Shown one piece after another: positions 1 to 64,000 of a DNA stretch of 64,000 bases. A program made the translations under genes and the position numbers. The first letter of the stretch is position 1, and every line of letters begins with the position of its first letter. The DNA is from an uncultured Gemmatimonadales bacterium. GTDB taxonomy: Bacteria > Gemmatimonadota > Gemmatimonadetes > Gemmatimonadales > GWC2-71-9. The notes beneath the pieces are model-generated. The model saw nothing but the letters and a program-made list of their open reading frames with translations. It was not told the origin of the DNA and ran no database searches. Location of the stretch: the NCBI GenBank assembly GCA_963788625.1, contig CAWBHB010000001.1:1031939-1095938 (forward strand), in the 5' to 3' direction.

Positions 1-2
1 TC

Positions 3-272
3 ATGAAATCCGCCGACCGGGCGCGACGCGGCAAGGTACTTGGCGTGCTGCTGACCGGGATGGGTGATGATGGAGCCGAAGGCATGAGCGTCATTCGGGC
101 CAACGGCGGCAGAACGATCGCCGAGAACGAAGCGAGCTGTACGGTCTACGGCATGCCTCGGGCGGCATTGGTCCGGGGCGGAGTGGATTGGATGCTGAGC
201 CTGCAGGAGATCGCGGCGGTGATGGCCGACGTGGGAGGTGGGGACGTGGGACGTCAGGACGTGGGGACGTGA
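3..272 (+). CDS. cheB: Protein-glutamate methylesterase CheB, C-terminal fragment (5' end outside window)
   Basis: Track ORF 3..272: GVLLTGMGDDGAEGM...IAENEASCTVYGMPRAA matches the CheB methylesterase core. The last ~15 codons (ADVGGGDVGRQDVGT) are encoded by repeat E1, and the stop TGA 270-272 lies inside the repeat. Confidence 0.75.
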   Translation: MKSADRARRGKVLGVLLTGMGDDGAEGMSVIRANGGRTIAENEASCTVYGMPRAALVRGGVDWMLSLQEIAAVMADVGGGDVGRQDVGT

Positions 273-378
273 GGACGTGAGGACGTGGGACGTGTGGACG
301 TGGGAGGTAGGAGGGGATGGGGGTACGCGGTACCCGGTACTGACTCAGTCCTCAGTCCTCAGTCCTTCCCCCTCGTGC
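228..378. repeat. Tandem-repeat element E1: about 9 x GGACGTGR, GGTAC-rich core, 3 x TCAGTCC
   Basis: Read directly: 228-320 gacgtgg/ggacgtg(a) units, 321-343 gggtacg cggtacc cggtact, 345-365 tcagtcc x3. It lies between the convergent cheB and mgtE stops. The arms are only imperfectly complementary (8-mer versus 7-mer). Confidence 0.8.
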
Positions 379-380
379 CT

Positions 381-1772
381 CTACAGCAGCGTCCCTTTCA
401 GCACCACCAGCGCCACGCTGAAGAAGATGATCAGCCCGGTCACGTCGACCAGGGTGGCTACGAACGGGGCCGACGCGCTCGCGGGGTCGAAGCCGATGCG
501 CCGAAGCACGAAGGGCAGCATTGATCCGGTCAGCGAGCCGAACAGCACCACGCCGACGAGTGAGAGCGCCACGGTGAGGCCCACTAGGAAGAAATGCACT
601 CCGTAGTCGTACAGTCCCAGGCCCTGCCAGGCTACAATGCGCACGAAGCCGATGATCCCCAGGATTGCCCCGAGCGTCAGGCCGGTCGGGAACTCCCGGG
701 CCGCCACCCGCCACCAGTCGCGCAATCCCACCTCGCGAAGCGCCATGGCCCGGATGATCAGTGAGGTGGCCTGCGAACCCGAGTTCCCGCCGGAGCTGAT
801 GATCAGCGGAAGGAAGATGGCGAGCACAACCGCTCGCTCGATCTCGTGCTCGAAGTACCCCATGGCAGTGGCCGTGAGCATTTCCCCCAGGAACAAGGCA
901 CAGAGCCAACCCGCCCGCTTGCGAATCATCTGAGGCAGGCCGATCTCCATGTACGGTTCGTCCAACGCCTCCATACCGCCGAACTTCTGCACGTCCTCAG
1001 TCTGTTCTTTCACCAAGGCATCGATCACGTCGTCAACCGTGACGATGCCGAGGACGTGGTTGGCCTCGTCTACCACGGGGATGGCCAGGAGATTGTACTT
1101 GGCGATGAGGCGGGCCACTTCTTCCCGATCGGTGAGAGGCCGGGTAGTGACCGGCTTCCGGGATTCGCCAATCTCTTTGACCGGCGTCGTGTCGGAGGCG
1201 GTCATCACCTCCCGCAGCGAGATGACCTGCTGCAGGCGCTGAGTCTTCTCGTCCAGCACGTAGATGGCGTAAACGGTTTCCTTGGCGCTGCCCACGTCGT
1301 GCACGAGCTGGCGGACTTGGGCCGCCGTCCAAGTCGAAGGCACGCCGACAAACTCCGTGGTCATCAGGCCACCCGCGCTCTGGGGCGGGTAGCTCAGGAG
1401 AAGCTTGAGCTGATCCCGGGTCGGGGCATCGAGGCAATAGCCCAGCCGGGCCCGGTCCGATCCCTTGATGCTGCGGAACAGGCGGACCTGCTGGTCCGCC
1501 GACATGGCCTGCACCAGCGGGGCCGCGATCTCGTCCGGCAGCCGCTCGACAATTTCGTCCCGCCCTTCCAACTCGGCTTGATCGAAGACTTCAACTGCGG
1601 TGTGGAAAGGAAGGGCTCCTACAACCTTCGAGGCGGCCTCCGGCGGCAGGTCGTTCAGCGCTTCAACGATGTCGGCGGGAAGGAGGTCGGCGCAGGCGGC
1701 GACGAAGTCTTCGGGATCGCCGGCGAGAAGGTAGAGGTACTCCGCGAGGGGAGCATCGGGGCGAGCGGGCAT
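381..1772 (-). CDS. mgtE: Magnesium transporter MgtE
   Basis: 463-aa ORF with an MgtE N-domain, CBS-pair region and C-terminal TM channel (GGNSGSQATSL..., VATLVDVTGLIIFF). Confidence 0.93.
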   Translation of the reverse strand: MPARPDAPLAEYLYLLAGDPEDFVAACADLLPADIVEALNDLPPEAASKVVGALPFHTAVEVFDQAELEGRDEIVERLPDEIAAPLVQAMSADQQVRLFRSIKGSDRARLGYCLDAPTRDQLKLLLSYPPQSAGGLMTTEFVGVPSTWTAAQVRQLVHDVGSAKETVYAIYVLDEKTQRLQQVISLREVMTASDTTPVKEIGESRKPVTTRPLTDREEVARLIAKYNLLAIPVVDEANHVLGIVTVDDVIDALVKEQTEDVQKFGGMEALDEPYMEIGLPQMIRKRAGWLCALFLGEMLTATAMGYFEHEIERAVVLAIFLPLIISSGGNSGSQATSLIIRAMALREVGLRDWWRVAAREFPTGLTLGAILGIIGFVRIVAWQGLGLYDYGVHFFLVGLTVALSLVGVVLFGSLTGSMLPFVLRRIGFDPASASAPFVATLVDVTGLIIFFSVALVVLKGTLL

Positions 1773-1823
1773 GGGTCCTGGACCGCGGTGGTTGTAGCTG
1801 GTCGAAGACTAAATGCGGAAGAA

Positions 1824-1924
1824 GGTGAGTGAGGAGTGAGGAGTGAGGAGTGAGGAGTCAGGAGTAACAGCGCGGTTATCACTCCTCACTCCTTACTTCT
1901 CACTCCTTACTCCTCACTCCTTAC
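1824..1924. repeat. Heptad-repeat hairpin E2: GAGGAGT x4 (+2 variants) / loop / ACTCCTY x6
   Basis: Read directly: 1831-1858 is four perfect GAGGAGT units, flanked by ggtgagt and caggagt. The loop is about 1869-1878. 1881-1922 reads actcctc actcctt acttctc actcctt actcctc actcctt. It lies between the cutA stop and the mgtE start. Confidence 0.9.
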
Positions 1925-2245
1925 GTGGTTTCCCACCTCACTCTCGATCCACGCCGCGTAGCTCCCGGCGGCGAATACGATCGGGGTCGCGATGATCTCC
2001 GGTACCTCGTAGGGATGGAGCGACCGAATTCTGGTCTCGAGGCCGGGGTACGCGGCGGTGCTGGTCTTGAGCAGGCAGTACCACTCGGCGGCTTCCTCTA
2101 TCTGCCCCTGCCAGCGGTACACGCTCGTAACGGGTCCGAAGATCTGGGCGCAGGCCGCGAGCCGCTCAGCGACCACCGTTTCCGCGATGCGACGCGCCAG
2201 CTCCTCCGAGGGGACAGTAGTGGTGACCTGAAGTAGCGCCGTCAG
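1907..2245 (-). CDS. cutA: Divalent-cation tolerance protein CutA (probable CTG start)
   Basis: Track ORF 1907..2176 (RLAACAQIFGPVTSVYRWQGQIEEAAEWYCLLKT...PYEVPEII) is CutA. The in-frame upstream codons LLQVTTTVPSEELARRIAET complete the fold but contain no ATG/GTG/TTG. The only candidate is a CTG (2245-2243) overlapping the upstream TGA as CTGA. The stop TAA 1907-1909 lies in E2. Confidence 0.75.
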   Translation of the reverse strand: MTALLQVTTTVPSEELARRIAETVVAERLAACAQIFGPVTSVYRWQGQIEEAAEWYCLLKTSTAAYPGLETRIRSLHPYEVPEIIATPIVFAAGSYAAWIESEVGNHVRSEE

Positions 2246-2625
2246 GATGGGACCTTAGTTTCGTCCCCGGTCTTGCCGTCGTCGATCGGGACGATCGCAG
2301 TACGCCAGCCGCTCTTGAACGTTACCGTAAGGCGCTGTCCCAGCGGGTCCGGCGTGATATCGACGATATCTTCGGAAAACTTGTTCCGGGCATAAGTGGC
2401 GGCGATCTCTGCCTGTGCGTCAGGGCCGGAGTTGTAGGGTCTCGCGAATTCCCGGCCGATCGCGACCGCGATGGCCTGCTCGCGACCATACGAGGCAAAC
2501 TGATCCGCGGGGACCAGTCCGGCCTGACTGGATACATGACGCGCCAGCTGATAGTCGCGACAGGCGAGGCTTGCAATGAGGCTCAGGAGAATTGGGATGG
2601 CGCGACGCATCGATAGACTCGGCAA
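2242..2625 (-). CDS. Hypothetical secreted protein or lipoprotein
   Basis: 127-aa ORF with an N-terminal signal-like MRRAIPILLSLIASLAC. No recognisable family. Confidence 0.5.
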   Translation of the reverse strand: MPSLSMRRAIPILLSLIASLACRDYQLARHVSSQAGLVPADQFASYGREQAIAVAIGREFARPYNSGPDAQAEIAATYARNKFSEDIVDITPDPLGQRLTVTFKSGWRTAIVPIDDGKTGDETKVPS

Positions 2626-2674
2626 AGAGTTAGGGGAAACACGCCGGCCACGAAGGTACTAGATTTCCGCCTCT

Positions 2675-3484
2675 ATGCGCAACCTGATCGGCTGGTGCCT
2701 GGCGGTCGCCTGGGTGCCCGCTTCGCTGGCCGCTCAAGTGCCGAGGGAGACTCCACGTTTTCAGTCGTGGGTTGCTCCCATTTCGGGGTCCCCCGCGATT
2801 GCCCGATCCAGTAGTGGGAGCTCCGCAAGCGAGCCCCACGCGGTGCAATGGTACGAGGCAGCGGCGGTGGCCGGCGTTGTAGTGGCAAGCGCATTGCTGG
2901 ACGAGACGGTTCAGGACTACACCCAGAGCCACCGGACCGAAACGAAAGATGATATCGCCTTTGTCTTTCGTCACATGGGGCAGCCCGAGGTCTATGCCAC
3001 CGTCGGCCTCGGCACCATCCTGGCCGGCCTCCTCGCGTCGGACGATGATATCACGCGGGCGGGTGGCCGCATCACCGGCTCCCTGGTCACCGCCGGCCTT
3101 TCGAACAGCATCATCAAGTATGTGGTCGGTCGAACGCGCCCGAACCATAGCACTACTCCGGAGCCTAATGAATTCGAGCCTTTCTCCGGCAACGTTTCGT
3201 TCCCCTCCGGACATACCGCAATGGCGTTCGCGCTCGCGACATCGGTCAGCCATGAAGTGCACTTCCTGCCGGCGCAGATCGGCCTCTTCAGTGCGGCGAC
3301 TCTCACGGGATGGTCCCGCATCAACGACAATAAGCACTGGCTGAGCGACGTAGTGGGCGGAGCCGCGGTCGGGATCACCAGTGCAATGATCATGGACGGG
3401 AAATGGACCATTTTCGGACTGGGCCAGCCCCATTTCCTGGCCACACCGAGCAGCGTCTCCGCTTCAATGTCCATCAAGTTCTGA
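2675..3484 (+). CDS. PAP2-family phosphatase
   Basis: 269-aa ORF with a signal peptide and the PAP2 motifs KYVVGRTRP, SFPSGHTA and SRINDNKHWLSDVVGG. Confidence 0.85.
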   Translation: MRNLIGWCLAVAWVPASLAAQVPRETPRFQSWVAPISGSPAIARSSSGSSASEPHAVQWYEAAAVAGVVVASALLDETVQDYTQSHRTETKDDIAFVFRHMGQPEVYATVGLGTILAGLLASDDDITRAGGRITGSLVTAGLSNSIIKYVVGRTRPNHSTTPEPNEFEPFSGNVSFPSGHTAMAFALATSVSHEVHFLPAQIGLFSAATLTGWSRINDNKHWLSDVVGGAAVGITSAMIMDGKWTIFGLGQPHFLATPSSVSASMSIKF

Positions 3485-3500
3485 GGACGGGCCCTGGAAA

Positions 3501-3536
3501 ACACGAAGCCCTCCGCTCTGGCGGAGGGCTTCGTGT
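3501..3536. terminator. Bidirectional hairpin terminator (16-bp perfect stem)
   Basis: acacgaagccctccgc tctg gcggagggcttcgtgt, between the convergent PAP2 and saccharopine dehydrogenase genes. Confidence 0.7.
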
Positions 3537-3581
3537 CATGGGAGCCTTACTGGCCTCTTGCCGATAGCGGTTGGCCCCGGC

Positions 3582-4814
3582 CTACGCTGCCACCGGCTCT
3601 GCGAAATCCATTTCGACCGCGTCGATCTTCCCGGTTTCCTCATCCCGCACATGCCAAGGCATTCCCATCTCGCCCAGCCGGGCCAGGAATGGATCCGGAT
3701 CGAACTGCTCGGGGGCCATGACCCCGACCCCGCTCCAGCGGCCACTCGCCATCAACTCGGCCGCGATCACTGGAGGGACACCGGTCTGATAAGCAGTCGC
3801 CTGCACTCCCAACTCGCCGTAGACCTTCTCGTGGTCGGTCACATTGTAGATGTAGAAGCTGCGCTCTTCTCCATTGCGGATTCCGCGAGCCAGCGTGCCG
3901 ACGCAAGTCTTCCCCCGCATCCGTCCGGCTAGATCGCCGGGCTGAGGCAGGAGGGCGACGACGACATCGCGAGGTGAAACCGTGCTGTCTCCCACCCGAA
4001 CCTTGTCGGTTCGGGACAGACCCATCTGCTTGAGGACTCGCAGCGTCTGCCAGGTCACATCGTCCATGCAAAGCTTGAAGTCCGCCGCCGCCAGGCCGGG
4101 GAAGAACATCGGCAGCGTGCGCGCCTCTTCGTGGTCAACGTAGTAGGTGTTAAGAACGCCGAGCTCCGGGAAGTTGAATGGCTCGAAGCCGGAGAGCGGT
4201 TCCTCCAGGTGGTAGGTCCCATCGCGCCACGAGATGGCTCCACAGAGGCATTCGTCGATGAAGACCCAGGGGCTGAACGCGGCCAGGAACCCGTCGTGTC
4301 CCTGGCAAATGGAATTGTCGCCGTCCCGTACCCGCAGCTCGGTCACCGTATCGAGGAGGTGCTTGGCGGCGTACGCGGCGTAGACGTTACTGGTTCCCGG
4401 ATCGGCCCCCATCCCCAGGATCGCCAGACGACCCGCGACCCTGAATTCCTGGTCGAGGGCAAACTGGTCAGGGAGTTTCGGGGTGCCGTCCAGTGCGGCC
4501 CCGCCGCTCGCCATGTCGATGTAGTCGCAACCTCCATCGAGACACGCTCGCATCACGACCAGGTTGGTGGCCGGAAGGGCGGCGTTCAGGAGAATGGTCG
4601 TACCGGTTTCGCGAATGGCGCGGGCGAGTTCACTACGGTTCCCGGCGTCAAGCGTCATGGCGCTCACGCGCGGGCTCCCAATGCGGTCGGCGAGTAGCTG
4701 GGCTCGACCAGGGACAGCATCCGCGATGACCAGCCGGGTCACCATGGGATGCTGCGCGAATTTCAGGGCGGACACGGTCCCCACCGCGCCGGCACCCAAC
4801 ACCAGGACGTTCAC
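3582..4814 (-). CDS. Saccharopine dehydrogenase-family NAD(P)-binding protein
   Basis: 410-aa ORF with the Rossmann start MNVLVLGAGAVGTV and length and composition typical of the saccharopine dehydrogenase / carboxynorspermidine dehydrogenase family. Confidence 0.8.
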   Translation of the reverse strand: MNVLVLGAGAVGTVSALKFAQHPMVTRLVIADAVPGRAQLLADRIGSPRVSAMTLDAGNRSELARAIRETGTTILLNAALPATNLVVMRACLDGGCDYIDMASGGAALDGTPKLPDQFALDQEFRVAGRLAILGMGADPGTSNVYAAYAAKHLLDTVTELRVRDGDNSICQGHDGFLAAFSPWVFIDECLCGAISWRDGTYHLEEPLSGFEPFNFPELGVLNTYYVDHEEARTLPMFFPGLAAADFKLCMDDVTWQTLRVLKQMGLSRTDKVRVGDSTVSPRDVVVALLPQPGDLAGRMRGKTCVGTLARGIRNGEERSFYIYNVTDHEKVYGELGVQATAYQTGVPPVIAAELMASGRWSGVGVMAPEQFDPDPFLARLGEMGMPWHVRDEETGKIDAVEMDFAEPVAA

Positions 4815-5271
4815 AAACTCCTCTTTTCATTGTTGGTGCGGGACTCGGTCTGGCCCCTCCGTGACAGCCCGAGAAGCCTGTCAGGAAGCTGGGCCTCGCC
4901 CCCCCCGCTACTGGGGGCCCCACAGCTCAAGGAGAGAGTCAGCTGTGAGGAGTGGACCCTCCGCTCGGTCGGAGGATGCAAACACGCCCCCTGCTGGACA
5001 GGGGCCGCAACCCAGTCTAGCCCACCCCCCCCACCTCCTGTCCAGCCCCCTTGCGGAGCCCGATCTCGTGCGATTTTCGCTCTTGACGAACGGCATTTCC
5101 GGGATGCGCATGAGGCGAAAGGCGTTAGTTGCCAAGTGTTGCAACAAGGAACGACAACCCGGCTCGAGCAGCTCCTCCGAAGTAAGCAGCACTCGGGCGA
5201 CGTGAAGTCATCAACCGAATCCGCTTCGCCGATTCACCGGACGATGTAGCCAGGGGGTGGCGTAAGTCTGC

Positions 5272-5299
5272 TTGTGCAAAACTCTTAACGGGATATAAT
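5272..5299 (+). promoter_or_regulatory. Candidate sigma-70-type promoter for the HTH-TOBE/modABC operon
   Basis: TTGTGC (5272-5277), 16-nt spacer, perfect TATAAT (5294-5299), 20 nt before ATG 5319. It is an AT-rich island in GC-rich DNA. Confidence 0.35.
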
Positions 5300-5318
5300 A
5301 GCCAAGCGAAAGGACAAT

Positions 5319-5702
5319 ATGGATACATTGAGGGTGGAAGAGGTCGCCGCTCTGCTTCGGCTCAACCGCAAGCGAGTCCAGACCCTGGCTCGGGCCGGCA
5401 AGCTGCCCGCGAGTCGAGTGGGGCGGAAATGGCTTTTCTCCCGCGCCAAGATCGAGGCAATGCTGGGGACCGAGACCCAGACCGCCCCGGCCCCAGTTCA
5501 GGATCTCAGTGCTAGAAACCGGCTGCGGGGTCGGATCATCGGAATCCAGGTCGACGGTGTCATGGCCGAGGTCCGGCTCGCGATCGGCGAGCAGGAGTTG
5601 ATCTCGATCATTACTCGGAATTCGGTCGAACGGATGGGGCTCAAAGTCGGCGACGAGGTGTTCGCGGTCATCAAATCCACCGAAGTCATGATCGGAAAAT
5701 GA
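5319..5702 (+). CDS. HTH (excisionase/MerR-type) plus TOBE/Mop molybdate-binding domain regulator
   Basis: 127 aa. The N-terminus LRVEEVAALLRLNRKRVQTLARAGKLPASRVGRKWLF is an HTH. The C-terminus SARNRLRGRIIGIQVDGVMAEVRL...VIKSTEVMI is a TOBE domain. It is translationally coupled to modA. Confidence 0.8.
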   Translation: MDTLRVEEVAALLRLNRKRVQTLARAGKLPASRVGRKWLFSRAKIEAMLGTETQTAPAPVQDLSARNRLRGRIIGIQVDGVMAEVRLAIGEQELISIITRNSVERMGLKVGDEVFAVIKSTEVMIGK

Positions 5703-6517
5703 AACGCTGTCCGACCGGTCGCGTTGGCCTCCGCGTACTCGCGCTGCTTGCGGGGTCCGTCTCCACCGCCATTGCCCAGCAGCCGACGCTCACCGTCTTC
5801 GCCGCCGCGTCCCTCACGGAGCCGTTTTCTCGCCTCGGCAAGAGCTTCGAAGCCAGGCACCGCGGGACGACCGTCCGCTTCAACTTCGCGGGCTCGCAGC
5901 AACTGGTCCTTCAGATCCAACAGGGAGCCAAGGCCGATGTTCTTGCCTCGGCGGACGAGCGGTGGATGCAGACCGCAAGGGACAGCGGCCTCGTCGAAGG
6001 CGACCCGGTCCTCTTCGCCCGCAATGCCCTCGTGGTGATTGTGCCGAGAGCCAACCCGGCCGGAATCCGGCGGCTGCAGGATCTCGCGCGGTCAGGGGTG
6101 AAGGTGGTGATCGCCGCCGAAGCGGTCCCGGTGGGCCAGTACACCCGTCAGATGCTCGACAAGCTTTCTGCGCAGCCAGGGTTCGGCACGGAATACCGCC
6201 AGCAGGTTCTGGCCAACGTCGCGAGCTACGAGGAGAACGTGAAAGGAGTCGTCGCCAAGGTGCAGCTCGGGGAGGCCGACGCGGGTGTAGTCTACCGTTC
6301 CGATGCCAGCGGATCCGGCGCTTCGCAGTTGATCACGCTCGACATTCCAGAAGCCGCCAATGTCATCGCGTCCTATCCTATCGCCGTGGTCCACGAGGCG
6401 CCCTCTCGTGAGCTGGCCGAGGCCTTCCTCGCGCTGGTGGAATCGGCCGAAGGGCAGGAGGCGATGAGGAGCGCCGGTTTCATCCCTGTGCCGCCCGTGT
6501 CCCAGACTGCTCCATGA
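5699..6517 (+). CDS. modA: Molybdate ABC transporter substrate-binding protein
   Basis: 272 aa, signal peptide, LTVFAAASLTEPF... typical of ModA. There is a 4-nt overlap with the neighbouring genes. Confidence 0.9.
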   Translation: MKRCPTGRVGLRVLALLAGSVSTAIAQQPTLTVFAAASLTEPFSRLGKSFEARHRGTTVRFNFAGSQQLVLQIQQGAKADVLASADERWMQTARDSGLVEGDPVLFARNALVVIVPRANPAGIRRLQDLARSGVKVVIAAEAVPVGQYTRQMLDKLSAQPGFGTEYRQQVLANVASYEENVKGVVAKVQLGEADAGVVYRSDASGSGASQLITLDIPEAANVIASYPIAVVHEAPSRELAEAFLALVESAEGQEAMRSAGFIPVPPVSQTAP

Positions 6518-7305
6518 GGCTGCTTCGTACGGTTGTTATCCGCGCCTTGTTAGGGCTCGCGGTTGGTGGGCTCGCCTTTCTTCTCGTACTGCCTGTCGTC
6601 GCCCTGCTGGTTCGTACCCCTCCGGGAGAACTCGTTACCCGGCTGGGCCGGCCCGAGATCCGCCAGGCGCTGCTGCTTAGCCTCGAGACGAGTCTGCTCG
6701 CTACCGGGCTCGTCGTCCTGCTCGGTCTCCCAACCGCGTACCTGCTCGCCAGCCGACAATTCCCGGGAAAGCGGATCGCCGAAGTATTGGTCGAGCTCCC
6801 CATGGTCATTCCGCCCACCGTGGCGGGGCTCATCCTGTTGCTGACCTTCGGAAGAACCGGACTCCTGGGGAAGTCGCTCACGGTGCTGGGGGTGTCGTTG
6901 CCGTTTACCACCGCGGCGGTGGTGGTTGCCCAGGCTTTCATGGCCGCTCCGTTCTTCCTCGTCCCCGTGCGCGCCGGTTTCACCACCGTTGAGCCCCGTT
7001 ATCGCGAAGTCGCCTCGACCCTCGGCGCCAGCGAGCTGTACTCGTTCTTTCGAGTGATGCTCCCGCTGAGCCTGCCTTCGGTTGTGGCGGGAACCGCGAT
7101 GGCCTGCGCCCGCGCTCTCGGGGAATTCGGCGCAACCATCACCTTCGCCGGCAACCTCCCCGGCGTGACTCAGACCATGCCCCTCGCCGTTTACGTCGAG
7201 ATGCAGCATGACCTGGGCGCGGCGATCACCCTCTCGGTCCTCCTGATCCTTCTGTCTTTCGGACTGTTGCTCGCGCTGCGGTACGGCCAGTCCCGGGTTC
7301 ATTGA
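6514..7305 (+). CDS. modB: Molybdate ABC transporter permease
   Basis: 263 aa, multi-TM, with the EAA-loop-like ARALGEFGATITFAGN. Confidence 0.9.
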   Translation: MRLLRTVVIRALLGLAVGGLAFLLVLPVVALLVRTPPGELVTRLGRPEIRQALLLSLETSLLATGLVVLLGLPTAYLLASRQFPGKRIAEVLVELPMVIPPTVAGLILLLTFGRTGLLGKSLTVLGVSLPFTTAAVVVAQAFMAAPFFLVPVRAGFTTVEPRYREVASTLGASELYSFFRVMLPLSLPSVVAGTAMACARALGEFGATITFAGNLPGVTQTMPLAVYVEMQHDLGAAITLSVLLILLSFGLLLALRYGQSRVH

Positions 7306-8390
7306 AGGCACCCGTGCTCCAGGCTCTCCTCGCCACCCGATACGGCGAATTCTCCCTCGATCTCGATCTGGAGATTCCACCAGGGGAGACCTTGGTACTG
7401 GTCGGGGAAAGCGGATCGGGAAAGTCGACCGTCCTCCGACTACTGGCCGGGCTGGCCCGCCCGACCTCGGGTCGGATCATCCTGGAGGGGACGGTCTGGT
7501 TCGATGCCGCGAAGCGGATCGATCTCCCGCCGCAAGCCAGAGAGATCGGCTGGCTGCCACAGGACTATGCGCTGCTGCCGCATCTGAACGTGTTCGAAAA
7601 CGTGGCCTTCGGCCTCAGGGCGCGAGGAGTGCCACGATCGGAACTCATCGATCGTTGCCACAAGGCTCTGGAACGGTTTGGGGTGGGCGACCTCGCCGCT
7701 CGACGTCTGACCGGTCTCTCAGGGGGCCAGCAGCAACGCGTCGCGCTGGCGCGCGCCATGGTTCTCAAGCCGCGGCTCCTGCTCCTCGACGAGCCGCTCG
7801 CGGCGCTCGACGTCCAGACCCGGGCCCGGGTGCGCGGCGACCTGCGTACCATGCTGGCCTCGCTTCCGTGCACCACGATCTTCGTCACCCACAATCCCCT
7901 CGAAGCGGTGGTGTTCGGCCAGCGTATCGCGGTGCTGGAGGCTGGCCGAATCGTGCAGTCGGGCACTCCGGACCGACTGCTACGGCAGCCGCGTTCGCCT
8001 TATGTCGCTGCGTTCACCGGCGTGAACCTGTTTCAAGGCCGGGCTAGCGTGCCCCAGCCGGGGGGGCTCAATCGAGTCGAAACCGACCAGGGTCCGGTGC
8101 TGGTGCCGGGAACGGAGGGTGGCGACCGAAAGTTCCTCGCAGTGAGTCCCCGCGAGATCACGCTCTATGGAGCGGCACCAACCGCCGGCAGCGCCCAGAA
8201 CGTCTTCCGTGGGCCGGTGGTGGAACTGATTCCGGAGCCCCCCTTCGGTGAGCGAGTTCGAGTCGTCCTGGGCACCCGGCCTCCCCTGGTAGCCGAGGTG
8301 ACCCAGGCCGCAGTGGATCGATTAGGCCTGGCGGTGGGAGTCCAGGTCTACGCTAGCTTCAAAGCGACGGCTGTGAACACCTACACGTAA
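7302..8390 (+). CDS. modC: Molybdate ABC transporter ATP-binding protein with C-terminal TOBE domain
   Basis: 362 aa with Walker A GESGSGKST, signature LSGGQQQRV and Walker B LLLLDEP. Confidence 0.9.
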   Translation: MKAPVLQALLATRYGEFSLDLDLEIPPGETLVLVGESGSGKSTVLRLLAGLARPTSGRIILEGTVWFDAAKRIDLPPQAREIGWLPQDYALLPHLNVFENVAFGLRARGVPRSELIDRCHKALERFGVGDLAARRLTGLSGGQQQRVALARAMVLKPRLLLLDEPLAALDVQTRARVRGDLRTMLASLPCTTIFVTHNPLEAVVFGQRIAVLEAGRIVQSGTPDRLLRQPRSPYVAAFTGVNLFQGRASVPQPGGLNRVETDQGPVLVPGTEGGDRKFLAVSPREITLYGAAPTAGSAQNVFRGPVVELIPEPPFGERVRVVLGTRPPLVAEVTQAAVDRLGLAVGVQVYASFKATAVNTYT

Positions 8391-8495
8391 GTCCAGGGGC
8401 TCGATTGGCCCAGCTTCAGGCCCGCTTCTAGCGCTCTTGCCGCGCCCGGGGGTGGGGGCTAATCTCTCCGCCTTCCAGTCTCAGGTTTCGTATCC

Positions 8496-10124
8496 ATGAG
8501 CGGTACTTTCAACATCTCCCGACCAGTCAACGAGCCGATATTGGGCTACGCCCCCGGTTCGGCGGAGCGCGCCCAACTGAAGGCCGTTCTGGCCAAGATG
8601 GCCGGGGAGACCATCGACATCCCGATCGTGATCGGGGGACAGGAAGTTCGCACTGGCCGCACCATCGATTGTGTGAGCCCGCACGCCCACAAGCGGGTGC
8701 TGGCCAAGGTGCATCAGGCCGGGGCGGCCGAGATCACCAGTGCCATTTGTGCCGCCCAGAAAGCGTGGCGGGAGTGGTCGAACTGGAGGTTCGAGGATCG
8801 GGCGGCGGTATTCCTCAAGGCGGCGGATCTGCTGGCGGGGCCGTGGCGCCCGATTGTGAACGCTGCCACGATGTTGGGTCAGAGCAAGACGGCCTATCAG
8901 GCGGAAATCGATTCCGCCTGTGAGCTGATTGATTTCTGGCGCTTCAACGTGCACTTCGCGCAACAGGTTTACGGGGAGCAACCGCATTCGGCGCCATTGA
9001 CCTGGAACCGGATGGATCATCGGCCGCTGGAAGGGTTCGTCTACGCCATTACGCCCTTCAACTTCACCGCGATCGGCGGCAACCTTCCCACCTCACCCGC
9101 CATCATGGGGAACGTGGTGCTCTGGAAGCCCGCCGCATCCGCGTCGCTCAGCAACTATTACCTGTTGAAGCTGCTGGAAGAGGCGGGACTGCCCCCGGGG
9201 GTCATCAACCTGGTTCCCGGCCCGGCGCGGGAAGTGAGCGACCTGCTCCTCGCGGATCGCGCTTTCGCGGGAATACACTTCACCGGTTCGACGGAGGTCT
9301 TTCAGTCGCTGTGGAAGACCATCGCCGGACACCTGCCGCAATACGCGGCCTATCCCAGAATCGTGGGTGAGACCGGCGGCAAAGACTTCGTCATTGCCCA
9401 TCCCAGCGCCGACGTGGATGCGCTCTGCGTCGCCCTCGTCCGCGGCGCCTACGAGTATCAGGGCCAGAAGTGCAGTGCCGCCTCTCGCGCCTACGTGCCT
9501 TCCAATCTCTGGCCCCAGGTGAAGGAACGCCTGCTCGCGCTCATCGCGGATATCCGAATGGGCGACGTAGCCGACTTCCGGAACTTCATGGGTGCCGTGA
9601 TCGACCAGAAGGCGTTCGACCGGATCCGGGAGTACATCGAGAAGGCCAGGAAGGATTCGGGCGTGAAGATCCTGGCGGGAGGCGGTTGCAACGGGGAGAC
9701 GGGGTACTTCATCGAGCCGACGCTGCTGCAGGCCGAGGATCCCAAGTACCGCACGATGTGCGAGGAAATCTTCGGCCCGGTCCTCAGTCTCCACGTGTAT
9801 CCGGAGAACCGCTGGACCGAGACCTTGACCCTGGTGGACACGACCAGCCCGTACAGCCTGACTGGTGCAGTCTTCGCGCAGGATCGACGCGCGCTGGTCG
9901 AGGCCGACCTCGCGTTGCGCCATGCGGCGGGGAACTACTACATCAACGACAAGCCGACGGGCGCCGTCGTCGGCCAGCAGCCCTTCGGTGGCGCCCGCGC
10001 CAGCGGGACCAACGACAAGGCGGGCTCGATTCTCAACCTGGTGCGCTGGGTTTCCCCCCGCAGCATCAAGGAGAACTTCAATCCGCCGAAGGACTACAGG
10101 TATCCCTTTATGGGGGCGGAGTAG
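8496..10124 (+). CDS. pruA: L-glutamate gamma-semialdehyde (1-pyrroline-5-carboxylate) dehydrogenase
   Basis: 542-aa aldehyde dehydrogenase with VGETGGKDF and YEYQGQKCSAASR. The length and N-terminus are typical of standalone PruA. Confidence 0.88.
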   Translation: MSGTFNISRPVNEPILGYAPGSAERAQLKAVLAKMAGETIDIPIVIGGQEVRTGRTIDCVSPHAHKRVLAKVHQAGAAEITSAICAAQKAWREWSNWRFEDRAAVFLKAADLLAGPWRPIVNAATMLGQSKTAYQAEIDSACELIDFWRFNVHFAQQVYGEQPHSAPLTWNRMDHRPLEGFVYAITPFNFTAIGGNLPTSPAIMGNVVLWKPAASASLSNYYLLKLLEEAGLPPGVINLVPGPAREVSDLLLADRAFAGIHFTGSTEVFQSLWKTIAGHLPQYAAYPRIVGETGGKDFVIAHPSADVDALCVALVRGAYEYQGQKCSAASRAYVPSNLWPQVKERLLALIADIRMGDVADFRNFMGAVIDQKAFDRIREYIEKARKDSGVKILAGGGCNGETGYFIEPTLLQAEDPKYRTMCEEIFGPVLSLHVYPENRWTETLTLVDTTSPYSLTGAVFAQDRRALVEADLALRHAAGNYYINDKPTGAVVGQQPFGGARASGTNDKAGSILNLVRWVSPRSIKENFNPPKDYRYPFMGAE

Positions 10125-10266
10125 AAGAAGAAAAGCGTGAGAAGTAAGTAGTGAGAAGGAACAGCGGGACGCAGGAGAATCAGCCCCGTCGTGCTTTTCC
10201 TTCTCACTTCTCACTTCTTACTTCTCACGCTGTTCTTCCTTCTCACTTCTTACTTCTCACGCTGTT
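10125..10266. repeat. Heptad-repeat hairpin E3: GTGAGAA/GTAAGTA arm and a duplicated TTCTCAC/TTCTTAC arm
   Basis: The left arm is 10125-10165. The right side carries two direct copies of the complementary module (about 10191-10233 and 10234-10266) that differ by exactly one ttctcac unit. It lies between the convergent pruA and cysK stops. Confidence 0.85.
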
Positions 10267-11242
10267 AGGCCACCGCCTCCTCCACGTCGGCGAAGTCCGG
10301 GTCGGCCAGCTCGGTGTAGACCGGATTGGACAGATATCGCTCGCCGAAGTCGCAGACGATGGAGACGATGAGCTTTCCGGCGTTCTCCCGGCGGGATGCG
10401 ACCTTGAGTGCCGCCCAGGTGATCGATCCGGATGAGATCCCGGCGAAGATCGCCTCATCTCTCGCCAGACGTCGCGCCGTGGCTATGGCGTCCTCGTTGG
10501 TCACTCTAATCACCTCGTTGTAGATCGTGGTGTCGAGGTTTCCCGGCACGAAGCCGGCGCCGATGCCCTGCTGTTTGTGGGGCGACGGGCTGCCTCCCGA
10601 CAAGACCGGGCTTTCGTTGGGTTCGACCGCCACGATGTGAATGTCAGGCTTCTTTTCCCGAAGAAATCTTCCCGCGCCTGTAATGGTGCCTCCGGTTCCC
10701 ACCCCGGCAACGAAGATGTCCACCTTCCCCTCGGTGTCGCTCCAGATCTCGGGCCCCGTGGTCCGGTAATGGATCGCGGGGTTGGCCGGATTGTCGAACT
10801 GGCGCGGCATCCAGGCCTTGTTGCCCAGGCGTCCTGCGATTTCCTCGGCGCGCGCCATGGCACCCTTCATCCCCTTGGCCCCTTCGGTCAGTACGATCTT
10901 GCACCCAAGGGCCCTCAGTATGTGCCGCCGTTCCAGTGTCATGGTATCCGGCATCGTGAAGATGCAGCGGTAGCCGAACGCGGTTGCCGCATAGGCCAGC
11001 CCGATCCCCGTGTTGCCGCTGGTGGGTTCCACGATGAGCATACCGGGCTTGAGGCGGCCGCTGGCGATCGCGTCGGTGATCATCGCATTGCCGATCCGGT
11101 CCTTCACCGAATCGAACGGGTTATAGCCCTCGTGTTTCACCGCGATGCGTGCGGGGAGTCCGGCGCTGATGCGGCTCAGCTCGATCAGCGGGGTGTTGCC
11201 GACAGTCTCGGTTACATCGCGGTAAATGCGTCCGTGGGGCAT
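10265..11242 (-). CDS. cysK: Cysteine synthase A (O-acetylserine sulfhydrylase)
   Basis: 325 aa with the PLP-lysine region NPFDSVKDRIG, plus EPTSGNTGIGLA and GVGTGGTITG. Confidence 0.9.
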   Translation of the reverse strand: MPHGRIYRDVTETVGNTPLIELSRISAGLPARIAVKHEGYNPFDSVKDRIGNAMITDAIASGRLKPGMLIVEPTSGNTGIGLAYAATAFGYRCIFTMPDTMTLERRHILRALGCKIVLTEGAKGMKGAMARAEEIAGRLGNKAWMPRQFDNPANPAIHYRTTGPEIWSDTEGKVDIFVAGVGTGGTITGAGRFLREKKPDIHIVAVEPNESPVLSGGSPSPHKQQGIGAGFVPGNLDTTIYNEVIRVTNEDAIATARRLARDEAIFAGISSGSITWAALKVASRRENAGKLIVSIVCDFGERYLSNPVYTELADPDFADVEEAVA

Positions 11243-11535
11243 AGGGTCACCTGTGCTGAGAAAGGGCCAAGGAGGCTCACACCGCCCCCGGGTCCGGGGT
11301 CCAAATCCGCCGTTGTAGTCCCTGGTCCTACAAGCTCATCCGCCAAGGTCCGACTCTCCCTTCAGCAGGGTCCCGATCGAGCCGGTCTGATCCGGGTCAT
11401 ACCTTATTTGCGCCTTACCAAGTAGCGGAGCGGAGTCGGGAGGCGAACCGCATCCATCGGATGGGAGTAGCTCCGGAACGGGCGGACATCCAGCGATGCC
11501 CGCTCGCTTTGGAGGACCTGGGACACGAGGGCAAG

Positions 11536-12186
11536 ATGATCGCCGCTAGCCACTACCGTAAGACCCGCCTGATCCTCGGGCTGATCACTCCGCTGATGCT
11601 GGGCACGGTCACCGGCCGGGCCGGGGCGCAGCTGCCGATCGCCTCGGGCAAGGTCGTGTCTGGTACCCTTTCCTTTGACGGCCGCGCCACTGTGGGCGAC
11701 TTCGTCGGAACCACCACGACTCTGAGTGGAGAGATGACCGGTGGTCCCGAGCTTTCTTCAGTCCGGGGATGGGTCGAGGCCCCGGTCTCGACCCTCCGGA
11801 CCGGCAAGGACAAGCGGGATCAGGACATGAGAAAGTCCATGGAGTCCGACAAGTATCCCACGATCCGTTATGAGCTGACCGGCGTGGCCACCGATGCCTG
11901 GACCGGAGACAACGCCGACGTCACGCTTCACGGCCGCTTCCTGATTCACGGTGTCGAGCGGGAAGTAGAGTTCCCCGGATTAGTGATCGTGGATCAGGGC
12001 GGCGTCCAGGTGCGGGCGACGGTGCCGCTCAACCTGAAAGACTATCGGATCGGCGGGCTCAGCAAGATGCTCGGCATGCTCAAGATGCATGAGGACATCG
12101 TCGTTCACGTCGATGTAACCTTCGCCTCGGAGGCACCGTCGGATCAGGACACGCCGCTGGCCGGGTCTGCGACAATGGGCTATTAG
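11536..12186 (+). CDS. YceI-family periplasmic protein
   Basis: The start is taken at ATG 11536 (GAGGG 5-9 nt upstream). A signal peptide is present, and the body (...RTGKDKRDQDMRKSMESDKYPTIRYEL...FLIHGVEREV) is YceI-like. Confidence 0.75.
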   Translation: MIAASHYRKTRLILGLITPLMLGTVTGRAGAQLPIASGKVVSGTLSFDGRATVGDFVGTTTTLSGEMTGGPELSSVRGWVEAPVSTLRTGKDKRDQDMRKSMESDKYPTIRYELTGVATDAWTGDNADVTLHGRFLIHGVEREVEFPGLVIVDQGGVQVRATVPLNLKDYRIGGLSKMLGMLKMHEDIVVHVDVTFASEAPSDQDTPLAGSATMGY

Positions 12187-12248
12187 TCGGCCCTTATCGT
12201 TGACCTGTGGGTGCAGCGTCCGTACCATGATTCGTCTTTCACGGAACG

Positions 12249-14210
12249 ATGGCGATGGTTCTCCTGATCGTACTCCTGACACTCGCCCTGGTCGCAACAG
12301 GGGTCACGCTGCTGCGCTACCGGGAGACCGCGGGCCAGCTGCGGGTCCAGCAGGCCTACCTCGAGCAACTCTTCGAAACCTTTCCCCACGCGCTCACGCT
12401 TCGGGATCTGAACGGCCGCCTGATCCGCGCCAACGCGGAATTCAGCCGGTTGTTCCGCTATTCGGTCCAGGAAGCCGTCGGGGTGGACATTGACCGTCTG
12501 ATCGGCGCCTCGGGGGCCGAACCCAACACCGGCGTCGAGCGGCTCCTCAGCTCGGAGAGCCGGATGTGGCGCCAGATGCGCCGCCGCCGGCGCGACGGAT
12601 CGCTGGTCGACGTGTCCCATACCGGCTCCCCGCTCACCGTAGACGGGAAGGCCGTGGCGTTCTACGAGGTGTACCACGACCTCACTCAACAGCTGCGTGC
12701 GGAAGCGACCATCACCGAACAGCAGAAGCTGCTCGAGGCCTTCTTCACCCAGTCGCTTGACGGATTCTTTTTCATGATGCTGGACCGGCCGATCCGGTGG
12801 AACGATCAGGCCGACAAGGAGAAACTTCTCGACTACATCTTCACCCATCAGCGGATCACCAGGGTCAACGCGGCGATGGCGGCGGAGTACGGGTGGCCTC
12901 AGAGCCGGATCCTGGGACTCACGCCCGCCGATTTCTATTCCCACGACTTGGCCCACGGTCGTTCGGCGTGGCGCGCGCTGTTCGACGCCGGCCGGCTGCA
13001 CACGGTCACCCACGAGCGCCGGGCGGATGGCACGCCCATGCTGATCGAGGGTGACTACGTCTGCCTCCATGATGCCGATGGGCGGATCACCGGACACTTC
13101 GGGATTCAGCGGAACATCAGCGAGCGGGCCCGACAGGAACAGGCGCTCCGCGAGTCGGAGGAGAAGTTTGCCAAGGCGTTCCGTTCGTCGCCCTTCCCGA
13201 TGAGCATCGCCACTCTCGAGGAGGGTCGCTACATCGAGGTGAATGAGGCCTTCCTTCGGGACGTGGGCCTGCCTCGGGAGGACGTGATCGGGCGGCGGCC
13301 TCATGACCTGGGACTCTGGCGTGATCCGGGGGCACGGGATGAGCTGGTCCAGCGGCTTCAGCGGGACGGGATGGTGCGCCGGTACGAATTCGAGGCGCGG
13401 ACTCGGCTCCGGGAACGGCAGATCAACCAGGTCTGGGCCGAGAAGATCAACCTCGGCGGGCAAGACTGCCTGCTGGACATTGTATGGGACGTGACCGACT
13501 GGAAGGCCAACGAGGAGGCGATGCGCCGCTCCCGCCAGGAGCTGCGAGACCTGGCCGCCCGGTTGCAGACCGTGCGTGAAGAGGAACGCACCCGGATCGC
13601 CCGGGAGCTGCACGACGAGCTGGGCCAGGCGCTGACCGGGCTCAAGATGGATCTCTCGTGGGTACGCAGCCGCTTGCCACGCCCCCAGGGCGATCTGTCT
13701 GACCGGTTGGCGAACGCCATCACCCGGCTGGATGGCACGGTCGATTCGGTCCGTCGAATCGCGACCGAATTGCGCCCCGGGGTGCTGGACCTCCTCGGTC
13801 TGGTCGCCGCGATCGAGTGGCAGTCGCAGGAATTCTTCCGCCGGACCGGTATCGAAACCGACCTCGATCTCCAGTCCGACGATAGTCCGGTGGATGACGC
13901 ACGCGCGACGACGGTGTTCCGGATTCTGCAGGAGGCGCTCACCAACGTGGCGCGCCACGCCCAGGCCTCCCGGGTTCGGATTGGGGTCCTGCAGACCCGG
14001 GACGAGTTGCGGCTCGAGGTGGCGGACAACGGACGCGGGATTACTCCCGTAGAGCTGGCTGAGAGGACCTCCCTCGGCCTGATCGGAATCCGGGAACGGG
14101 CGATTGCCTGCGGCGGCGTCCTCGAGATCGAAGGACGGCCAGGGGAGGGAACCAGAGTCGAGGTGAGGATTCCCTCCCGAGTACTCGAAAAGCAGGAGGC
14201 GGTTGCGTGA
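12249..14210 (+). CDS. PAS-domain sensor histidine kinase (HisKA_3/NarL-type)
   Basis: 653 aa with one N-terminal TM, repeated PAS-like segments, the H-box ERTRIARELHDELGQ and an HATPase region (DNGRGI...GLIGIRERA). Confidence 0.85.
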   Translation: MAMVLLIVLLTLALVATGVTLLRYRETAGQLRVQQAYLEQLFETFPHALTLRDLNGRLIRANAEFSRLFRYSVQEAVGVDIDRLIGASGAEPNTGVERLLSSESRMWRQMRRRRRDGSLVDVSHTGSPLTVDGKAVAFYEVYHDLTQQLRAEATITEQQKLLEAFFTQSLDGFFFMMLDRPIRWNDQADKEKLLDYIFTHQRITRVNAAMAAEYGWPQSRILGLTPADFYSHDLAHGRSAWRALFDAGRLHTVTHERRADGTPMLIEGDYVCLHDADGRITGHFGIQRNISERARQEQALRESEEKFAKAFRSSPFPMSIATLEEGRYIEVNEAFLRDVGLPREDVIGRRPHDLGLWRDPGARDELVQRLQRDGMVRRYEFEARTRLRERQINQVWAEKINLGGQDCLLDIVWDVTDWKANEEAMRRSRQELRDLAARLQTVREEERTRIARELHDELGQALTGLKMDLSWVRSRLPRPQGDLSDRLANAITRLDGTVDSVRRIATELRPGVLDLLGLVAAIEWQSQEFFRRTGIETDLDLQSDDSPVDDARATTVFRILQEALTNVARHAQASRVRIGVLQTRDELRLEVADNGRGITPVELAERTSLGLIGIRERAIACGGVLEIEGRPGEGTRVEVRIPSRVLEKQEAVA

Positions 14211-14839
14211 TCCGACTGCTCATTGCCGATGATCACCCCATCGTGCGCGCGGGCCTTCGCCGTATTGCCGCGGACCATCCTGGAATCACCGTGGTGGGAG
14301 AGGCGGCGTCAGCCGCCGAGGTGCTGGAGCGGGTGATAGAAACACCCAGCGATGTGGTCTTGCTCGATGTTTCCATGCCGGGACCCAGCTTCATCGAGGT
14401 TCTGCAGCAGGTGCGGAAGGAGCATCCTTCGGTCAAGGTCCTGGTGCTGAGCGTGCATCCCGAGGACCAATGGGCGGTCCGTGCGCTTCGCGCCGGAGCG
14501 GCCGGATACCTCACCAAGGACCACTCGCCGGAGCAGCTGATCGAGGCCATCCGCAAGGTCTACCGGGGAGGGAAGTACGTGAGCGCGGCACTCGCCGAGC
14601 GGCTCGCAACCGGGCTTGAGGCCGGTACCAGCACGGTGTTGCACGAGAGGCTTTCGGATCGGGAGTACGAGGTGCTTCGTGGGCTGGGCACCGGCCTGAG
14701 CGTGAAGGTCCTGGCGGAGCGGTTGGGTTTGAGCGCCAAGACTGTGAGTACCTACCGGACCCGCATCCTGGAAAAGATGCAGATGGTTACCAACGCGGAC
14801 CTGATTCGTTATGTGAACGACAACGGGTTGCGAAACTGA
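14207..14839 (+). CDS. LuxR/NarL-family response regulator
   Basis: 210 aa with receiver LLIADDHPIVR...LLDVSMPG and a C-terminal LuxR HTH (LSDREYEVLRGLGTGLSVKVLAERLGLSAKTVSTYR). It overlaps the kinase gene by 4 nt. Confidence 0.9.
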   Translation: MIRLLIADDHPIVRAGLRRIAADHPGITVVGEAASAAEVLERVIETPSDVVLLDVSMPGPSFIEVLQQVRKEHPSVKVLVLSVHPEDQWAVRALRAGAAGYLTKDHSPEQLIEAIRKVYRGGKYVSAALAERLATGLEAGTSTVLHERLSDREYEVLRGLGTGLSVKVLAERLGLSAKTVSTYRTRILEKMQMVTNADLIRYVNDNGLRN

Positions 14840-14865
14840 GATGGCCGGGGAATCCCGGCCATCTC
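14838..14865. terminator. Bidirectional hairpin terminator (12-bp stem, GAAT loop)
   Basis: gagatggccggg gaat cccggccatctc. It starts inside the TGA of the response regulator gene and ends 8 nt before the stop of the convergent amidohydrolase gene. Confidence 0.7.
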
Positions 14866-14872
14866 GGCATCT

Positions 14873-16180
14873 TTACTTCCCGCCTTTGTAGATCACTCCT
14901 CCCTTCATCACAAACTGGACCCGCTGCAACTCGGTGATATCGGCCAGCGGATCCTTCTCCACGGCGATCAAGTCGGCGTAGCGGCCGGTGGCAATCGCGC
15001 CGAGGTTGGCGCTCTGGTCCAGCAGCCTGGCAGCAACCGAGGTGGTCGACTTGATAGCCTGCATCGTGGTCATCCCGTAGCGCACCATGTAATCCAGCTC
15101 CTGGGCCTGGTTCTGATCCCAGGCATATCCGCCGGCATCGGTGCCGTAGGAGATGTACGGCAGCAGTCCGCGGCGGAGGGCCATTCCGAAGGCCGCCTTC
15201 TCCAGGTCCACCATCTTGGGCCAGATCCCGCCCCGGCCCTCCGCGACGTACACACCGACGAAGATCGTCGGACACCAATAGACCTTCTGTTTGATCATCC
15301 GGTCCACGAGCTCGGGGGTCAGCCCGTCCCCATGCTCGATACTGTTGACCCCGGCCCGCAGCGCGGCGTCGATCCCGTCCCAGCCGATGGCGTGTGCGGC
15401 GACCTTGCGGCCCAGCCGATGTGACTCGTCCACCAGGGCGCGCATCTCCTCGTCGGTAAAGTTGACCCAGCTGTGCAGTTTCCCGTCTTCGCCCAGGTAG
15501 TACCGCCGGTCGGCGTAGAACTTGATCCAGTCGGCGCCGTACTTGACCTGTTCCCGTACCGCTTTGCGAACGTTGTCGGGACCGTCCACGATCTGCACGC
15601 CTTCGGGTACGCGCAGTTCCCAGGAGTATCCGCTGAGCGGGTACATGCCGGTTGGAGCCATCGCCCGGGTCACGACGAACATGCGGGGCCCCGGAATTAT
15701 CCCTCGGTTGATCGCGGTCTTCACGTCCACGTCGGCATACATCGCGCCCTCGGTTTCGACGTCACGCATGGTGGTGAATCCGTTCATGAGCGCGGTACGA
15801 GCCGCTGCCGTCGCGCGGATGGTGCGATAAGGAATCGACTCCTTCAGCAGCTGATCGTCATAATCCTGCGCCGTGATATCTCCCTGCAGCAGGATGTGAG
15901 TGTGATTGTCGATCATTCCCGGAAGCACCGTCATCGCTGTCAGGTCAACCACGGCTGCGCCGGCTGCGGCGGCGGACACCTCGCTCCAGGACCCTACCTT
16001 CGAAATCCGCTCCCCCTCGATCAGAATACCCTGATCCGCCCGGGGCTGGTCTGACTCACCGTCGATCAACTTGCCGGCGTGAATGAGCGTCCGGGTTTGC
16101 GCGGTTCCCAGCCGCCCGAGGAAGGAAAGCAAAGCCAGCGCAAGAACCAGAATCCGACAGAGGCGGGGAGCCGGTGTCAT
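14873..16180 (-). CDS. Secreted amidohydrolase-family metallohydrolase
   Basis: 435 aa with a signal peptide, the HxH motif MIDNHTHILL, and AHAIG / IEHGD motifs of the amidohydrolase superfamily. Confidence 0.85.
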   Translation of the reverse strand: MTPAPRLCRILVLALALLSFLGRLGTAQTRTLIHAGKLIDGESDQPRADQGILIEGERISKVGSWSEVSAAAAGAAVVDLTAMTVLPGMIDNHTHILLQGDITAQDYDDQLLKESIPYRTIRATAAARTALMNGFTTMRDVETEGAMYADVDVKTAINRGIIPGPRMFVVTRAMAPTGMYPLSGYSWELRVPEGVQIVDGPDNVRKAVREQVKYGADWIKFYADRRYYLGEDGKLHSWVNFTDEEMRALVDESHRLGRKVAAHAIGWDGIDAALRAGVNSIEHGDGLTPELVDRMIKQKVYWCPTIFVGVYVAEGRGGIWPKMVDLEKAAFGMALRRGLLPYISYGTDAGGYAWDQNQAQELDYMVRYGMTTMQAIKSTTSVAARLLDQSANLGAIATGRYADLIAVEKDPLADITELQRVQFVMKGGVIYKGGK

Positions 16181-16189
16181 ATTGTCCTC

Positions 16190-16975
16190 ATGAAAGTGAG
16201 TTCCGGACTGTTGTCCATCGTGGCCGTGCTGGCCATTGGTGCCTCGGCGTCGGCTCAGGCAGCGCCGATCCGTTATCGGACGGCCGATCTTGCCTGCGCG
16301 CGATTTCGCCAGACAGTGGAGACAAATCTACGAATCGAGAGCGGTAACCGCGTCCTGCGTCAGAACAGCGGGCGAAGCGGGCTGTTGGTCGTGACCGCCC
16401 GGGATACGACAGGGGGCATACTGCTCGAGAGCTGGTTCGATTCCCTGATGGTGTGGCGAGCCGAGCCGACTGGCAAGCGTTCGGTCGATACCGACGGAGT
16501 CATCGGTGGTCGATTCCTCGGCTTGCTCCAACCTGGAGGGCGGTATTCCCGGATTGATGTCCCCTTCGTGCCCGGCGAGGTCGCCGAGATAACCGATCTC
16601 ACCGCTGTGCTGGACGACCTGTTCCCACCGGTGCCGGGCACGCCGCTGGACGTGGGCCAACGCTGGCAGGATTCGACTGGATGGGTCATCGCGCGCCAGT
16701 CCGCCAAGGGCACTCTGCAGCGCTATGGAATCATTGGCACCCGTCACCTGCAATCGAGGCTGGGGACCGACTCGCTGGCCGACACGGCTCAACAAGTCGA
16801 GCGAGAGACAGGGCAGATGCTTTGGGATCCGACGACCGGCTTGGTGCGCTGGGATCGCGCCATTGAGGCCGAGGCTTCAATTCCGGCGAGCGGTGAGCTC
16901 CCACGTGGTGCTCAGACGCGGTTGGAGCAGACCATCCGTTTCGAGCGAGTGAGTGGTGGGAGATGCCAGCCATGA
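16190..16975 (+). CDS. Hypothetical secreted protein
   Basis: The start is taken at ATG 16190 (MKVSSGLLSIVAVLAIGASASAQ signal peptide). The upstream part of track ORF 16079.. overlaps the divergent gene. The stop TGA 16973-16975 lies in repeat E4. Confidence 0.5.
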   Translation: MKVSSGLLSIVAVLAIGASASAQAAPIRYRTADLACARFRQTVETNLRIESGNRVLRQNSGRSGLLVVTARDTTGGILLESWFDSLMVWRAEPTGKRSVDTDGVIGGRFLGLLQPGGRYSRIDVPFVPGEVAEITDLTAVLDDLFPPVPGTPLDVGQRWQDSTGWVIARQSAKGTLQRYGIIGTRHLQSRLGTDSLADTAQQVERETGQMLWDPTTGLVRWDRAIEAEASIPASGELPRGAQTRLEQTIRFERVSGGRCQP

Positions 16976-17034
16976 GCCATAAGTCGTAAGCCAATAAGCC
17001 CCAAAAGTTTGGCTTACGGCTTATGGCTTACGGC
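16965..17034. repeat. Heptad-repeat hairpin E4: GCCATGA GCCATAA GTCGTAA GCCAATAA / TGGCTTA CGGCTTA TGGCTTA CGGC
   Basis: Read directly. The centre is ccaaaagtttgg. The stop codons of both convergent genes (16973-16975 and pqqE 17028-17030) lie inside the arms. Confidence 0.85.
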
Positions 17035-18140
17035 ACTCCAGGCCCGACAGGCTCTTTTTCCACCCACCGATACACGTACTCCGGCCGGCCGGCCTCCAGC
17101 TCCAACGCCTCGTCAATGATGGAACGCAGGGGCGTGAGGGTGCAGACCGGGTCGGGATTGGTCGCCTCGCCCGTGAGGGCGAAAGCCTGACAGCGACAGC
17201 CGCCGAAATCCACGTTCTTCCGGGGACAGGTGCGACAAGGCTCCTTCATCCAACTGTCGCCGCGGAAGGCATTGAAGATTGGAGAGTGTTGCCAGATCCA
17301 GTCGAGAGACCGCTCCCGGACATTGACGAACGAGAGCGAGGGAATCTGAGTTGCGCCGTGACAGGGCAGAGCCCGTCCGTCGGGCGTCACCAGGATGTAC
17401 ACATTGCCCCACCCGCCGTAGCAGGCCTTCGGGTAGGTCTCGTAATAGTCGGGCAGCACGTAGAGGATCTGCATCTTCCCCCGATACTTCTTGATGGCTG
17501 CCTCGGCCACTGCCTTCGAGGCCTCGACCTGCTCCCTGGTGGGAAGTAGCGCGGCCCGGTTCTTCAGAGCCCAGCCATAGTACTGGGTATTGGCCAGCTC
17601 CAGGCGGTCCGCTCCCATGGACGCCGCCATCTCGATGATGTCGCCCAGGTGGTTGAGGTTCTGCCGGTGCAGCACCACGTTGACCGAGAAGGCCAGATCG
17701 AGCTCGCGCACCAGCACTGCCGCCGCCCGCTTCTGCTTCACCGACCGAATGCCGGCGATCTGTTCGGCGGATTCGGTGTCCGAATCCTGAAACGAGATCT
17801 GCACGTGATCGATCCCGGCCTCCTTGAGACTCTGGGCGCGAGCCCGGGTAAGCCCAAGTCCCGAGGTGACCAGGGTCGAATACAGGCCTTCACTGCGGGC
17901 GTGCGCCACCAACTCTTCCAGGTCCTTCCGCACCAGCGGCTCACCGCCCGACAAGCCTAGCTGGAGCACGCCGAGGTTTCGCGCCTCGGTGAAGACCCGT
18001 TTCCAGTCCGCAGTCGAGAGCTCCGCCTCGGCCCGGGTCATTTCCAGCGGATTGGAGCAGTACGGGCAGTGCAAAGGACACCGGTAGGTGATTTCCGCCA
18101 GCAGCGTCGTTGGTTGATTCAGAACGCGGGGTCCGGTCAT
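17028..18140 (-). CDS. pqqE: PQQ biosynthesis radical-SAM protein PqqE
   Basis: 370 aa with LLAEITYRCPLHCPYCSNP (CxxxCxxC) and a SPASM-type C-terminal Cys cluster. ATGA overlap with pqqD. Confidence 0.95.
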   Translation of the reverse strand: MTGPRVLNQPTTLLAEITYRCPLHCPYCSNPLEMTRAEAELSTADWKRVFTEARNLGVLQLGLSGGEPLVRKDLEELVAHARSEGLYSTLVTSGLGLTRARAQSLKEAGIDHVQISFQDSDTESAEQIAGIRSVKQKRAAAVLVRELDLAFSVNVVLHRQNLNHLGDIIEMAASMGADRLELANTQYYGWALKNRAALLPTREQVEASKAVAEAAIKKYRGKMQILYVLPDYYETYPKACYGGWGNVYILVTPDGRALPCHGATQIPSLSFVNVRERSLDWIWQHSPIFNAFRGDSWMKEPCRTCPRKNVDFGGCRCQAFALTGEATNPDPVCTLTPLRSIIDEALELEAGRPEYVYRWVEKEPVGPGVP

Positions 18141-18415
18141 GACGACACCGCCGCTCGATCTACGACGAGGTTGCGATCCTCAAGCCCGGCGAGATACTCG
18201 ATCACATCACTCAATACGTCGCTGTTATACCGCTCGCCCAGCTCACGCGCGATCTCTCCGGCGGTCCGCTCCCCGTTGCACAGCTCCAGGATCGCCTTCC
18301 CGGTGTCATTGATGAACATGGCCCCCTCCGGATAGAGCAGAACCGAACGCTGGCGTACCCGGTCGAAATCGATCCTGGCGAGGCGCCAGAGCTGAGGACG
18401 GGAATCGGGAGTCAT
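18137..18415 (-). CDS. pqqD: PQQ biosynthesis peptide chaperone PqqD
   Basis: LLYPEGAMFINDTGKAILELCNGERTAGEIARELGERY is PqqD. The start is taken at ATG 18415 (92 aa). The track start at 18457 would add 14 codons encoded by repeat E5. Confidence 0.8.
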   Translation of the reverse strand: MTPDSRPQLWRLARIDFDRVRQRSVLLYPEGAMFINDTGKAILELCNGERTAGEIARELGERYNSDVLSDVIEYLAGLEDRNLVVDRAAVSS

Positions 18416-18419
18416 CTGC

Positions 18420-18534
18420 CTATAGTCGATGGTCGGCGGTCGATGGTCAGAGGTCATTGCCGGTCAATCTAGGGCCTTTCGCCGGAACCTTCCCGAAAGG
18501 ACCGCTGACTATCGACCATTGACTATCGACTATC
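18420..18534. repeat. Heptad-repeat hairpin E5 inside the pqq operon: ATAGTCG ATGGTCG GCGGTCG ATGGTCA GAGGTCA / nested hairpin / TGACTAT CGACCAT TGACTAT CGACTAT
   Basis: Read directly. The arms are 18420-18456 and 18506-18534. The inner stem-loop at about 18472-18503 is gggcctttcg...cgaaaggacc. The pqqC stop TAG 18530-18532 lies in the right arm. Confidence 0.85.
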
Positions 18535-19288
18535 TCCCGTCCTCCCGGTACGCGTTATGAATCGTATCGATCATTGCCCACAGCATCTCCAGCTTGAAGG
18601 CCAGAGCCTCGAAGGCTTGCCGCTGCGTTTCCACGGTTCTGCAGTGCTGCTGCACGATCGAGAGCCCATGCTTCACATCTCGTGGTGCCTGGACCAGTCG
18701 GCTCTTGAAATACTCGAGCGCCTCGGGCGGGATCCATGGATAGTGGATCGGGAAGGCTTCGATCCGCTGATTGTGGATCTTGGGGGCAAAGAGTTCGGTG
18801 AGAGACGAGGCAACCGCCTGGACCCAGGGCTTCGATTTGCAGAACCAGACGTAAGATTCGCATATCAGGCGGACGGCGGGGAGTACGTGACGCTCGTCCT
18901 CCATCTCCTCCCGGGGAACGCCGAGTGCCACCCCGAGCTTGATCCACAACTCGATCCCGCCCTCTCCCTGCCTGGTTCCGTCATGATCGATGATGCGCTG
19001 GATCCACTCCCGGCGGACTTCGGGGTCCGGACAATTGGATAGAATCGCCGCATCCTTGCGGGGGACGACGCGCTGGTACGCGAGGCGATTGGCTGCCCAG
19101 CCCTGGAACTGACGCGGAGTGAGCTTCCCTTGATACATGAGCTTGTGAAACGGGTGCTCGACGTAATAGGAGCCGTGGAAACCGCGTAGCGCCTCTTCCA
19201 GCTCTCCCGGACTGAGCGGCCGAGTGAGTTCCGGAATGGCGGGCCGCGGCACCGTCGTCAGCCTGGATTCGTTGAACACCGTGGTCAT
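18530..19288 (-). CDS. pqqC: Pyrroloquinoline-quinone synthase PqqC
   Basis: 252 aa starting MTTVFNESRL..., with YYVEHPFHKLMYQGKLTPRQFQGWAANR typical of PqqC. ATG 19288 overlaps the pqqB TGA (ATGA). The track fuses it in frame to the pqqB 5' part. Confidence 0.93.
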   Translation of the reverse strand: MTTVFNESRLTTVPRPAIPELTRPLSPGELEEALRGFHGSYYVEHPFHKLMYQGKLTPRQFQGWAANRLAYQRVVPRKDAAILSNCPDPEVRREWIQRIIDHDGTRQGEGGIELWIKLGVALGVPREEMEDERHVLPAVRLICESYVWFCKSKPWVQAVASSLTELFAPKIHNQRIEAFPIHYPWIPPEALEYFKSRLVQAPRDVKHGLSIVQQHCRTVETQRQAFEALAFKLEMLWAMIDTIHNAYREDGR

Positions 19289-20194
19289 AGAGAGAATCTC
19301 ATCCCGTCGTCTCCCACCAGAATGCCCGCGGCCTCGACGGCCCGCCGCTCGGGCGAATCCTCCAGCAACATGGGATTCGAGTTGTTGATATGAGTGTATA
19401 CCCGGTTTCGGCAGGGCAGGTCGCGAAGTCGGGCCAGACTCCCCTCCGCACCGGAAACCGGCACGTGGCCCATCTGTCGCGCGGACCGATCGCTGATCCC
19501 CAACGTGAGCAGCTCGGCGTCGTCCCAAAAGGTGCCGTCGATGAAAAACGAGTCGGTTCCCCCGCAGACGATGGAGCAGCTTTTCATCGAGAGCACCACA
19601 TCCCGGGACAAAGGCAGCTCTGCCCCCAGTCCGGGAGTCGCGCAGCATGAGCCCGACGGTGTGCCCGGGTTCTTCGCGCCGGGCGAATCGAGGCGGATCT
19701 CCGGCGACGCCGAAGGCCGTCACTTCGAGGCCGCTTGAGGTGCCGTCCCGGTAGAGCAATGGCGCCACGGTCTCAAGGGACAGGCGAGTGACTGCGACCT
19801 CCGAAAAGGCCTCCGTCACCGGCAGCAGCCGGGAATCCTCGCGCAGAACTCCCAGGACCGCGTCGGTGGCGTAGAGCTGGAGCTGCCGTGCCTCGCGCAA
19901 CAGGGCGAGGCCCAGGGTATGATCGAGTTCCGCATCGGTTACCACCACGCCCTCGACCGGCACGTGTCGAACCCCGGCTGGAGCCTGACCATTGAGCAGT
20001 CCCAGCTGGAGCCGGACATCCGGTGAAGCATTGAGCAGGAACCATCGCTTGCCGTCCGCCGAGACCGCGGCGGAGGACTGAGTGCGGGGGTGGGCCCGAA
20101 CCGGATCGGTACGGGCAACGCGGCAGGGTGGGCACCAGCAGTTCCACTGAGGGAACCCGCCGCCCGCGGCGGTGCCTAGAAGAATCAGGTCCAT
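19285..20194 (-). pseudogene. pqqB: PqqB, disrupted by a +1 frameshift in a C5/G5 run (19559-19563) in this assembly
   Basis: The N-terminal part MDLILLGTAAGGGFPQWNCWCPPC... is in the frame of track ORF 18530..20203. The C-terminal part TDSFFIDGTFWDDAELL...HINNSNPMLLEDSPERRAVEAAG... is in track ORF 19285..19611. Deleting one G from ctgcgggggaacc joins ...HRLRG to TDSFF..., giving 302 aa. Confidence 0.9.
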
Positions 20195-20228
20195 ACAAAA
20201 CAAACGGGGCCCGCTTTCGCGAGCCCCG
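20195..20228 (-). terminator. Intrinsic terminator/attenuator between pqqA and pqqB
   Basis: On the minus strand: ggggctcg cgaaag cgggcccc (8-bp stem including one G-U), followed by gtttgttttgt immediately before the pqqB ATG. Confidence 0.6.
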
Positions 20229-20245
20229 TCCGGTGCATCGCGAGT

Positions 20246-20320
20246 TTAAAGCGTCGCGACGTACGCGGTGACTTCCATGGTGACCGCAACCACTTCAGCT
20301 TCGGGCTTGGTCCAAGACAT
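20246..20320 (-). CDS. pqqA: PQQ precursor peptide PqqA (24 aa, not in the ORF track)
   Basis: The minus strand reads ATG TCT TGG ACC AAG CCC GAA GCT GAA GTG GTT GCG GTC ACC ATG GAA GTC ACC GCG TAC GTC GCG ACG CTT TAA, which is MSWTKPEAEVVAVTMEVTAYVATL. It has the conserved E-x3-Y (EVTAY), a GGAGGG RBS 8 nt upstream, and sits directly 5' of pqqB. Confidence 0.85.
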   Translation of the reverse strand: MSWTKPEAEVVAVTMEVTAYVATL

Positions 20321-20380
20321 CGAGGTACCCTCCAAGAGAAAACGTCTGATCTGCAGCGCAGCAGTATCGACTTGGGGTAA

Positions 20381-20396
20381 AGCAGGCGGCGTGCCG
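20381..20396 (-). promoter_or_regulatory. Candidate sigma-54 (-24/-12) promoter upstream of pqqA
   Basis: The minus strand reads CGGCACGCCGCCTGCT, against the consensus TGGCACG-N4-TTGCW. The invariant GG and GC have exact consensus spacing. It lies about 60 nt upstream of the pqqA ATG. Confidence 0.5.
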
Positions 20397-20483
20397 GAAT
20401 CGGTTGGTCCGCTAACAATTCATAAGTCATTCTACTACAATCTCTTATAGAATAGGCCCCCACCACCGAATTGGGGCGCAACT

Positions 20484-20516
20484 GGGTGATATGACCCAGT
20501 TTGGGTGAGATCACCC
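20484..20516. promoter_or_regulatory. Two tandem 14-bp dyad sites (possible enhancer-binding-protein UAS, or terminator hairpins of the activator gene)
   Basis: GGGTGA-TA-TGACCC (20484-20497) and GGGTGA-GA-TCACCC (20503-20516), with centres 19 bp apart, about 95-115 bp upstream of the -24 element. An AT-rich stretch (20405-20455) lies between them and the promoter. Confidence 0.35.
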
Positions 20517-20517
20517 A

Positions 20518-21924
20518 CTATCCTAACCCATACTTCTTGATCCGATAACGCAGGGTATCCCGCGAGATTCCCAGCCGCTGAGCCGCCCGAGTCTGGTTCC
20601 CACCCTCCTCCTTGAGGGCCTGTTCGAGGAGCTGACGCTCCCACTGTTCGAGGCTGGCGGGCTCGGCGGGGGAGCCTGTCCTGAGCGGAGCGAAGGAGCG
20701 GCTCGGCGGCTGGACAGAGGCCGCCGGCGGTTCGTAGGCCTGTTCCGAAGGTCGAGTAAGGGCGAGATGCTCCACTGAGAGATCCCCTCCTCGACTCCAT
20801 AGCACGGCCCGCTCGATGACGTGACTCAACTCGCGCACGTTCCCGGGCCAGGGATACACCATCAATTGCTCCCGCGCGAGCCGGTCGATCCCCCGGACCT
20901 CTCGCCCGTACTTGGCCGCGAACTCCCGCACGTAGTGCTCGGCCAGCAGCAGCACGTCATTGCCCCGTTCGCGGAGGGGCGGCAGACGAATCAGAATGAC
21001 GGCGAGTCGGAAATAGAGATCCTTGCGGAACCGCTCTCCGCCGGCATCGCGCTCCAGGTCCCGGTTGGTCGCGGCGAGGATTCGCACGTCGATCTTCCGA
21101 TCCCGGATGCCTCCGACCCGGCGCACCACTCGTTCTTCGATGGCACGGAGCAGCTTGCCCTGCAGCGCCAGCTCCACGTCGCCGATTTCGTCGAGGAAGA
21201 GGAAGCCGCCCTCGGCCGCCTCGAACAGGCCGATCTTGGACTCCTTGGCGTCGGTGAATGCGCCGCGCTCGTATCCAAAGAGCTCGGCTTCCATGAGCGT
21301 CGCGGGCAGCGCGGTGCAATTGACGTCAATGAAGGGACGGGTGGCCCGGCTGCCCGAGGCATGAATCGTCCTGGCCACGAGCCCTTTGCCGGTTCCGGTT
21401 TCCCCCGTGATCAGGACGGGTGGGGTTTCGTCCAACGCCGCTATCTGCCGTACCTGCTCGAGTACCCCGCGCACGACCGGTGACTCACCCAATACGTTTG
21501 CGAAGGCGACACCCCGAGCGGCTCGACGCCGCAGGTACGAGAGCTCCTGCTTCATGAGCGAGGTCTCGCGGGCGCGCTCGGCGAGGAGTTTCAGCTCTTC
21601 CAGATCCAGCGGCTTCTTGACGTAGTCGAAGGCGCCCAGCTTTACCGCTTCGACTGCTCCCTCGATCGAGCCGAAGGCGGTCATGATCACCACGGGGATG
21701 GCTGGGTCGAATTCCTTGATCCGCTTGAGCAGCTCGATGCCGTTCATGCCGGGGAGCCGGACGTCGCTGAAGACCACGTCGGGATGAAGGGTCGGCAGGA
21801 GCTGCAGCGCCTGCTCTGCGTTTCCGGCGACCTCGCTCTCGTAGCCGTGCTCGGCGAGGAACGCCTTCATCGCGCGCGCGAGGGTGCGCTCGTCGTCCAC
21901 GATCAGGATGGTGGATCCGTTCAT
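20518..21924 (-). CDS. Sigma-54-dependent response regulator (NtrC family enhancer-binding protein)
   Basis: The start is taken at MNGSTILIVDDERT (ATG 21924, ATGA overlap with the kinase stop). It has a receiver domain, an AAA+ domain with GETGTGKG and GAFTDA (GAFTGA-type loop), and a C-terminal Fis-type HTH (RAAQRLGISRDTLRYRIKKYG). Confidence 0.9.
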   Translation of the reverse strand: MNGSTILIVDDERTLARAMKAFLAEHGYESEVAGNAEQALQLLPTLHPDVVFSDVRLPGMNGIELLKRIKEFDPAIPVVIMTAFGSIEGAVEAVKLGAFDYVKKPLDLEELKLLAERARETSLMKQELSYLRRRAARGVAFANVLGESPVVRGVLEQVRQIAALDETPPVLITGETGTGKGLVARTIHASGSRATRPFIDVNCTALPATLMEAELFGYERGAFTDAKESKIGLFEAAEGGFLFLDEIGDVELALQGKLLRAIEERVVRRVGGIRDRKIDVRILAATNRDLERDAGGERFRKDLYFRLAVILIRLPPLRERGNDVLLLAEHYVREFAAKYGREVRGIDRLAREQLMVYPWPGNVRELSHVIERAVLWSRGGDLSVEHLALTRPSEQAYEPPAASVQPPSRSFAPLRTGSPAEPASLEQWERQLLEQALKEEGGNQTRAAQRLGISRDTLRYRIKKYGLG

Positions 21925-23384
21925 TGGGGCAGCCAGATCGTCACGGTGGTTCCCTCTCCTACTCGGCTGGTCAGATCGAGGCGTCCGCCATGCTGCTCCA
22001 CGAATCGCCGCGCGGTGGCGAGGCCGAGGCCGGTTCCCTCCGGTCTCGTGGTGAAGAACGGTTCGCAAACCGAGGGGAGCACCTGCTCGGGAATGCCCGA
22101 ACCGGTATCGCTCACCGTCACGGCAAGCCCGGCAGTCTCGCCTGACTGCTCCATTCGCCCCGCGATAGCCAGTCGTCCGCCCGAGGGCATTGCATCGAGC
22201 GCATTGGAGACGATTTCCACCAGCACCTGCTCCAGCTTCATCGGATCCACCCGGACCTCGGGAAGCGTAGCTGGGAGGTCCTGCTCCAGCGTCACGCCCT
22301 GCGCGCGCAGCCGCTCGACGAACGCGGGGAGGATGCCTTGAACCAGCTCCGGAACCCGCTCCGGCATCGGATGAAACGGCGCGGGACGGGAAAAGGCCAG
22401 CAGGTGACTGATCCGCCGGTCCAGGCGGTCCACCTCCTGGATGATAGCCGAGAGCTGTTCGCGGGCTGCGGGAGACTCGGGGTGCCGCAGTGCCAGCTGT
22501 GCCGAGGCGCGCAGGCTCGCGAGCGGATTGCGGAGGCCGTGAGCTACTGCGGCCGCCATCTCTCCCAACGAGGCCAGCTTTTCGGACTGGATCAGCGCTC
22601 CGTTGAGCCGCACCATCTCCGCCCGCGACTTCCGCAGATTCTCCGTCATACCTGCGAACGATCGGGCCAGATCTCCGATCTCGTCGCTGGCTTGAGTTCG
22701 AATCGGGTGGTCGAGGTCACCGCCACCTACTACCGTCATTGCGTTGCCCAACTGCGTTATCGGACGGACGAGGCTCCGTGCGATGAGCCACGAGATGAGG
22801 AGGCCGGCAGCGAGAGCAAGTCCCATAATGACCAGAAGGATCCGTCGTTCGTTGTCGACGATCTCCTCCACCCGTGCGAACGCGGTCTGCACACTGAACT
22901 CTCGAGCTCGGCGGTAGATCTCCCGGTTGAGCGTGGTCAACGCCGGTTGCAACCGTCCCTTCAGCTCGCGCTGCGCAGTCTGGTAGGCCAAGGCGTGGTG
23001 GCCGGCGTCGTAGAGGCGGAAGACGCTGTCTCCCACCGCCTGGATCTGGCGCTGAATTTCCTGGACGCTCTTCGCGAGCTCCATCTCGTCCGGCTTGAGT
23101 TCGCCCTGCCACCGGTCATACCAGTAGTCCACCACTTCTCCCGCCAGGCGGAACTCGTTGCGGGCCGAGCTGTCCATTCCGGTGAGGTAGCGCCAGACCG
23201 ATTCGGTCTGGTTGAACATTGCGGTTTCGAGCTCGGCGTAGGTCCGGGTGCGCCCCAGTCCGGCGCCGAGCGCTTCAAGGGCGCGCCGCTCCTCGATATT
23301 ACTGCGGATCGCCTCCAGGCCGATGAGCAGCACTGGAAGGACCATGAGCGAAGTACCGAGGAGCAGCTTGCGCTGAAAGGTCAC
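21921..23384 (-). CDS. HAMP-domain sensor histidine kinase
   Basis: 487 aa with two TM segments flanking a periplasmic region, HAMP, the H-box MAAAVAHGLRNPL and an HATPase region (DTGSGI...GTGLGLA). Confidence 0.85.
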   Translation of the reverse strand: MTFQRKLLLGTSLMVLPVLLIGLEAIRSNIEERRALEALGAGLGRTRTYAELETAMFNQTESVWRYLTGMDSSARNEFRLAGEVVDYWYDRWQGELKPDEMELAKSVQEIQRQIQAVGDSVFRLYDAGHHALAYQTAQRELKGRLQPALTTLNREIYRRAREFSVQTAFARVEEIVDNERRILLVIMGLALAAGLLISWLIARSLVRPITQLGNAMTVVGGGDLDHPIRTQASDEIGDLARSFAGMTENLRKSRAEMVRLNGALIQSEKLASLGEMAAAVAHGLRNPLASLRASAQLALRHPESPAAREQLSAIIQEVDRLDRRISHLLAFSRPAPFHPMPERVPELVQGILPAFVERLRAQGVTLEQDLPATLPEVRVDPMKLEQVLVEIVSNALDAMPSGGRLAIAGRMEQSGETAGLAVTVSDTGSGIPEQVLPSVCEPFFTTRPEGTGLGLATARRFVEQHGGRLDLTSRVGEGTTVTIWLPQ

Positions 23385-23444
23385 AGTGGCAGGGTCACGG
23401 TTGGGGCCGCCAAGCTATCGGGCGCGGCCGAGACTGGCAAGCAG

Positions 23445-24887
23445 TCACGACATTCGCACCGCCTCGGAAGAGAGGCCCTCGAGCAGGCGGTGGAGGTGCT
23501 CAGGCCGCGTCCGCGGATTCATGATCGTCACCCGAAGAACCCGGCGCCCGTTGAGCACGGTCGTCGTTATCCATCCGGTTCCCGACCGATTGAAGCGCTC
23601 GCGGAGCTCCTTGTTGAGGCGATCAAGAGCCTCATCATCGGATCGACCGTCTCCCACGAAGCGGAAACAGAGGATGTTGCACTCGGGAGAGTGCAGGGTC
23701 TCGAATGAGGGATGTCGTTCAATGAGGCCGTGCAGTTCGCTGGTCAGGTCACACAGGCGATCATACAACTCACCAATGCCGTCTGCTCCATAGCGCTGCA
23801 GGGCAACCCACGCCTTCAGGGCATCGGTACGGCGCGAGCACGCGAAGCTCCGCACGCCCTGATCCGCTACGGGTTGGTTCTCCGCCCCATGGAACAGATA
23901 CGGCGCCCGCTGCAAGAAAGCCTGATCGATATCGCGCTCGTCCCGAACCACCAGCATTCCCGCCGCGAGTGGCAACAGCATCATCTTGTGAGGATCCCAG
24001 GCGATGGAACGGGCCCGCTGCACGCCATGCATCCGATGGCGATGCCGGCTCGAGAGTAGCGCGGAAGCGCCATGCGCCCCGTCGACGTGCAGCCATAAGC
24101 CGCGGGCTTCACAAGTTCGACCGATCGTCTCCAGGTCGTCGAACGCCCCGGTGGGGGTAGAGCCTGCGGTGGCCACGACCGCCATGACTTGGCGGCCCTT
24201 CCGCCCCAGGTCGTCGAGTACGGCTGTCAAGGGCCCCCGGGTCCATGCGAAAGTCACGGCTGGGGACTACGACACCGGCACGGAGTCCGATCCCCAAGCT
24301 CACCGATGGCCCGAGTCACGGCGTAGTGGGCGTTTTCCCCATACACCACGGCGGGTGCGGCATTGCCGATCCCGTTTTCCCACGCATCCGGCAGCGCCTT
24401 CGCCCGGGCCGCGAGGAGTGCCGTGAAAGTCGCTTCGGTGCCGCCCGAGGTGAATGTCCCTCCTGCTTCTGCGCCGTAGCCGGCCAGCTCGGCCATCCAG
24501 CGGATCAACTGACGCTCGATCGCGGTGATGGCCGGTGACATCTCGGCCACCGCGAGCGAATTGTTGATCGCTCCGATCAGGGATTCGGTCCAGATCGCCG
24601 CTGGAAGCGGCGCCGAAACCTGGTGGCCGAGGTACATCGGGTGGGTGAGTCGGTTGCAGTGGGGAAGGACATCGCGTTCCAGGTGCGCAACCACTTCCGC
24701 GAGTGGACGTCCGCCTCGGGGCATGGGGACCGCGAAACGTTGAGCCAGCTCACCGGGGGTGAGTCGCGGTGGAGACGGGCCCTTCCCCCTGACGAGTGGC
24801 TTCCAGGTATCGGCCGACCAGCTCCAGCAGCAAGGCACCGGCTGCTGGCGTCGCGTCGGATTCGAAGTCGTCGAGGATGTCGGGCAA
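23445..24887 (-). pseudogene. Group II PLP-dependent amino-acid decarboxylase, three frameshifts in this assembly
   Basis: The pieces lie in three frames: LPDILDDFESDATPAAGALLLELVGRYLEATRQGEGPVS / PRLTPGELAQRF...HPMYLGHQVSAP...GGTEATFTALLAAR...AHYAVTRAIGELG / IGLRAGVVVPSRDFRMDPGAL / TAVLDDLGRKGRQVMAVVATAGST...HVDGAHGASALL...AWDPHKMM. The shifts are near 24769, 24294 and 24229. The 5' end (TTG 24887) is uncertain. Confidence 0.8.
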
Positions 24888-24891
24888 GGAA

Positions 24892-25053
24892 GCGTGAACG
24901 GTGAACGGTGAACAGGGAACGGGGAACGGGAACAGACGTAAGCTAAGCTACTCCAATCGAGCATCCATTCTTGGCCATTCCCGGCTCGAGCTTACCCTTG
25001 CCGGGCCCGTTCACCGTTCACCGCTGGTTCACCGTTCACCGTTCGCCGCTGTT
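24892..25053. repeat. Heptad-repeat element E6: GTGAACG x3 GGGAACG x3 / ~70-nt core / CGTTCAC x5-6
   Basis: Read directly. The left arm is 24892-24934 and the right arm is 25005-25053, immediately 3' of the emrB-like stop (25053-25055). Confidence 0.85.
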
Positions 25054-26642
25054 TAATGTCCCACCGGTCCCCCCTGTGTCCGTCCGGTCCGGAACAACAG
25101 CAGGAGCGGCAACGCGATCACGAAGGTGACCCCCATGATCAGAAAAACCTTCTCGAACGCGATCATGCCAGCCTGGGCATCGAGGCGGAGATCCAGCAGC
25201 CGGTATGCTCTCGGCCTGGGCTTCCTGAAAGCTCCCACCCAGTTGCTGCAGCCGGGCGACCATCGATTGCATCCAGACCGCCGTCGAAGGCTCCGACAGC
25301 GTCAGGTGCGCGCGGAGCCCTTCGCGACTCTGCTCAGTGAAGCGGCTCAACAGCGTGGCGGCTACCGCGATTCCAAAACTCCCGCCCAATTGACGCGAGA
25401 GGTTGAAGAGGCCGGTCCCCTGGGCAAGTTGCTGCGGCCTCAGGTCGGCGACGGCAACCTGGGTCAGGGGGACGAAGATGAGACCGAGGCCCACGCCACG
25501 CAGGATCATGGGCAGCAGCAGATCGTGCATCCCGATGTCGAGCGTGAAGTGGTAGTGCAGCCACATCGCCCAGAAGAAGAGCCCTACGCCTGTGACGATC
25601 AGATACCGTGCGTCGATCTTTCCGGTGATCCGGCCGGTGATGGCCATGGTGATTGCGCTGGCAATGGCGCCCGGCAGGATCACCTTGCCGGTGTCCCATG
25701 CGGTGTATCCTCTGAGCGTCTGGAGGAATACCGGCAAGGCGAAGACGCTGGCATAAAGCGCAAACCCAAGGACGAGCCCGAAGACGACCCCGGCGGCGAG
25801 CTGCCGGTTACGGAGGATCCGGAGGTTCACGACGGGATGATCGGTAGTGAGCTCATGCCATACGAACCCGATCAGCGCGATCGCGGCCAGACAGGGTTTC
25901 AATCCGGATTTCGCCGGAGTCGAACCATCCCTTGGACTCGCCCCGTTCGAGCAGCACCTGCAGGCAGCCGATTCCGACGATCAGCAGCGCCAGGCCAAGC
26001 CAGTCCACGTGATCGACCCGCTCGTTGACGTGTTCCGGCTCCGGCACATACCGCCACGATCATCATCGCCGCCAGGATGCCGAGCGGGATGTTGATGTAG
26101 AAGATCCAGGGCCAGGAGTAGTTGTCGGTGATCCATCCACCGAGGGTGGGCCCGAGAGTCGGCCCCACCATCACGCCCATGCCGAAGATCGCCATGGCCT
26201 TCCCGCGTTCCTTCAACGGAAACACGTCGAACAGGATCGCCTGGGCCGTGGAGATCAGCGCGCCGCCGCCGATGCCCTGGATCACCCGGGCCGCAATGAG
26301 TTCCTCGAGCGTATGCGCGTTGCCGGCGAGGAATGACGCGAGGGTAAAGAGGATGATGGAGCCGGTGTAATAGTTCCGGCGGCCAAAGCGGTCCGACAGC
26401 CAGCTGGTCAGCGGCAGGATGATGACGTTGGCTACGATGTAGCCGGTGCTCACCCAGGCGATTTCGTCCAGCGTGGCTCCCAGGTTCCCCATCATGTGGG
26501 GAATGGCCACGTTCACGATGCTGGTATCCACCAGCTCGAGGACGCTGGCGGATACTACCGCGAAGGCAATGAGGTAACGGTGGCGGTAGACCTCTTCCCG
26601 CGAGAGGCGGGCCGGTCGAGCCGGAAGCGCCAGGGTGGCCAT
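25053..26642 (-). pseudogene. DHA2-family MFS efflux permease (EmrB-like), at least 3 frameshifts in this assembly
   Basis: N-terminal MATLALPARP...VLELVDTSIVNVAIPHM...FGRRNYY... is in track ORF 25899..27767. The middle YVPEPEHVNERVDHVDWLGLALLIVG... is in 25853..26047. The next piece CLAAIALIGFVWHEL... is in 25036..25902. The C-terminal YRLLDLRLDAQAGMIAFEKVF... is in 25053..25238. The shifts are near 26048, 25895 and 25205. Confidence 0.8.
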
Positions 26643-26647
26643 CGCTA

Positions 26648-27767
26648 CTACCTGGTCTGAATCGTGGCCTCGACCGACATGCCGGGGCGAAGCGGATGCT
26701 CCGGGTCCAGCGCCGGAATCGACCGAAATGCGCACCGGCACCCGCTGCACCACCTTGGTGAAGTTGCCGGTGGCGTTGTCAGGTGGCAGCAGGGAGAACC
26801 TGGCGCCGGTCGCCGGACTCAGGCTTTCGACGTGACCGTAGAAGGTGCGGCCAGGATAGGCGTCGACCGTGAAGGTGGCCTTGTCGCCGGGATTCACATC
26901 GCGGACCTGGGTCTCCTTGAGGTTCGCGGTGACCCAGACGTCGCTTTCCGGAATCAGCTGCATCAATCCCTGGCCGACGCTGACGAGAGCGCCGGGTTCC
27001 ACGCTCCGTCTTGGCCACGACTCCCGCCAGTAGGGGCTGTGATGACGGTATAGCTCCGCTGGAGCTGCGCGTTGTCGAGCGCTGACCTGAGCACTCTCCA
27101 GCCGGGCGGTCGCTCCGGTCACGGCCGCGCCGTACGCCGAGACCTGGCTCTGCGCCGCTGAGGCCTGCTTCTGGGCGGCGGTGAGGTTGGCCTTGGCGGC
27201 ATCAGCCGCCGCCTCGGATTCATCGAGTTGCTGGGGGGGCACGATGCGTTCCTGGGCCAGCACCTTCATTCGTTCCAGATCTGCCGCGGCTTTCCGGGCG
27301 GCGGCCTCGGCCGAGGCGACGTTGGCCTGCGCACTCGAGGCCTGAGCCTCGCTCCAGGCCAGCTGAGCCTGAGCCTGTCCACCGCGGGTGTTGCTTCCGG
27401 CGGCCGCGATCGCGCTCGCGAGATCGGCCTTGGCCTGATCCTCCCGAACCCGCAGATCCCGATCGTCGAGCACGACCAGAGTGTCGCCCTCGTTCACCCG
27501 CTGGTTGTCGTCCACCCGCACTTGGGATACGAAGGCCTGCACCCGGGGCGAAATGACCGTGATGTGGCCGTCCACCTGGGCGTTGTCGGTGGTGACGTGT
27601 ACCCGGGCGAACCGCCACTTGGCGAAGGCGAATGCACCCAGGGCCAGCGTGGCGGTTGTCGCTAGTATGATGGGCAGCACCCGCCGCCTGCGGGCGGGTA
27701 CCGAGGTCTCCAGAGCTGATTCCACTGCGTGCGTTGCCATAGAAAGCTTCCTGTTCGGTACCGTCAC
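26648..27767 (-). pseudogene. HlyD/EmrA-family membrane fusion protein, 4 frameshifts in this assembly (3 compensate each other)
   Basis: GTG 27767 overlaps the TolC-like TGA (GTGA). The conserved string LDNAQLQRSYTVITAPTGG-VVAK-RSVEPGALV needs three 1-nt corrections near 27079, 27021 and 27009. The C-terminus LDPEHPLRPGMSVEATIQTR** needs one near 26710. Confidence 0.8.
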
Positions 27768-29070
27768 TGAAGTTGATCGACGACGCCCAACGCCCGATAC
27801 GTCCGCACCCGGGCGGTGGCATACCCGACCCGGGCCTGGATCAGCGCGTTTCGGGCAGTGAACAGCGCGATTTGACCGTTGGTCGTCTCGATGGAGCCTG
27901 CGACTCCCGCGTCAAACCGCTGCTGGGCCTGGGACAGTTCCTGCTCGGCCAACCGGACTCGGTCGGTGGCCAGCCCGACCTGCTGTCCAGCCGAGGTCAG
28001 GTCGAGAAGCGCCTGGCGCGTTTCGGTTTCCACCTGCAAGCGGAGATGGCTCTCCCGCCGCTTCTGGGCGTCCACCCGGGCCGCGGCCTCGTCTTGCCGC
28101 TTGGGGCGCTTCCAGCCATCGAGCAGAGGAAGACTGATGCCGAGTTGAACGACGTACGTGTTGTCGAGGGTGCTGAACTCCTGCCCGCTCTCGGCAAAGC
28201 CCGCTCCGGCGACCAGGCTCGGGATGTACTCCTGGCCTATCGCGCGAAGCGAGGTTTCCACTGACTTGGTTCTCTGTTGCTCCGCAAGCATGTCCGGCCG
28301 ATGGGCCAGTGCGAACGCGACCGCCTCATCCTGATCCGTGGGAACGGTGAGCGTGGTCGGGCCGAGGGAATCGGAGAGGACGAGGCGCTGGGCAGGCGGA
28401 AGCTCGAGCACCTGGGCGAGGTCGAGGCGAGCCCGGTCACGTTCGTTGCGCGCCACCTCGAGCTGGGTCCGGACCGTGGCGAAGTTCACCTCGCTCCTGG
28501 TCCGATCGATTTCGGGGCTCACGCCAGCCTCAGTGAGTTTCCTCGCCTGGTCCAGCAAGTCGTCCGCAATGGTGCTATCCGCCAGCCGAGCGGCGACCGC
28601 TTCCTCGGCGCTCAACACCTGGAGGTAGGCCAGTCCGGCGGTGGCCGCCGAGAGGTCACCGACCGCCTGCGCGTCGTAACCGCTGGCGAGCGCCGAGTCC
28701 TTGGCGGCACGGAGCCGCGAAATCGCGCTCGGCGTTGAACACGGTCTGCGTCGCCTGGACGTTGAAGTTCACGACGTTGAAGTCGGGCGTGACGCCAATC
28801 GCGACGCCAGGGAATCCGAACTCCTCCAGATTGATTGTCTTGCGAGCGAGGGAGCCATTCAGCGTGACACTGGGAAGCAGATCCGCACGACGCTGGCCGG
28901 TGCGTGCCTCCGCCACGCGGACGTTGTACCGGGCCAAAGCCGCATCAATACCGCGCTCGCCGCCCCAGAGCTATGGCCTGAGCCAGCGTGAGAGGGGCGG
29001 GGCCAGCTTGTGCCGCGGCGCCTGGAGCGACGGCGAGCGTCGCGAGAATCAGCAGAGAGGTTCGGGTCAT
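27764..29070 (-). pseudogene. TolC-like outer-membrane efflux protein, 2 frameshifts in this assembly
   Basis: The signal peptide MTRTSLLILATLAVAPGAAAQ starts at ATG 29070 (ATGA overlap with the tetR stop). The pieces ...ERGIDAALARYNVRVAEARTGQRR... and ...ISRLRAAKDSALASGYDAQA...LSAEEAVAARL... are joined by shifts near 28965 and 28722. Confidence 0.75.
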
Positions 29071-29735
29071 ACACTCTCCTTCGACGCTGACGACGGCCGC
29101 TGCAGGACACCGTTCAGATACAGATCAATGATCCCTGACTCGAGGTCATCATTCGACATCGGATGCAAGTCATAGGGGCGGAACCCATGCTGCGATTGAG
29201 CCAGCTGGGCGCAGAGCGTCTGCAGGGCGCGGGCGGTGAACGCCGAATTGACCGGCCTGAACTCACCCCGCTCGATGCCCAGGTCGATGATCGACTGGAT
29301 CAGGGTCCGCATCCGCAGGATGACTTCCTGGAAGAAGAAGCGGGCCAGCTCAGGGAAGTTGGTCAGTTCGAGTTGTACGACACGGACCAGCCGGAGATTG
29401 GCGGGCTCATTCATTTTCGCCCAGTAACGCCGGATGAACTGTTCGAGCAGATCCCTCGTCGAGCCCTCGAAGGTGCGGACAAATTCCTCTTCTTCGGCGA
29501 CGCTGGCGCTCACGCAGGCCCGCGCCATCTCGCGAAAGAGATCTTCCTTCGACTTGAAGTAGAGATACAGCGTTCCCTTGCTCACTCCGGCCCGTCGCGC
29601 CACCTCTTCCAGGCGAGTGCGGGCGAATCCCTGCTCTCCGAACACGTGCAGCGCAGCCTCGAGGATTTCTTCTGGGCGCGACTCGGGCCGGCGTTGCCAT
29701 CGGGGCACGCGATCTTCGGCAGGTGAGCTCGACAT
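29067..29735 (-). CDS. TetR-family transcriptional regulator
   Basis: 222 aa with the HTH RTRLEEVARRAGVSKGTLYLYFKSKEDLF. It is the first gene of the efflux operon. Confidence 0.9.
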   Translation of the reverse strand: MSSSPAEDRVPRWQRRPESRPEEILEAALHVFGEQGFARTRLEEVARRAGVSKGTLYLYFKSKEDLFREMARACVSASVAEEEEFVRTFEGSTRDLLEQFIRRYWAKMNEPANLRLVRVVQLELTNFPELARFFFQEVILRMRTLIQSIIDLGIERGEFRPVNSAFTARALQTLCAQLAQSQHGFRPYDLHPMSNDDLESGIIDLYLNGVLQRPSSASKESV

Positions 29736-29885
29736 GTGGCCTGTCTCCTAAATAACTGACCAGTAAGTAACATATTTGCGACACGTAGATTGTCAATTGG
29801 GAAGGACTTGGGAACCACCCCCTCCCTTGTTCCCGGTTGGCGACTTCCCTACTTTATGATCATTCGTCACCGGAGGCACCCCCCG

Positions 29886-31001
29886 ATGGACGATCGGTTT
29901 TTCAGCTCCGACGACTACGACGAAAACGCCCACCAGCTGTACAACGACGGCCACTACGACGAGGCCGTCGAGCTTCTCCGAGAAGGCACCGCTCTCTACC
30001 CCAACTCCGTGGAACTCCACGTGGGGATGGCTTACGCGTTCCTCGCCCGTGAAGAGGTCGCGTGGGCACGGCGGAGTTTCGAGACCGCCCTGGCGCTCGA
30101 TTCGGACCACGAGGACGCGCTGGCGGGATACGGAGAGGTGCTGCTCAAGCTGGGGGATCGTCACGGAGCCCTGACGGCGTTCGAACAGATCCTGGTATTG
30201 GGTTTCCGGGACGATCACGAGCTGATGCTGCAGATCGGCCGTGCCTTGTTCCGTGAGGGAATTCTCGCCGCGGCCCAGCGGTTCTTCGAGTTCGCGGTGA
30301 ATGCTCAGCCCGACTGCGCCGAGGCTTCGGCCTGCGTTGGCTATGCGGCGCATCGGCTGAACGACGACAGCGGGGCGCTCTACTGGCTCCGCCGGGCACT
30401 CCAGATCGACCCGCACTACAGCGAGGCCCGGATCTATCTGGCCAACATGCTGTACGACCGGGGCGAGACCGAGGCGGCTCTCCATCACCTGCACCAGACC
30501 GTCCCGGAAGATCACTACGACGAATTGGGCATCTGGCGGTTGATCGAGCTCAAGAAGGCGGTTTACCACCTGCCGGATGACGATCCCGAGCTGCGCCCCT
30601 GGTTCACCCGGCTCGGCGAAGTCGCGGGCGAACCCGACACCGTGGATCTGCTGCTGGCAGAAGTCGAAGCCACCCAGCCCGACGGCAGCCTGCGGGATCC
30701 GACGCAGCTGGAGCTGTTCGGTACTCTGCTCACCGAACTGCACGCGATGCAGAAGCGGCCGACTGGCGGCGGGCCTCACGCGGTAACCAATCTTACCGGT
30801 CGGACTTTCCGGGGCTCGTGGGAAGAGATCCTGCTCCAGATGAAAGCGGCGGACCGGGAATGGGCCCACGCCTCGATGCTCGAGTTCATGGTGGATCTGG
30901 CCCGTCGTGGGGTGGCGGAGACCGGGGTCATCATTCCGACCACCGATGCCGAGGCCTTTATCCTGGGCAGTGTGGAGGCGGGGGTTCTTCGGTTGGTCTG
31001 A
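29886..31001 (+). CDS. Tetratricopeptide-repeat protein
   Basis: The start is taken at ATG 29886 (MDDRFFSSDDYDENAHQLYNDGHYDEAVELL...). Repeated TPR-like A/Y/L patterns are present. The function is unknown. Confidence 0.65.
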   Translation: MDDRFFSSDDYDENAHQLYNDGHYDEAVELLREGTALYPNSVELHVGMAYAFLAREEVAWARRSFETALALDSDHEDALAGYGEVLLKLGDRHGALTAFEQILVLGFRDDHELMLQIGRALFREGILAAAQRFFEFAVNAQPDCAEASACVGYAAHRLNDDSGALYWLRRALQIDPHYSEARIYLANMLYDRGETEAALHHLHQTVPEDHYDELGIWRLIELKKAVYHLPDDDPELRPWFTRLGEVAGEPDTVDLLLAEVEATQPDGSLRDPTQLELFGTLLTELHAMQKRPTGGGPHAVTNLTGRTFRGSWEEILLQMKAADREWAHASMLEFMVDLARRGVAETGVIIPTTDAEAFILGSVEAGVLRLV

Positions 31002-31037
31002 CTCTGACCGTTCTTCCCGGCCGGCTTCTCCGGTCGT

Positions 31038-31073
31038 GGTAGCGCCGCACCCTCGTGCGGCGCTACCATTTTC
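31038..31073 (+). terminator. Intrinsic terminator after the TPR gene
   Basis: ggtagcgccgcac cctc gtgcggcgctacc (13-bp stem) followed by attttc. Confidence 0.7.
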
Positions 31074-31076
31074 AAA

Positions 31077-33705
31077 ATGGCCATCTCGAATCTGCCACTC
31101 CCGGTATGGACTCAGGGCGTGCACCGCGAGGTCCTGCCCAACGGGCTGACCCTCCTGGTGTTGCCCGAACGCTCCGCGCGAGTCGCCGCGGTCGTCACCC
31201 ATGTAAAAGCCGGCTTCTTCGACGAACCGGATCAATGGGTCGGGATCTCGCACGTGCTGGAGCACATGTTCTTCAAGGGCACACCGCGTCGCGGAGTGGG
31301 AGTCATTGCCCGGGAGACCAAGGCCGCGGGCGGATACCTCAACGCCTCAACCAGCTACGATCACACCTCGTATGTCGTCGCCTTGCCGGCTGCGAGCCTC
31401 GGGGCGGCGATCGACATTCAATCCGACGCGCTGCGGCACGCTCTCATCGACCCGGATGAGCTGCGCCGGGAACTCGGCGTCGTCATCCAGGAAGCCCGAA
31501 GAAAGCTGGACACTCCCGCCGCGCTGACCCAGGAAACCCTGCACGAAGCCATGTACGACCGGCACCGGATGCGGCGCTGGCGCATCGGGCGTGAGGAGGA
31601 CCTGGCCCGGTTTACCCGGGATGATGTCGTCGGGTATTACAAGTCTCGCTACGTGCCGGAGCGGACCATCGTCGGCATTGTGGGCGACGTCGATCTGGAC
31701 GCCGCACTGGACCTGGCCCACGCCGCGTATGGAGACTGGGCCCCGAGCGCCGGTGCGATCGATCGGTCGCCCTCCGAGCCGGAGCGTCGCGACGTCCGAG
31801 GTCGGACGCTGCGGGCCGATGTGACGTCTGAGCGAACTGGCCATCGGCTGGCAGGGTGTTCCTGCGCTGGACCGTGACGCCGTAGCGCTCGACCTGGCTG
31901 CGGCGATTCTGGGCGCTGGGAGAGGAAGCTGGCTGTACCAGAGCCTGCGGGAAGCGGGGATCGCCACCTCGGTGGGCGCCCATCATTACTCCCCGACCGA
32001 GATCGGCGTGTTCAGTATCAGCGCGGAGTTTGAGCCGGGCCGAATGCAGACCGTGCTCGATGCGACGGCCACCGCGGTGCATCGATTGACCACCAAGGGG
32101 CCGCCGGATGCGGATCTGGAGCGGGCGCGTGCCCTGCTCCTCACCCGGTGGGCGCGCCGCATGGAGTCGATGGTGGGTCGAGCGGCTGCCCTGGCGGGTG
32201 CCGAAGCCCTCGATTCCATCGCGCTGCTCGACCGGGAATTTCAGGAGCTCGCCACGATTGGCGGTGCCCGGGTCCGCGAGGCGGCCGCGAGGATTCTGCT
32301 GTCGGACCGGCTCGCGACCGTGGTTTGCCATCCGCGGGACCGAGGAGAAGACCTGACACAGGCCACTCTCGCCATGGCGTTCTCCCGCCCCCGCCCGGAC
32401 GCAGTGCGGGAGCTCGCACCCGCGGGGCCAACCGCCAAGCCTCCCCGATCCAGCAGCAGTCGCGAGGAAGCCGGCGTGCTGCACACGGGACTTCCCGCGT
32501 GGGACCTGCTGATCCGTCGCAAGCCCGGAGTGCCGACCGTCTCTCTCGGGCTCTATGTCCCGCGGCTTCATTTCGAGCAGCCCAGCCAGGCCGGCCTCGG
32601 CGCGCTGACGATCCGCAGCGCGATTCGCGGGGCGGGGGACCTCGACGCTGCCGCCCTCGCCTTCGCCTTCGAGCGGCTGGGTGGCTCGCTGGGGTCGAGT
32701 GTCACCTATGACTGGTTCGGCTTCGGTACCACGGTGCTGGCTCCGAATCTCTCGGAAGCGGCCGGCCTCCTGAAATCCGTCTTCCGCGAACCGCGATTCG
32801 CAGAGGAACAGGTGCGGGCGGAGCAAAAGCTGCTGGTGGAAGAGACGGCGCAAATGGCGGACGACATGTTTCGCTACCCCTTCCAGCTGGCCTTCGGTGC
32901 CGCGTATGGAGATCAGCACTACGGCATCCCCGCGATCGGTCTGCCGCATACGGTGGAGTTTCTGACTCTCGAGGATGTGCGGCAGTGGCACCAGACCCGT
33001 CTCGATCCGATGCGCGGTGTCGTAGTGGCCGTCGGCGACCTGACCCCGGAGCAGGCGCGTGATGCGCTTGCGGGAGTCTTCGGCGATGATGCCGCCCGGA
33101 TGCCGGCTCGACCGGGCGATGATCTGCCCTGGGCGCTCGACGGGGAGGTGGTCGAACGGATCGTCAACCGCAGCAAGGCGCAAACGGCGGTGGCGATGGC
33201 CTTCCCGGGTCCCTCCCGTCGGAACCCGCAGCGCCTCGCGGCGGAGATCTGGGCTGCCATCGCCAGCGGACTGGGCGGGAGATTGTTCGAGGCGTTGCGG
33301 GACCGGCGGTCGCTCGCCTACAGCGTGGTGGCGTCGTCATGGCAGAAGGCGCGGGGCGGCGCGTTGGTCACCTATATCGCGACCGCACCGGAGCGCGAAG
33401 CAGAAGCCCGGTCAGCGATGCTGGAAGAGCTGGCACACTTTGCCGCCGATCTGGTGAGTCCCGACGAACTCACCCGGGCCAGAAACTATCTCGCGGGCCA
33501 GGTCGACGTGGAGCGTCAGTCGGCGTCCGCGCTCGCGGGAGAAATCGTGGAGGCTTGGCTTATCGGAAACGGTCTGGCCGATCTGGAAGGCGCGGCCGAC
33601 CGCTATCGGGCGGTCAAGGCCGACGAAGTGCTCGCCGTGGCGGAGCAGTTCCGGCGCGGTCTGCGGGCGGAGGGCATCGTGCGAGGGGTGGGCGGCGGTC
33701 GTTAG
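31077..33705 (+). pseudogene. Double-unit M16 (pitrilysin-family) zinc peptidase, one frameshift near 31827 in this assembly
   Basis: The N-terminal unit carries HxxEH (ISHVLEHMFFKG). Track ORFs 31077..31877 and 31972..33705 join as ...LRADVT / LSELAIGWQGVPALDRDAVALDLAAAILG... after a 1-nt correction, giving about 875 aa with two M16 units. Confidence 0.85.
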
Positions 33706-34149
33706 CGGCGGGCTCTTACGGGCGGCAAGTTCATGCGCCACCCGAGGGCGAAAGACGCTCATCAGTCGCTGCCCCATCTCGGTGTGCTCGGCCGCCCATT
33801 CCGTGTGCTGGAACGACCGGGGCGACGTAGCGGCCCGGATCTCGGCGAGGTACGGCTCGATCCGCGCGTACATCGTCAGTCCTTCAGCGTTGTTGTCGAT
33901 CAGGAAGTCGGGATGGATCACTCCATGGTGGGCCATCCCGTAGACCATCTCCCAGTAGGTCGACACCTGCCGATACGCGGTGTTGAGCGGGTGATCAGTG
34001 CGGGTGATCGCGACCGCCTCCTCCCCGGTGCGGGGCCAGAATTCCACCCGGAGTTTCGCCCTCGACTCCCGCATCACACTCTCCCGACGCAGATCGTAGA
34101 TCTTCAGGATCAGATCCGCATCGTGATGGTCAGGACTTTCCTTGAGCAT
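33412..34149 (-). CDS. Hypothetical protein (about 146 conserved-looking residues; 3' end unreliable)
   Basis: The start ATG 34149 overlaps the upstream TGA (ATGA). MLKESPDHHDADLILKIYDLRRESVMRESR... looks like real coding sequence up to about 33712. The remaining ~100 codons run antisense through the M16 3' end and are probably read-through caused by a lost stop or an indel. Confidence 0.4.
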   Translation of the reverse strand: MLKESPDHHDADLILKIYDLRRESVMRESRAKLRVEFWPRTGEEAVAITRTDHPLNTAYRQVSTYWEMVYGMAHHGVIHPDFLIDNNAEGLTMYARIEPYLAEIRAATSPRSFQHTEWAAEHTEMGQRLMSVFRPRVAHELAARKSPPLTTAAHPSHDALRPQTAPELLRHGEHFVGLDRPIAVGRAFQIGQTVSDKPSLHDFSRERGRRLTLHVDLAREIVSGPGEFVGTHQIGGKVCQLFQHR

Positions 34150-34463
34150 CAGTGGTGAACCTCCGCGTTCAGCCGTCGGGCGAGGGCCTCGGTGCCTCGC
34201 GAGGCGGCGTTGGGTGTCGCCGCGACAATGTCCACCAGGCATCTCCCCGCGTCGGGCTCGACATGCAGAATGAGGTGTCCGCCGTGACAAAGCACGGCGA
34301 CCACCGTGCCCCGCGGGCCGGAATGGAGCACCGGGGGGCCGTAAGGAGTGAGTCCCGCGGCGCTCGCGGCACCGGCGGCGAGGGCAGCCAGTCCCGCGGC
34401 ATCGCCCAGTCGGGCGCCCATGATCCCGGTGAGTTCGGTACAGGAGTGGGAGAAAGTCGACAT
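34149..34463 (-). CDS. Small S-adenosylmethionine-decarboxylase-like (SpeH fold) protein, apparently lacking the Glu-Ser self-cleavage site
   Basis: 104 aa. VVAVLCHGGHLILHVEPDAGRCLVDIVA resembles the VLLSESH(I/V)xxHTWPE...D(V/I)F(T)C core of small AdoMetDC proenzymes, but CHGG replaces SESH. This is a weak call from memory. Confidence 0.35.
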   Translation of the reverse strand: MSTFSHSCTELTGIMGARLGDAAGLAALAAGAASAAGLTPYGPPVLHSGPRGTVVAVLCHGGHLILHVEPDAGRCLVDIVAATPNAASRGTEALARRLNAEVHH

Positions 34464-34490
34464 CAGGCGATGTCCTGACGGCCGGATACT

Positions 34491-34949
34491 TCAGAACATC
34501 GAGATGGCGAGCAGGGAGCGTAGGTTATCGTTGGTCACCCGGAGTCTGGAGGAGAGCAGGCGGACCATCGACCAGAGAATCTTGTAGGCCATGTCCCGGT
34601 TGAAATCGAGCAGGATCTCGAAATCCGGCCGGGAAATGGTCATCACCGTCACCGGGTTGTTCGCGACGGCGTCGGTGGATCGCTCGGAGCGATCGAACAC
34701 CGCCATCTCCCCGAAACAGGCTCCGGACTGCAGAACCGCGAGCGCTTCTTCGCCGCTCCCCGGAATGTTGCGACTGATGCGCACGTCTCCCGCAATGATC
34801 AGGTAGAAGCGATTCCCGGGCTCGCCTTCCTTGAAAATCTGCTGCCCCGATTTGAAGGTCTGCTCTTTGCAAATTTCCGCCACGCGGGCAAGTTCCCCGT
34901 CGTCGAGGTCCGCGAAGATGGCGGTTTTCTTGAGGAGCTGGAGATCCAT
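34491..34949 (-). CDS. Cyclic-nucleotide-binding domain protein
   Basis: The start is ATG 34949. The 152-aa protein has FKEGEPGNRFYLIIAGDVRI...CFGEMAVFD...RSTDAVA, which is typical of cNMP-binding domains. No DNA-binding domain is present. Confidence 0.8.
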   Translation of the reverse strand: MDLQLLKKTAIFADLDDGELARVAEICKEQTFKSGQQIFKEGEPGNRFYLIIAGDVRISRNIPGSGEEALAVLQSGACFGEMAVFDRSERSTDAVANNPVTVMTISRPDFEILLDFNRDMAYKILWSMVRLLSSRLRVTNDNLRSLLAISMF

Positions 34950-34977
34950 CGCGCCTCGCCTCGGGAGAGTGCGCAGA

Positions 34978-35535
34978 ATGTCCGAAAGTAGTCCTCGCCC
35001 AGATGCCGAGCAAGGTGGCGCGCCGCGTTTCGGCGCGGCGGATGCGCTCACCGCGCTTCGCCTTCCGCTCGCCGCGTGGTTTGTTCTGGCGCGGGACGAC
35101 GACCATCGGCTGGTCATTCTGGTGATCGCCGGGGTGACCGATCTCCTCGACGGCGCGCTGGCTCGCCGGGTCGGCCCGTCCAGGCTCGGTGCATTTCTCG
35201 ATCCGGTGGCGGACAAACTGTTCATGGCCGCCGCATTCGCCGTCGTGCTCTTCTCGGGGCGACTCGCGTGGTATGAGATCCTGGGAGTGCTCGCACGCGA
35301 CGTGGTGGCGACGGTCACGTTCGTGGTTACGCTGGTGTCGGGACGGCCCGCGTCGATTCCGGCCCGATTGGGCGGCAAGGCCGTGACCCTGGCTCAGATG
35401 CTGACGCTCGCTGCCGCGCTCACTGACTCTTCCCTGGTGCGCCCGCTGGCCTGGGCCACCGCCGCGATCGCCTTGTACGCCATCTGGGATTATCAGCACG
35501 CGGCTACCCGCGCCCGCCGTCCGGTCGGCGGGTGA
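34978..35535 (+). CDS. CDP-alcohol phosphatidyltransferase family protein
   Basis: The start is ATG 34978. It carries the signature DLLDGALARRVGPSRLGAFLDPVADK (D-G-x2-A-R-x8-G-x3-D-x3-D). Confidence 0.85.
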   Translation: MSESSPRPDAEQGGAPRFGAADALTALRLPLAAWFVLARDDDHRLVILVIAGVTDLLDGALARRVGPSRLGAFLDPVADKLFMAAAFAVVLFSGRLAWYEILGVLARDVVATVTFVVTLVSGRPASIPARLGGKAVTLAQMLTLAAALTDSSLVRPLAWATAAIALYAIWDYQHAATRARRPVGG

Positions 35536-35972
35536 ACCTTCGCCAATCTCAACAACTGCTCACCATGCCCAAAGAGACCAAGGCGACCCTGACCTGGCAG
35601 CGGGGACAGGAGTTCGACGGCAGTAGCGAAACCGCGCCTCCGATACACGTGGACGGGACCAATCGCGCCGCGCCCAGCCCCATGGCTCTGCTGCTCCTGG
35701 CGGCCGGCTCCTGTACCGGCGCCGACATAGTCTCGATCCTCGAGAAGATGCGGGTTGGGTTGGTCCGACTTCAGATCGATGTTTCGGGCACGCGTCGCGA
35801 TGAGGAGCCCCGTCGATACATCGCCATCCAGCTGACCTATCACCTGAGCGGAACAGGGCTGGATGAGACCAAGGCGCGCCGGGCCATCGACCTCTCGATC
35901 GAGAAGTACTGCTCGGTGATTCACAGTCTCGCTCCCGACATCCCGATCACCTACGACCTCGTCCTTGGATAA
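35532..35972 (+). CDS. OsmC/Ohr-family protein
   Basis: 146 aa. GTG 35532 overlaps the upstream TGA (GTGA). PSPMALLLLAAGSCTGADIVSILEK and the C-terminal KYCSV are typical of OsmC. Confidence 0.8.
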   Translation: MNLRQSQQLLTMPKETKATLTWQRGQEFDGSSETAPPIHVDGTNRAAPSPMALLLLAAGSCTGADIVSILEKMRVGLVRLQIDVSGTRRDEEPRRYIAIQLTYHLSGTGLDETKARRAIDLSIEKYCSVIHSLAPDIPITYDLVLG

Positions 35973-35975
35973 GCG

Positions 35976-36444
35976 GTGAGCCGTACCGGGACGGTCGCCG
36001 TGGCCACGTTGTGCGCCGCGCTGGCCGGTCGGCTGCTTGCGGCCCAGCAAATCGTCGAATACGGGCTGCACGCGGTGACGACCTTCGCGTCCCCCGAGCT
36101 GGTCGCGGGCGGAGGCTACGCCGCTTTTCGTCCCGGTGAACGCGCGAGACTCGCGCTCACGCTGGCCGCCGGTGGGGCGGACGGGGCCGCGGCGTTTCGA
36201 GGCGAGCTGCTCGCCCACTTTCTGCTGAGCCCACGCGCGACTCATGGGGTTGGATTCTACGGGTTGGGCGGCGTGGCGCTCGCCGACGTGGAATCCGGCG
36301 GTAATCGCGACACCAGGGGCTACATGGTGCTGGGTCTCGGTGTGGAATCACGTCCCGGCGCGCGCAGCTGGGTGGGCGCTCGAGGCAGGAATCGGCGGCG
36401 GCTTGCGGATCGCCGCGGGATACCGCTGGCGACGATGGCCCTGA
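35976..36444 (+). pseudogene. Hypothetical secreted beta-barrel-like protein, one frameshift near 36360 in this assembly
   Basis: Signal peptide MSRTGTVAVATLCAALAGRLLAAQ. Track ORFs 35976..36488 and 36244..36444 join as ...GLGVESRPGAR / AGWALEAGIGGGLRIAAGYRWRRWP*. Confidence 0.4.
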
Positions 36445-36499
36445 AAACAATCGAGCCGCCCGGGGCGGGCGGCTCACCAGACTGCTAGCTCGTGGCTTC

Positions 36500-36781
36500 C
36501 TACTCGACGGCGGCTTCCTCTTCGACGTTGGGCGTGCCGCGTCCCATCACCGGCTGCACGTAACGCTCGCCGAGCGTACGAATCTGCGTCAGCTCCTCTT
36601 TGCCGAGCTCGTTGTAGCGCTCGCCGAGATACTGCATGGTATCGTCGAACCATTCCTTCTGATGTTCCGGCAGGGCTTCCAGGACTCCACAGCGCAGGAT
36701 ATGGCTGAACAATTCATCCCGGGCTTGCTCGAAGGGACGGGGAGCGGCCGGGGTACGTCGTGCTGGCTTACTCTTCGCCAT
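36500..36781 (-). CDS. Hypothetical small protein
   Basis: 93-aa ORF with coding-like composition (...ILRCGVLEALPEHQKEWFDDTMQYLGERYNELGKEELTQ...). No family recognised. Confidence 0.5.
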   Translation of the reverse strand: MAKSKPARRTPAAPRPFEQARDELFSHILRCGVLEALPEHQKEWFDDTMQYLGERYNELGKEELTQIRTLGERYVQPVMGRGTPNVEEEAAVE

Positions 36782-36897
36782 TCTATGTGCTCTCCTTTGA
36801 GTGCCTTAAAGTGCGACGGGAATATAATTTGGGCGACTCGGCGGAGCAAACTCCCGGTTGCTCCCTTGGTTTCACCGGCCATTGTAGATTCTTCGCC

Positions 36898-37194
36898 ATG
36901 CCAGAGCACGATGAAGTGTACGGCGATGCCCGTCGGAAGCAGCTGCTCGAGTTGCTCCGGGCCCTCGCCGCGAGGATTGAGGAGCTGGATCGCTCGGGCG
37001 GACTGCTCGACGCCGTACCGGAGCTTTTGAAACGGCTGGGCGATGTCCGAAGCGAGTTGTTCCATTATGAAGTGCGAAGCACCTACGACACGCCCGAAAT
37101 CGCCGAAAGCCGGCGGATCGTGGACGAGGCTGCACGGGGCGGCAACCCATTCGACGAGCCGGAGGACGACCAACCATGGCGGCGGGCGAAATGA
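36898..37194 (+). CDS. Hypothetical small protein
   Basis: The start is taken at ATG 36898 (MPEHDEVYGDARRKQLLELL...). 98 aa, acidic C-terminus. No family recognised. Confidence 0.4.
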   Translation: MPEHDEVYGDARRKQLLELLRALAARIEELDRSGGLLDAVPELLKRLGDVRSELFHYEVRSTYDTPEIAESRRIVDEAARGGNPFDEPEDDQPWRRAK

Positions 37195-37862
37195 AGCGCT
37201 TCTACACGGTGCTGGGTGTTCTGGGGGTGGCCGGTCTGGCGATCATCGGCTACCTGGTGATGCGGCGGCCGAGGATCAGCATCCCCGCCAACGTGCAGGT
37301 CCTCCCGGCGGACACGGCGGGGTTTCGCGGCTACTTCCTGGGCTCGGATTCGGCACCGCTCGAAATCACCGAATACGCGGACTATCAGTGTCCGGCGTGC
37401 CAGGACTTCGAGACGGTTCAGATGCCTTCGGTCGAAGAGCGCCTGATTCAGACCGGGCGTCTCCGCTGGCGCTATCGTGACTTTCCGCTGGACCAGATTC
37501 ACCGGCACACCAGGGTCGCGGCGCATTCGGCGGCCTGTGCGGACGAGCAGGGGAAATACTGGGAGCAACACCGGCGGATCTACTCCTGGCAGCCCGATTG
37601 GACCACCAAGAGCGACCCCAACGGGATCCTGCGGGACTACGCCAAGGCCAGCGGATTGGACGTGGCGAAGTACAATGCCTGCATGCAGTCGGGAAAATAC
37701 GCCGGACGGATCGAGGCCAGTTCGCGGGAAGGCGTCGCAGTGGGAGTGACCTCGACACCCACCTTCCTGATCGGCGGGCGGCTCTACCCGGGACGGATGG
37801 CGTATGACGAGATCAAGAAGCTGGTGGATTCCCTGAGCCCGGCCGCCGTGACCAAGCCATGA
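37176..37862 (+). CDS. DsbA-family thiol:disulfide oxidoreductase (membrane-anchored)
   Basis: 228 aa with an N-terminal TM segment and the thioredoxin-fold active site CPACQDFE. Confidence 0.8.
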   Translation: MAAGEMKRFYTVLGVLGVAGLAIIGYLVMRRPRISIPANVQVLPADTAGFRGYFLGSDSAPLEITEYADYQCPACQDFETVQMPSVEERLIQTGRLRWRYRDFPLDQIHRHTRVAAHSAACADEQGKYWEQHRRIYSWQPDWTTKSDPNGILRDYAKASGLDVAKYNACMQSGKYAGRIEASSREGVAVGVTSTPTFLIGGRLYPGRMAYDEIKKLVDSLSPAAVTKP

Positions 37863-38296
37863 AGTACCGCATGGCCGCAGCCGTGTTGAGCCTGGCCGGT
37901 TTCTTCGTGTCGCTCTACCTGTACCTGTACAAGATCGGTCGAATCGGCACGCTGGTGTGTGGCACCGGGGGTTGTGAGACGGTTCAGACCAGCGCGTTCA
38001 GCCGCTTTCTGGGGTTGGAGGTCGCGCTCTACGGTGTGGCGGGATACCTCGTGCTGCTGCTGCTGAGCATGGAGACCCTGCGCCGACCGGAAGCTCGTAT
38101 CAACTCGCTTCTCCTGTTGCTCCTCTCCGGTGTGGGCCTGTCCTTCACCGTCTATCTGACCTATCTCGAGTTGTTCGTCATCGAGGCCATCTGCCGCTGG
38201 TGCGTCGGCTCGGCCGTGATCATCACGCTGATCTTCGTCGTGGCCCTGCTCGACTGGCGCCGCCGGGCCGCGCAACCTGGTTCTCTACCGCAGTGA
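37859..38296 (+). CDS. Vitamin K epoxide reductase (VKOR) family protein
   Basis: 145 aa, 4-TM, with the loop cysteines CGTGGC and the CRWC active site. It overlaps the dsbA-like gene by 4 nt. Confidence 0.8.
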   Translation: MKYRMAAAVLSLAGFFVSLYLYLYKIGRIGTLVCGTGGCETVQTSAFSRFLGLEVALYGVAGYLVLLLLSMETLRRPEARINSLLLLLLSGVGLSFTVYLTYLELFVIEAICRWCVGSAVIITLIFVVALLDWRRRAAQPGSLPQ

Positions 38297-40221
38297 GCCC
38301 CGGCGCCGCGCCAGGCGGCACGCCGGCCCGCGGACGGGCGCTTGCCGCGCTCTCGCTCGCCGCTCTCGGAGTGGTCTACGGCGATATCGGCACCAGCCCG
38401 CTGTACGCGCTCAAGGAATGTTTCACTGGAGCCCATAGTATTCCCCTGACCAGCGACAACGTCCTCGGCGTCCTCTCGCTGATCTTCTGGTCGCTCAATT
38501 TCGTCGTCTCATTCAAGTACATCCTCTGCGTCATGAAGGCCGACAACCGCGGCGAAGGCGGGATCCTGGCGCTGCTGGCGCTGATCCGGCCGCGGCAGGG
38601 TGGCCATAGCCGCTGGGTGCTCATCACGCTCGGTCTGTTCGGAGCCGCGCTGCTCTACGGCGATGGGGTCATTACTCCGGCCATCTCGGTGCTGGGCGCG
38701 GTAGAGGGACTCAAGGTCGCCACGTCGACGCTGGAGCACTGGGTGTGGGTCATCACGATCGTCATCCTCGTCGTGCTGTTCATCTTCCAGGGTCACGGTT
38801 CAGCGCGGGTGGGAAGGGTCTTCGGCCCCATCATGGTGGTGTGGTTCATTTCGATCACGGTGCTCGGACTGGGAGGAATCGCGCGGTATCCCTCGGTGCT
38901 CCGGGCAATGAACCCGTGGTACGCGGTGGAGCTCTTCCTCCGGGATGGGGTCCAGGGATTCCTGATCCTCGGATCGGTGGTGCTAGTGGTGACGGGTGGT
39001 GAGGCATTGTACGCCGACATGGGACACTTCGGGAAGCGGCCGATCCGAATCGCCTGGTTCGGCCTGGTGCTTCCGGCCCTCATGATCAACTACTTCGGCC
39101 AGGGGGCGCTGCTGCTGACCCATCCGGAGGCGGCGACCAACCCGTTCTACGGCCTGGTGCCGCGCAGCGTACTCTACCCGATGGTGGTCGTGGCCACCGC
39201 GGCCGCGATCGTCGCGAGCCAGGCACTCATCTCGGGCGCGTTCTCCCTGACCCAGCAGGCGGTTCAACTGGGCTACAGCCCCAGGGTAACCATCAAGCAC
39301 ACCTCCTACACCGAGCGGGGCCAGGTCTACATCCCGGAGGTGAACTGGTGGCTGATGGTGGCCTGCATTGCCCTGGTTGCGACCTTCAAGACCTCGTCCC
39401 ACCTGGCGTCGGCCTATGGCATTGCCGTGACCGGGACGATGACGATCACGACGCTGCTGTTTTACGTGGTGACCCGGGAACGGTGGGGCTGGAGCCGGCT
39501 TCAGAGTGGTGCCCTCACCGCCTTGTTCCTGGTGGTGGACCTCTCGTTTCTCTCGGCGAATCTCATCAAGGTCGAGCAGGGTGGCTGGTTCCCCCTGGTG
39601 CTCGCCGCGATCATCTACACGCTGATGAGCACCTGGAAGCAGGGCCGCCGGCGCCTCAACGAAATCATGGAAGAGATCTCGCTTCCGATGGACCTGTTCC
39701 TGGGGGACGTCGCGAAACGGATCCCCACCCGGGTTCCAGGCACCGCGGTCTTCATGACTTCCAACGCGGGCGGCGCGCCGCCGGTGCTGCTGCACCACGT
39801 CAAACACAACAAGGTGCTGCATCAACAGGTCATTCTGCTGTCGGTCATGACCGAGGAGATCCCCCAGGTTCCGGAGGAGGAACGGCTCGAGTTCACCGAT
39901 CTGGGCCAGAAGTTCTACGCGCTCAAGGCCCACTACGGCTTCATGGAAACGCCGGATGTGCCGGCGGCGCTGCGGCTGATCCAGTCGCGCGGCGTGACGG
40001 TGCGCCCGCTCGAGACGACGTTCTATCTGGGACGCGAATCCCTGATTCCCGTTGCGCCGAGGGCCACCGCGGCGGAGGAGGGCACCACGCCGCCCAAGCG
40101 GATGGCGATGTGGCGGAAGCGCCTCTTCGTCCTGATGAGCCGGAATTCCCAGACCGCAACGGCGTTCTTCGGATTGCCGCCCAACCGGGTGGTAGAGATG
40201 GGAGCGCAGATACAGTTTTAG
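38293..40221 (+). CDS. kup: KUP/HAK/KT potassium transporter
   Basis: The start is taken at GTG 38293 (GTGA overlap with the VKOR stop). LGVVYGDIGTSPLYALKECF and the rest match Kup over about 640 aa. Confidence 0.9.
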   Translation: MSPGAAPGGTPARGRALAALSLAALGVVYGDIGTSPLYALKECFTGAHSIPLTSDNVLGVLSLIFWSLNFVVSFKYILCVMKADNRGEGGILALLALIRPRQGGHSRWVLITLGLFGAALLYGDGVITPAISVLGAVEGLKVATSTLEHWVWVITIVILVVLFIFQGHGSARVGRVFGPIMVVWFISITVLGLGGIARYPSVLRAMNPWYAVELFLRDGVQGFLILGSVVLVVTGGEALYADMGHFGKRPIRIAWFGLVLPALMINYFGQGALLLTHPEAATNPFYGLVPRSVLYPMVVVATAAAIVASQALISGAFSLTQQAVQLGYSPRVTIKHTSYTERGQVYIPEVNWWLMVACIALVATFKTSSHLASAYGIAVTGTMTITTLLFYVVTRERWGWSRLQSGALTALFLVVDLSFLSANLIKVEQGGWFPLVLAAIIYTLMSTWKQGRRRLNEIMEEISLPMDLFLGDVAKRIPTRVPGTAVFMTSNAGGAPPVLLHHVKHNKVLHQQVILLSVMTEEIPQVPEEERLEFTDLGQKFYALKAHYGFMETPDVPAALRLIQSRGVTVRPLETTFYLGRESLIPVAPRATAAEEGTTPPKRMAMWRKRLFVLMSRNSQTATAFFGLPPNRVVEMGAQIQF

Positions 40222-40347
40222 CCGTCAGCCGTCAGCCGTCAGCCGTCAGCCGTTAGCGTAGCATTAGCGATAGCATGGCCCTCAGTTAATCTGAGGGCCG
40301 TTCAGATCTGTGCTAGATCAGCTAATGGCTGAACGGCTGACGGCTTA
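40221..40347. repeat. Heptad-repeat hairpin E7: GCCGTCA x4 + degenerate units / two nested small hairpins / GCTAATG GCTGAAC GGCTGAC GGC
   Basis: Read directly. The inner 9-bp hairpin is ggccctcag ttaat ctgagggcc (40277-40299). It lies between the convergent kup and DUF411 stops, and both stops touch the arms. Confidence 0.85.
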
Positions 40348-40785
40348 GTGCTTCGCCCACACCGTCGTCTTGCCCGCCGCATCAAAGGCCAGCACCTCGT
40401 ACGGATCCTTGCTGGTATCCATGCCTGGTGAGGCACCCGGCATCCCTGGAGCCGCAAGGCCAGCGATCTTGGGCCGCTCCTTGAGCAGGCGCTCGATATC
40501 CGCCGCGGGGACGTGTCCTTCGATCACGTATCCGTCCACCAGGGCGGTGTGGCATGAGGACAAGGCCTTGGTGACACCCAGGTCGGCCTTCAGTTCCGTC
40601 AGATCGGATTGATCGATCGTCTTCACCGTGAAGCCCGCCGCCTTCACGTGGTCGACCCATTTGGAGCAGCACCCGCAGGTCGGAGTCTTGTAGACCGTCA
40701 TTTCGGGTAAGGCAGGAGAGGCGGAAAAGGCGGAAACGGTGATGGCCGAGACCGCCAGGAGAATTGCTAGAGGAGTGAATCGCAT
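40345..40785 (-). CDS. DUF411-family metal-binding periplasmic protein
   Basis: 146 aa with a signal peptide and the TPTCGCCSKWVDH motif of DUF411. AAGGAG RBS 11 nt upstream. Confidence 0.8.
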   Translation of the reverse strand: MRFTPLAILLAVSAITVSAFSASPALPEMTVYKTPTCGCCSKWVDHVKAAGFTVKTIDQSDLTELKADLGVTKALSSCHTALVDGYVIEGHVPAADIERLLKERPKIAGLAAPGMPGASPGMDTSKDPYEVLAFDAAGKTTVWAKH

Positions 40786-40832
40786 CAGTACACTTGCTCC
40801 TTGACTATGCTTTCTGAATCACAGTTTGGTTT

Positions 40833-40983
40833 GCCATTCCGCCATTCCGCCATTCCGCCATTCCGCCATTCCGCCATTCCGCCATTCCGCCATTCCGCCA
40901 TTCCGCCATTCCGCCATTCCGCCATTCCGCCATTCCGCTCCCTCGCTGCGCTCGGGACAAGCATTCCGCCATTCCGCCATCTC
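40833..40983. repeat. Octanucleotide microsatellite E8: (GCCATTCC) x13 perfect, 24-nt interruption, 3 degenerate units
   Basis: 40833-40936 is 104 nt of perfect 8-mers. 40961-40983 reads gcattcc gccattcc gccatctc. It has no inverted partner and no stop codon in any frame. It lies between the acs stop and the DUF411 start. Confidence 0.95.
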
Positions 40984-40986
40984 GCC

Positions 40987-42944
<1,958 letters not shown>

Positions 42945-43368
42945 GGGACTGGGGGCTGGAGGAAAGGGAAAGGTAAGGAAGAATCGGTCGCAGGGGAGCA
43001 GGAACCGGGGTATTTTGGTGGCTAGCAAAGCTCCCTGAAATACTGCGTAGTGCTAGGAAAAACGGGTCAATCCGGACCGACGGCAAATCGGTAAGATCAC
43101 TGTAGTCATAACGGCTTAAGGCTATTCTGGCACTGGACTCGCCAATTGCTATGGCCGGAACCCACAAGGGTTCCAAAACAATTGACTCGCCCGATAATAG
43201 CACACCCGGAGTGATCCGGGGCCGCAAAACTAGAGGTCTCAAGCGCGAGAGTGGCGCAAGAGATAGCTCGGTGCCGAAGGCGGGTGCAGCGCGAAAGCGC
43301 GAGCGTCCCGCGGGAGTAGCAGGCGGCGAACGATCGCGCTTCTGTGTATTCGGGCGTGGGAGGACACG

Positions 43369-44067
43369 ATGTTCACCACGCAAACGACGTCCCTGGAATT
43401 GGCAGCACCCGAGCATCTCGGCCTGGAGTCGCGCACCGAGTTCCGCCAGTCGGCGGTGAACCTGCTCGAGCAGCTGCCGGAGCGTACCGGTCGCCTGATC
43501 ATCGACCTGAGCGGTACCCGTCAGGTGGATTCGGCGGGCCTGGGCGCGCTCATGCTGGTGCAGCGACGGGCTTCCGAGCGACGCCAGGTGGTAGTGCTCA
43601 GGAACGCAAATGACGAACTTCGCTTCCTGCTGGTACTCACCAAACTGGACGACTTGTTCCAGCTGGAGGCCGCTGCTCTAAGGGCTATATTGGGGGGGAT
43701 GGCTCACCCCCCCGCGCGCCGGCGGGTTCTCTTCGTGGAGGACGAGCCGGCTATTCGCCTGAGCTACGAGCGGTACTTTGCCGCCCGGTACATCGCTTCG
43801 TTCGCGGCAACCGGTGCCGAGGCGATTCGGCTCGCTCAGGACCAGCCGCCTGATGTGGCCGTACTCGATATGCGGCTTCCCGACACCGACGGCATCGCGC
43901 TCATCCGTCGTCTTCGGGAAATCCAGCCGGCACTTCCCGTCATTGTCACCTCCGCCTACGTCAGCCTCAAGCCCCAGCTCAAAGTGCTGGACCTGCCGCA
44001 CAGCGGGTATCTGGTAAAGCCCTTCGATCTCTCCGAGCTCGGCGACCGGATCGATGCTCTCCGCTGA
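43369..44067 (+). CDS. STAS-domain / response-regulator receiver fusion protein
   Basis: 232 aa. The N-terminus LIIDLSGTRQVDSAGLGALMLVQRR is STAS-like. The C-terminus RVLFVEDEPAIR...VAVLDMRLPDTDG...GYLVKPF is a REC domain. The two are in frame with no stop between them. Confidence 0.65.
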   Translation: MFTTQTTSLELAAPEHLGLESRTEFRQSAVNLLEQLPERTGRLIIDLSGTRQVDSAGLGALMLVQRRASERRQVVVLRNANDELRFLLVLTKLDDLFQLEAAALRAILGGMAHPPARRRVLFVEDEPAIRLSYERYFAARYIASFAATGAEAIRLAQDQPPDVAVLDMRLPDTDGIALIRRLREIQPALPVIVTSAYVSLKPQLKVLDLPHSGYLVKPFDLSELGDRIDALR

Positions 44068-44770
44068 TCGGCCGGCGCTCGAGGCAGTCGGCCTGGAGCG
44101 CGCCTACGGGCCGGTTCGCGCGATTCGTGGAGTCGATCTCACTCTCGGCGCCGGCGAGGTGCTGATGGTGCTGGGGCCAAACGGAGCAGGGAAGACGACG
44201 CTGCTTCGGCTGCTGGCCGGTCTCATCAAGCCAAGCTCCGGCGAAGTGAGAGTCGTCGGCACCAGACTTCGTCCGGGAGAACCGGAGAGCCGCCGTCCGA
44301 TCGGGTTTCTCTCTCATCACTCCCTCCTCTACGACGACCTCACTCTCCTCGAGAATCTCGCTTTCGCCGCGCGGCTGTACGGACTCAACAATCCGGAACG
44401 CCGGGCCCGTGAGGCCCTTGCTGGCTTCGGGCTGGCCGAGCGAAGTGGAGACCTGCCGCGCGACCTGAGCCGCGGACTGGAACAGCGTGCGGCGATTGCT
44501 CGCGCGTTGCTCCACGACCCGGCGGTCCTGTTACTGGACGAGCCCTTCACCGGCCTCGACACCGGTTCGGCCCAGCTGCTGCGCACTCTGCTGCGGGAGC
44601 GATGTCTCGGAGGGCGCGCCGTCGTGCTGGTCACTCACCACCCCGCCGAGGCCTGGGAGCTGGCGACTCGAGTCGGGGTCCTTCGGAGCGGCCAGTGGGC
44701 TCTTCAGGAAGCGCGACCAGGGTCACTCGATCCGTTCGTAACCCGGTACCAGGAGCTGGCTCTTGGTTAA
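44054..44770 (+). CDS. ccmA: Heme exporter ATP-binding protein CcmA
   Basis: 238 aa with Walker A GPNGAGKTT, the signature-like LSRGLEQR and Walker B LLLLDEP. It is followed by ccmB and ccmC. Confidence 0.85.
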   Translation: MLSADRPALEAVGLERAYGPVRAIRGVDLTLGAGEVLMVLGPNGAGKTTLLRLLAGLIKPSSGEVRVVGTRLRPGEPESRRPIGFLSHHSLLYDDLTLLENLAFAARLYGLNNPERRAREALAGFGLAERSGDLPRDLSRGLEQRAAIARALLHDPAVLLLDEPFTGLDTGSAQLLRTLLRERCLGGRAVVLVTHHPAEAWELATRVGVLRSGQWALQEARPGSLDPFVTRYQELALG

Positions 44771-45444
44771 GAGTCTGCGCCTGGCCCTGGCCATCGCGGC
44801 CAAGGACCTCCGGGTCGAATTGCGGAGCCGCACCAGCTTCCTCTCCGCTGCGATGTTCGCGGCTTTGCTCCTCGTGGTGTTCAACTTCGCGCGAGATCCC
44901 ACCGCGGTGGCCACTATCGATCTCGCGCCTGGCATCCTGTGGGTGACCGTCGCGTTCGCTGCGGTAGTGGCGATGAACCGCGGGTTCGCCGTCGAACGGG
45001 AGAACCACGCCTTTGACGGCTTGCTCCTGGCGCCGGTCTCCCGGGAAGCGCTGTTTCTGGGGAAGTACCTGGCGAACCTGACCTTCGTGCTGCTGGTCGA
45101 GGCGATCGCGCTGCCCTTGTTCGTGCTGTTTTTCAACGTGGACTTGAGTCAGGCGCTGCCAGGCCTGCTGCTTACGCTTCTCCTCGCCACGGCGGGTCTG
45201 GTTTCGGTGGGCACGCTCTTCAGCGCCATCGTGGTGCGCACCCGTTTCGCCGAACTGATGCTCCCGGTGCTGCTGCTGCCGTTCATGGTGCCTCCCCTCG
45301 TCTTCGCGGTGCAGATTACCATGCGGCTGCTGACGCGGCCGTGCGTTGAGCGAGGTGGCGGGAGGGCTTAGGTTGCTGGTACTCTACGACGTGGCCTTCA
45401 TCACTGTCTCTCTGCTTCTATTCTCCGCCGTAGTAGACGAATGA
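44763..45444 (+). pseudogene. ccmB: Heme exporter permease CcmB, one frameshift near 45333 in this assembly
   Basis: Track ORF 44763..45371 ends ...ITMRLLTRPCVERGGGRA*. The +1 frame reads RGRALSEVAGGLRLLVLYDVAFITVSLLLFSAVVDE*, and its TGA (45442-45444) overlaps the ccmC ATG. Confidence 0.8.
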
Positions 45445-46139
45445 ACACCGACCCGACCCGGGCCCGAACCCTGATCCGCCGTGGCTGGTGGATCACGCTG
45501 ATAGCCCTCCTGGCGCTGGCAGTCATGGTGGTCCTCGCCCTGCGCTTTACCCCGACCGAGATCAGGCAGGGACTGGCTCAGAAAATCTTCTACATCCATG
45601 CCCCATCGGCGTGGTGCGCGTTCCTGGCGGTTGGCCTGACCGGCGTTGCCAGCATCCTCTATCTCTGGTTGGGCGATCAGCACTTCGACCGCTTCGCGGC
45701 GACTTCGGCGGAGGTCGGTGTGGTGTTCTGCGCGGTCGTGCTCACCACGGGGCCCATCTGGGGGAAGCCGATCTGGGGTGCCTGGTGGACCTGGGATGCG
45801 CGGCTCTCGCTGACCCTCTTTCTCTTCTTCCTTCTGCTCGGCTATCACGTCCTGCGAACCGCGATCCAGGTGCCCACCGAGCGGGCGCGGCTGTCGGCCG
45901 TCGTTGGCATTATGGCCATGGTGCTGGTGCCGTTCGTTCACTTGAGCGTCTATCTGTTTCGGGGTCTCCACCCAACACCCATCATCCTCAAACCCAGCGC
46001 GCCATCGCTCGACCCCGAGATGCTGCGGACGCTCCTGATCTCCTTCGCCTCTTTCACCCTGCTGTATGTCGGATTGGTGACGCTGGCCTACGGGCTCAGA
46101 CTGGCTCAGGAAGCCGGGGAGCGATCCACCGATGCCTGA
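45441..46139 (+). CDS. ccmC: Heme exporter protein CcmC
   Basis: 232 aa with a WGxxWxWD-type tryptophan-rich motif (GKPIWGAWWTWDARL). Confidence 0.9.
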   Translation: MNTDPTRARTLIRRGWWITLIALLALAVMVVLALRFTPTEIRQGLAQKIFYIHAPSAWCAFLAVGLTGVASILYLWLGDQHFDRFAATSAEVGVVFCAVVLTTGPIWGKPIWGAWWTWDARLSLTLFLFFLLLGYHVLRTAIQVPTERARLSAVVGIMAMVLVPFVHLSVYLFRGLHPTPIILKPSAPSLDPEMLRTLLISFASFTLLYVGLVTLAYGLRLAQEAGERSTDA

Positions 46140-46254
46140 GACCCCGGCCAACGGCGGTTACATGGTCGCCGCATATGTGGTGGCGGGACTGATCTACCTG
46201 GGATACGTGGTGGTGCTGTGGGGGAGGACGAGGAGGGTGATGAGGGACGACTGA
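46132..46254 (+). CDS. ccmD: Heme exporter protein CcmD (40 aa, not in the ORF track)
   Basis: ATG 46132 overlaps the ccmC 3' end by 8 nt. MPETPANGGYMVAAYVVAGLIYLGYVVVLWGRTRRVMRDD has a single TM segment followed by a basic tail, as in CcmD. Confidence 0.6.
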   Translation: MPETPANGGYMVAAYVVAGLIYLGYVVVLWGRTRRVMRDD

Positions 46255-46258
46255 GGGG

Positions 46259-46308
46259 TATTGAAGGATTGAAGATTTCAGATTCTGAAATCTTCAATCT
46301 TCAATTCT
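46259..46308. repeat. Heptad-repeat hairpin E9: ATTGAAGG ATTGAAG ATTTCAG A / TCTGAAAT CTTCAAT CTTCAAT
   Basis: The stem is nearly perfect, 16-17 bp with an axis at 46283, and extends outward with one bulge. It lies between the convergent ccmD and aqpZ stops. Confidence 0.85.
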
Positions 46309-46323
46309 TAACTTTTCTCCTTG

Positions 46324-46998
46324 CTACTCCTTACGCAGCAGCACCCTTTCCCAAATCTGCGCCGCGATCAACCCGCCAAGAATCGGGCCGATCCACCACA
46401 CCGGCTGAGCGTACCAGGTACCGGAGATGAGAGCCGGTCCGAATGCGCGAGCCGGGTTCATGACTGCGCCGGTCAGCGCGCCCCCCGCAATGATATCGAA
46501 AAACAGGACCATCCCGATGCCGAAGCCCCCGACCTTGGGCGCGTCGGGTGACACCGCCGTTCCGAAGACTGCCGAGACGAGGAAGAAGGTCAGGACGGCT
46601 TCCATCCCGATCGCCGTGCCCCAGGTCATGGTACTGCCCAGGCTCGGTGTGCCGAGTGTGATCGGGTGGGTGAAGGCGTGGCTGTACAGCAGCTTCACCA
46701 TTAGGGCGCCGAGGGCGGCACCACCCAGCTGCGCGACGATATAAAGGAGGGCCGACTTGGCGTCGATGCGGCGGACGCTGAGCAGGCTGAGCGTTACCGC
46801 CGGATTGAGATGCCCGCCCGAGATGTTCATCGTGGCCGTAATCATGACCGACAGCGCCAACGCGTGGGCGAATGCGACGCCGAGGATTCCGCCATCTCCA
46901 CCGACAATGCCGGCCACAGTGACGGAGGCGCATCCGATGAACACGAAACTGAAGGTACCGAGCGCTTCTGCCGTCAACCGGCGGGTGAGTGACGCCAT
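46324..46998 (-). CDS. aqpZ: Aquaporin Z (MIP family channel)
   Basis: 224 aa with two NPA boxes (HLNPAVTL, MNPARAFG). Confidence 0.9.
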   Translation of the reverse strand: MASLTRRLTAEALGTFSFVFIGCASVTVAGIVGGDGGILGVAFAHALALSVMITATMNISGGHLNPAVTLSLLSVRRIDAKSALLYIVAQLGGAALGALMVKLLYSHAFTHPITLGTPSLGSTMTWGTAIGMEAVLTFFLVSAVFGTAVSPDAPKVGGFGIGMVLFFDIIAGGALTGAVMNPARAFGPALISGTWYAQPVWWIGPILGGLIAAQIWERVLLRKE

Positions 46999-47067
46999 GG
47001 CTCCCGAGGGAAAGGGTGTAGGGCCGCCTAAGGGACGGTGAACTGTAAACGATGGCCCCCCGACGCT

Positions 47068-48319
47068 CTAGGGGTCGTTCCGCCGGAGCACCAGGCTGGC
47101 GTTTATCCCTCCAAAACCAAACGAGTTGGTAAGAATGAATTCGGGGTCGGCCTCGAGGCCTTCCCCGGCGATGTAGTCCAGGTCGCAGGCCGGATCCGGC
47201 TCCGCGAGGTTGATGGTCGGCGGCATCCAGCGACGGCTGCTGGCCAGGGCGCAGATCACGGCCTCAAAGGCTCCACTCGCGCCGAGGGCATGACCATAGT
47301 AGCCCTTCGTTCCACTCAACCTGAGGCTTCGGCTCGCTTCCCCGAAGACCTGCTTGATCGCCGTGGTCTCGGTGGGGTCATTGAGTGGCGTGGATGAACC
47401 GTGGGCATTGAGGTACCCCACCTCGCCCGGAGTCAATCGGGCCTCGGCGAGTGCCAGGGACATGGCCCGCGCCGCCTGGCGCCCATCGGGACGCGGCTGG
47501 GTCATGTGAAACGCGTCATTGGTAAGGCCGTAGCCACACACCTCGGCGTAGATCTTGGCGCCTCTGCTGAGAGCGCGCTGCCGCTCCTCGAGAACTACTA
47601 CTGCCGCGCCTTCTCCCATCACGAACCCATCTCGATGCCGGTCGAAGGGACGGCTGGCAGTGGCCGGATCGTCGTTCCGGGTGGACATCGCCCGGATGAT
47701 GGCGAAGGCGGCGAAGCAGAGGGGGGCCAGCGGTGCCTCGGCGCCGCCCGCAACCATTACATCCGCATCGCCCCGCACAATGGCGCGGAACCCGTCACCG
47801 ATCGCGATAGTGCCGGACGCACAGCTCATCCCATTGGTCGAATTTGGCCCGCAGAGCCCGAAATCGATCGCGATATTGCAGCTCGCCGCGCCGGCATATA
47901 CCTGCAACGCCAGCGTAGGATCGACGGCCCGCACTCCGCCTTCGACGAAGTGGCGGTGCTCGGCTTCGGCCCGGGCCACCCCGCCCAAGGCGGTCCCCAT
48001 CATGGCGCCGATCCGATCCCGGTCCTCCTTCGTGAGATCAATGGCGGCGTCGTTGAGCGCCATCCGGGTGGCGGCCACGCTGAACATCGAATACCGATCG
48101 AGCCGCCGGGCCCGTCGCTCTTCGATGTGATCGGTGGGATGGAAGTCGTCGACCTGTGCCGCGATCCGCGACTTGAATGGTGGTGGCGTCGAAGCGGGTG
48201 ATTTCTCGTACGGCCGAGCGGCGGCTCCGCAAACCATCCCAGACGCCTTCCACTCCGATGCCGATCGGGGTGATGGCCCCGATTCCGGTGATGACGACTC
48301 TTCGATGATTGTTTCCCAT
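47068..48319 (-). pseudogene. Beta-ketoacyl-ACP synthase (KAS I/II type), one frameshift near 48183 in this assembly
   Basis: The N-terminus MGNNHRRVVITGIGAITPIG...EITRFDAT (track 48038..48319) joins FKSRIAAQVDDF... in track 47068..48633. The Cys-His-His triad context is present (MSCASG, HMTQP, NAHGSSTP). Confidence 0.85.
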
Positions 48320-48335
48320 GGTACCTCGGTCTCGG

Positions 48336-48824
48336 TCACTTCACCGCGGCGTTGCCGCCGTTTCCCATCGCGGCGGCTTCGACGTGGCGGGCGATTCCCG
48401 CCAGCGTTCGCGACGCGATGCCGTGCACAAACACCGGCCCAATCACCAACTCCGCAGCCGGGCGCCCGATCAGGGGCCAGCTGGGGCCGTTCCACTCGTG
48501 AATGATGGAGACGTCCGTCGTCTCGCCCGCCGGCACCATCCGCCACACCACGTCCATCCCGCGGGTGATGCCGCGGATGTGCCGGTAGCGTACCTCCAGA
48601 TCGGCGGGCCGCACCCACATCTCCGATACCCACCAGGTGGGATACCTGAGCACGCCGAACGGTCTCCAGGCGGCCATCTCCACTATCACACTCTCCGGCC
48701 GCCGTTCGAGGATGCGGACCCAGCGATAGTGCGAAAGCAGTTCGGGCCAGCGCTCGACGTCACTCGCCGCCCGGAACACCGCATCCGCCGGCGCGTGCAT
48801 CAGGCGCTCATCCACCGTTCTCAT
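48336..48824 (-). CDS. SRPBCC (polyketide cyclase/dehydrase, START-like) protein
   Basis: ATG 48824 overlaps the methyltransferase TGA (ATGA). The 162-aa protein starts MRTVDERLMHAPADAVFRAASDVERWPELLSHYRWV..., which is typical of Polyketide_cyc2-type SRPBCC proteins. Confidence 0.7.
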   Translation of the reverse strand: MRTVDERLMHAPADAVFRAASDVERWPELLSHYRWVRILERRPESVIVEMAAWRPFGVLRYPTWWVSEMWVRPADLEVRYRHIRGITRGMDVVWRMVPAGETTDVSIIHEWNGPSWPLIGRPAAELVIGPVFVHGIASRTLAGIARHVEAAAMGNGGNAAVK

Positions 48825-49516
48825 CGGCTGCGCCAGGTGGCGACCAATCGGAACCCCGGCCGCTGTTCGACGGTCGCATCGATGCCGGCACGGGAGAGCA
48901 GGGTCTTCAGTTCCACCCGCGTGTAACTGCGCCGCACCGAGGTCAGCCCGTCGGCGCGAGTCGCCGGATCGAAGCGGAGTAATCGCGAGCCCATCCAGAA
49001 GCCGAGCATCGCGAGCCTCGAGCGACGGAGGTCCGCCAGCACCACGCCGATCCGAGCCACCAGAGGTCAGTTCCCGGGCCATGCTGATGACGGCGTCGCC
49101 GTGCATGTGGTGAGCGACCTGGCTCAGGACCACGATGTCCACCGAGCGGCGTTTGATAGGAAGGGATCCGGCACAACCGAGAACCATGGGAAGACCGGCA
49201 GCCCTGGCGAGCTCTGCGGCGGGCCGACTCCGCTCGAGCCCGTAGGGAACCAGCCGAATGCCGCGGCTGGCACCCCACCTCACGGCGTCCGCCGGCAGGT
49301 CGCCAAGCCCGGTACCAACGTCCAGCATCGTAAGGGTGCTACCGGAGGGCAGACCTCGGCAGAGCCTGGGCGAGGCCGTGACGAACGCGCCTGGCGACCG
49401 CCAAACCAGCGATTGGATCGTGCGATGTTGTGCAGGGATTCCCGGACGGCTGCGGGGTCGGCTGCCGGATCATCCAGCAGCTCCCGCCCGATTGCGGCGA
49501 GCTCGACTCCGTTCAC
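48821..49516 (-). pseudogene. Class I SAM-dependent methyltransferase, three frameshifts in this assembly
   Basis: GTG 49516 overlaps the flavin reductase TGA (GTGA). The pieces are ...LHNIARSNRWFGGRQ / RVRHGLAQALPRSAL / GSTLTMLDVGTGLGDLP...DIVVLSQVAHHM...MARELT / ARIGVVLADLRRSRL...VATWRSR*. The shifts are near 49388, 49343 and 49065. Confidence 0.7.
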
Positions 49517-50004
49517 AGTGCTCTCATGGAGCCGTAGTTGCCCCGGTAGTAGAGCAGCGGAGCTCCCTCTCCAGGTTGACCTCCGGTTACTCGACCGACG
49601 AATAGCGTGTGATCGCCGAGCGGGAAGTCGGCGTATCGCTCGCATTCGATATGGGCCAGAACTCCCTCGAGTACGATCAACCCGTCCTCGGTCTCGCGAT
49701 AGGGGACACCACGAAATCTTTCGGCGACGGGAAGGGCGGCAAACCGGCGGGACAGGTCCTCCTGTGCCTCACTCAGCACGTTGAGTACATACCGGGTCGC
49801 GCCATTCAGCACCTGATGCATCTCGGCGAGGCGCTCGACACAGACGGACACGAGAGGCGGCACCAGGGATACCGACGCGAGACTGTTGGCGGTCATTCCT
49901 CCGATCCGTCCCCCACCGTCCCTGGCCGTGAGGATGCTCACCCCGGTCGCGAAGCGGCCGAGCAGTTGCCGGAAATCGGCGCCGTCGATATCGGGAACGC
50001 TCAG
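49513..50004 (-). CDS. Flavin reductase-domain protein (probable CTG start)
   Basis: DFRQLLGRFATGVSILTARDGGGRIGGMTANSLASVSLVPPLVSVC... is a flavin reductase-like FMN-binding domain. There is no ATG/GTG/TTG between the GGR stop and this conserved N-terminus. The only candidate is a CTG (50004-50002) overlapping the GGR TGA as CTGA. The track start at 50247 would overlap the GGR gene by 247 nt. Confidence 0.65.
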   Translation of the reverse strand: MSVPDIDGADFRQLLGRFATGVSILTARDGGGRIGGMTANSLASVSLVPPLVSVCVERLAEMHQVLNGATRYVLNVLSEAQEDLSRRFAALPVAERFRGVPYRETEDGLIVLEGVLAHIECERYADFPLGDHTLFVGRVTGGQPGEGAPLLYYRGNYGSMRAL

Positions 50005-51215
50005 AACACCATCCTGGCCAGAAAACCGGGGTGCAGTACCTCGCGGGCGGGGAGCAGATCTCCGGTCGCGCCGATCAGGGTATGGGAGAGTCCCCGGCGC
50101 TCCAGCCGCTCGACGGCGCGATCGAACAAACCGGGCAACAGCATGGCGTAACCGATGAGGCGTTCCAGCGCCCACTTCCCGGCGAAGGCCCTCTTGCGTG
50201 CGCCAATGTACCCGGCAAGGCGATAAGCGGCGACCGGGCCCGGACATCGCAGCGCTTCCGCGGCGGCATCGGCCGCCAGCTCGGCACCCCGCAGGGCCGC
50301 GTAAATGCCCTCACCGGTAAAGGGATCGAAGAAGTCGGCCGCGTCTCCCACAAGGAGAGCGCCGTCGGTCACTACCTTCCCGGACCAGGCGGCGAACGGA
50401 CCGGTGACCAGGACCTCGCGAATGATTCCAGCGGGCGGCACCCGTCCTCGCACTCCGGGAAGGCGCTCGAGTTGTTCCTGAAAGAATGCGGTTGGGCGCC
50501 CCCTCGCCTGAACGGCGAGACTCCGGGGAACCACCAGGGCCACGTTGGTTACGCCTGCGCCCAGATGATTGAGTCCCGCGTACCCGGATGAACCCACATG
50601 CATCTCGGCTACATCGCCCATTCCGCTCACACCCGAGACATGGGCGACAAAGGCCATGCGTGAAGGCCGACCATGGGTGCGCCGTCCGATCCGGCGCGCC
50701 ACGACGGAACGCAGACCATCGGCGCCGATGGTGAGCCGGGCGCGAACCGTCCGCCTCCGCCCGGCAGTATCGCGCAGTACGGCTCCACCCACCGCGCCGT
50801 TTTCATAGAGAAGTGCTTCCAGGCCGACTCCCTCCAGCACCTCTCCCCCCGCTGCCCGCGCCGCCTCAACCAGTTGCGCATCGAGAATTCGTCTGGGGAT
50901 GGAGAAACCAGCGGGTCGCAACAGGGAAACACCGGCCTGGGCAAACAATCCGGTCAGTCGGCTTCCAGCCGGACCGATGACTGTGGTCCCGTAGAGCGGA
51001 GCAGCGCCGGCCGCCTCCAGCGCTGGTACGACGCCGAGCCGGTCGAGAAGACGAACCGCCTCCGGACTCATATACTCGGAGCAGGCTTTTTCTCTGGGGA
51101 AGGTCGCGCGATCCACCGCGACTACTCGATACCCCTGCCGCGCCAGGTGACGGGTCGTGGCACTGCCCGCCGGTCCCGCTCCCACGACGAGGACGTCGAC
51201 CCCGGCCTTGGTCAC
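50001..51215 (-). CDS. Geranylgeranyl reductase-family FAD-dependent oxidoreductase
   Basis: 404 aa with DVLVVGAGPAGSATTRHLARQGYRVVAVDRATFPREKACSEYMS, the typical GGR-family N-terminus. Confidence 0.85.
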   Translation of the reverse strand: MTKAGVDVLVVGAGPAGSATTRHLARQGYRVVAVDRATFPREKACSEYMSPEAVRLLDRLGVVPALEAAGAAPLYGTTVIGPAGSRLTGLFAQAGVSLLRPAGFSIPRRILDAQLVEAARAAGGEVLEGVGLEALLYENGAVGGAVLRDTAGRRRTVRARLTIGADGLRSVVARRIGRRTHGRPSRMAFVAHVSGVSGMGDVAEMHVGSSGYAGLNHLGAGVTNVALVVPRSLAVQARGRPTAFFQEQLERLPGVRGRVPPAGIIREVLVTGPFAAWSGKVVTDGALLVGDAADFFDPFTGEGIYAALRGAELAADAAAEALRCPGPVAAYRLAGYIGARKRAFAGKWALERLIGYAMLLPGLFDRAVERLERRGLSHTLIGATGDLLPAREVLHPGFLARMVF

Positions 51216-51222
51216 GAGTGCC

Positions 51223-51765
51223 TCAGGCGGTGCGATCGAAGGGGATGCCCCCGAGGAGGATGCGATCGCGGGTGAACTGGGGGAAGTTCAGGGAGAAGCT
51301 GACCGACGTCATGCTGTCGGTAAACGTGATCACCACGTTGCCGTTGTTGATCGTGAAGCCGCAGTCCCGGACCGTGACGAAGGTCCTGCCGTCCAGAACC
51401 GAAAAGGTGCTCACCGTCTGACGGCAGGTCCCGCTGCTGCGGAAATCCCAGCGCGTCCTCACCGTCTGGAAGTCACCCGACATCTCGATCGCGACGACGT
51501 TCTCCCAGGCACCCACCAGCGCCTCGGCTGCCGAGCCGCCCATGGAGGTACCACCCCCTCCTGTGCCGCCCCCGCCGCCACCAGTGCCGCCGCCTCCTCC
51601 GCTTGTCGCCCCGCCGCCGGTAGGAGGAGTGATGCCAACCGGATCCCGCTCTTCGGCGGTGCAGGCCGCAATGCTCAGCGCGAGCCCAGCCACCACCAGC
51701 CAGCCCAACCGGCGATTCCACCGAGCCCGGTGGCCAGCGCGTTCACTCCATCGTTGTTCAGCCAT
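51223..51765 (-). CDS. Hypothetical lipoprotein with a poly-Gly linker
   Basis: The start is taken at ATG 51765. It has the lipobox-like LALSIAAC, then the TGGGATSGGGGGTGGGGGGTGGGGTS linker and a ~110-aa domain. It overlaps the DUF92 3' end by 91 nt. Confidence 0.45.
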   Translation of the reverse strand: MAEQRWSERAGHRARWNRRLGWLVVAGLALSIAACTAEERDPVGITPPTGGGATSGGGGGTGGGGGGTGGGGTSMGGSAAEALVGAWENVVAIEMSGDFQTVRTRWDFRSSGTCRQTVSTFSVLDGRTFVTVRDCGFTINNGNVVITFTDSMTSVSFSLNFPQFTRDRILLGGIPFDRTA

Positions 51766-52466
51766 AGCAAACCTCCGCGCGGTACGCCGCGCGCCCCACA
51801 TCGATGCACTCTGCGCTCGGTTTCCTCCCGACATTCAGCGCAGTAGAACCGTCCCTGCCATCCCGCCCCCAGCGCCGAATCCACCAGCATGCCGAGGACG
51901 CCGACCGGCACCGCAAAAAGGAGAAGCCCCTTGTCGTCGGAGACGATGGAGGCAGCCGCAGCCACGATCAGCGCCCCGGCCACGGCTCCGGCCGTTCCGA
52001 GGAGTGTAATACCTCCGCTGGTTCCCGGCGGGACCACCTGGCCGGTAAGGAGGTGACGCGGCGGCCTCGAGCTCCACGCACCGACGGAAGTTGCCCAGGT
52101 ATCCGCGGCGGCTACCGCCAGGCTTGTGGTCACGATCCAGACACCCGGGCCTGGACCCAGCAAGGCGCCGACAGCCGCTACTCCGCCGTTGGCCAGCACC
52201 TGCCAGTGATCGCGACGGGAGCCCTTGGCGCCCAGGCGGATGCCCGGATCCGGGCTGACCCGGGATACGATACTCCCTCCTATAAAGAAGGTGAGGAGTG
52301 CCGCCCCGCCCGGGAGCCCAGTCCCGGTGAGGATGGCCGTGCCGACCGCGGTCGCGGCGAGGGCGCCGGGACCGGTCAGGGCACGGAGGGCCCAGGCCAA
52401 CAGGGCAATGGCCCCGCTGACCAGGAAACTTGCCGGTGCGGCGACTGGCTCGAGGGGAGATGTCAA
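51675..52466 (-). CDS. DUF92 (TMEM19/COG1836) integral membrane protein
   Basis: 263 aa, multi-TM and Gly/Ala-rich, with ADTWATSVG and a CAEC...HRCG zinc-ribbon-like insert. From memory, this is the family that contains plant phytyl-phosphate kinase VTE6. Confidence 0.65.
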   Translation of the reverse strand: MTSPLEPVAAPASFLVSGAIALLAWALRALTGPGALAATAVGTAILTGTGLPGGAALLTFFIGGSIVSRVSPDPGIRLGAKGSRRDHWQVLANGGVAAVGALLGPGPGVWIVTTSLAVAAADTWATSVGAWSSRPPRHLLTGQVVPPGTSGGITLLGTAGAVAGALIVAAAASIVSDDKGLLLFAVPVGVLGMLVDSALGAGWQGRFYCAECREETERRVHRCGARGVPRGGLLWLNNDGVNALATGLGGIAGWAGWWWLGSR

Positions 52467-52493
52467 GGGATTGATCGGCTAACCTCGTGATGA

Positions 52494-53189
52494 TTGTCAG
52501 GGGCGATCGCTTTCGGTTATTCTAATGCCCGCCAGACCGACTGCTCCCTGACTCCTCTTGCCCGATTCTCCTACTTGCCTGTTCACGCCATCATCCCTCT
52601 GAGTCTGCTCGAGGCGCTCCGGAACCTCGACACGCCGGTGGAGGACGGGCTCGAGGAGCTTGCCGGGGAGATCGTCTCCAAGCGGCTGGGACTCAGCGCG
52701 ACCGTGGCCGCACAGATCAATAGATATCAGGACGCGGCCAAGCGGGACGGCCGGGTGGCGACCGACGAGGCTATCGCGGTCTTTCGGCTGGCGGGGCGCC
52801 GCCCCGACGCGCAGCTGGTGTTCGCGGATGCCGGCAGGCGGGCAGCCCGCTATGCCGCCCGTTCGAGTGCCTTGCCGGCTCGGGCTCTGGCGCAGGTAAC
52901 TCCAGCCGGAATGGGGAAGGCGATCGGCGCGCGGGTCGCCACCAACGCGGCGCGTCGAGTGCTCAACGCGTCGTTGCGGGTGGGAGCGGATGGGGCGGTG
53001 GCGCAGGTTCCTTCGCCGTTGTCCATCCACGCCGTCCCGGACGGGGGAGCCTGTTCGTTCTACGGTGCGGCCTTCGGAGAATTGCTCCGGATGATGACCG
53101 GCTTCGAAGGCCTGATGGTCCACGATCGCTGCCGCGGTCGGGGCGAAGACGCTTGCCATTGGCGGGCCATGCCCGTTGGGGGATACTGA
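52494..53189 (+). CDS. Hypothetical protein (possible V4R-like C-terminal domain)
   Basis: 231-aa ORF with a C-terminal CSFYGAAFGELLRMMTGFEGLMVHDRCRGRGEDACHW. The start is uncertain and the family call is weak. Confidence 0.4.
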   Translation: MSGAIAFGYSNARQTDCSLTPLARFSYLPVHAIIPLSLLEALRNLDTPVEDGLEELAGEIVSKRLGLSATVAAQINRYQDAAKRDGRVATDEAIAVFRLAGRRPDAQLVFADAGRRAARYAARSSALPARALAQVTPAGMGKAIGARVATNAARRVLNASLRVGADGAVAQVPSPLSIHAVPDGGACSFYGAAFGELLRMMTGFEGLMVHDRCRGRGEDACHWRAMPVGGY

Positions 53190-54352
53190 TGCTTACTGCG
53201 GCGCAAGTCTCGGCGATTCAGGCCAGCCTCAAGGAAATGCAGCTCGACGGCTGGTTGCTCTACGATTTCCGCGCGGTCAACCCGGTCACCGGTCGGGTGC
53301 TGGGTGTAGGTGGCATGGGAAGCCGGCGACTGTTCGTCCTGATCCCGCGCGAGGGAGAAGCGGTGGCTGTGGCTCACAAGATCGAGTTGCAGCCGGTCGA
53401 TGGCTTCCCCGGTCGAATCCGTCCCTACGCCAAGTGGGAGGAGTTGCACCATGAGCTGGGTGTCCTGGTCCGGGGCAAGCGGCTCGCGATGGAGGTTTCC
53501 CCGGAGGATGCGGTCCCCTATCTGGACCGGGTTCCTGCCGGTGTGGTGGAGCTGATCCGCAAGCTGGGTGGAACCGTGGTGCCTTCTGCACTGCTCGTGA
53601 GTCGCTTCGCGGCGAGCTGGAGTGCGGCGGAGACGGCCGATCATTTATATGCGGCCGAAGTCCTGGCCGAAGTCGCCCAGGCAGAACTCCGCTGGGCGGT
53701 CGCCCGCCGGCAGGGAATCCGGGAGACCGATCTGCAGGCCAGGGTCGTGGACGGGTTACACCAGCGCGGCCTCGAATTCGACCATCCGCCCATTGTGGCC
53801 TTCGGTGCCAACGCCGCGAATCCTCATTATGAACCAGTCGCGGGAAAGGACGCGGTGCTGCAGCCGGACCAGGTCGTGCTGCTGGATCTGTGGGCGGGCC
53901 GCGGTCTCGCGACGGTGTTCGCGGATCAGACCTGGATGGGCTTCAGCGGGGGGCATCCGCCGGACAAGGTGCAGCGGGTCTGGGAGACCGTGCGTGATGC
54001 GCGCGATGCGGCGATTGCGCTGGTGAAAGGCGCGGCGGGACGCCGACCGGTGGCCGGTTTCGAGGCCGACCGCGCGGCTCGCGCCGTGATCGAGAACGCC
54101 GGCTGGGGCGGGTACTTCGTGCACCGCACCGGTCATTCGATCGACCGCGACCTTCATGGATCGGGTCCCCACCTGGACGACTACGAGACCCACGATGACC
54201 GGGAGCTGATCCCGGGGGTGGGATTTTCCATTGAACCGGGGATCTACCTGCCCGGCGAGTTCGGGGTGCGGAGCGAGGTCAACATGTTCTGGGGGCCGGA
54301 CGGACCTCGAGTCACCCCGGCAACCCCGCAGCGCGACCTGATACTGACTTGA
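53189..54352 (+). CDS. M24-family Xaa-Pro aminopeptidase
   Basis: The start is taken at ATG 53189 (TGATG overlap). Metal ligand context is present: VLLDLWA, HRTGHSIDRDLHG, GFSIEPGIY, VRSEVNM. Confidence 0.85.
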   Translation: MLTAAQVSAIQASLKEMQLDGWLLYDFRAVNPVTGRVLGVGGMGSRRLFVLIPREGEAVAVAHKIELQPVDGFPGRIRPYAKWEELHHELGVLVRGKRLAMEVSPEDAVPYLDRVPAGVVELIRKLGGTVVPSALLVSRFAASWSAAETADHLYAAEVLAEVAQAELRWAVARRQGIRETDLQARVVDGLHQRGLEFDHPPIVAFGANAANPHYEPVAGKDAVLQPDQVVLLDLWAGRGLATVFADQTWMGFSGGHPPDKVQRVWETVRDARDAAIALVKGAAGRRPVAGFEADRAARAVIENAGWGGYFVHRTGHSIDRDLHGSGPHLDDYETHDDRELIPGVGFSIEPGIYLPGEFGVRSEVNMFWGPDGPRVTPATPQRDLILT

Positions 54353-54428
54353 AAAGGCACCCTGCATCCTCTGTTGTTTCAAACGGTTACTCAGAACGAG
54401 TGTTCGGATTTCGACGCGTTACGGTTCC

Positions 54429-54457
54429 TTGACACATACGGAGGCGGCCTTCATATT
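54429..54457 (+). promoter_or_regulatory. Candidate sigma-70-type promoter of the TonB-dependent receptor locus
   Basis: Perfect TTGACA (54429-54434), 17-nt spacer, CATATT (54452-54457). This leaves a leader of about 175 nt before ATG 54638. Confidence 0.4.
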
Positions 54458-54637
54458 CATGCTCCCGACCACGGCCGCGGCCGGGAAGTAGTTCGTTTTC
54501 CGATTCACTCTCACATCTCCTGCAGGTTGTCCCGGCGTAGTCACTCCGTTGCGTGGCCTATGGGCCGCCACGGTTGTGCGCGTCTTCGATCCTTCGGTGC
54601 AGTCGGTCTTGTGTTCACGTCTTCGGAGGACGTTTCC

Positions 54638-57600
54638 ATGAAAGAAAGAAGTGTTAGCGCTCTCGCCCGCTTAACGCGTTGGGTCGCGTGTGCGGCAGTC
54701 GCTCTCACCCTGGGAGCCGGAACGCTCCTGGCGCAGGCGACTGGTAAGATCGAGGGACGAGTTCGAGACCAGGCTGGCGCCCCGATCGCCAGCGCCCAGG
54801 TCCGGATCAATGGAACCGCCTTTGGCGCGGTGGCGAACAGTCAGGGCTACTACTTCATCAACAACGTCCCGTCCGGCGTGTATGAGCTGGTCGGAACGTT
54901 CGTGGGGTACAAGCCCGTCGGGGTCGCCGGCCTTCGCGTCGCGGCCGGTCAGACGATCACCCAGGATTTCACTCTCGAGCAGACCCCCATTGAAATCACC
55001 GAAATCACCGTCGTCGGCGCCCAGAACGCGCTGGTGCCTCGCGACCAGGTGACCACGAAGCAGAGCCTGCAGGGCGACTTCGTGGAGAAGCTTCCGGTGG
55101 ACAGGATTCAGGACGTGTTGGCCCTCCAGCCGGGCGTCGTAGCCAGCTCTGGTTCGCGGACCATCACGATCCGCGGTGGTCGTACCGATGAGGCGGTGAC
55201 CTACATCGACGGTGTGCCGGTCAGCCCGGGGAATCGGGGTGGCGGCTTCGTCGGTATGGATGGCGGCACCATCGCGGTTTCTCCGGGCGGATTCGAAGAC
55301 GCCTCGGTGACCACTGGCGCCTCGTCGGCGGAATTCGGCAATGCCCAGTCCGGCGTCATCGCAGTCCAGACTCGGGGTGGTGGTAGCGCCTGGAGCGGGA
55401 CCCTCGGTTACGAGAGTGACGCGCTTACCGGGCTCAACAACAGCGTCGGGTACAGCCGGGTGCGGGTCGGCTTCGGCGGTCCGATCACGGGCAACCTCAG
55501 CTTCTATCTGGACGGTAACCTGGTTGGGCAGACGACCGGTGGCTCGGCCGATTTCCCACTCCCCGGCACGGCTCAGGGGTTTAGTTCCGAGAAGGCCCCG
55601 ATCATGGTCAGCGCCGGAATTGACACCACGGTCGCTGTGCCGGTGTCGGGCGGTGTCGACAGCGTGGACATCTACAAGTTCGCCATGTACCGCGGCGATT
55701 GTGATGCGTTCAAGAGTGCCGGCTCGGCGGATCCCAGCAACCCGCACGTCGCGGACATTCGCAACAACTACGGGCTGGACTGCCGGGGTGGGCAGGCGCC
55801 GGTATCACCGACGTCGACCTATCAGACCGGTGCCAAGCTGGCCTATACCTACGGCACCGGTTCCCGGGCCGCGTTGAGCTTCCTGCGCAACCAGCTCAAC
55901 ACCCGGAACTTCAGCTACAGCCGGATGTTCGGCACCTCGGTGGACTTTGACGCACTCTATACCGCGAACAACGTCGCCACGCTGAACATCACCCAGAATC
56001 TCTCCAAGTCGGCGGAGCGGGCGCTGGCACTGGACGTCTACGGGTCCTACCAGTGGGACCGGGTCAACGAAGGTCCGCTCACTTCGAGCAGCGAGTCGGA
56101 CACCCGGAATCCGTGGGGCGGGTTCATCATCAAGCCGATGGATTTCCAGTTCAACTTCGACAACTTCCCGCTCGATCAGGAGTTGATCCGCAACTTCCAG
56201 CGCAACAAGGGCCGGCGGTCACCATTCGATCTGGACAACCCTGGCCAGTATGAGCTGTTCGACCAGTACCGCAACAACCCCTACTCGACCTCCAGCCGCG
56301 GTCCGGTCAACAACGACCTGGGAGTCAATTTCTTCGATGGCGGTGGCCCCAACCGGCGGATTTCGATGTACAAGGAAGACCGTGCGGTCGGCAAAGCCAA
56401 CCTGGACTGGCAGGTGGATCGCTACAACCGGGTCAAGCTGGGCGGCGAGTACACCAAGTACTACATCACCAACTACTCGATGCAGCTGACCAGCCAGGCC
56501 TTCTCCGATGCCTATAAGGAACAGCCCACCCGCTGGAACGCCTTCGTGGAAGACCGGCTCGACCTGGGCGACCTGGTGCTGGTGGGCGGCCTGCGGTACG
56601 ACTGGTACAAGACCGGCGCTTCGCGGCCCTACTACACCGACAGCCTGGGCAACAGGAGCTGGTTCCCCCGTATCTCCACGATGCCGGGCTTCAATTCGTC
56701 CGATCCGGACGCGATCATGGTCGAGGACCAGAGCCACAACTACCTGAGCCCGCACGTGCAGGTGTCGTTCCCGGTGACCGAGCGGACCAACTTCCGGCTC
56801 TCCTATGCTCACCAGGTGCAGGCGCCCGACTTCGGCTTGATTCTGGGCGGCATCAACACCGACCTGAGCGTCACCAACACCAACCACTTCTACGGCAGCG
56901 ATCTCGACTTCGGCAAGACCATCACCTTCGAGTTCGGGATCCGGCATTCGTTCAGCGACGACATGGTGCTGGACATCTCCGCGTACAACAAGGACAAGTT
57001 GTCGGATGCCGCGGGCCGTCTGGTATCGTTCTACGATCCGTTCAAGCAGGCGCCGGTGGACATCCGGGTGGTCACCAACGCCGACTTCGGCAACGCCCGG
57101 GGTGTCGACATCCGGTTCGACCGCCGCTTCGGCGAGCTGTTCAACGGCACCCTGGCGTACACCTTCGAGGATGCCAAGAACACCGGATCGGATCCGTCGA
57201 CCTACATCAACTTCGGTTCCCGGGTGCTGAACGCCCTGAGCGGCGGCAACAATCCTCCGCCTCAGGCGATCCTGACCACCGACCAGAACCGGCCGCACAA
57301 CCTGGCCGGCCAGCTGGCCTTGAACTTCCCGGACAACTGGCACGAGGGTACGACGGGAGGAACCATTTTCCAGAACGTGGGTGTGTTCGCCACCTTCCGT
57401 TTCGCCAGCGGCACGCCGTACACCCGCTGCCCGGGCGATTCGGGTGACGACAACGTGCTGTCGGGGACCGTGTGCGCCAGGCGGATCGAAGGCGACTACA
57501 ACGGCGCCCGGCTGCCGATGCTCAAGATCTTCGACATGAAGCTCACCAAGGGCTTCCGGATGGGCGGGGTGGATCTGACCGCCTATGCCGACGTTCGGAA

Positions 57601-57994
57601 TCTGTTCAACTTCAGGAACATCCTGCAGGTCTTCACCACGACCAACGACATTACCAACGCGAAAGAACAGGAAGAGATCGAGCGCGGCGAGCTGGCCGAT
57701 TACCAGGCCGAAGCGGGAGCCAACAACGCGCTGGTGACGAGTGGTCCGAACGCCGGTGACATCGACCTGACCGCGAACTCCTGCGCCATCTGGGTGACCT
57801 CGGACGCGGTGGCGGCTCCGCCCAACTGTATCTACATGCAGCGGACCGAGCAGCGGTACGGCGATGGAGATGGGATCTTCACGGTAGCGGAGCAGACCCG
57901 CGCGGTGGATGCGGTGTACAACCACATCCGCGGTGAGCAGAACTTCACGGGTCCCGAGCGGCGGGTTCGCCTCGGCGTGGAACTGAGCTTCTAA
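54638..57994 (+). CDS. TonB-dependent receptor with an N-terminal CarboxypepD_reg-like domain
   Basis: The start is taken at ATG 54638 (MKERSVSALARL... signal peptide). It has GKIEGRVRDQAGAPIASAQVRINGT...GYYFINNVPSGVYEL (CarboxypepD_reg), a plug region (ITIRGGRTDEAVTYIDGVPV), and a long beta-barrel ending ...RVRLGVELSF. Confidence 0.85.
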   Translation: MKERSVSALARLTRWVACAAVALTLGAGTLLAQATGKIEGRVRDQAGAPIASAQVRINGTAFGAVANSQGYYFINNVPSGVYELVGTFVGYKPVGVAGLRVAAGQTITQDFTLEQTPIEITEITVVGAQNALVPRDQVTTKQSLQGDFVEKLPVDRIQDVLALQPGVVASSGSRTITIRGGRTDEAVTYIDGVPVSPGNRGGGFVGMDGGTIAVSPGGFEDASVTTGASSAEFGNAQSGVIAVQTRGGGSAWSGTLGYESDALTGLNNSVGYSRVRVGFGGPITGNLSFYLDGNLVGQTTGGSADFPLPGTAQGFSSEKAPIMVSAGIDTTVAVPVSGGVDSVDIYKFAMYRGDCDAFKSAGSADPSNPHVADIRNNYGLDCRGGQAPVSPTSTYQTGAKLAYTYGTGSRAALSFLRNQLNTRNFSYSRMFGTSVDFDALYTANNVATLNITQNLSKSAERALALDVYGSYQWDRVNEGPLTSSSESDTRNPWGGFIIKPMDFQFNFDNFPLDQELIRNFQRNKGRRSPFDLDNPGQYELFDQYRNNPYSTSSRGPVNNDLGVNFFDGGGPNRRISMYKEDRAVGKANLDWQVDRYNRVKLGGEYTKYYITNYSMQLTSQAFSDAYKEQPTRWNAFVEDRLDLGDLVLVGGLRYDWYKTGASRPYYTDSLGNRSWFPRISTMPGFNSSDPDAIMVEDQSHNYLSPHVQVSFPVTERTNFRLSYAHQVQAPDFGLILGGINTDLSVTNTNHFYGSDLDFGKTITFEFGIRHSFSDDMVLDISAYNKDKLSDAAGRLVSFYDPFKQAPVDIRVVTNADFGNARGVDIRFDRRFGELFNGTLAYTFEDAKNTGSDPSTYINFGSRVLNALSGGNNPPPQAILTTDQNRPHNLAGQLALNFPDNWHEGTTGGTIFQNVGVFATFRFASGTPYTRCPGDSGDDNVLSGTVCARRIEGDYNGARLPMLKIFDMKLTKGFRMGGVDLTAYADVRNLFNFRNILQVFTTTNDITNAKEQEEIERGELADYQAEAGANNALVTSGPNAGDIDLTANSCAIWVTSDAVAAPPNCIYMQRTEQRYGDGDGIFTVAEQTRAVDAVYNHIRGEQNFTGPERRVRLGVELSF

Positions 57995-58009
57995 GGCGTA
58001 GCCGGTTGA

Positions 58010-58051
58010 CCGGTCCGGGGCGTCGCCCCGGGCCGGGCACCACGTTTTTTT
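58010..58051 (+). terminator. Intrinsic terminator after the receptor gene
   Basis: ccggtccggggc gtc gccccgggccgg (about 12-bp stem), then gcaccacg and a T7 run (58044-58051). Confidence 0.6.
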
Positions 58052-58069
58052 CTCTCTGGAGAGGATGCA

Positions 58070-61000
58070 ATGCACTCACGATTCCGTACGAGAGGGGCGC
58101 TTACAGCAGCCCTGATCGCGCTGGCGATCGCGGCCCTGCTTCCCAGCGTGGCGGACGCGCTGCCGAAGCCGGGTGCGAAGCCGCGCGGGTTTCGCCTGTT
58201 CGCGCGTAGCGGCAGCGTGCTGGGCGCACTGACCGGCAACCGGGTCTACTGCGGCCTGGCCACCGACGGCCGGGTCTGCGTGGACTCCACTAACTCGTCC
58301 ACCATCGGCGGTGGGTTCTGGCCCAAGGGTACCCCGGACCAGTACGTCTTCAACTCGGGTCTGCAGCTGGCCGGTATCATCGGCTCGAACGGCGGTGCCT
58401 GGGCGGGTGACACCGTCGGCGCCTTCTTCTTCGACCCGAAGGGCACCACCGAGCATGGCGAACCGGTCAACGTCAGCACCGTCACCCCCGCCATCCAGGG
58501 CCTGTACAATTCGTCGCGCGCCGACGACCTGGCCGAGTGGCCGGACGCCGCCTGCGTTCCGAACGGCGATGTCACCGCCAACTTCTTTGACCCGGCGCTG
58601 CAAACCGATCCGGGCAACGTGGCCAACCCCAATTGCCGCAAGTTTGCCTCGCAGCAGGACGTGTGGTTCCTGTCGTGGGAAGGCAACGGGGCCCTGAACG
58701 CCGGCCGCAAGCACCCGCTCGGCATCATGGTGGAGACCCGGGGCATGACCTGGAATTTCCCGGTCGGCAACGAGGACATCCTGTACTTCATCTATACGTT
58801 TTACAACATCACCTCCCTCAACGCGGCCGACTATGCGGCGGTTCGGCCGTCCATACAGCCGGTGTTGATGGAGCGGGCGCAGAAGTTCCACGACATAAGC
58901 CTGCAGCGCTTCGGGGTCACCATTCCCCAAGGCGGCTACTCGATCGATAACCTGTTCGCGGCGTTCTCGGCCGACATGGACGTGGCAGAAGCGGGTGCGA
59001 ACTACTCCTCGGTGAACCTGCCGTTCGCGCTGGGCTACGTCTATGCCCACGACTATCGAGGGTGCCGCCGGGTGGCAGTTCGATCCTTCGATCTTCCGGT
59101 CGCCGTTCTTCGCGGGCGCTGGATTCGTCGGCGTGAAGTACCTGGCCAGCCCGACCGGAGCCGGCGTCATCAACCTGTTCAGCAACACGATCAACCAGGG
59201 CGCCTTCGACGACGCCCAGAACACGATTCAGCTGTACCGGTACCTCTCGGGGAACATCAACAACGCGGCGGGCGATGCCTCCTGTACCTACAGCCCGACT
59301 GCGGATCACATCTGCTTCGTGAACACCAGCGGCCCGGACGACATGCGGTTCTTCCAGTCGTCGACTCCGCTCACCCTGGGGCCGGGCCAATTCGGCTCCA
59401 TCGTGGTGGCCTACGTGTTCGCGGCGCCGGTGGGCCCCCAGCCGGTGTGCGGCAATCCGAACAACTGCATCGTGCCGGGCAACCCGACCTTCCTCAGCGA
59501 TCCGGTCCGGATGGCGAATGGAACGGGCGCCAGCACGGTGGATACCATCTCGGGATTCCGGGACTGGAACGACGTGAACGGCGACGGTGTGGTCGAGCAG
59601 TCCGAGTTCACGGTGGTGAACGGCTCGCTCCTCCAGAAGTCGATCTTCGCCCAGGTGCTCTTCGACGCGAAGTTCCTGCTGCCGGCAGCACCGGCGTCGC
59701 CCGAGTTCTTCCTGATTCCCGGCAACAATCAGGTGACGGTGCTGTGGCAGCCGTCCAGCACCGAGACCGGGGCCGGCGATCCCTTCTTCCAGGTGGCGAG
59801 CAGTCCGCTGCGTAGCGGGACCCCGAACCCGTTCTACGATCCGGGATACAAGCAGAACGACGTGGAGGGCTACCGGGTCTACCGCGGTCGGGTGGACTCT
59901 CCCGAACGAGATGACCCTGCTGGCTCAGTTCGACTACGCCGGCACCTCACTTCCCGACTATACCGGCACGATCAACACCGACCTGGATTGTGCTCCCGAG
60001 TTCGGGCTCACTACCTCATGCCCCGGCCTCGTCGTGAATAACAAGGACGGCACCGACATCGGGGCGAGCGTTACGCCGGTTGACGTGCCTCTGGTCAGCC
60101 CGGTCATCCAGGTTCGTCCGGGCCCGGCCCGGGTGCTCCTGGCCAACGGGACGGCGCAGGTCATTACCGCCGACACCGCGGTGAATGGCGGCGGGCTCGC
60201 CGGTCCGTGCGGGCCCAAGAGCGTTTGCAGGCCGCTGGAGGACACCGGCGTACCCTTCGTTTACGTCGACGGGACGCCGCGGAACAACTTCCGGTACTTC
60301 TACTCGGTTACCGCGTTCGACGTGAACTCCTTCCAGTCGGGTAACTCGAGCCTGGAGTCGCCACGGTCCACCAAGGCGGTGACTCCGGTGAGTCCGGCGT
60401 CGAACTACAGCTCCAGCGGCTCGATCTCCTCGGGAGTCATGGGCCGGGGCGTCCGGGTGGATTCGCTCATCACGGCCGAACCAACCCTTGACCCGACTAC
60501 CGGCCAGTTCAGCGGGCCGTTCCCGCCGGCCGACGGCGGCTCACTGGCGTTCGTCGGACAATTCGTAACACCGCTGTTCGCAGCAGCCCGGGACGATTAC
60601 CGCCGAGCTGGTGGATTTGACCCTCGGCGATGCCCGTAACGGCATCCTCGCGACCTACACCTTCAAGGTTTACCGGCTCCGACGGTGACGTGACTAACGT
60701 GACGCTGCCCATCCAGCAGCAGCTCGATGGCAGCACGGTTTCCGCCGGCTCGGCTCCGGTGCCGGTCGCCACGGCCGATCCCAAGCTGTCGGCGGGCTAC
60801 GGTATCCCGGCCGGCATCAAGCTCTCCGGCGTGGTGGCCACCAGGCTTACGAGTTACCAGATCACCAACGCCTGGGGCCGTGGCTGCTTCGACGCGGCGA
60901 TCAGTTCTCCAGGGGGCACTGTGCGAGGAGTGCATGTACAACGGACCCCGCTGGTTCGATGGGGCCAACGAATCACGACCCCTGACCCGCACGGCGGGAA

Positions 61001-62092
61001 CGACGGCGGGACCGTCGCGGCGAGCAATGCCGGGCATCTCACCGGTGTCAACACCGTGCAGACCTGGCATACCTTCCTGAATACCGACAACGGCTGGCGG
61101 ACGGTGGAGGCTACCCTCGGCGCCGCGATCCGTGCGGCTGACTATCAAGGTCTACTGGGGCACTACGCCGGGGACAGTCGATTCAGTCATCGACGTCACC
61201 CACAACGTGCCGGTTCCCTTCCAGGCCAACAACCTGGGAGGCGGCTGGGGTATTCTGAACGAGGCCGGACAGACCGGAGCCGGGTCGTTCGATACCCGTA
61301 CCAACGTGGTGACAATGGCCGACTTCGGTTGTGTCGAGCCGGCGCTGAGTGGCTCCGCCTCCGCTGGATTTGGCGGAGACTATCCCGTGCGCGGCTGCCG
61401 CGCCGTACGTGATGGACGATCGGCATCATCCCGGGAACGTGGCGTTCGCCGCCGGTGCTGCCCACCGAACGTGCCGACGGCTGCCGGCGGTTCCGAATGG
61501 CTTCGTGATGTATGTCACCGGTCACATGTTCCTGTTCGATCTGACGGCCGCGATGCCGGCCCAACCCACGGTGTGGACGCTGCGGAGTTACATCGGCGTC
61601 GATCTTCGGCGGTAACGGCGCCGGCGGAAACTTCGGGCCCTACGCCTTCGTGCCGGATACGAGCGACCTTCTCGGCGCTGGGGGCGTCAGCTGGTTATCA
61701 GCTACCAGGCGGTCAACCATGTCGCCTCGGCGGTGACGCTGGACCTGAAGCAGGTCCACACGGTACCGGATCCGTACTACGTCACCAGCGAGTTCGAGCA
61801 GACCACGGACACCAAGTTCATCAAGTTCGTGAACCTGCCGGCCAAGGCCATCATCCGGATCTACTCGTCGAGCGGAGTCCTGGTGAACGTGCTGGAGAAC
61901 CCGGGCACGACCTGCCAGAACTTCGATAACCTGTTCCCCGGTGCCGCGGACAATCCGACCGGCGGCGAGTGCAGCTGGAATGTGCGGAACCGGAACAATC
62001 AGGTGGTCGCGAGCGGCGTGTACTTCTATCACATCGAATCCGGCGACGCCCGCAGGGTCGGCCGGTTTACGGTGGTCAACTTCGCCCAGTAG
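58070..62092 (+). pseudogene. Giant secreted protein (about 1340 aa) with a C-terminal sorting-type beta-sandwich domain, about 10 frameshifts in this assembly
   Basis: Signal peptide MHSRFRTRGALTAALIALAIAALLPSVADA. The coding sense hops between track ORFs 58070.., 59043.., 59911.., a frame-2 piece at 60590-60683, 60630.., 60727.., 61132.., 61349.., a frame-0 piece at about 61600-61690, and 61733..62092. The C-terminus ...VHTVPDPYYVTSEF...FVNLPAKAIIRIYSSSGVLV...VASGVYFYHIESGDARRVGRFTVVNFAQ resembles T9SS/FlgD-Ig-type C-terminal domains. Confidence 0.65.
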
Positions 62093-62101
62093 TGATACCG
62101 T

Positions 62102-62128
62102 GGGGCCAGGCGGTCTCCGCCTGGCCCC
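62102..62128 (+). terminator. Stem-loop after the giant gene (12-bp stem, no T tract)
   Basis: ggggccaggcgg tct ccgcctggcccc. Confidence 0.4.
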
Positions 62129-62152
62129 CAAGCACCCAGGAGATCGCAAGCT

Positions 62153-63275
62153 ATGATCGAGAATCTTCCCAAGCGCCTGGTGCTGCTGGCGGCCCTGCTG
62201 GGTGGTCTCCCGGTCGGCCTCGCGGCTCAGGCCGGGACTGACCAGGACAACACGCCGTACGGCACCACCTCGGCCGAGTTCCTGCTGCTCGGCGCCGGGG
62301 CGCGTGGCGCGGCACTCGGCAGCGCGTTCGCGAGCATCGCCAACGACGTCAGCGCACTGTACTACAACCCGGCCGGCACCGCGCTCATGACGCGGCCCGG
62401 CCTCATGGTCGGGACCTACGACTACGTCGCGGATACCCGCTACAGCTGGGGCGGCTTCGCCTTCCCCTTCAGCGGCGGCGCTCGCGCCGTCGGCGTGCAG
62501 ATCGGTACCTTCGGCTTCAAGGACCAGCCGGTCTACACCACCGACCAGCCGGACGGCACCGGGTCGGTGTACTCGGTCAATGAAACCTTCGTCGGCTTGA
62601 CCTTCGCCCAGAACTTCTCGGACCGCTTCTCGGCGGGTATTACCGCGAAGTACGTGTTCGGACAATCTGGGCGATGCCAGCGGGAATGCGTTCGCGGTGG
62701 ACTTCGGCACCAACTTCCACGCTTCGCTGAACAATCACCCGGTCAAGTTCTCGTTCGTGCTGTCCAACCTGGGGACCGACCTCAGCTATACCGGCAACGC
62801 GCTGAACAGCGAGACACCCCGGACGCCGCTGCCCGGCGAGGATCCCGTGCCGTCGGCGCCCCAGCCTTCGGAGCTGAGGACCAAGGGCTTCCCGCTCCCC
62901 ACGACGTTCCGGGTCGGACTGGCCTATGATATCGTGACCGGAACGGAGAACCGGCTGACCTTCCTGGCCGACTTCAACCAGCCCAACAACAACAAGGCCG
63001 GCTTCTCCGGCGGCGCGGAGTGGATGTCCAAGAACCTCGGTGGGTCCGCCTTCGGCGCCGCCATCCGGGGCAGCTACACCTACTTCCCCTCCAACAACCT
63101 GAATCCCTCGACCCTCCCGACGGCGATGAACGACGAGGAGAACCTCGAGGGTCTGGCCGCTGGCGGTGGACTCTTCTACGCGATGGGCAACTTCAATCTT
63201 GGGGTCGATTACGCCTATCGCTATCTCGGCATCCTCGGGCCAACGCACTTCATCAGCTTTGGCTTGGGGTGGTAA
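62153..63275 (+). pseudogene. PorV/PorQ-like outer-membrane beta-barrel protein, one frameshift near 62666 in this assembly
   Basis: It has a signal peptide and GAGARGAALGSAFASIANDVSALYYNPAG, typical of the PorV/PorQ family. Track ORFs 62153..62929 and 62697..63275 join as ...ITAKYVFGQ / LGDASGNAFAVDFGTNF.... The C-terminus is ...THFISFGLGW. Confidence 0.6.
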
Positions 63276-63331
63276 TCTGAATTGACCGGTGCCCGGGAGT
63301 CTCTCGGACTCCCGGCACTGGAAGGGACGCA

Positions 63332-64000
63332 ATGAATCGGTTGTCGTTGATGGTCGCCCTGGCCGGCGCCGTGGTGGGCGCGGGCTCGGCGATCGCTAAA
63401 CAGTCGGCTCCGGAGTTGTCGCTGCGCGCCTTCCGCTACTATCGGGCGGAAGGGAACCAGACGAGGGTTACGGCCTTCGCCGAGATCCCGCTCAGTGGGA
63501 TGACCCCGACATCGAGTGATCCGGGGGGACAGCTCAGCTACAAGGTCCGGGTCAAGGTTTCGGATTCCACCGGCTTGGCGTTGTACGAGAACAGCTGGAC
63601 CAACCACGCCCGGTCGGATTTGAAGGCCGCTGGCGCCAGTTCGATGGAGGTCGTCGAGTTCAGTCTGGCTCCGGGTCACTTCCGGCTCGATGTCACGGTG
63701 GAGGACTCGGTTTCCGGCCAGCAGATGGCATCCAGCGTGGATCTGGTCGGCTACAGCGGGCCGCCAGGCGCCTCGGACCTCATGCTGTCTCCGGCGATGC
63801 GGCCGGTCACCGGGAGCGACACGCTGCCCAAGCCGGGAGAACGGCGCTGGGGCAACACCCTGGTCACCACCGCGACCCGGCTTCGGCTGACACCGCTCAG
63901 GGCTCGAGCGTTCTACCTGCTCGAAGCCTATGCCGAGAGCGACGAGCCCGGGACGATGTCTGTCGCGGTGACCGACACCGGCGGCAAGGCTCTGATCAAG
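63332..64000 (+). CDS. Hypothetical secreted protein, N-terminal part (runs off the window; possibly a GWxTD-type protein)
   Basis: ATG 63332 with GGAAGGGA upstream. MNRLSLMVALAGAVVGAGSAIA is a signal peptide, and the frame is open to 64000 (223 codons). It is not in the track because no stop is reached. The family guess rests on context only. Confidence 0.55.
   Translation, partial: MNRLSLMVALAGAVVGAGSAIAKQSAPELSLRAFRYYRAEGNQTRVTAFAEIPLSGMTPTSSDPGGQLSYKVRVKVSDSTGLALYENSWTNHARSDLKAAGASSMEVVEFSLAPGHFRLDVTVEDSVSGQQMASSVDLVGYSGPPGASDLMLSPAMRPVTGSDTLPKPGERRWGNTLVTTATRLRLTPLRARAFYLLEAYAESDEPGTMSVAVTDTGGKALIK

Follow-up and report, generated by a model that had tools for sequence, protein, structure and literature searches.

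At the ends of their genes, some Gemmatimonadales carry tandem arrays of 7-nt, sometimes 8-nt, units whose sequence differs from locus to locus, and many of these arrays stand in inverted pairs that fold as long hairpins. Only these two periods are enriched, the arrays cluster at gene 3' ends, they are G-rich on the strand that reads out of the nearest gene, and they turn over among relatives. The pattern is real and unusual in its detail, although bacterial repeats of this kind are already known. The explanation towards which we lean, as somewhat probable, is that a lineage-specific slippage in 7/8-nt steps expands spacers and terminator stems at 3' ends, and that arrays in pairs serve as terminator or 3'-stabilizer hairpins.

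The window, a stretch of 64,000 nt from a soil bacterium of the order Gemmatimonadales, holds 43 intergenic stretches (12.2 kb), which were scored by self-match at a fixed lag (lag-match score of at least 10). They contain 8 arrays of period 7 and 3 of period 8. In 200 dinucleotide shuffles such arrays number 0.03-0.04 on average and 1 at most, and the real stretches have no array with a period of 5, 6, 9, 10 or 11. A query with MgtE returned syntenic loci in Gemmatimonadales MAGs only, the nearest MgtE relative being in MAG MFD02242.bin.2.15 (96% amino acid and about 86% nucleotide identity), and a metagenome scan contributed 80 further loci. No gene in the collection searched encodes an MgtE identical to that of the window. 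The window and 157 non-redundant loci amount to 2.07 Mb, of which 210 kb are intergenic according to our own crude gene caller. This intergenic DNA has 79 period-7 and 24 period-8 arrays, and at most 6 of any other primitive period (arrays counted at 14 and 16 reflect twice the 7- and 8-nt period). By the same crude gene calls, coding DNA accounts for 1.86 Mb and has just 10 arrays of period 7. Because periods 7 and 8 alone are enriched, there is strong indication that one process generates the arrays in 7/8-nt steps; the original prediction had offered a common generative process as one of two possibilities.

The arrays are short (median about 3.7 units, or ~26 nt) and their units are diverse, with 102 distinct canonical units among 139 arrays, which bears out the earlier view that they are no dispersed REP or MITE copy family. 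Pairs of similar units number 501 against 229 expected, a comparison confounded by orthologous loci and by the counting of both arms, and single-linkage clustering chained all units into one group. Within the window the unit was thought to differ at every locus; eight clearly different units are found among the nine elements, those of E2 (GTGAGGA) and E3 (GTGAGAA) being one base apart.

Enterobacterial REP/BIME elements are extragenic 3'-end hairpins that vary among strains, stabilize upstream mRNA and attenuate transcription within operons. REPs consist of one conserved palindrome in hundreds of copies and are spread by RAYT transposases (IS200/IS605-like). By analogy they may be the closest functional counterpart of the elements described here, which are likewise hairpins at 3' ends and between convergent genes, dispensable and variable (compare E5, inside the pqq operon). 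Unlike REP/BIME, the window elements are internally periodic and, except for E2 and E3, have no common sequence. That they are themselves mobile or dispersed copies (REP/REPIN or MITE), or else an assembly artefact, is a reading to which their convergent-gene placement and palindromic shape lend some appeal, but it is extremely improbable and already contradicted: beyond one-base relatives no sequence is common to the loci, no Rfam family reached threshold for any element, and orthologous positions are kept in independent assemblies from several projects, including four single-strain assemblies (L081-L084) with identical arrays. The orthologous arrays in independent assemblies thus dispose of the concern that the elements were assembled into existence. 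In the Rfam search only a c-di-GMP-I riboswitch scored above its gathering score; E2 and E3 gave far sub-threshold matches to eukaryotic miRNA-precursor models because of their generic long-hairpin shape.

All nine elements first described were recovered by TRF, direct reading and an inverted-repeat scan. Gene contexts, from ORFs, NCBIfam and Pfam, agree that five (E1, E3, E4, E7 and E9) lie between convergent and four (E2, E5, E6 and E8) between tandem genes. They had also been called intergenic, which is not purely so, given that the final codons of adjacent genes lie within E1, E2 and E4.

E1 is a pair of related arrays with unequal periods, an 8-mer GGACGTGA opposite an inverted 7-mer GGACTGA (TRF and sequence reading). 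The left array (228-304, plus strand) has about 10 units GGACGTGR/GGGACGTG of period 8/7. Read in the direction of a CheB-like ORF (3-272; Pfam CheB_methylest), it is G-rich, and the last ~15 codons and TGA stop of that ORF lie within it (protein end ...DVGGGDVGRQDVGT before the stop, from translation). The right array (344-366, minus strand; CTCAGTC x3.3, or GACTGAG in the mgtE sense) begins 15 nt past the mgtE stop and is an inverted 7-nt relative of the left unit.

E2 (1824-1924, minus strand; TRF, inverted-repeat scan, ORFs and folding) is a heptad hairpin in the spacer from cutA (1907-2236, minus strand) to mgtE (381-1772, minus strand). Its 39-nt arms, 1827-1865 with GAGGAGT units and 1881-1919 with ACTCCTY units, are 90% complementary around a 15-nt loop, and fold at -72.1 kcal/mol (z -10.4) on the plus strand and -66.8 kcal/mol (z -9.95) on the minus strand. 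The left arm is almost perfect, the right arm consists of three alternating variants, and the cutA stop (1907-1909) sits within the right arm, 18 nt into the element. E3 (10125-10266; units GTGAGAA/GTAAGTA, z -7.7; TRF, inverted-repeat scan and folding) occupies the entire spacer between the convergent genes for L-glutamate gamma-semialdehyde dehydrogenase (stop 10124) and cysK (stop 10265), with arms at 10127-10158 and 10207-10238 and an additional 3' repeat block up to 10266.

The next two elements were delimited by inverted-repeat scan and folding. E4 (16965-17034; arms 16969-16994 and 17009-17034, GCCATRA/GTCGTAA units) folds at -41.2 kcal/mol (z -8.9) and overlaps the stops of both convergent neighbours, an ORF at 16079-16975 and pqqE at 17028-18140. 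E5 (18420-18534, minus strand; arms 18422-18463 and 18492-18533, ATRGTCG units, z -5.3) lies within the pqq operon, with the pqqB-pqqC ORF (stop 18530) on one side and pqqD on the other.

TRF joined these methods for E6, E7 and E9. In E6 (24892-25053, minus strand, z -7.1), arms at 24894-24933 (GTGAACG/GGGAACG) and 25007-25048 (CGTTCAC) enclose a 76-nt spacer, and the right arm overlaps the stop of an MFS gene (25036-25902). E7 (40220-40352, z -9.65) separates the convergent kup and DUF411 genes; its 5' array starts within the kup stop codon, and its heptad arms, 40220-40257 (AGCCGTC x5.4) and 40327-40352, have a plain core hairpin between them, at 40277-40299 (GGCCCTCAG-TTAAT-CTGAGGGCC). E9 (46259-46309, z -6.0) is a short hairpin with arms at 46264-46284 and 46289-46309 (ATTGAAG/CTTCAAT units) between convergent genes for a cytochrome c assembly protein and an aquaporin (MIP; Pfam). 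E8 (40833-40983, minus strand; TRF and sequence reading) is a solo direct array of 13 perfect copies of GCCATTCC (40833-40936), with a further 2.4 copies at 40962-40980, and read in the direction of its upstream gene, the stop of which is at 40987, the array is G-rich (GGAATGGC).

Seven elements (E2-E7 and E9) have folds far more stable than those of shuffled sequence (z between -5.3 and -10.4). The RNA fold of the E1 pair is no more stable than shuffles (z -1.2), so that of the eight elements originally credited with inverted arms, seven are convincing as hairpins. E8 had been described as a direct array, and it indeed has neither an inverted partner nor structure by RNA folding (z +2.6). Three builds can be distinguished: arrays that form the stem (E2, E9), arrays around a plain core hairpin (E7, and also the related loci L018, L071, L086 and L095), and solo arrays (E8). 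The four plain, non-repetitive hairpins that had been pointed out in the same window (3501-3536, 14838-14865, 31038-31073 and 58010-58051) are all real.

The placement at gene 3' ends holds in the window and in the related loci, where arrays occur in 32 of 110 convergent spacers (29%), 60 of 559 tandem spacers (11%) and 5 of 240 divergent spacers (2%). Per base, they are ~30-fold more frequent in convergent than in divergent spacers. Most begin 0-10 nt from a stop codon, some include the stop, and the distance from stop to hairpin is 0-40 nt. An inverted partner within 250 nt was found for 59 of 139 arrays (about 40%), against 4 of 139 in a control with unrelated flanks. The paired hairpin had been taken for the core architecture, but about half of the arrays are solo and unstructured, and it is thus not the defining feature.

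In z-scores computed on a subsample of spacers, strong structure (z < -3) is found in 67% of convergent and 4% of divergent spacers without arrays, and in 81% of convergent spacers whose arrays are paired. Where the array is solo, most spacers lack structure (33% of the convergent and 14% of the tandem ones have it). The arrays occupy the same niche as plain 3' hairpins, which these figures support.

It may be that the arrays do nothing. The main rival to slippage combined with termination is a purely mutational by-product, in which slippage occurs wherever short duplications are harmless, mostly past stops, and hairpins arise only since terminator stems are among the seeds. We regard this as possible, if rather unlikely. 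The ~30-fold per-base depletion between divergent genes exceeds what simple promoter avoidance would lead one to expect, while the solo arrays without structure and the diversity of the unit sequences fit a by-product well. The folding data also lend it some weight: in tandem contexts the sense strand folds better in 8 cases and the antisense strand in 9, which gives no sign of selection at the RNA level through G-U pairs and counts against a function there.

Do the paired elements terminate transcription? A stable hairpin soon after a stop codon, one criterion for an intrinsic terminator, is found at seven of the nine elements. On a reading of the sequence, a U-rich tract directly 3' of the arm is absent from most of them, only E9 being followed by a T-rich stretch. 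E1-E5 do not appear in the list from a terminator consensus scan of positions 1-20 kb, and the window has no excess of hairpins followed by a T-run (6 found, 10.7 expected). The stems, at 20-45 bp and -40 to -100 kcal/mol, go far beyond what termination needs, and this counts against a terminator role. G+C-rich bacteria also use intrinsic terminators without a U-tract, the 'I-shaped' terminators. Both these and the hairpin clusters of PMC8355165 resemble the present elements in being stable G+C-rich hairpins past the stop, often common to convergent genes, but the stems described here are periodic and often far stronger than characterized terminators, and their role in termination is one that we infer.

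The arrays are G-rich on the strand that reads out of the nearest gene. Among stop-adjacent arrays, 60 have more G than C in this direction and 21 more C than G; once collapsed by unit, these become 19 and 3 (p about 9e-4). Start-adjacent arrays lean the same way (31 and 12), though not significantly after collapsing (11 and 5). As a consequence of the outward G-richness, the 5' arm of a paired element is G-rich and the 3' arm C-rich whichever strand is read; E7 is the sole window element with more C than G in its 5' arm. Background composition was considered as the source of the polarity and rejected, as array-free spacers have a skew near 0 and CDS tails one of +0.04. Plain hairpins show no outward G bias (17 against 16). 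Neutral slippage does not predict a preponderance of 19 G-rich over 3 C-rich outward clusters while the controls are unbiased, and this is evidence against the by-product reading. More generally, slippage alone explains neither the polarity nor the sharp restriction to periods 7 and 8.

Polarity could have a purpose if the arrays were orientation-dependent insulators. The strand leading into a gene is C-rich, G-poor and repetitive, so an incoming polymerase would transcribe a putative Rho-loading tract before reaching the gene, and paired arrays would double as hairpin terminators. Such a role would suit the polarity at stop-adjacent arrays, weaker at start-adjacent ones, as well as the scarcity of classical U-tract terminators and the lack of structure in solo arrays, which Rho loading sites require. 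E1 would also fit, since each convergent transcript there runs through G-rich sequence first and then through a C-rich, G-poor tract of 55-80 nt. Nevertheless, we consider insulation improbable. The median array falls below the typical length of a Rho loading site, the C-rich strand is still ~20% G, the C-rich arm is base-paired in paired elements, and the start-adjacent polarity loses significance when related units are collapsed. Cyanobacteria, in which comparable heptamer arrays occur, are in general reported to have no Rho, and we count this against insulation as well.

A bolder version, which we find doubtful, is a self-building and direction-sensitive boundary device. Expansion in 7/8-nt steps would be linked to transcription and would proceed only where the outgoing transcript is G-rich, driven for example by R-loop-prone G-rich RNA past the point of ribosome release at the stop, and the product would shield the gene from incoming polymerases. 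A solo array would then serve as a C-rich Rho-loading tract and a paired array as a bidirectional hairpin terminator. If this were true, the genome would build its own terminators and insulators from local sequence, neither inherited nor imported.

G-richness also raises the question of whether the arrays are specific to a structure or a protein, either as G-quadruplex formers like those of Xanthomonas or as iterated sites for a regulator. The G-rich strand lies on the coding side 3' of genes, as in Xanthomonas and Nostoc (PMC4692102), and some arrays (E1, the left arm of E6, L016) have runs of at least three G every 7-8 nt. A canonical four-tract G4 motif, though, occurs in only 26 of 157 arrays (17%), 30 units lack even GG, and with 102 units among 139 arrays a single sequence-specific binder is ruled out. 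We therefore judge this reading very improbable.

Other candidates were set aside. Three-frame stop codons as the purpose of 7-nt units receive modest backing from a sense stop in 26 of 66 stop-proximal arrays against 14 of 66 on the other strand, and many long arrays, such as E8 and L060, have no stop. Shine-Dalgarno mimicry is not borne out, if on weak evidence: AGG, GAGG and AGGA are depleted rather than enriched in stop-proximal units, with a composition shuffle as the only control. CRISPR arrays have repeats of 23-50 nt with unique spacers of similar length, whereas the present units are 7-8 nt long and abut directly.

Evidence for where the units come from is found in the arrays themselves. 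CDS tails and stop codons lie inside arrays, which shows local seeding, and in E7 and L052 the first unit deviates by a single base that makes the stop (TAGCCGT versus CAGCCGT, and CGGCTAGA versus CGGCTGGA). Orthologous spacers at 80-94% DNA identity keep related units, while the loop, the number of copies and the variants of the unit change. A GTGAG core in the spacer upstream of mgtE is kept down to about 70-75% MgtE identity while the unit drifts through GTGAGGA, GTGAGAA, GGTGAGC and GGTGAAG, and each time the complementary unit is found on the opposite arm. Such retention of complementary arm units across deep divergence is a further point against a by-product. In other species a plain hairpin stands at the position equivalent to E2.

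The arrays turn over quickly. The equivalent of E1 in L002 is a 270-nt complex with one unit in 20 copies, while in L081, L096 and L140 E1 is wholly missing and the two genes abut or overlap. In L081 the 5' arm of E2 is gone and the 3' array retained. These losses, of the whole E1 and of one arm of E2, show that the elements are dispensable. Perfect runs of 13-16 copies at E8 and L060 point to recent or ongoing expansion. L081-L084, four metagenome assemblies of one strain, have identical arrays at E2, so that no hypervariability is visible at the scale of a single strain. Much of this is what an array without function would also do: relatives at ~94% identity differ by the loss of an entire element or of one arm, and occurrence is uneven, from 0 to 11 arrays per ~20 kb locus among related genomes. 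Several short-read contigs terminate within an array, which suggests that arrays are under-represented in MAGs.

The original prediction had slippage and expansion mirrored on both arms. The arms do share their unit, but the order of variants is not mirrored (E2 27, null mean 29), and a unit-order permutation found no excess of mirrored order in 13 testable pairs, a test of low power because the detected arrays are nearly perfect. This unmirrored order, which a by-product would also yield, and the loss of a single arm in L081 indicate that each arm homogenizes separately.

Taken as slippage acting on spacers and hairpins that may have a function, the process could run as follows. Slipped-strand duplication with a 7-nt, sometimes 8-nt, step would take place downstream of genes in some Gemmatimonadales, seeded locally by the last codons and stop codon or by the stem of a pre-existing 3' hairpin. 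Local seeds would give each locus its own unit, and orthologous loci related units. Expansion on both sides of a 3' hairpin would produce a very long hairpin with periodic arms, and this paired form, like the plain 3' hairpins of this genome, would most likely halt or attenuate transcription from both sides and shield the 3' end of the upstream mRNA. Slippage arm by arm would homogenize each arm, and its independence would allow fast changes in copy number and arm balance, and the loss of elements. Such a scheme would account for the period specificity, the local units, the 3' bias, the nested cores, the fixed position with a shifting unit, and gain and loss.

Repeats of this general kind are not new, and the earlier statement that they match no described class was too strong, given the heptanucleotide simple sequence repeats, the STRR, the GGGAATC arrays of Xanthomonas and the paired repeats of Geobacter. 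Mazel et al. reportedly described the cyanobacterial STRR, short tandemly repeated repetitive heptamers, in 1990. The STRR, which are mentioned in PMC4692102, are likewise tandem heptanucleotides in intergenic DNA; they comprise few units at many loci in filamentous cyanobacteria, whereas the Gemmatimonadales arrays have locus-specific units (102 in 139) and belong to a different phylum. Xanthomonas genomes have 70-75 convergent inverted pairs of GGGAATC arrays each, on opposite strands (Rehm et al. 2015, PMC4692102). These arrays and the GGGGAYT arrays of Nostoc are intergenic, have the G-rich strand preferentially downstream of genes on the coding strand and are rare between divergent genes; their loci are kept among related species while their lengths vary, and they have no established function (PMC4692102). 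Convergent pairs, outward G-richness and rarity between divergent genes are all found again in the Gemmatimonadales arrays. The difference is that Xanthomonas and Nostoc use one G4-forming unit genome-wide and the Gemmatimonadales about 100 units, with a G4 motif in 17% of arrays.

Over-representation of heptanucleotide long simple sequence repeats (LSSR) was reported by Mrazek, Guo and Shah (2007), as cited in PMC4679880 and PMC4692102, and polymerase slippage with a footprint of roughly 7 nt has been proposed as the cause (cited in PMC4679880). LSSR are taken as head-to-tail units of 1-11 nt beyond chance expectation, those of non-triplet length lying outside coding DNA, and the present arrays show both properties. 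According to these summaries, LSSR also resemble them in the large number of units and the sporadic phylogeny of their 7-nt tandems; inverted pairing, 3'-end placement and gene polarity do not figure in the summaries. In Geobacter metallireducens, 3-5 tandem units of 7-9 nt occur mostly as opposite-strand pairs at variable distance, in families of 16-49 copies with one consensus each that were read as regulator binding sites (Aklujkar et al. 2009, PMC2700814). The paired tandem units are alike, but there are no such multicopy families among the Gemmatimonadales arrays. In the library covered by our literature search, no report of such repeats in Gemmatimonadota was found. What sets the present arrays apart from the known cases is the combination of locus-specific units, 7- and 8-nt steps together, nested core hairpins, a quantified polarity and a different phylum.

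That heptamers are in excess between bacterial genes has been on record since 1990 and 2007, and no cause or function for it has found acceptance. The Gemmatimonadales version is unusually clean, in that enrichment is confined to periods 7 and 8, the arrays are strongly tied to 3' ends, and they have a polarity that plain hairpins lack. Because the units are local, one can follow them back to stop codons and hairpin stems as their source. A vague idea of slippage thereby becomes a set of testable alternatives, namely transcription-coupled expansion, terminator growth and Rho loading, which gives a better grip on a long-standing question than earlier heptamer cases did. Arrays at gene ends would also explain why short-read contigs tend to break there. 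If the paired forms do terminate transcription, then these bacteria would build and rebuild their terminators in situ, on short evolutionary timescales.

A plain, non-repetitive hairpin of 16 bp between convergent genes of the window (3502-3535, arms ACACGAAGCCCTCCGC/GCGGAGGGCTTCGTGT) is also found in at least seven related loci, and is near-unchanged in several of them. This near-constancy across loci contrasts with the heptad elements (tandem 7- or 8-nt units at gene 3' ends), which are quick to change. Terminator-like sites, in which a hairpin is followed by a T run, were not enriched in positions 1-20000 of the window (6 found versus 10.7 expected from shuffles). Despite this, T runs lie 3' of some plain hairpins outside that interval, for instance TTTTC after the hairpin at 31037-31068 and T7 after that at 58010-58040.

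The stop-proximal arrays, read in the sense orientation across all loci, contain fewer Shine-Dalgarno-like words than expected. Relative to composition-shuffled units, a control that does not preserve genome-wide dinucleotide bias, AGG (8 versus 21.5 expected) and GAGG (2 versus 8.2) are rarer, and ACGG is commoner (14 versus 4).

The pqq operon of the window contains the heptad hairpin E5 (-54 kcal/mol), which lies between pqqD (18137-18457) and an ORF of 557 aa (18530-20203, minus strand) that matches PqqB at residues 6-220 and PqqC at residues 331-556, and thus appears to be a PqqB-PqqC fusion. The same operon includes pqqE (17028-18140). Elsewhere in the window, a c-di-GMP-I riboswitch aptamer (RF01051; 43189-43278, plus strand; 50.5 bits, gathering score 35) is located upstream of an ORF at 43369-44067.

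Two minus-strand genes of the window, at 40987-42457 and 23445-24964, appear split. In the first, an acyl-CoA synthetase, the AMP-binding domain matches in the frame of ORF 40805-42457 and the C-terminal domain (40987-41421) in a different one; the solo direct array E8, which is G-rich and stop-free, leaves the wrong frame open as far as 40805. The second, a PLP-dependent decarboxylase, is in two pieces, 24254-24964 (profile positions 1-161) and 23445-24257 (positions 192-374). Each is either a pseudogene or the product of indel errors in the assembly.

Arrays also occur at the end of the examined sequence in L057 (5776-5869; contig end 5895), L052 (4171-4225; end 4225), L010 (10012-10095; end 10109) and L076 (21373-21410), and three of these loci run to the contig end. 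Arrays probably break short-read assemblies, and counts from MAGs therefore likely understate how frequent the arrays are.

The cutA gene of two species has a hairpin on either side, and the two hairpins share one repeat unit, which is GGTGAGC in L005 (1234-1343 and 1647-1750) and GGTGAAG in L015 (9384-9537 and 9832-9938). This arrangement suggests that the element was duplicated locally, or that cutA was gained or lost between two copies.
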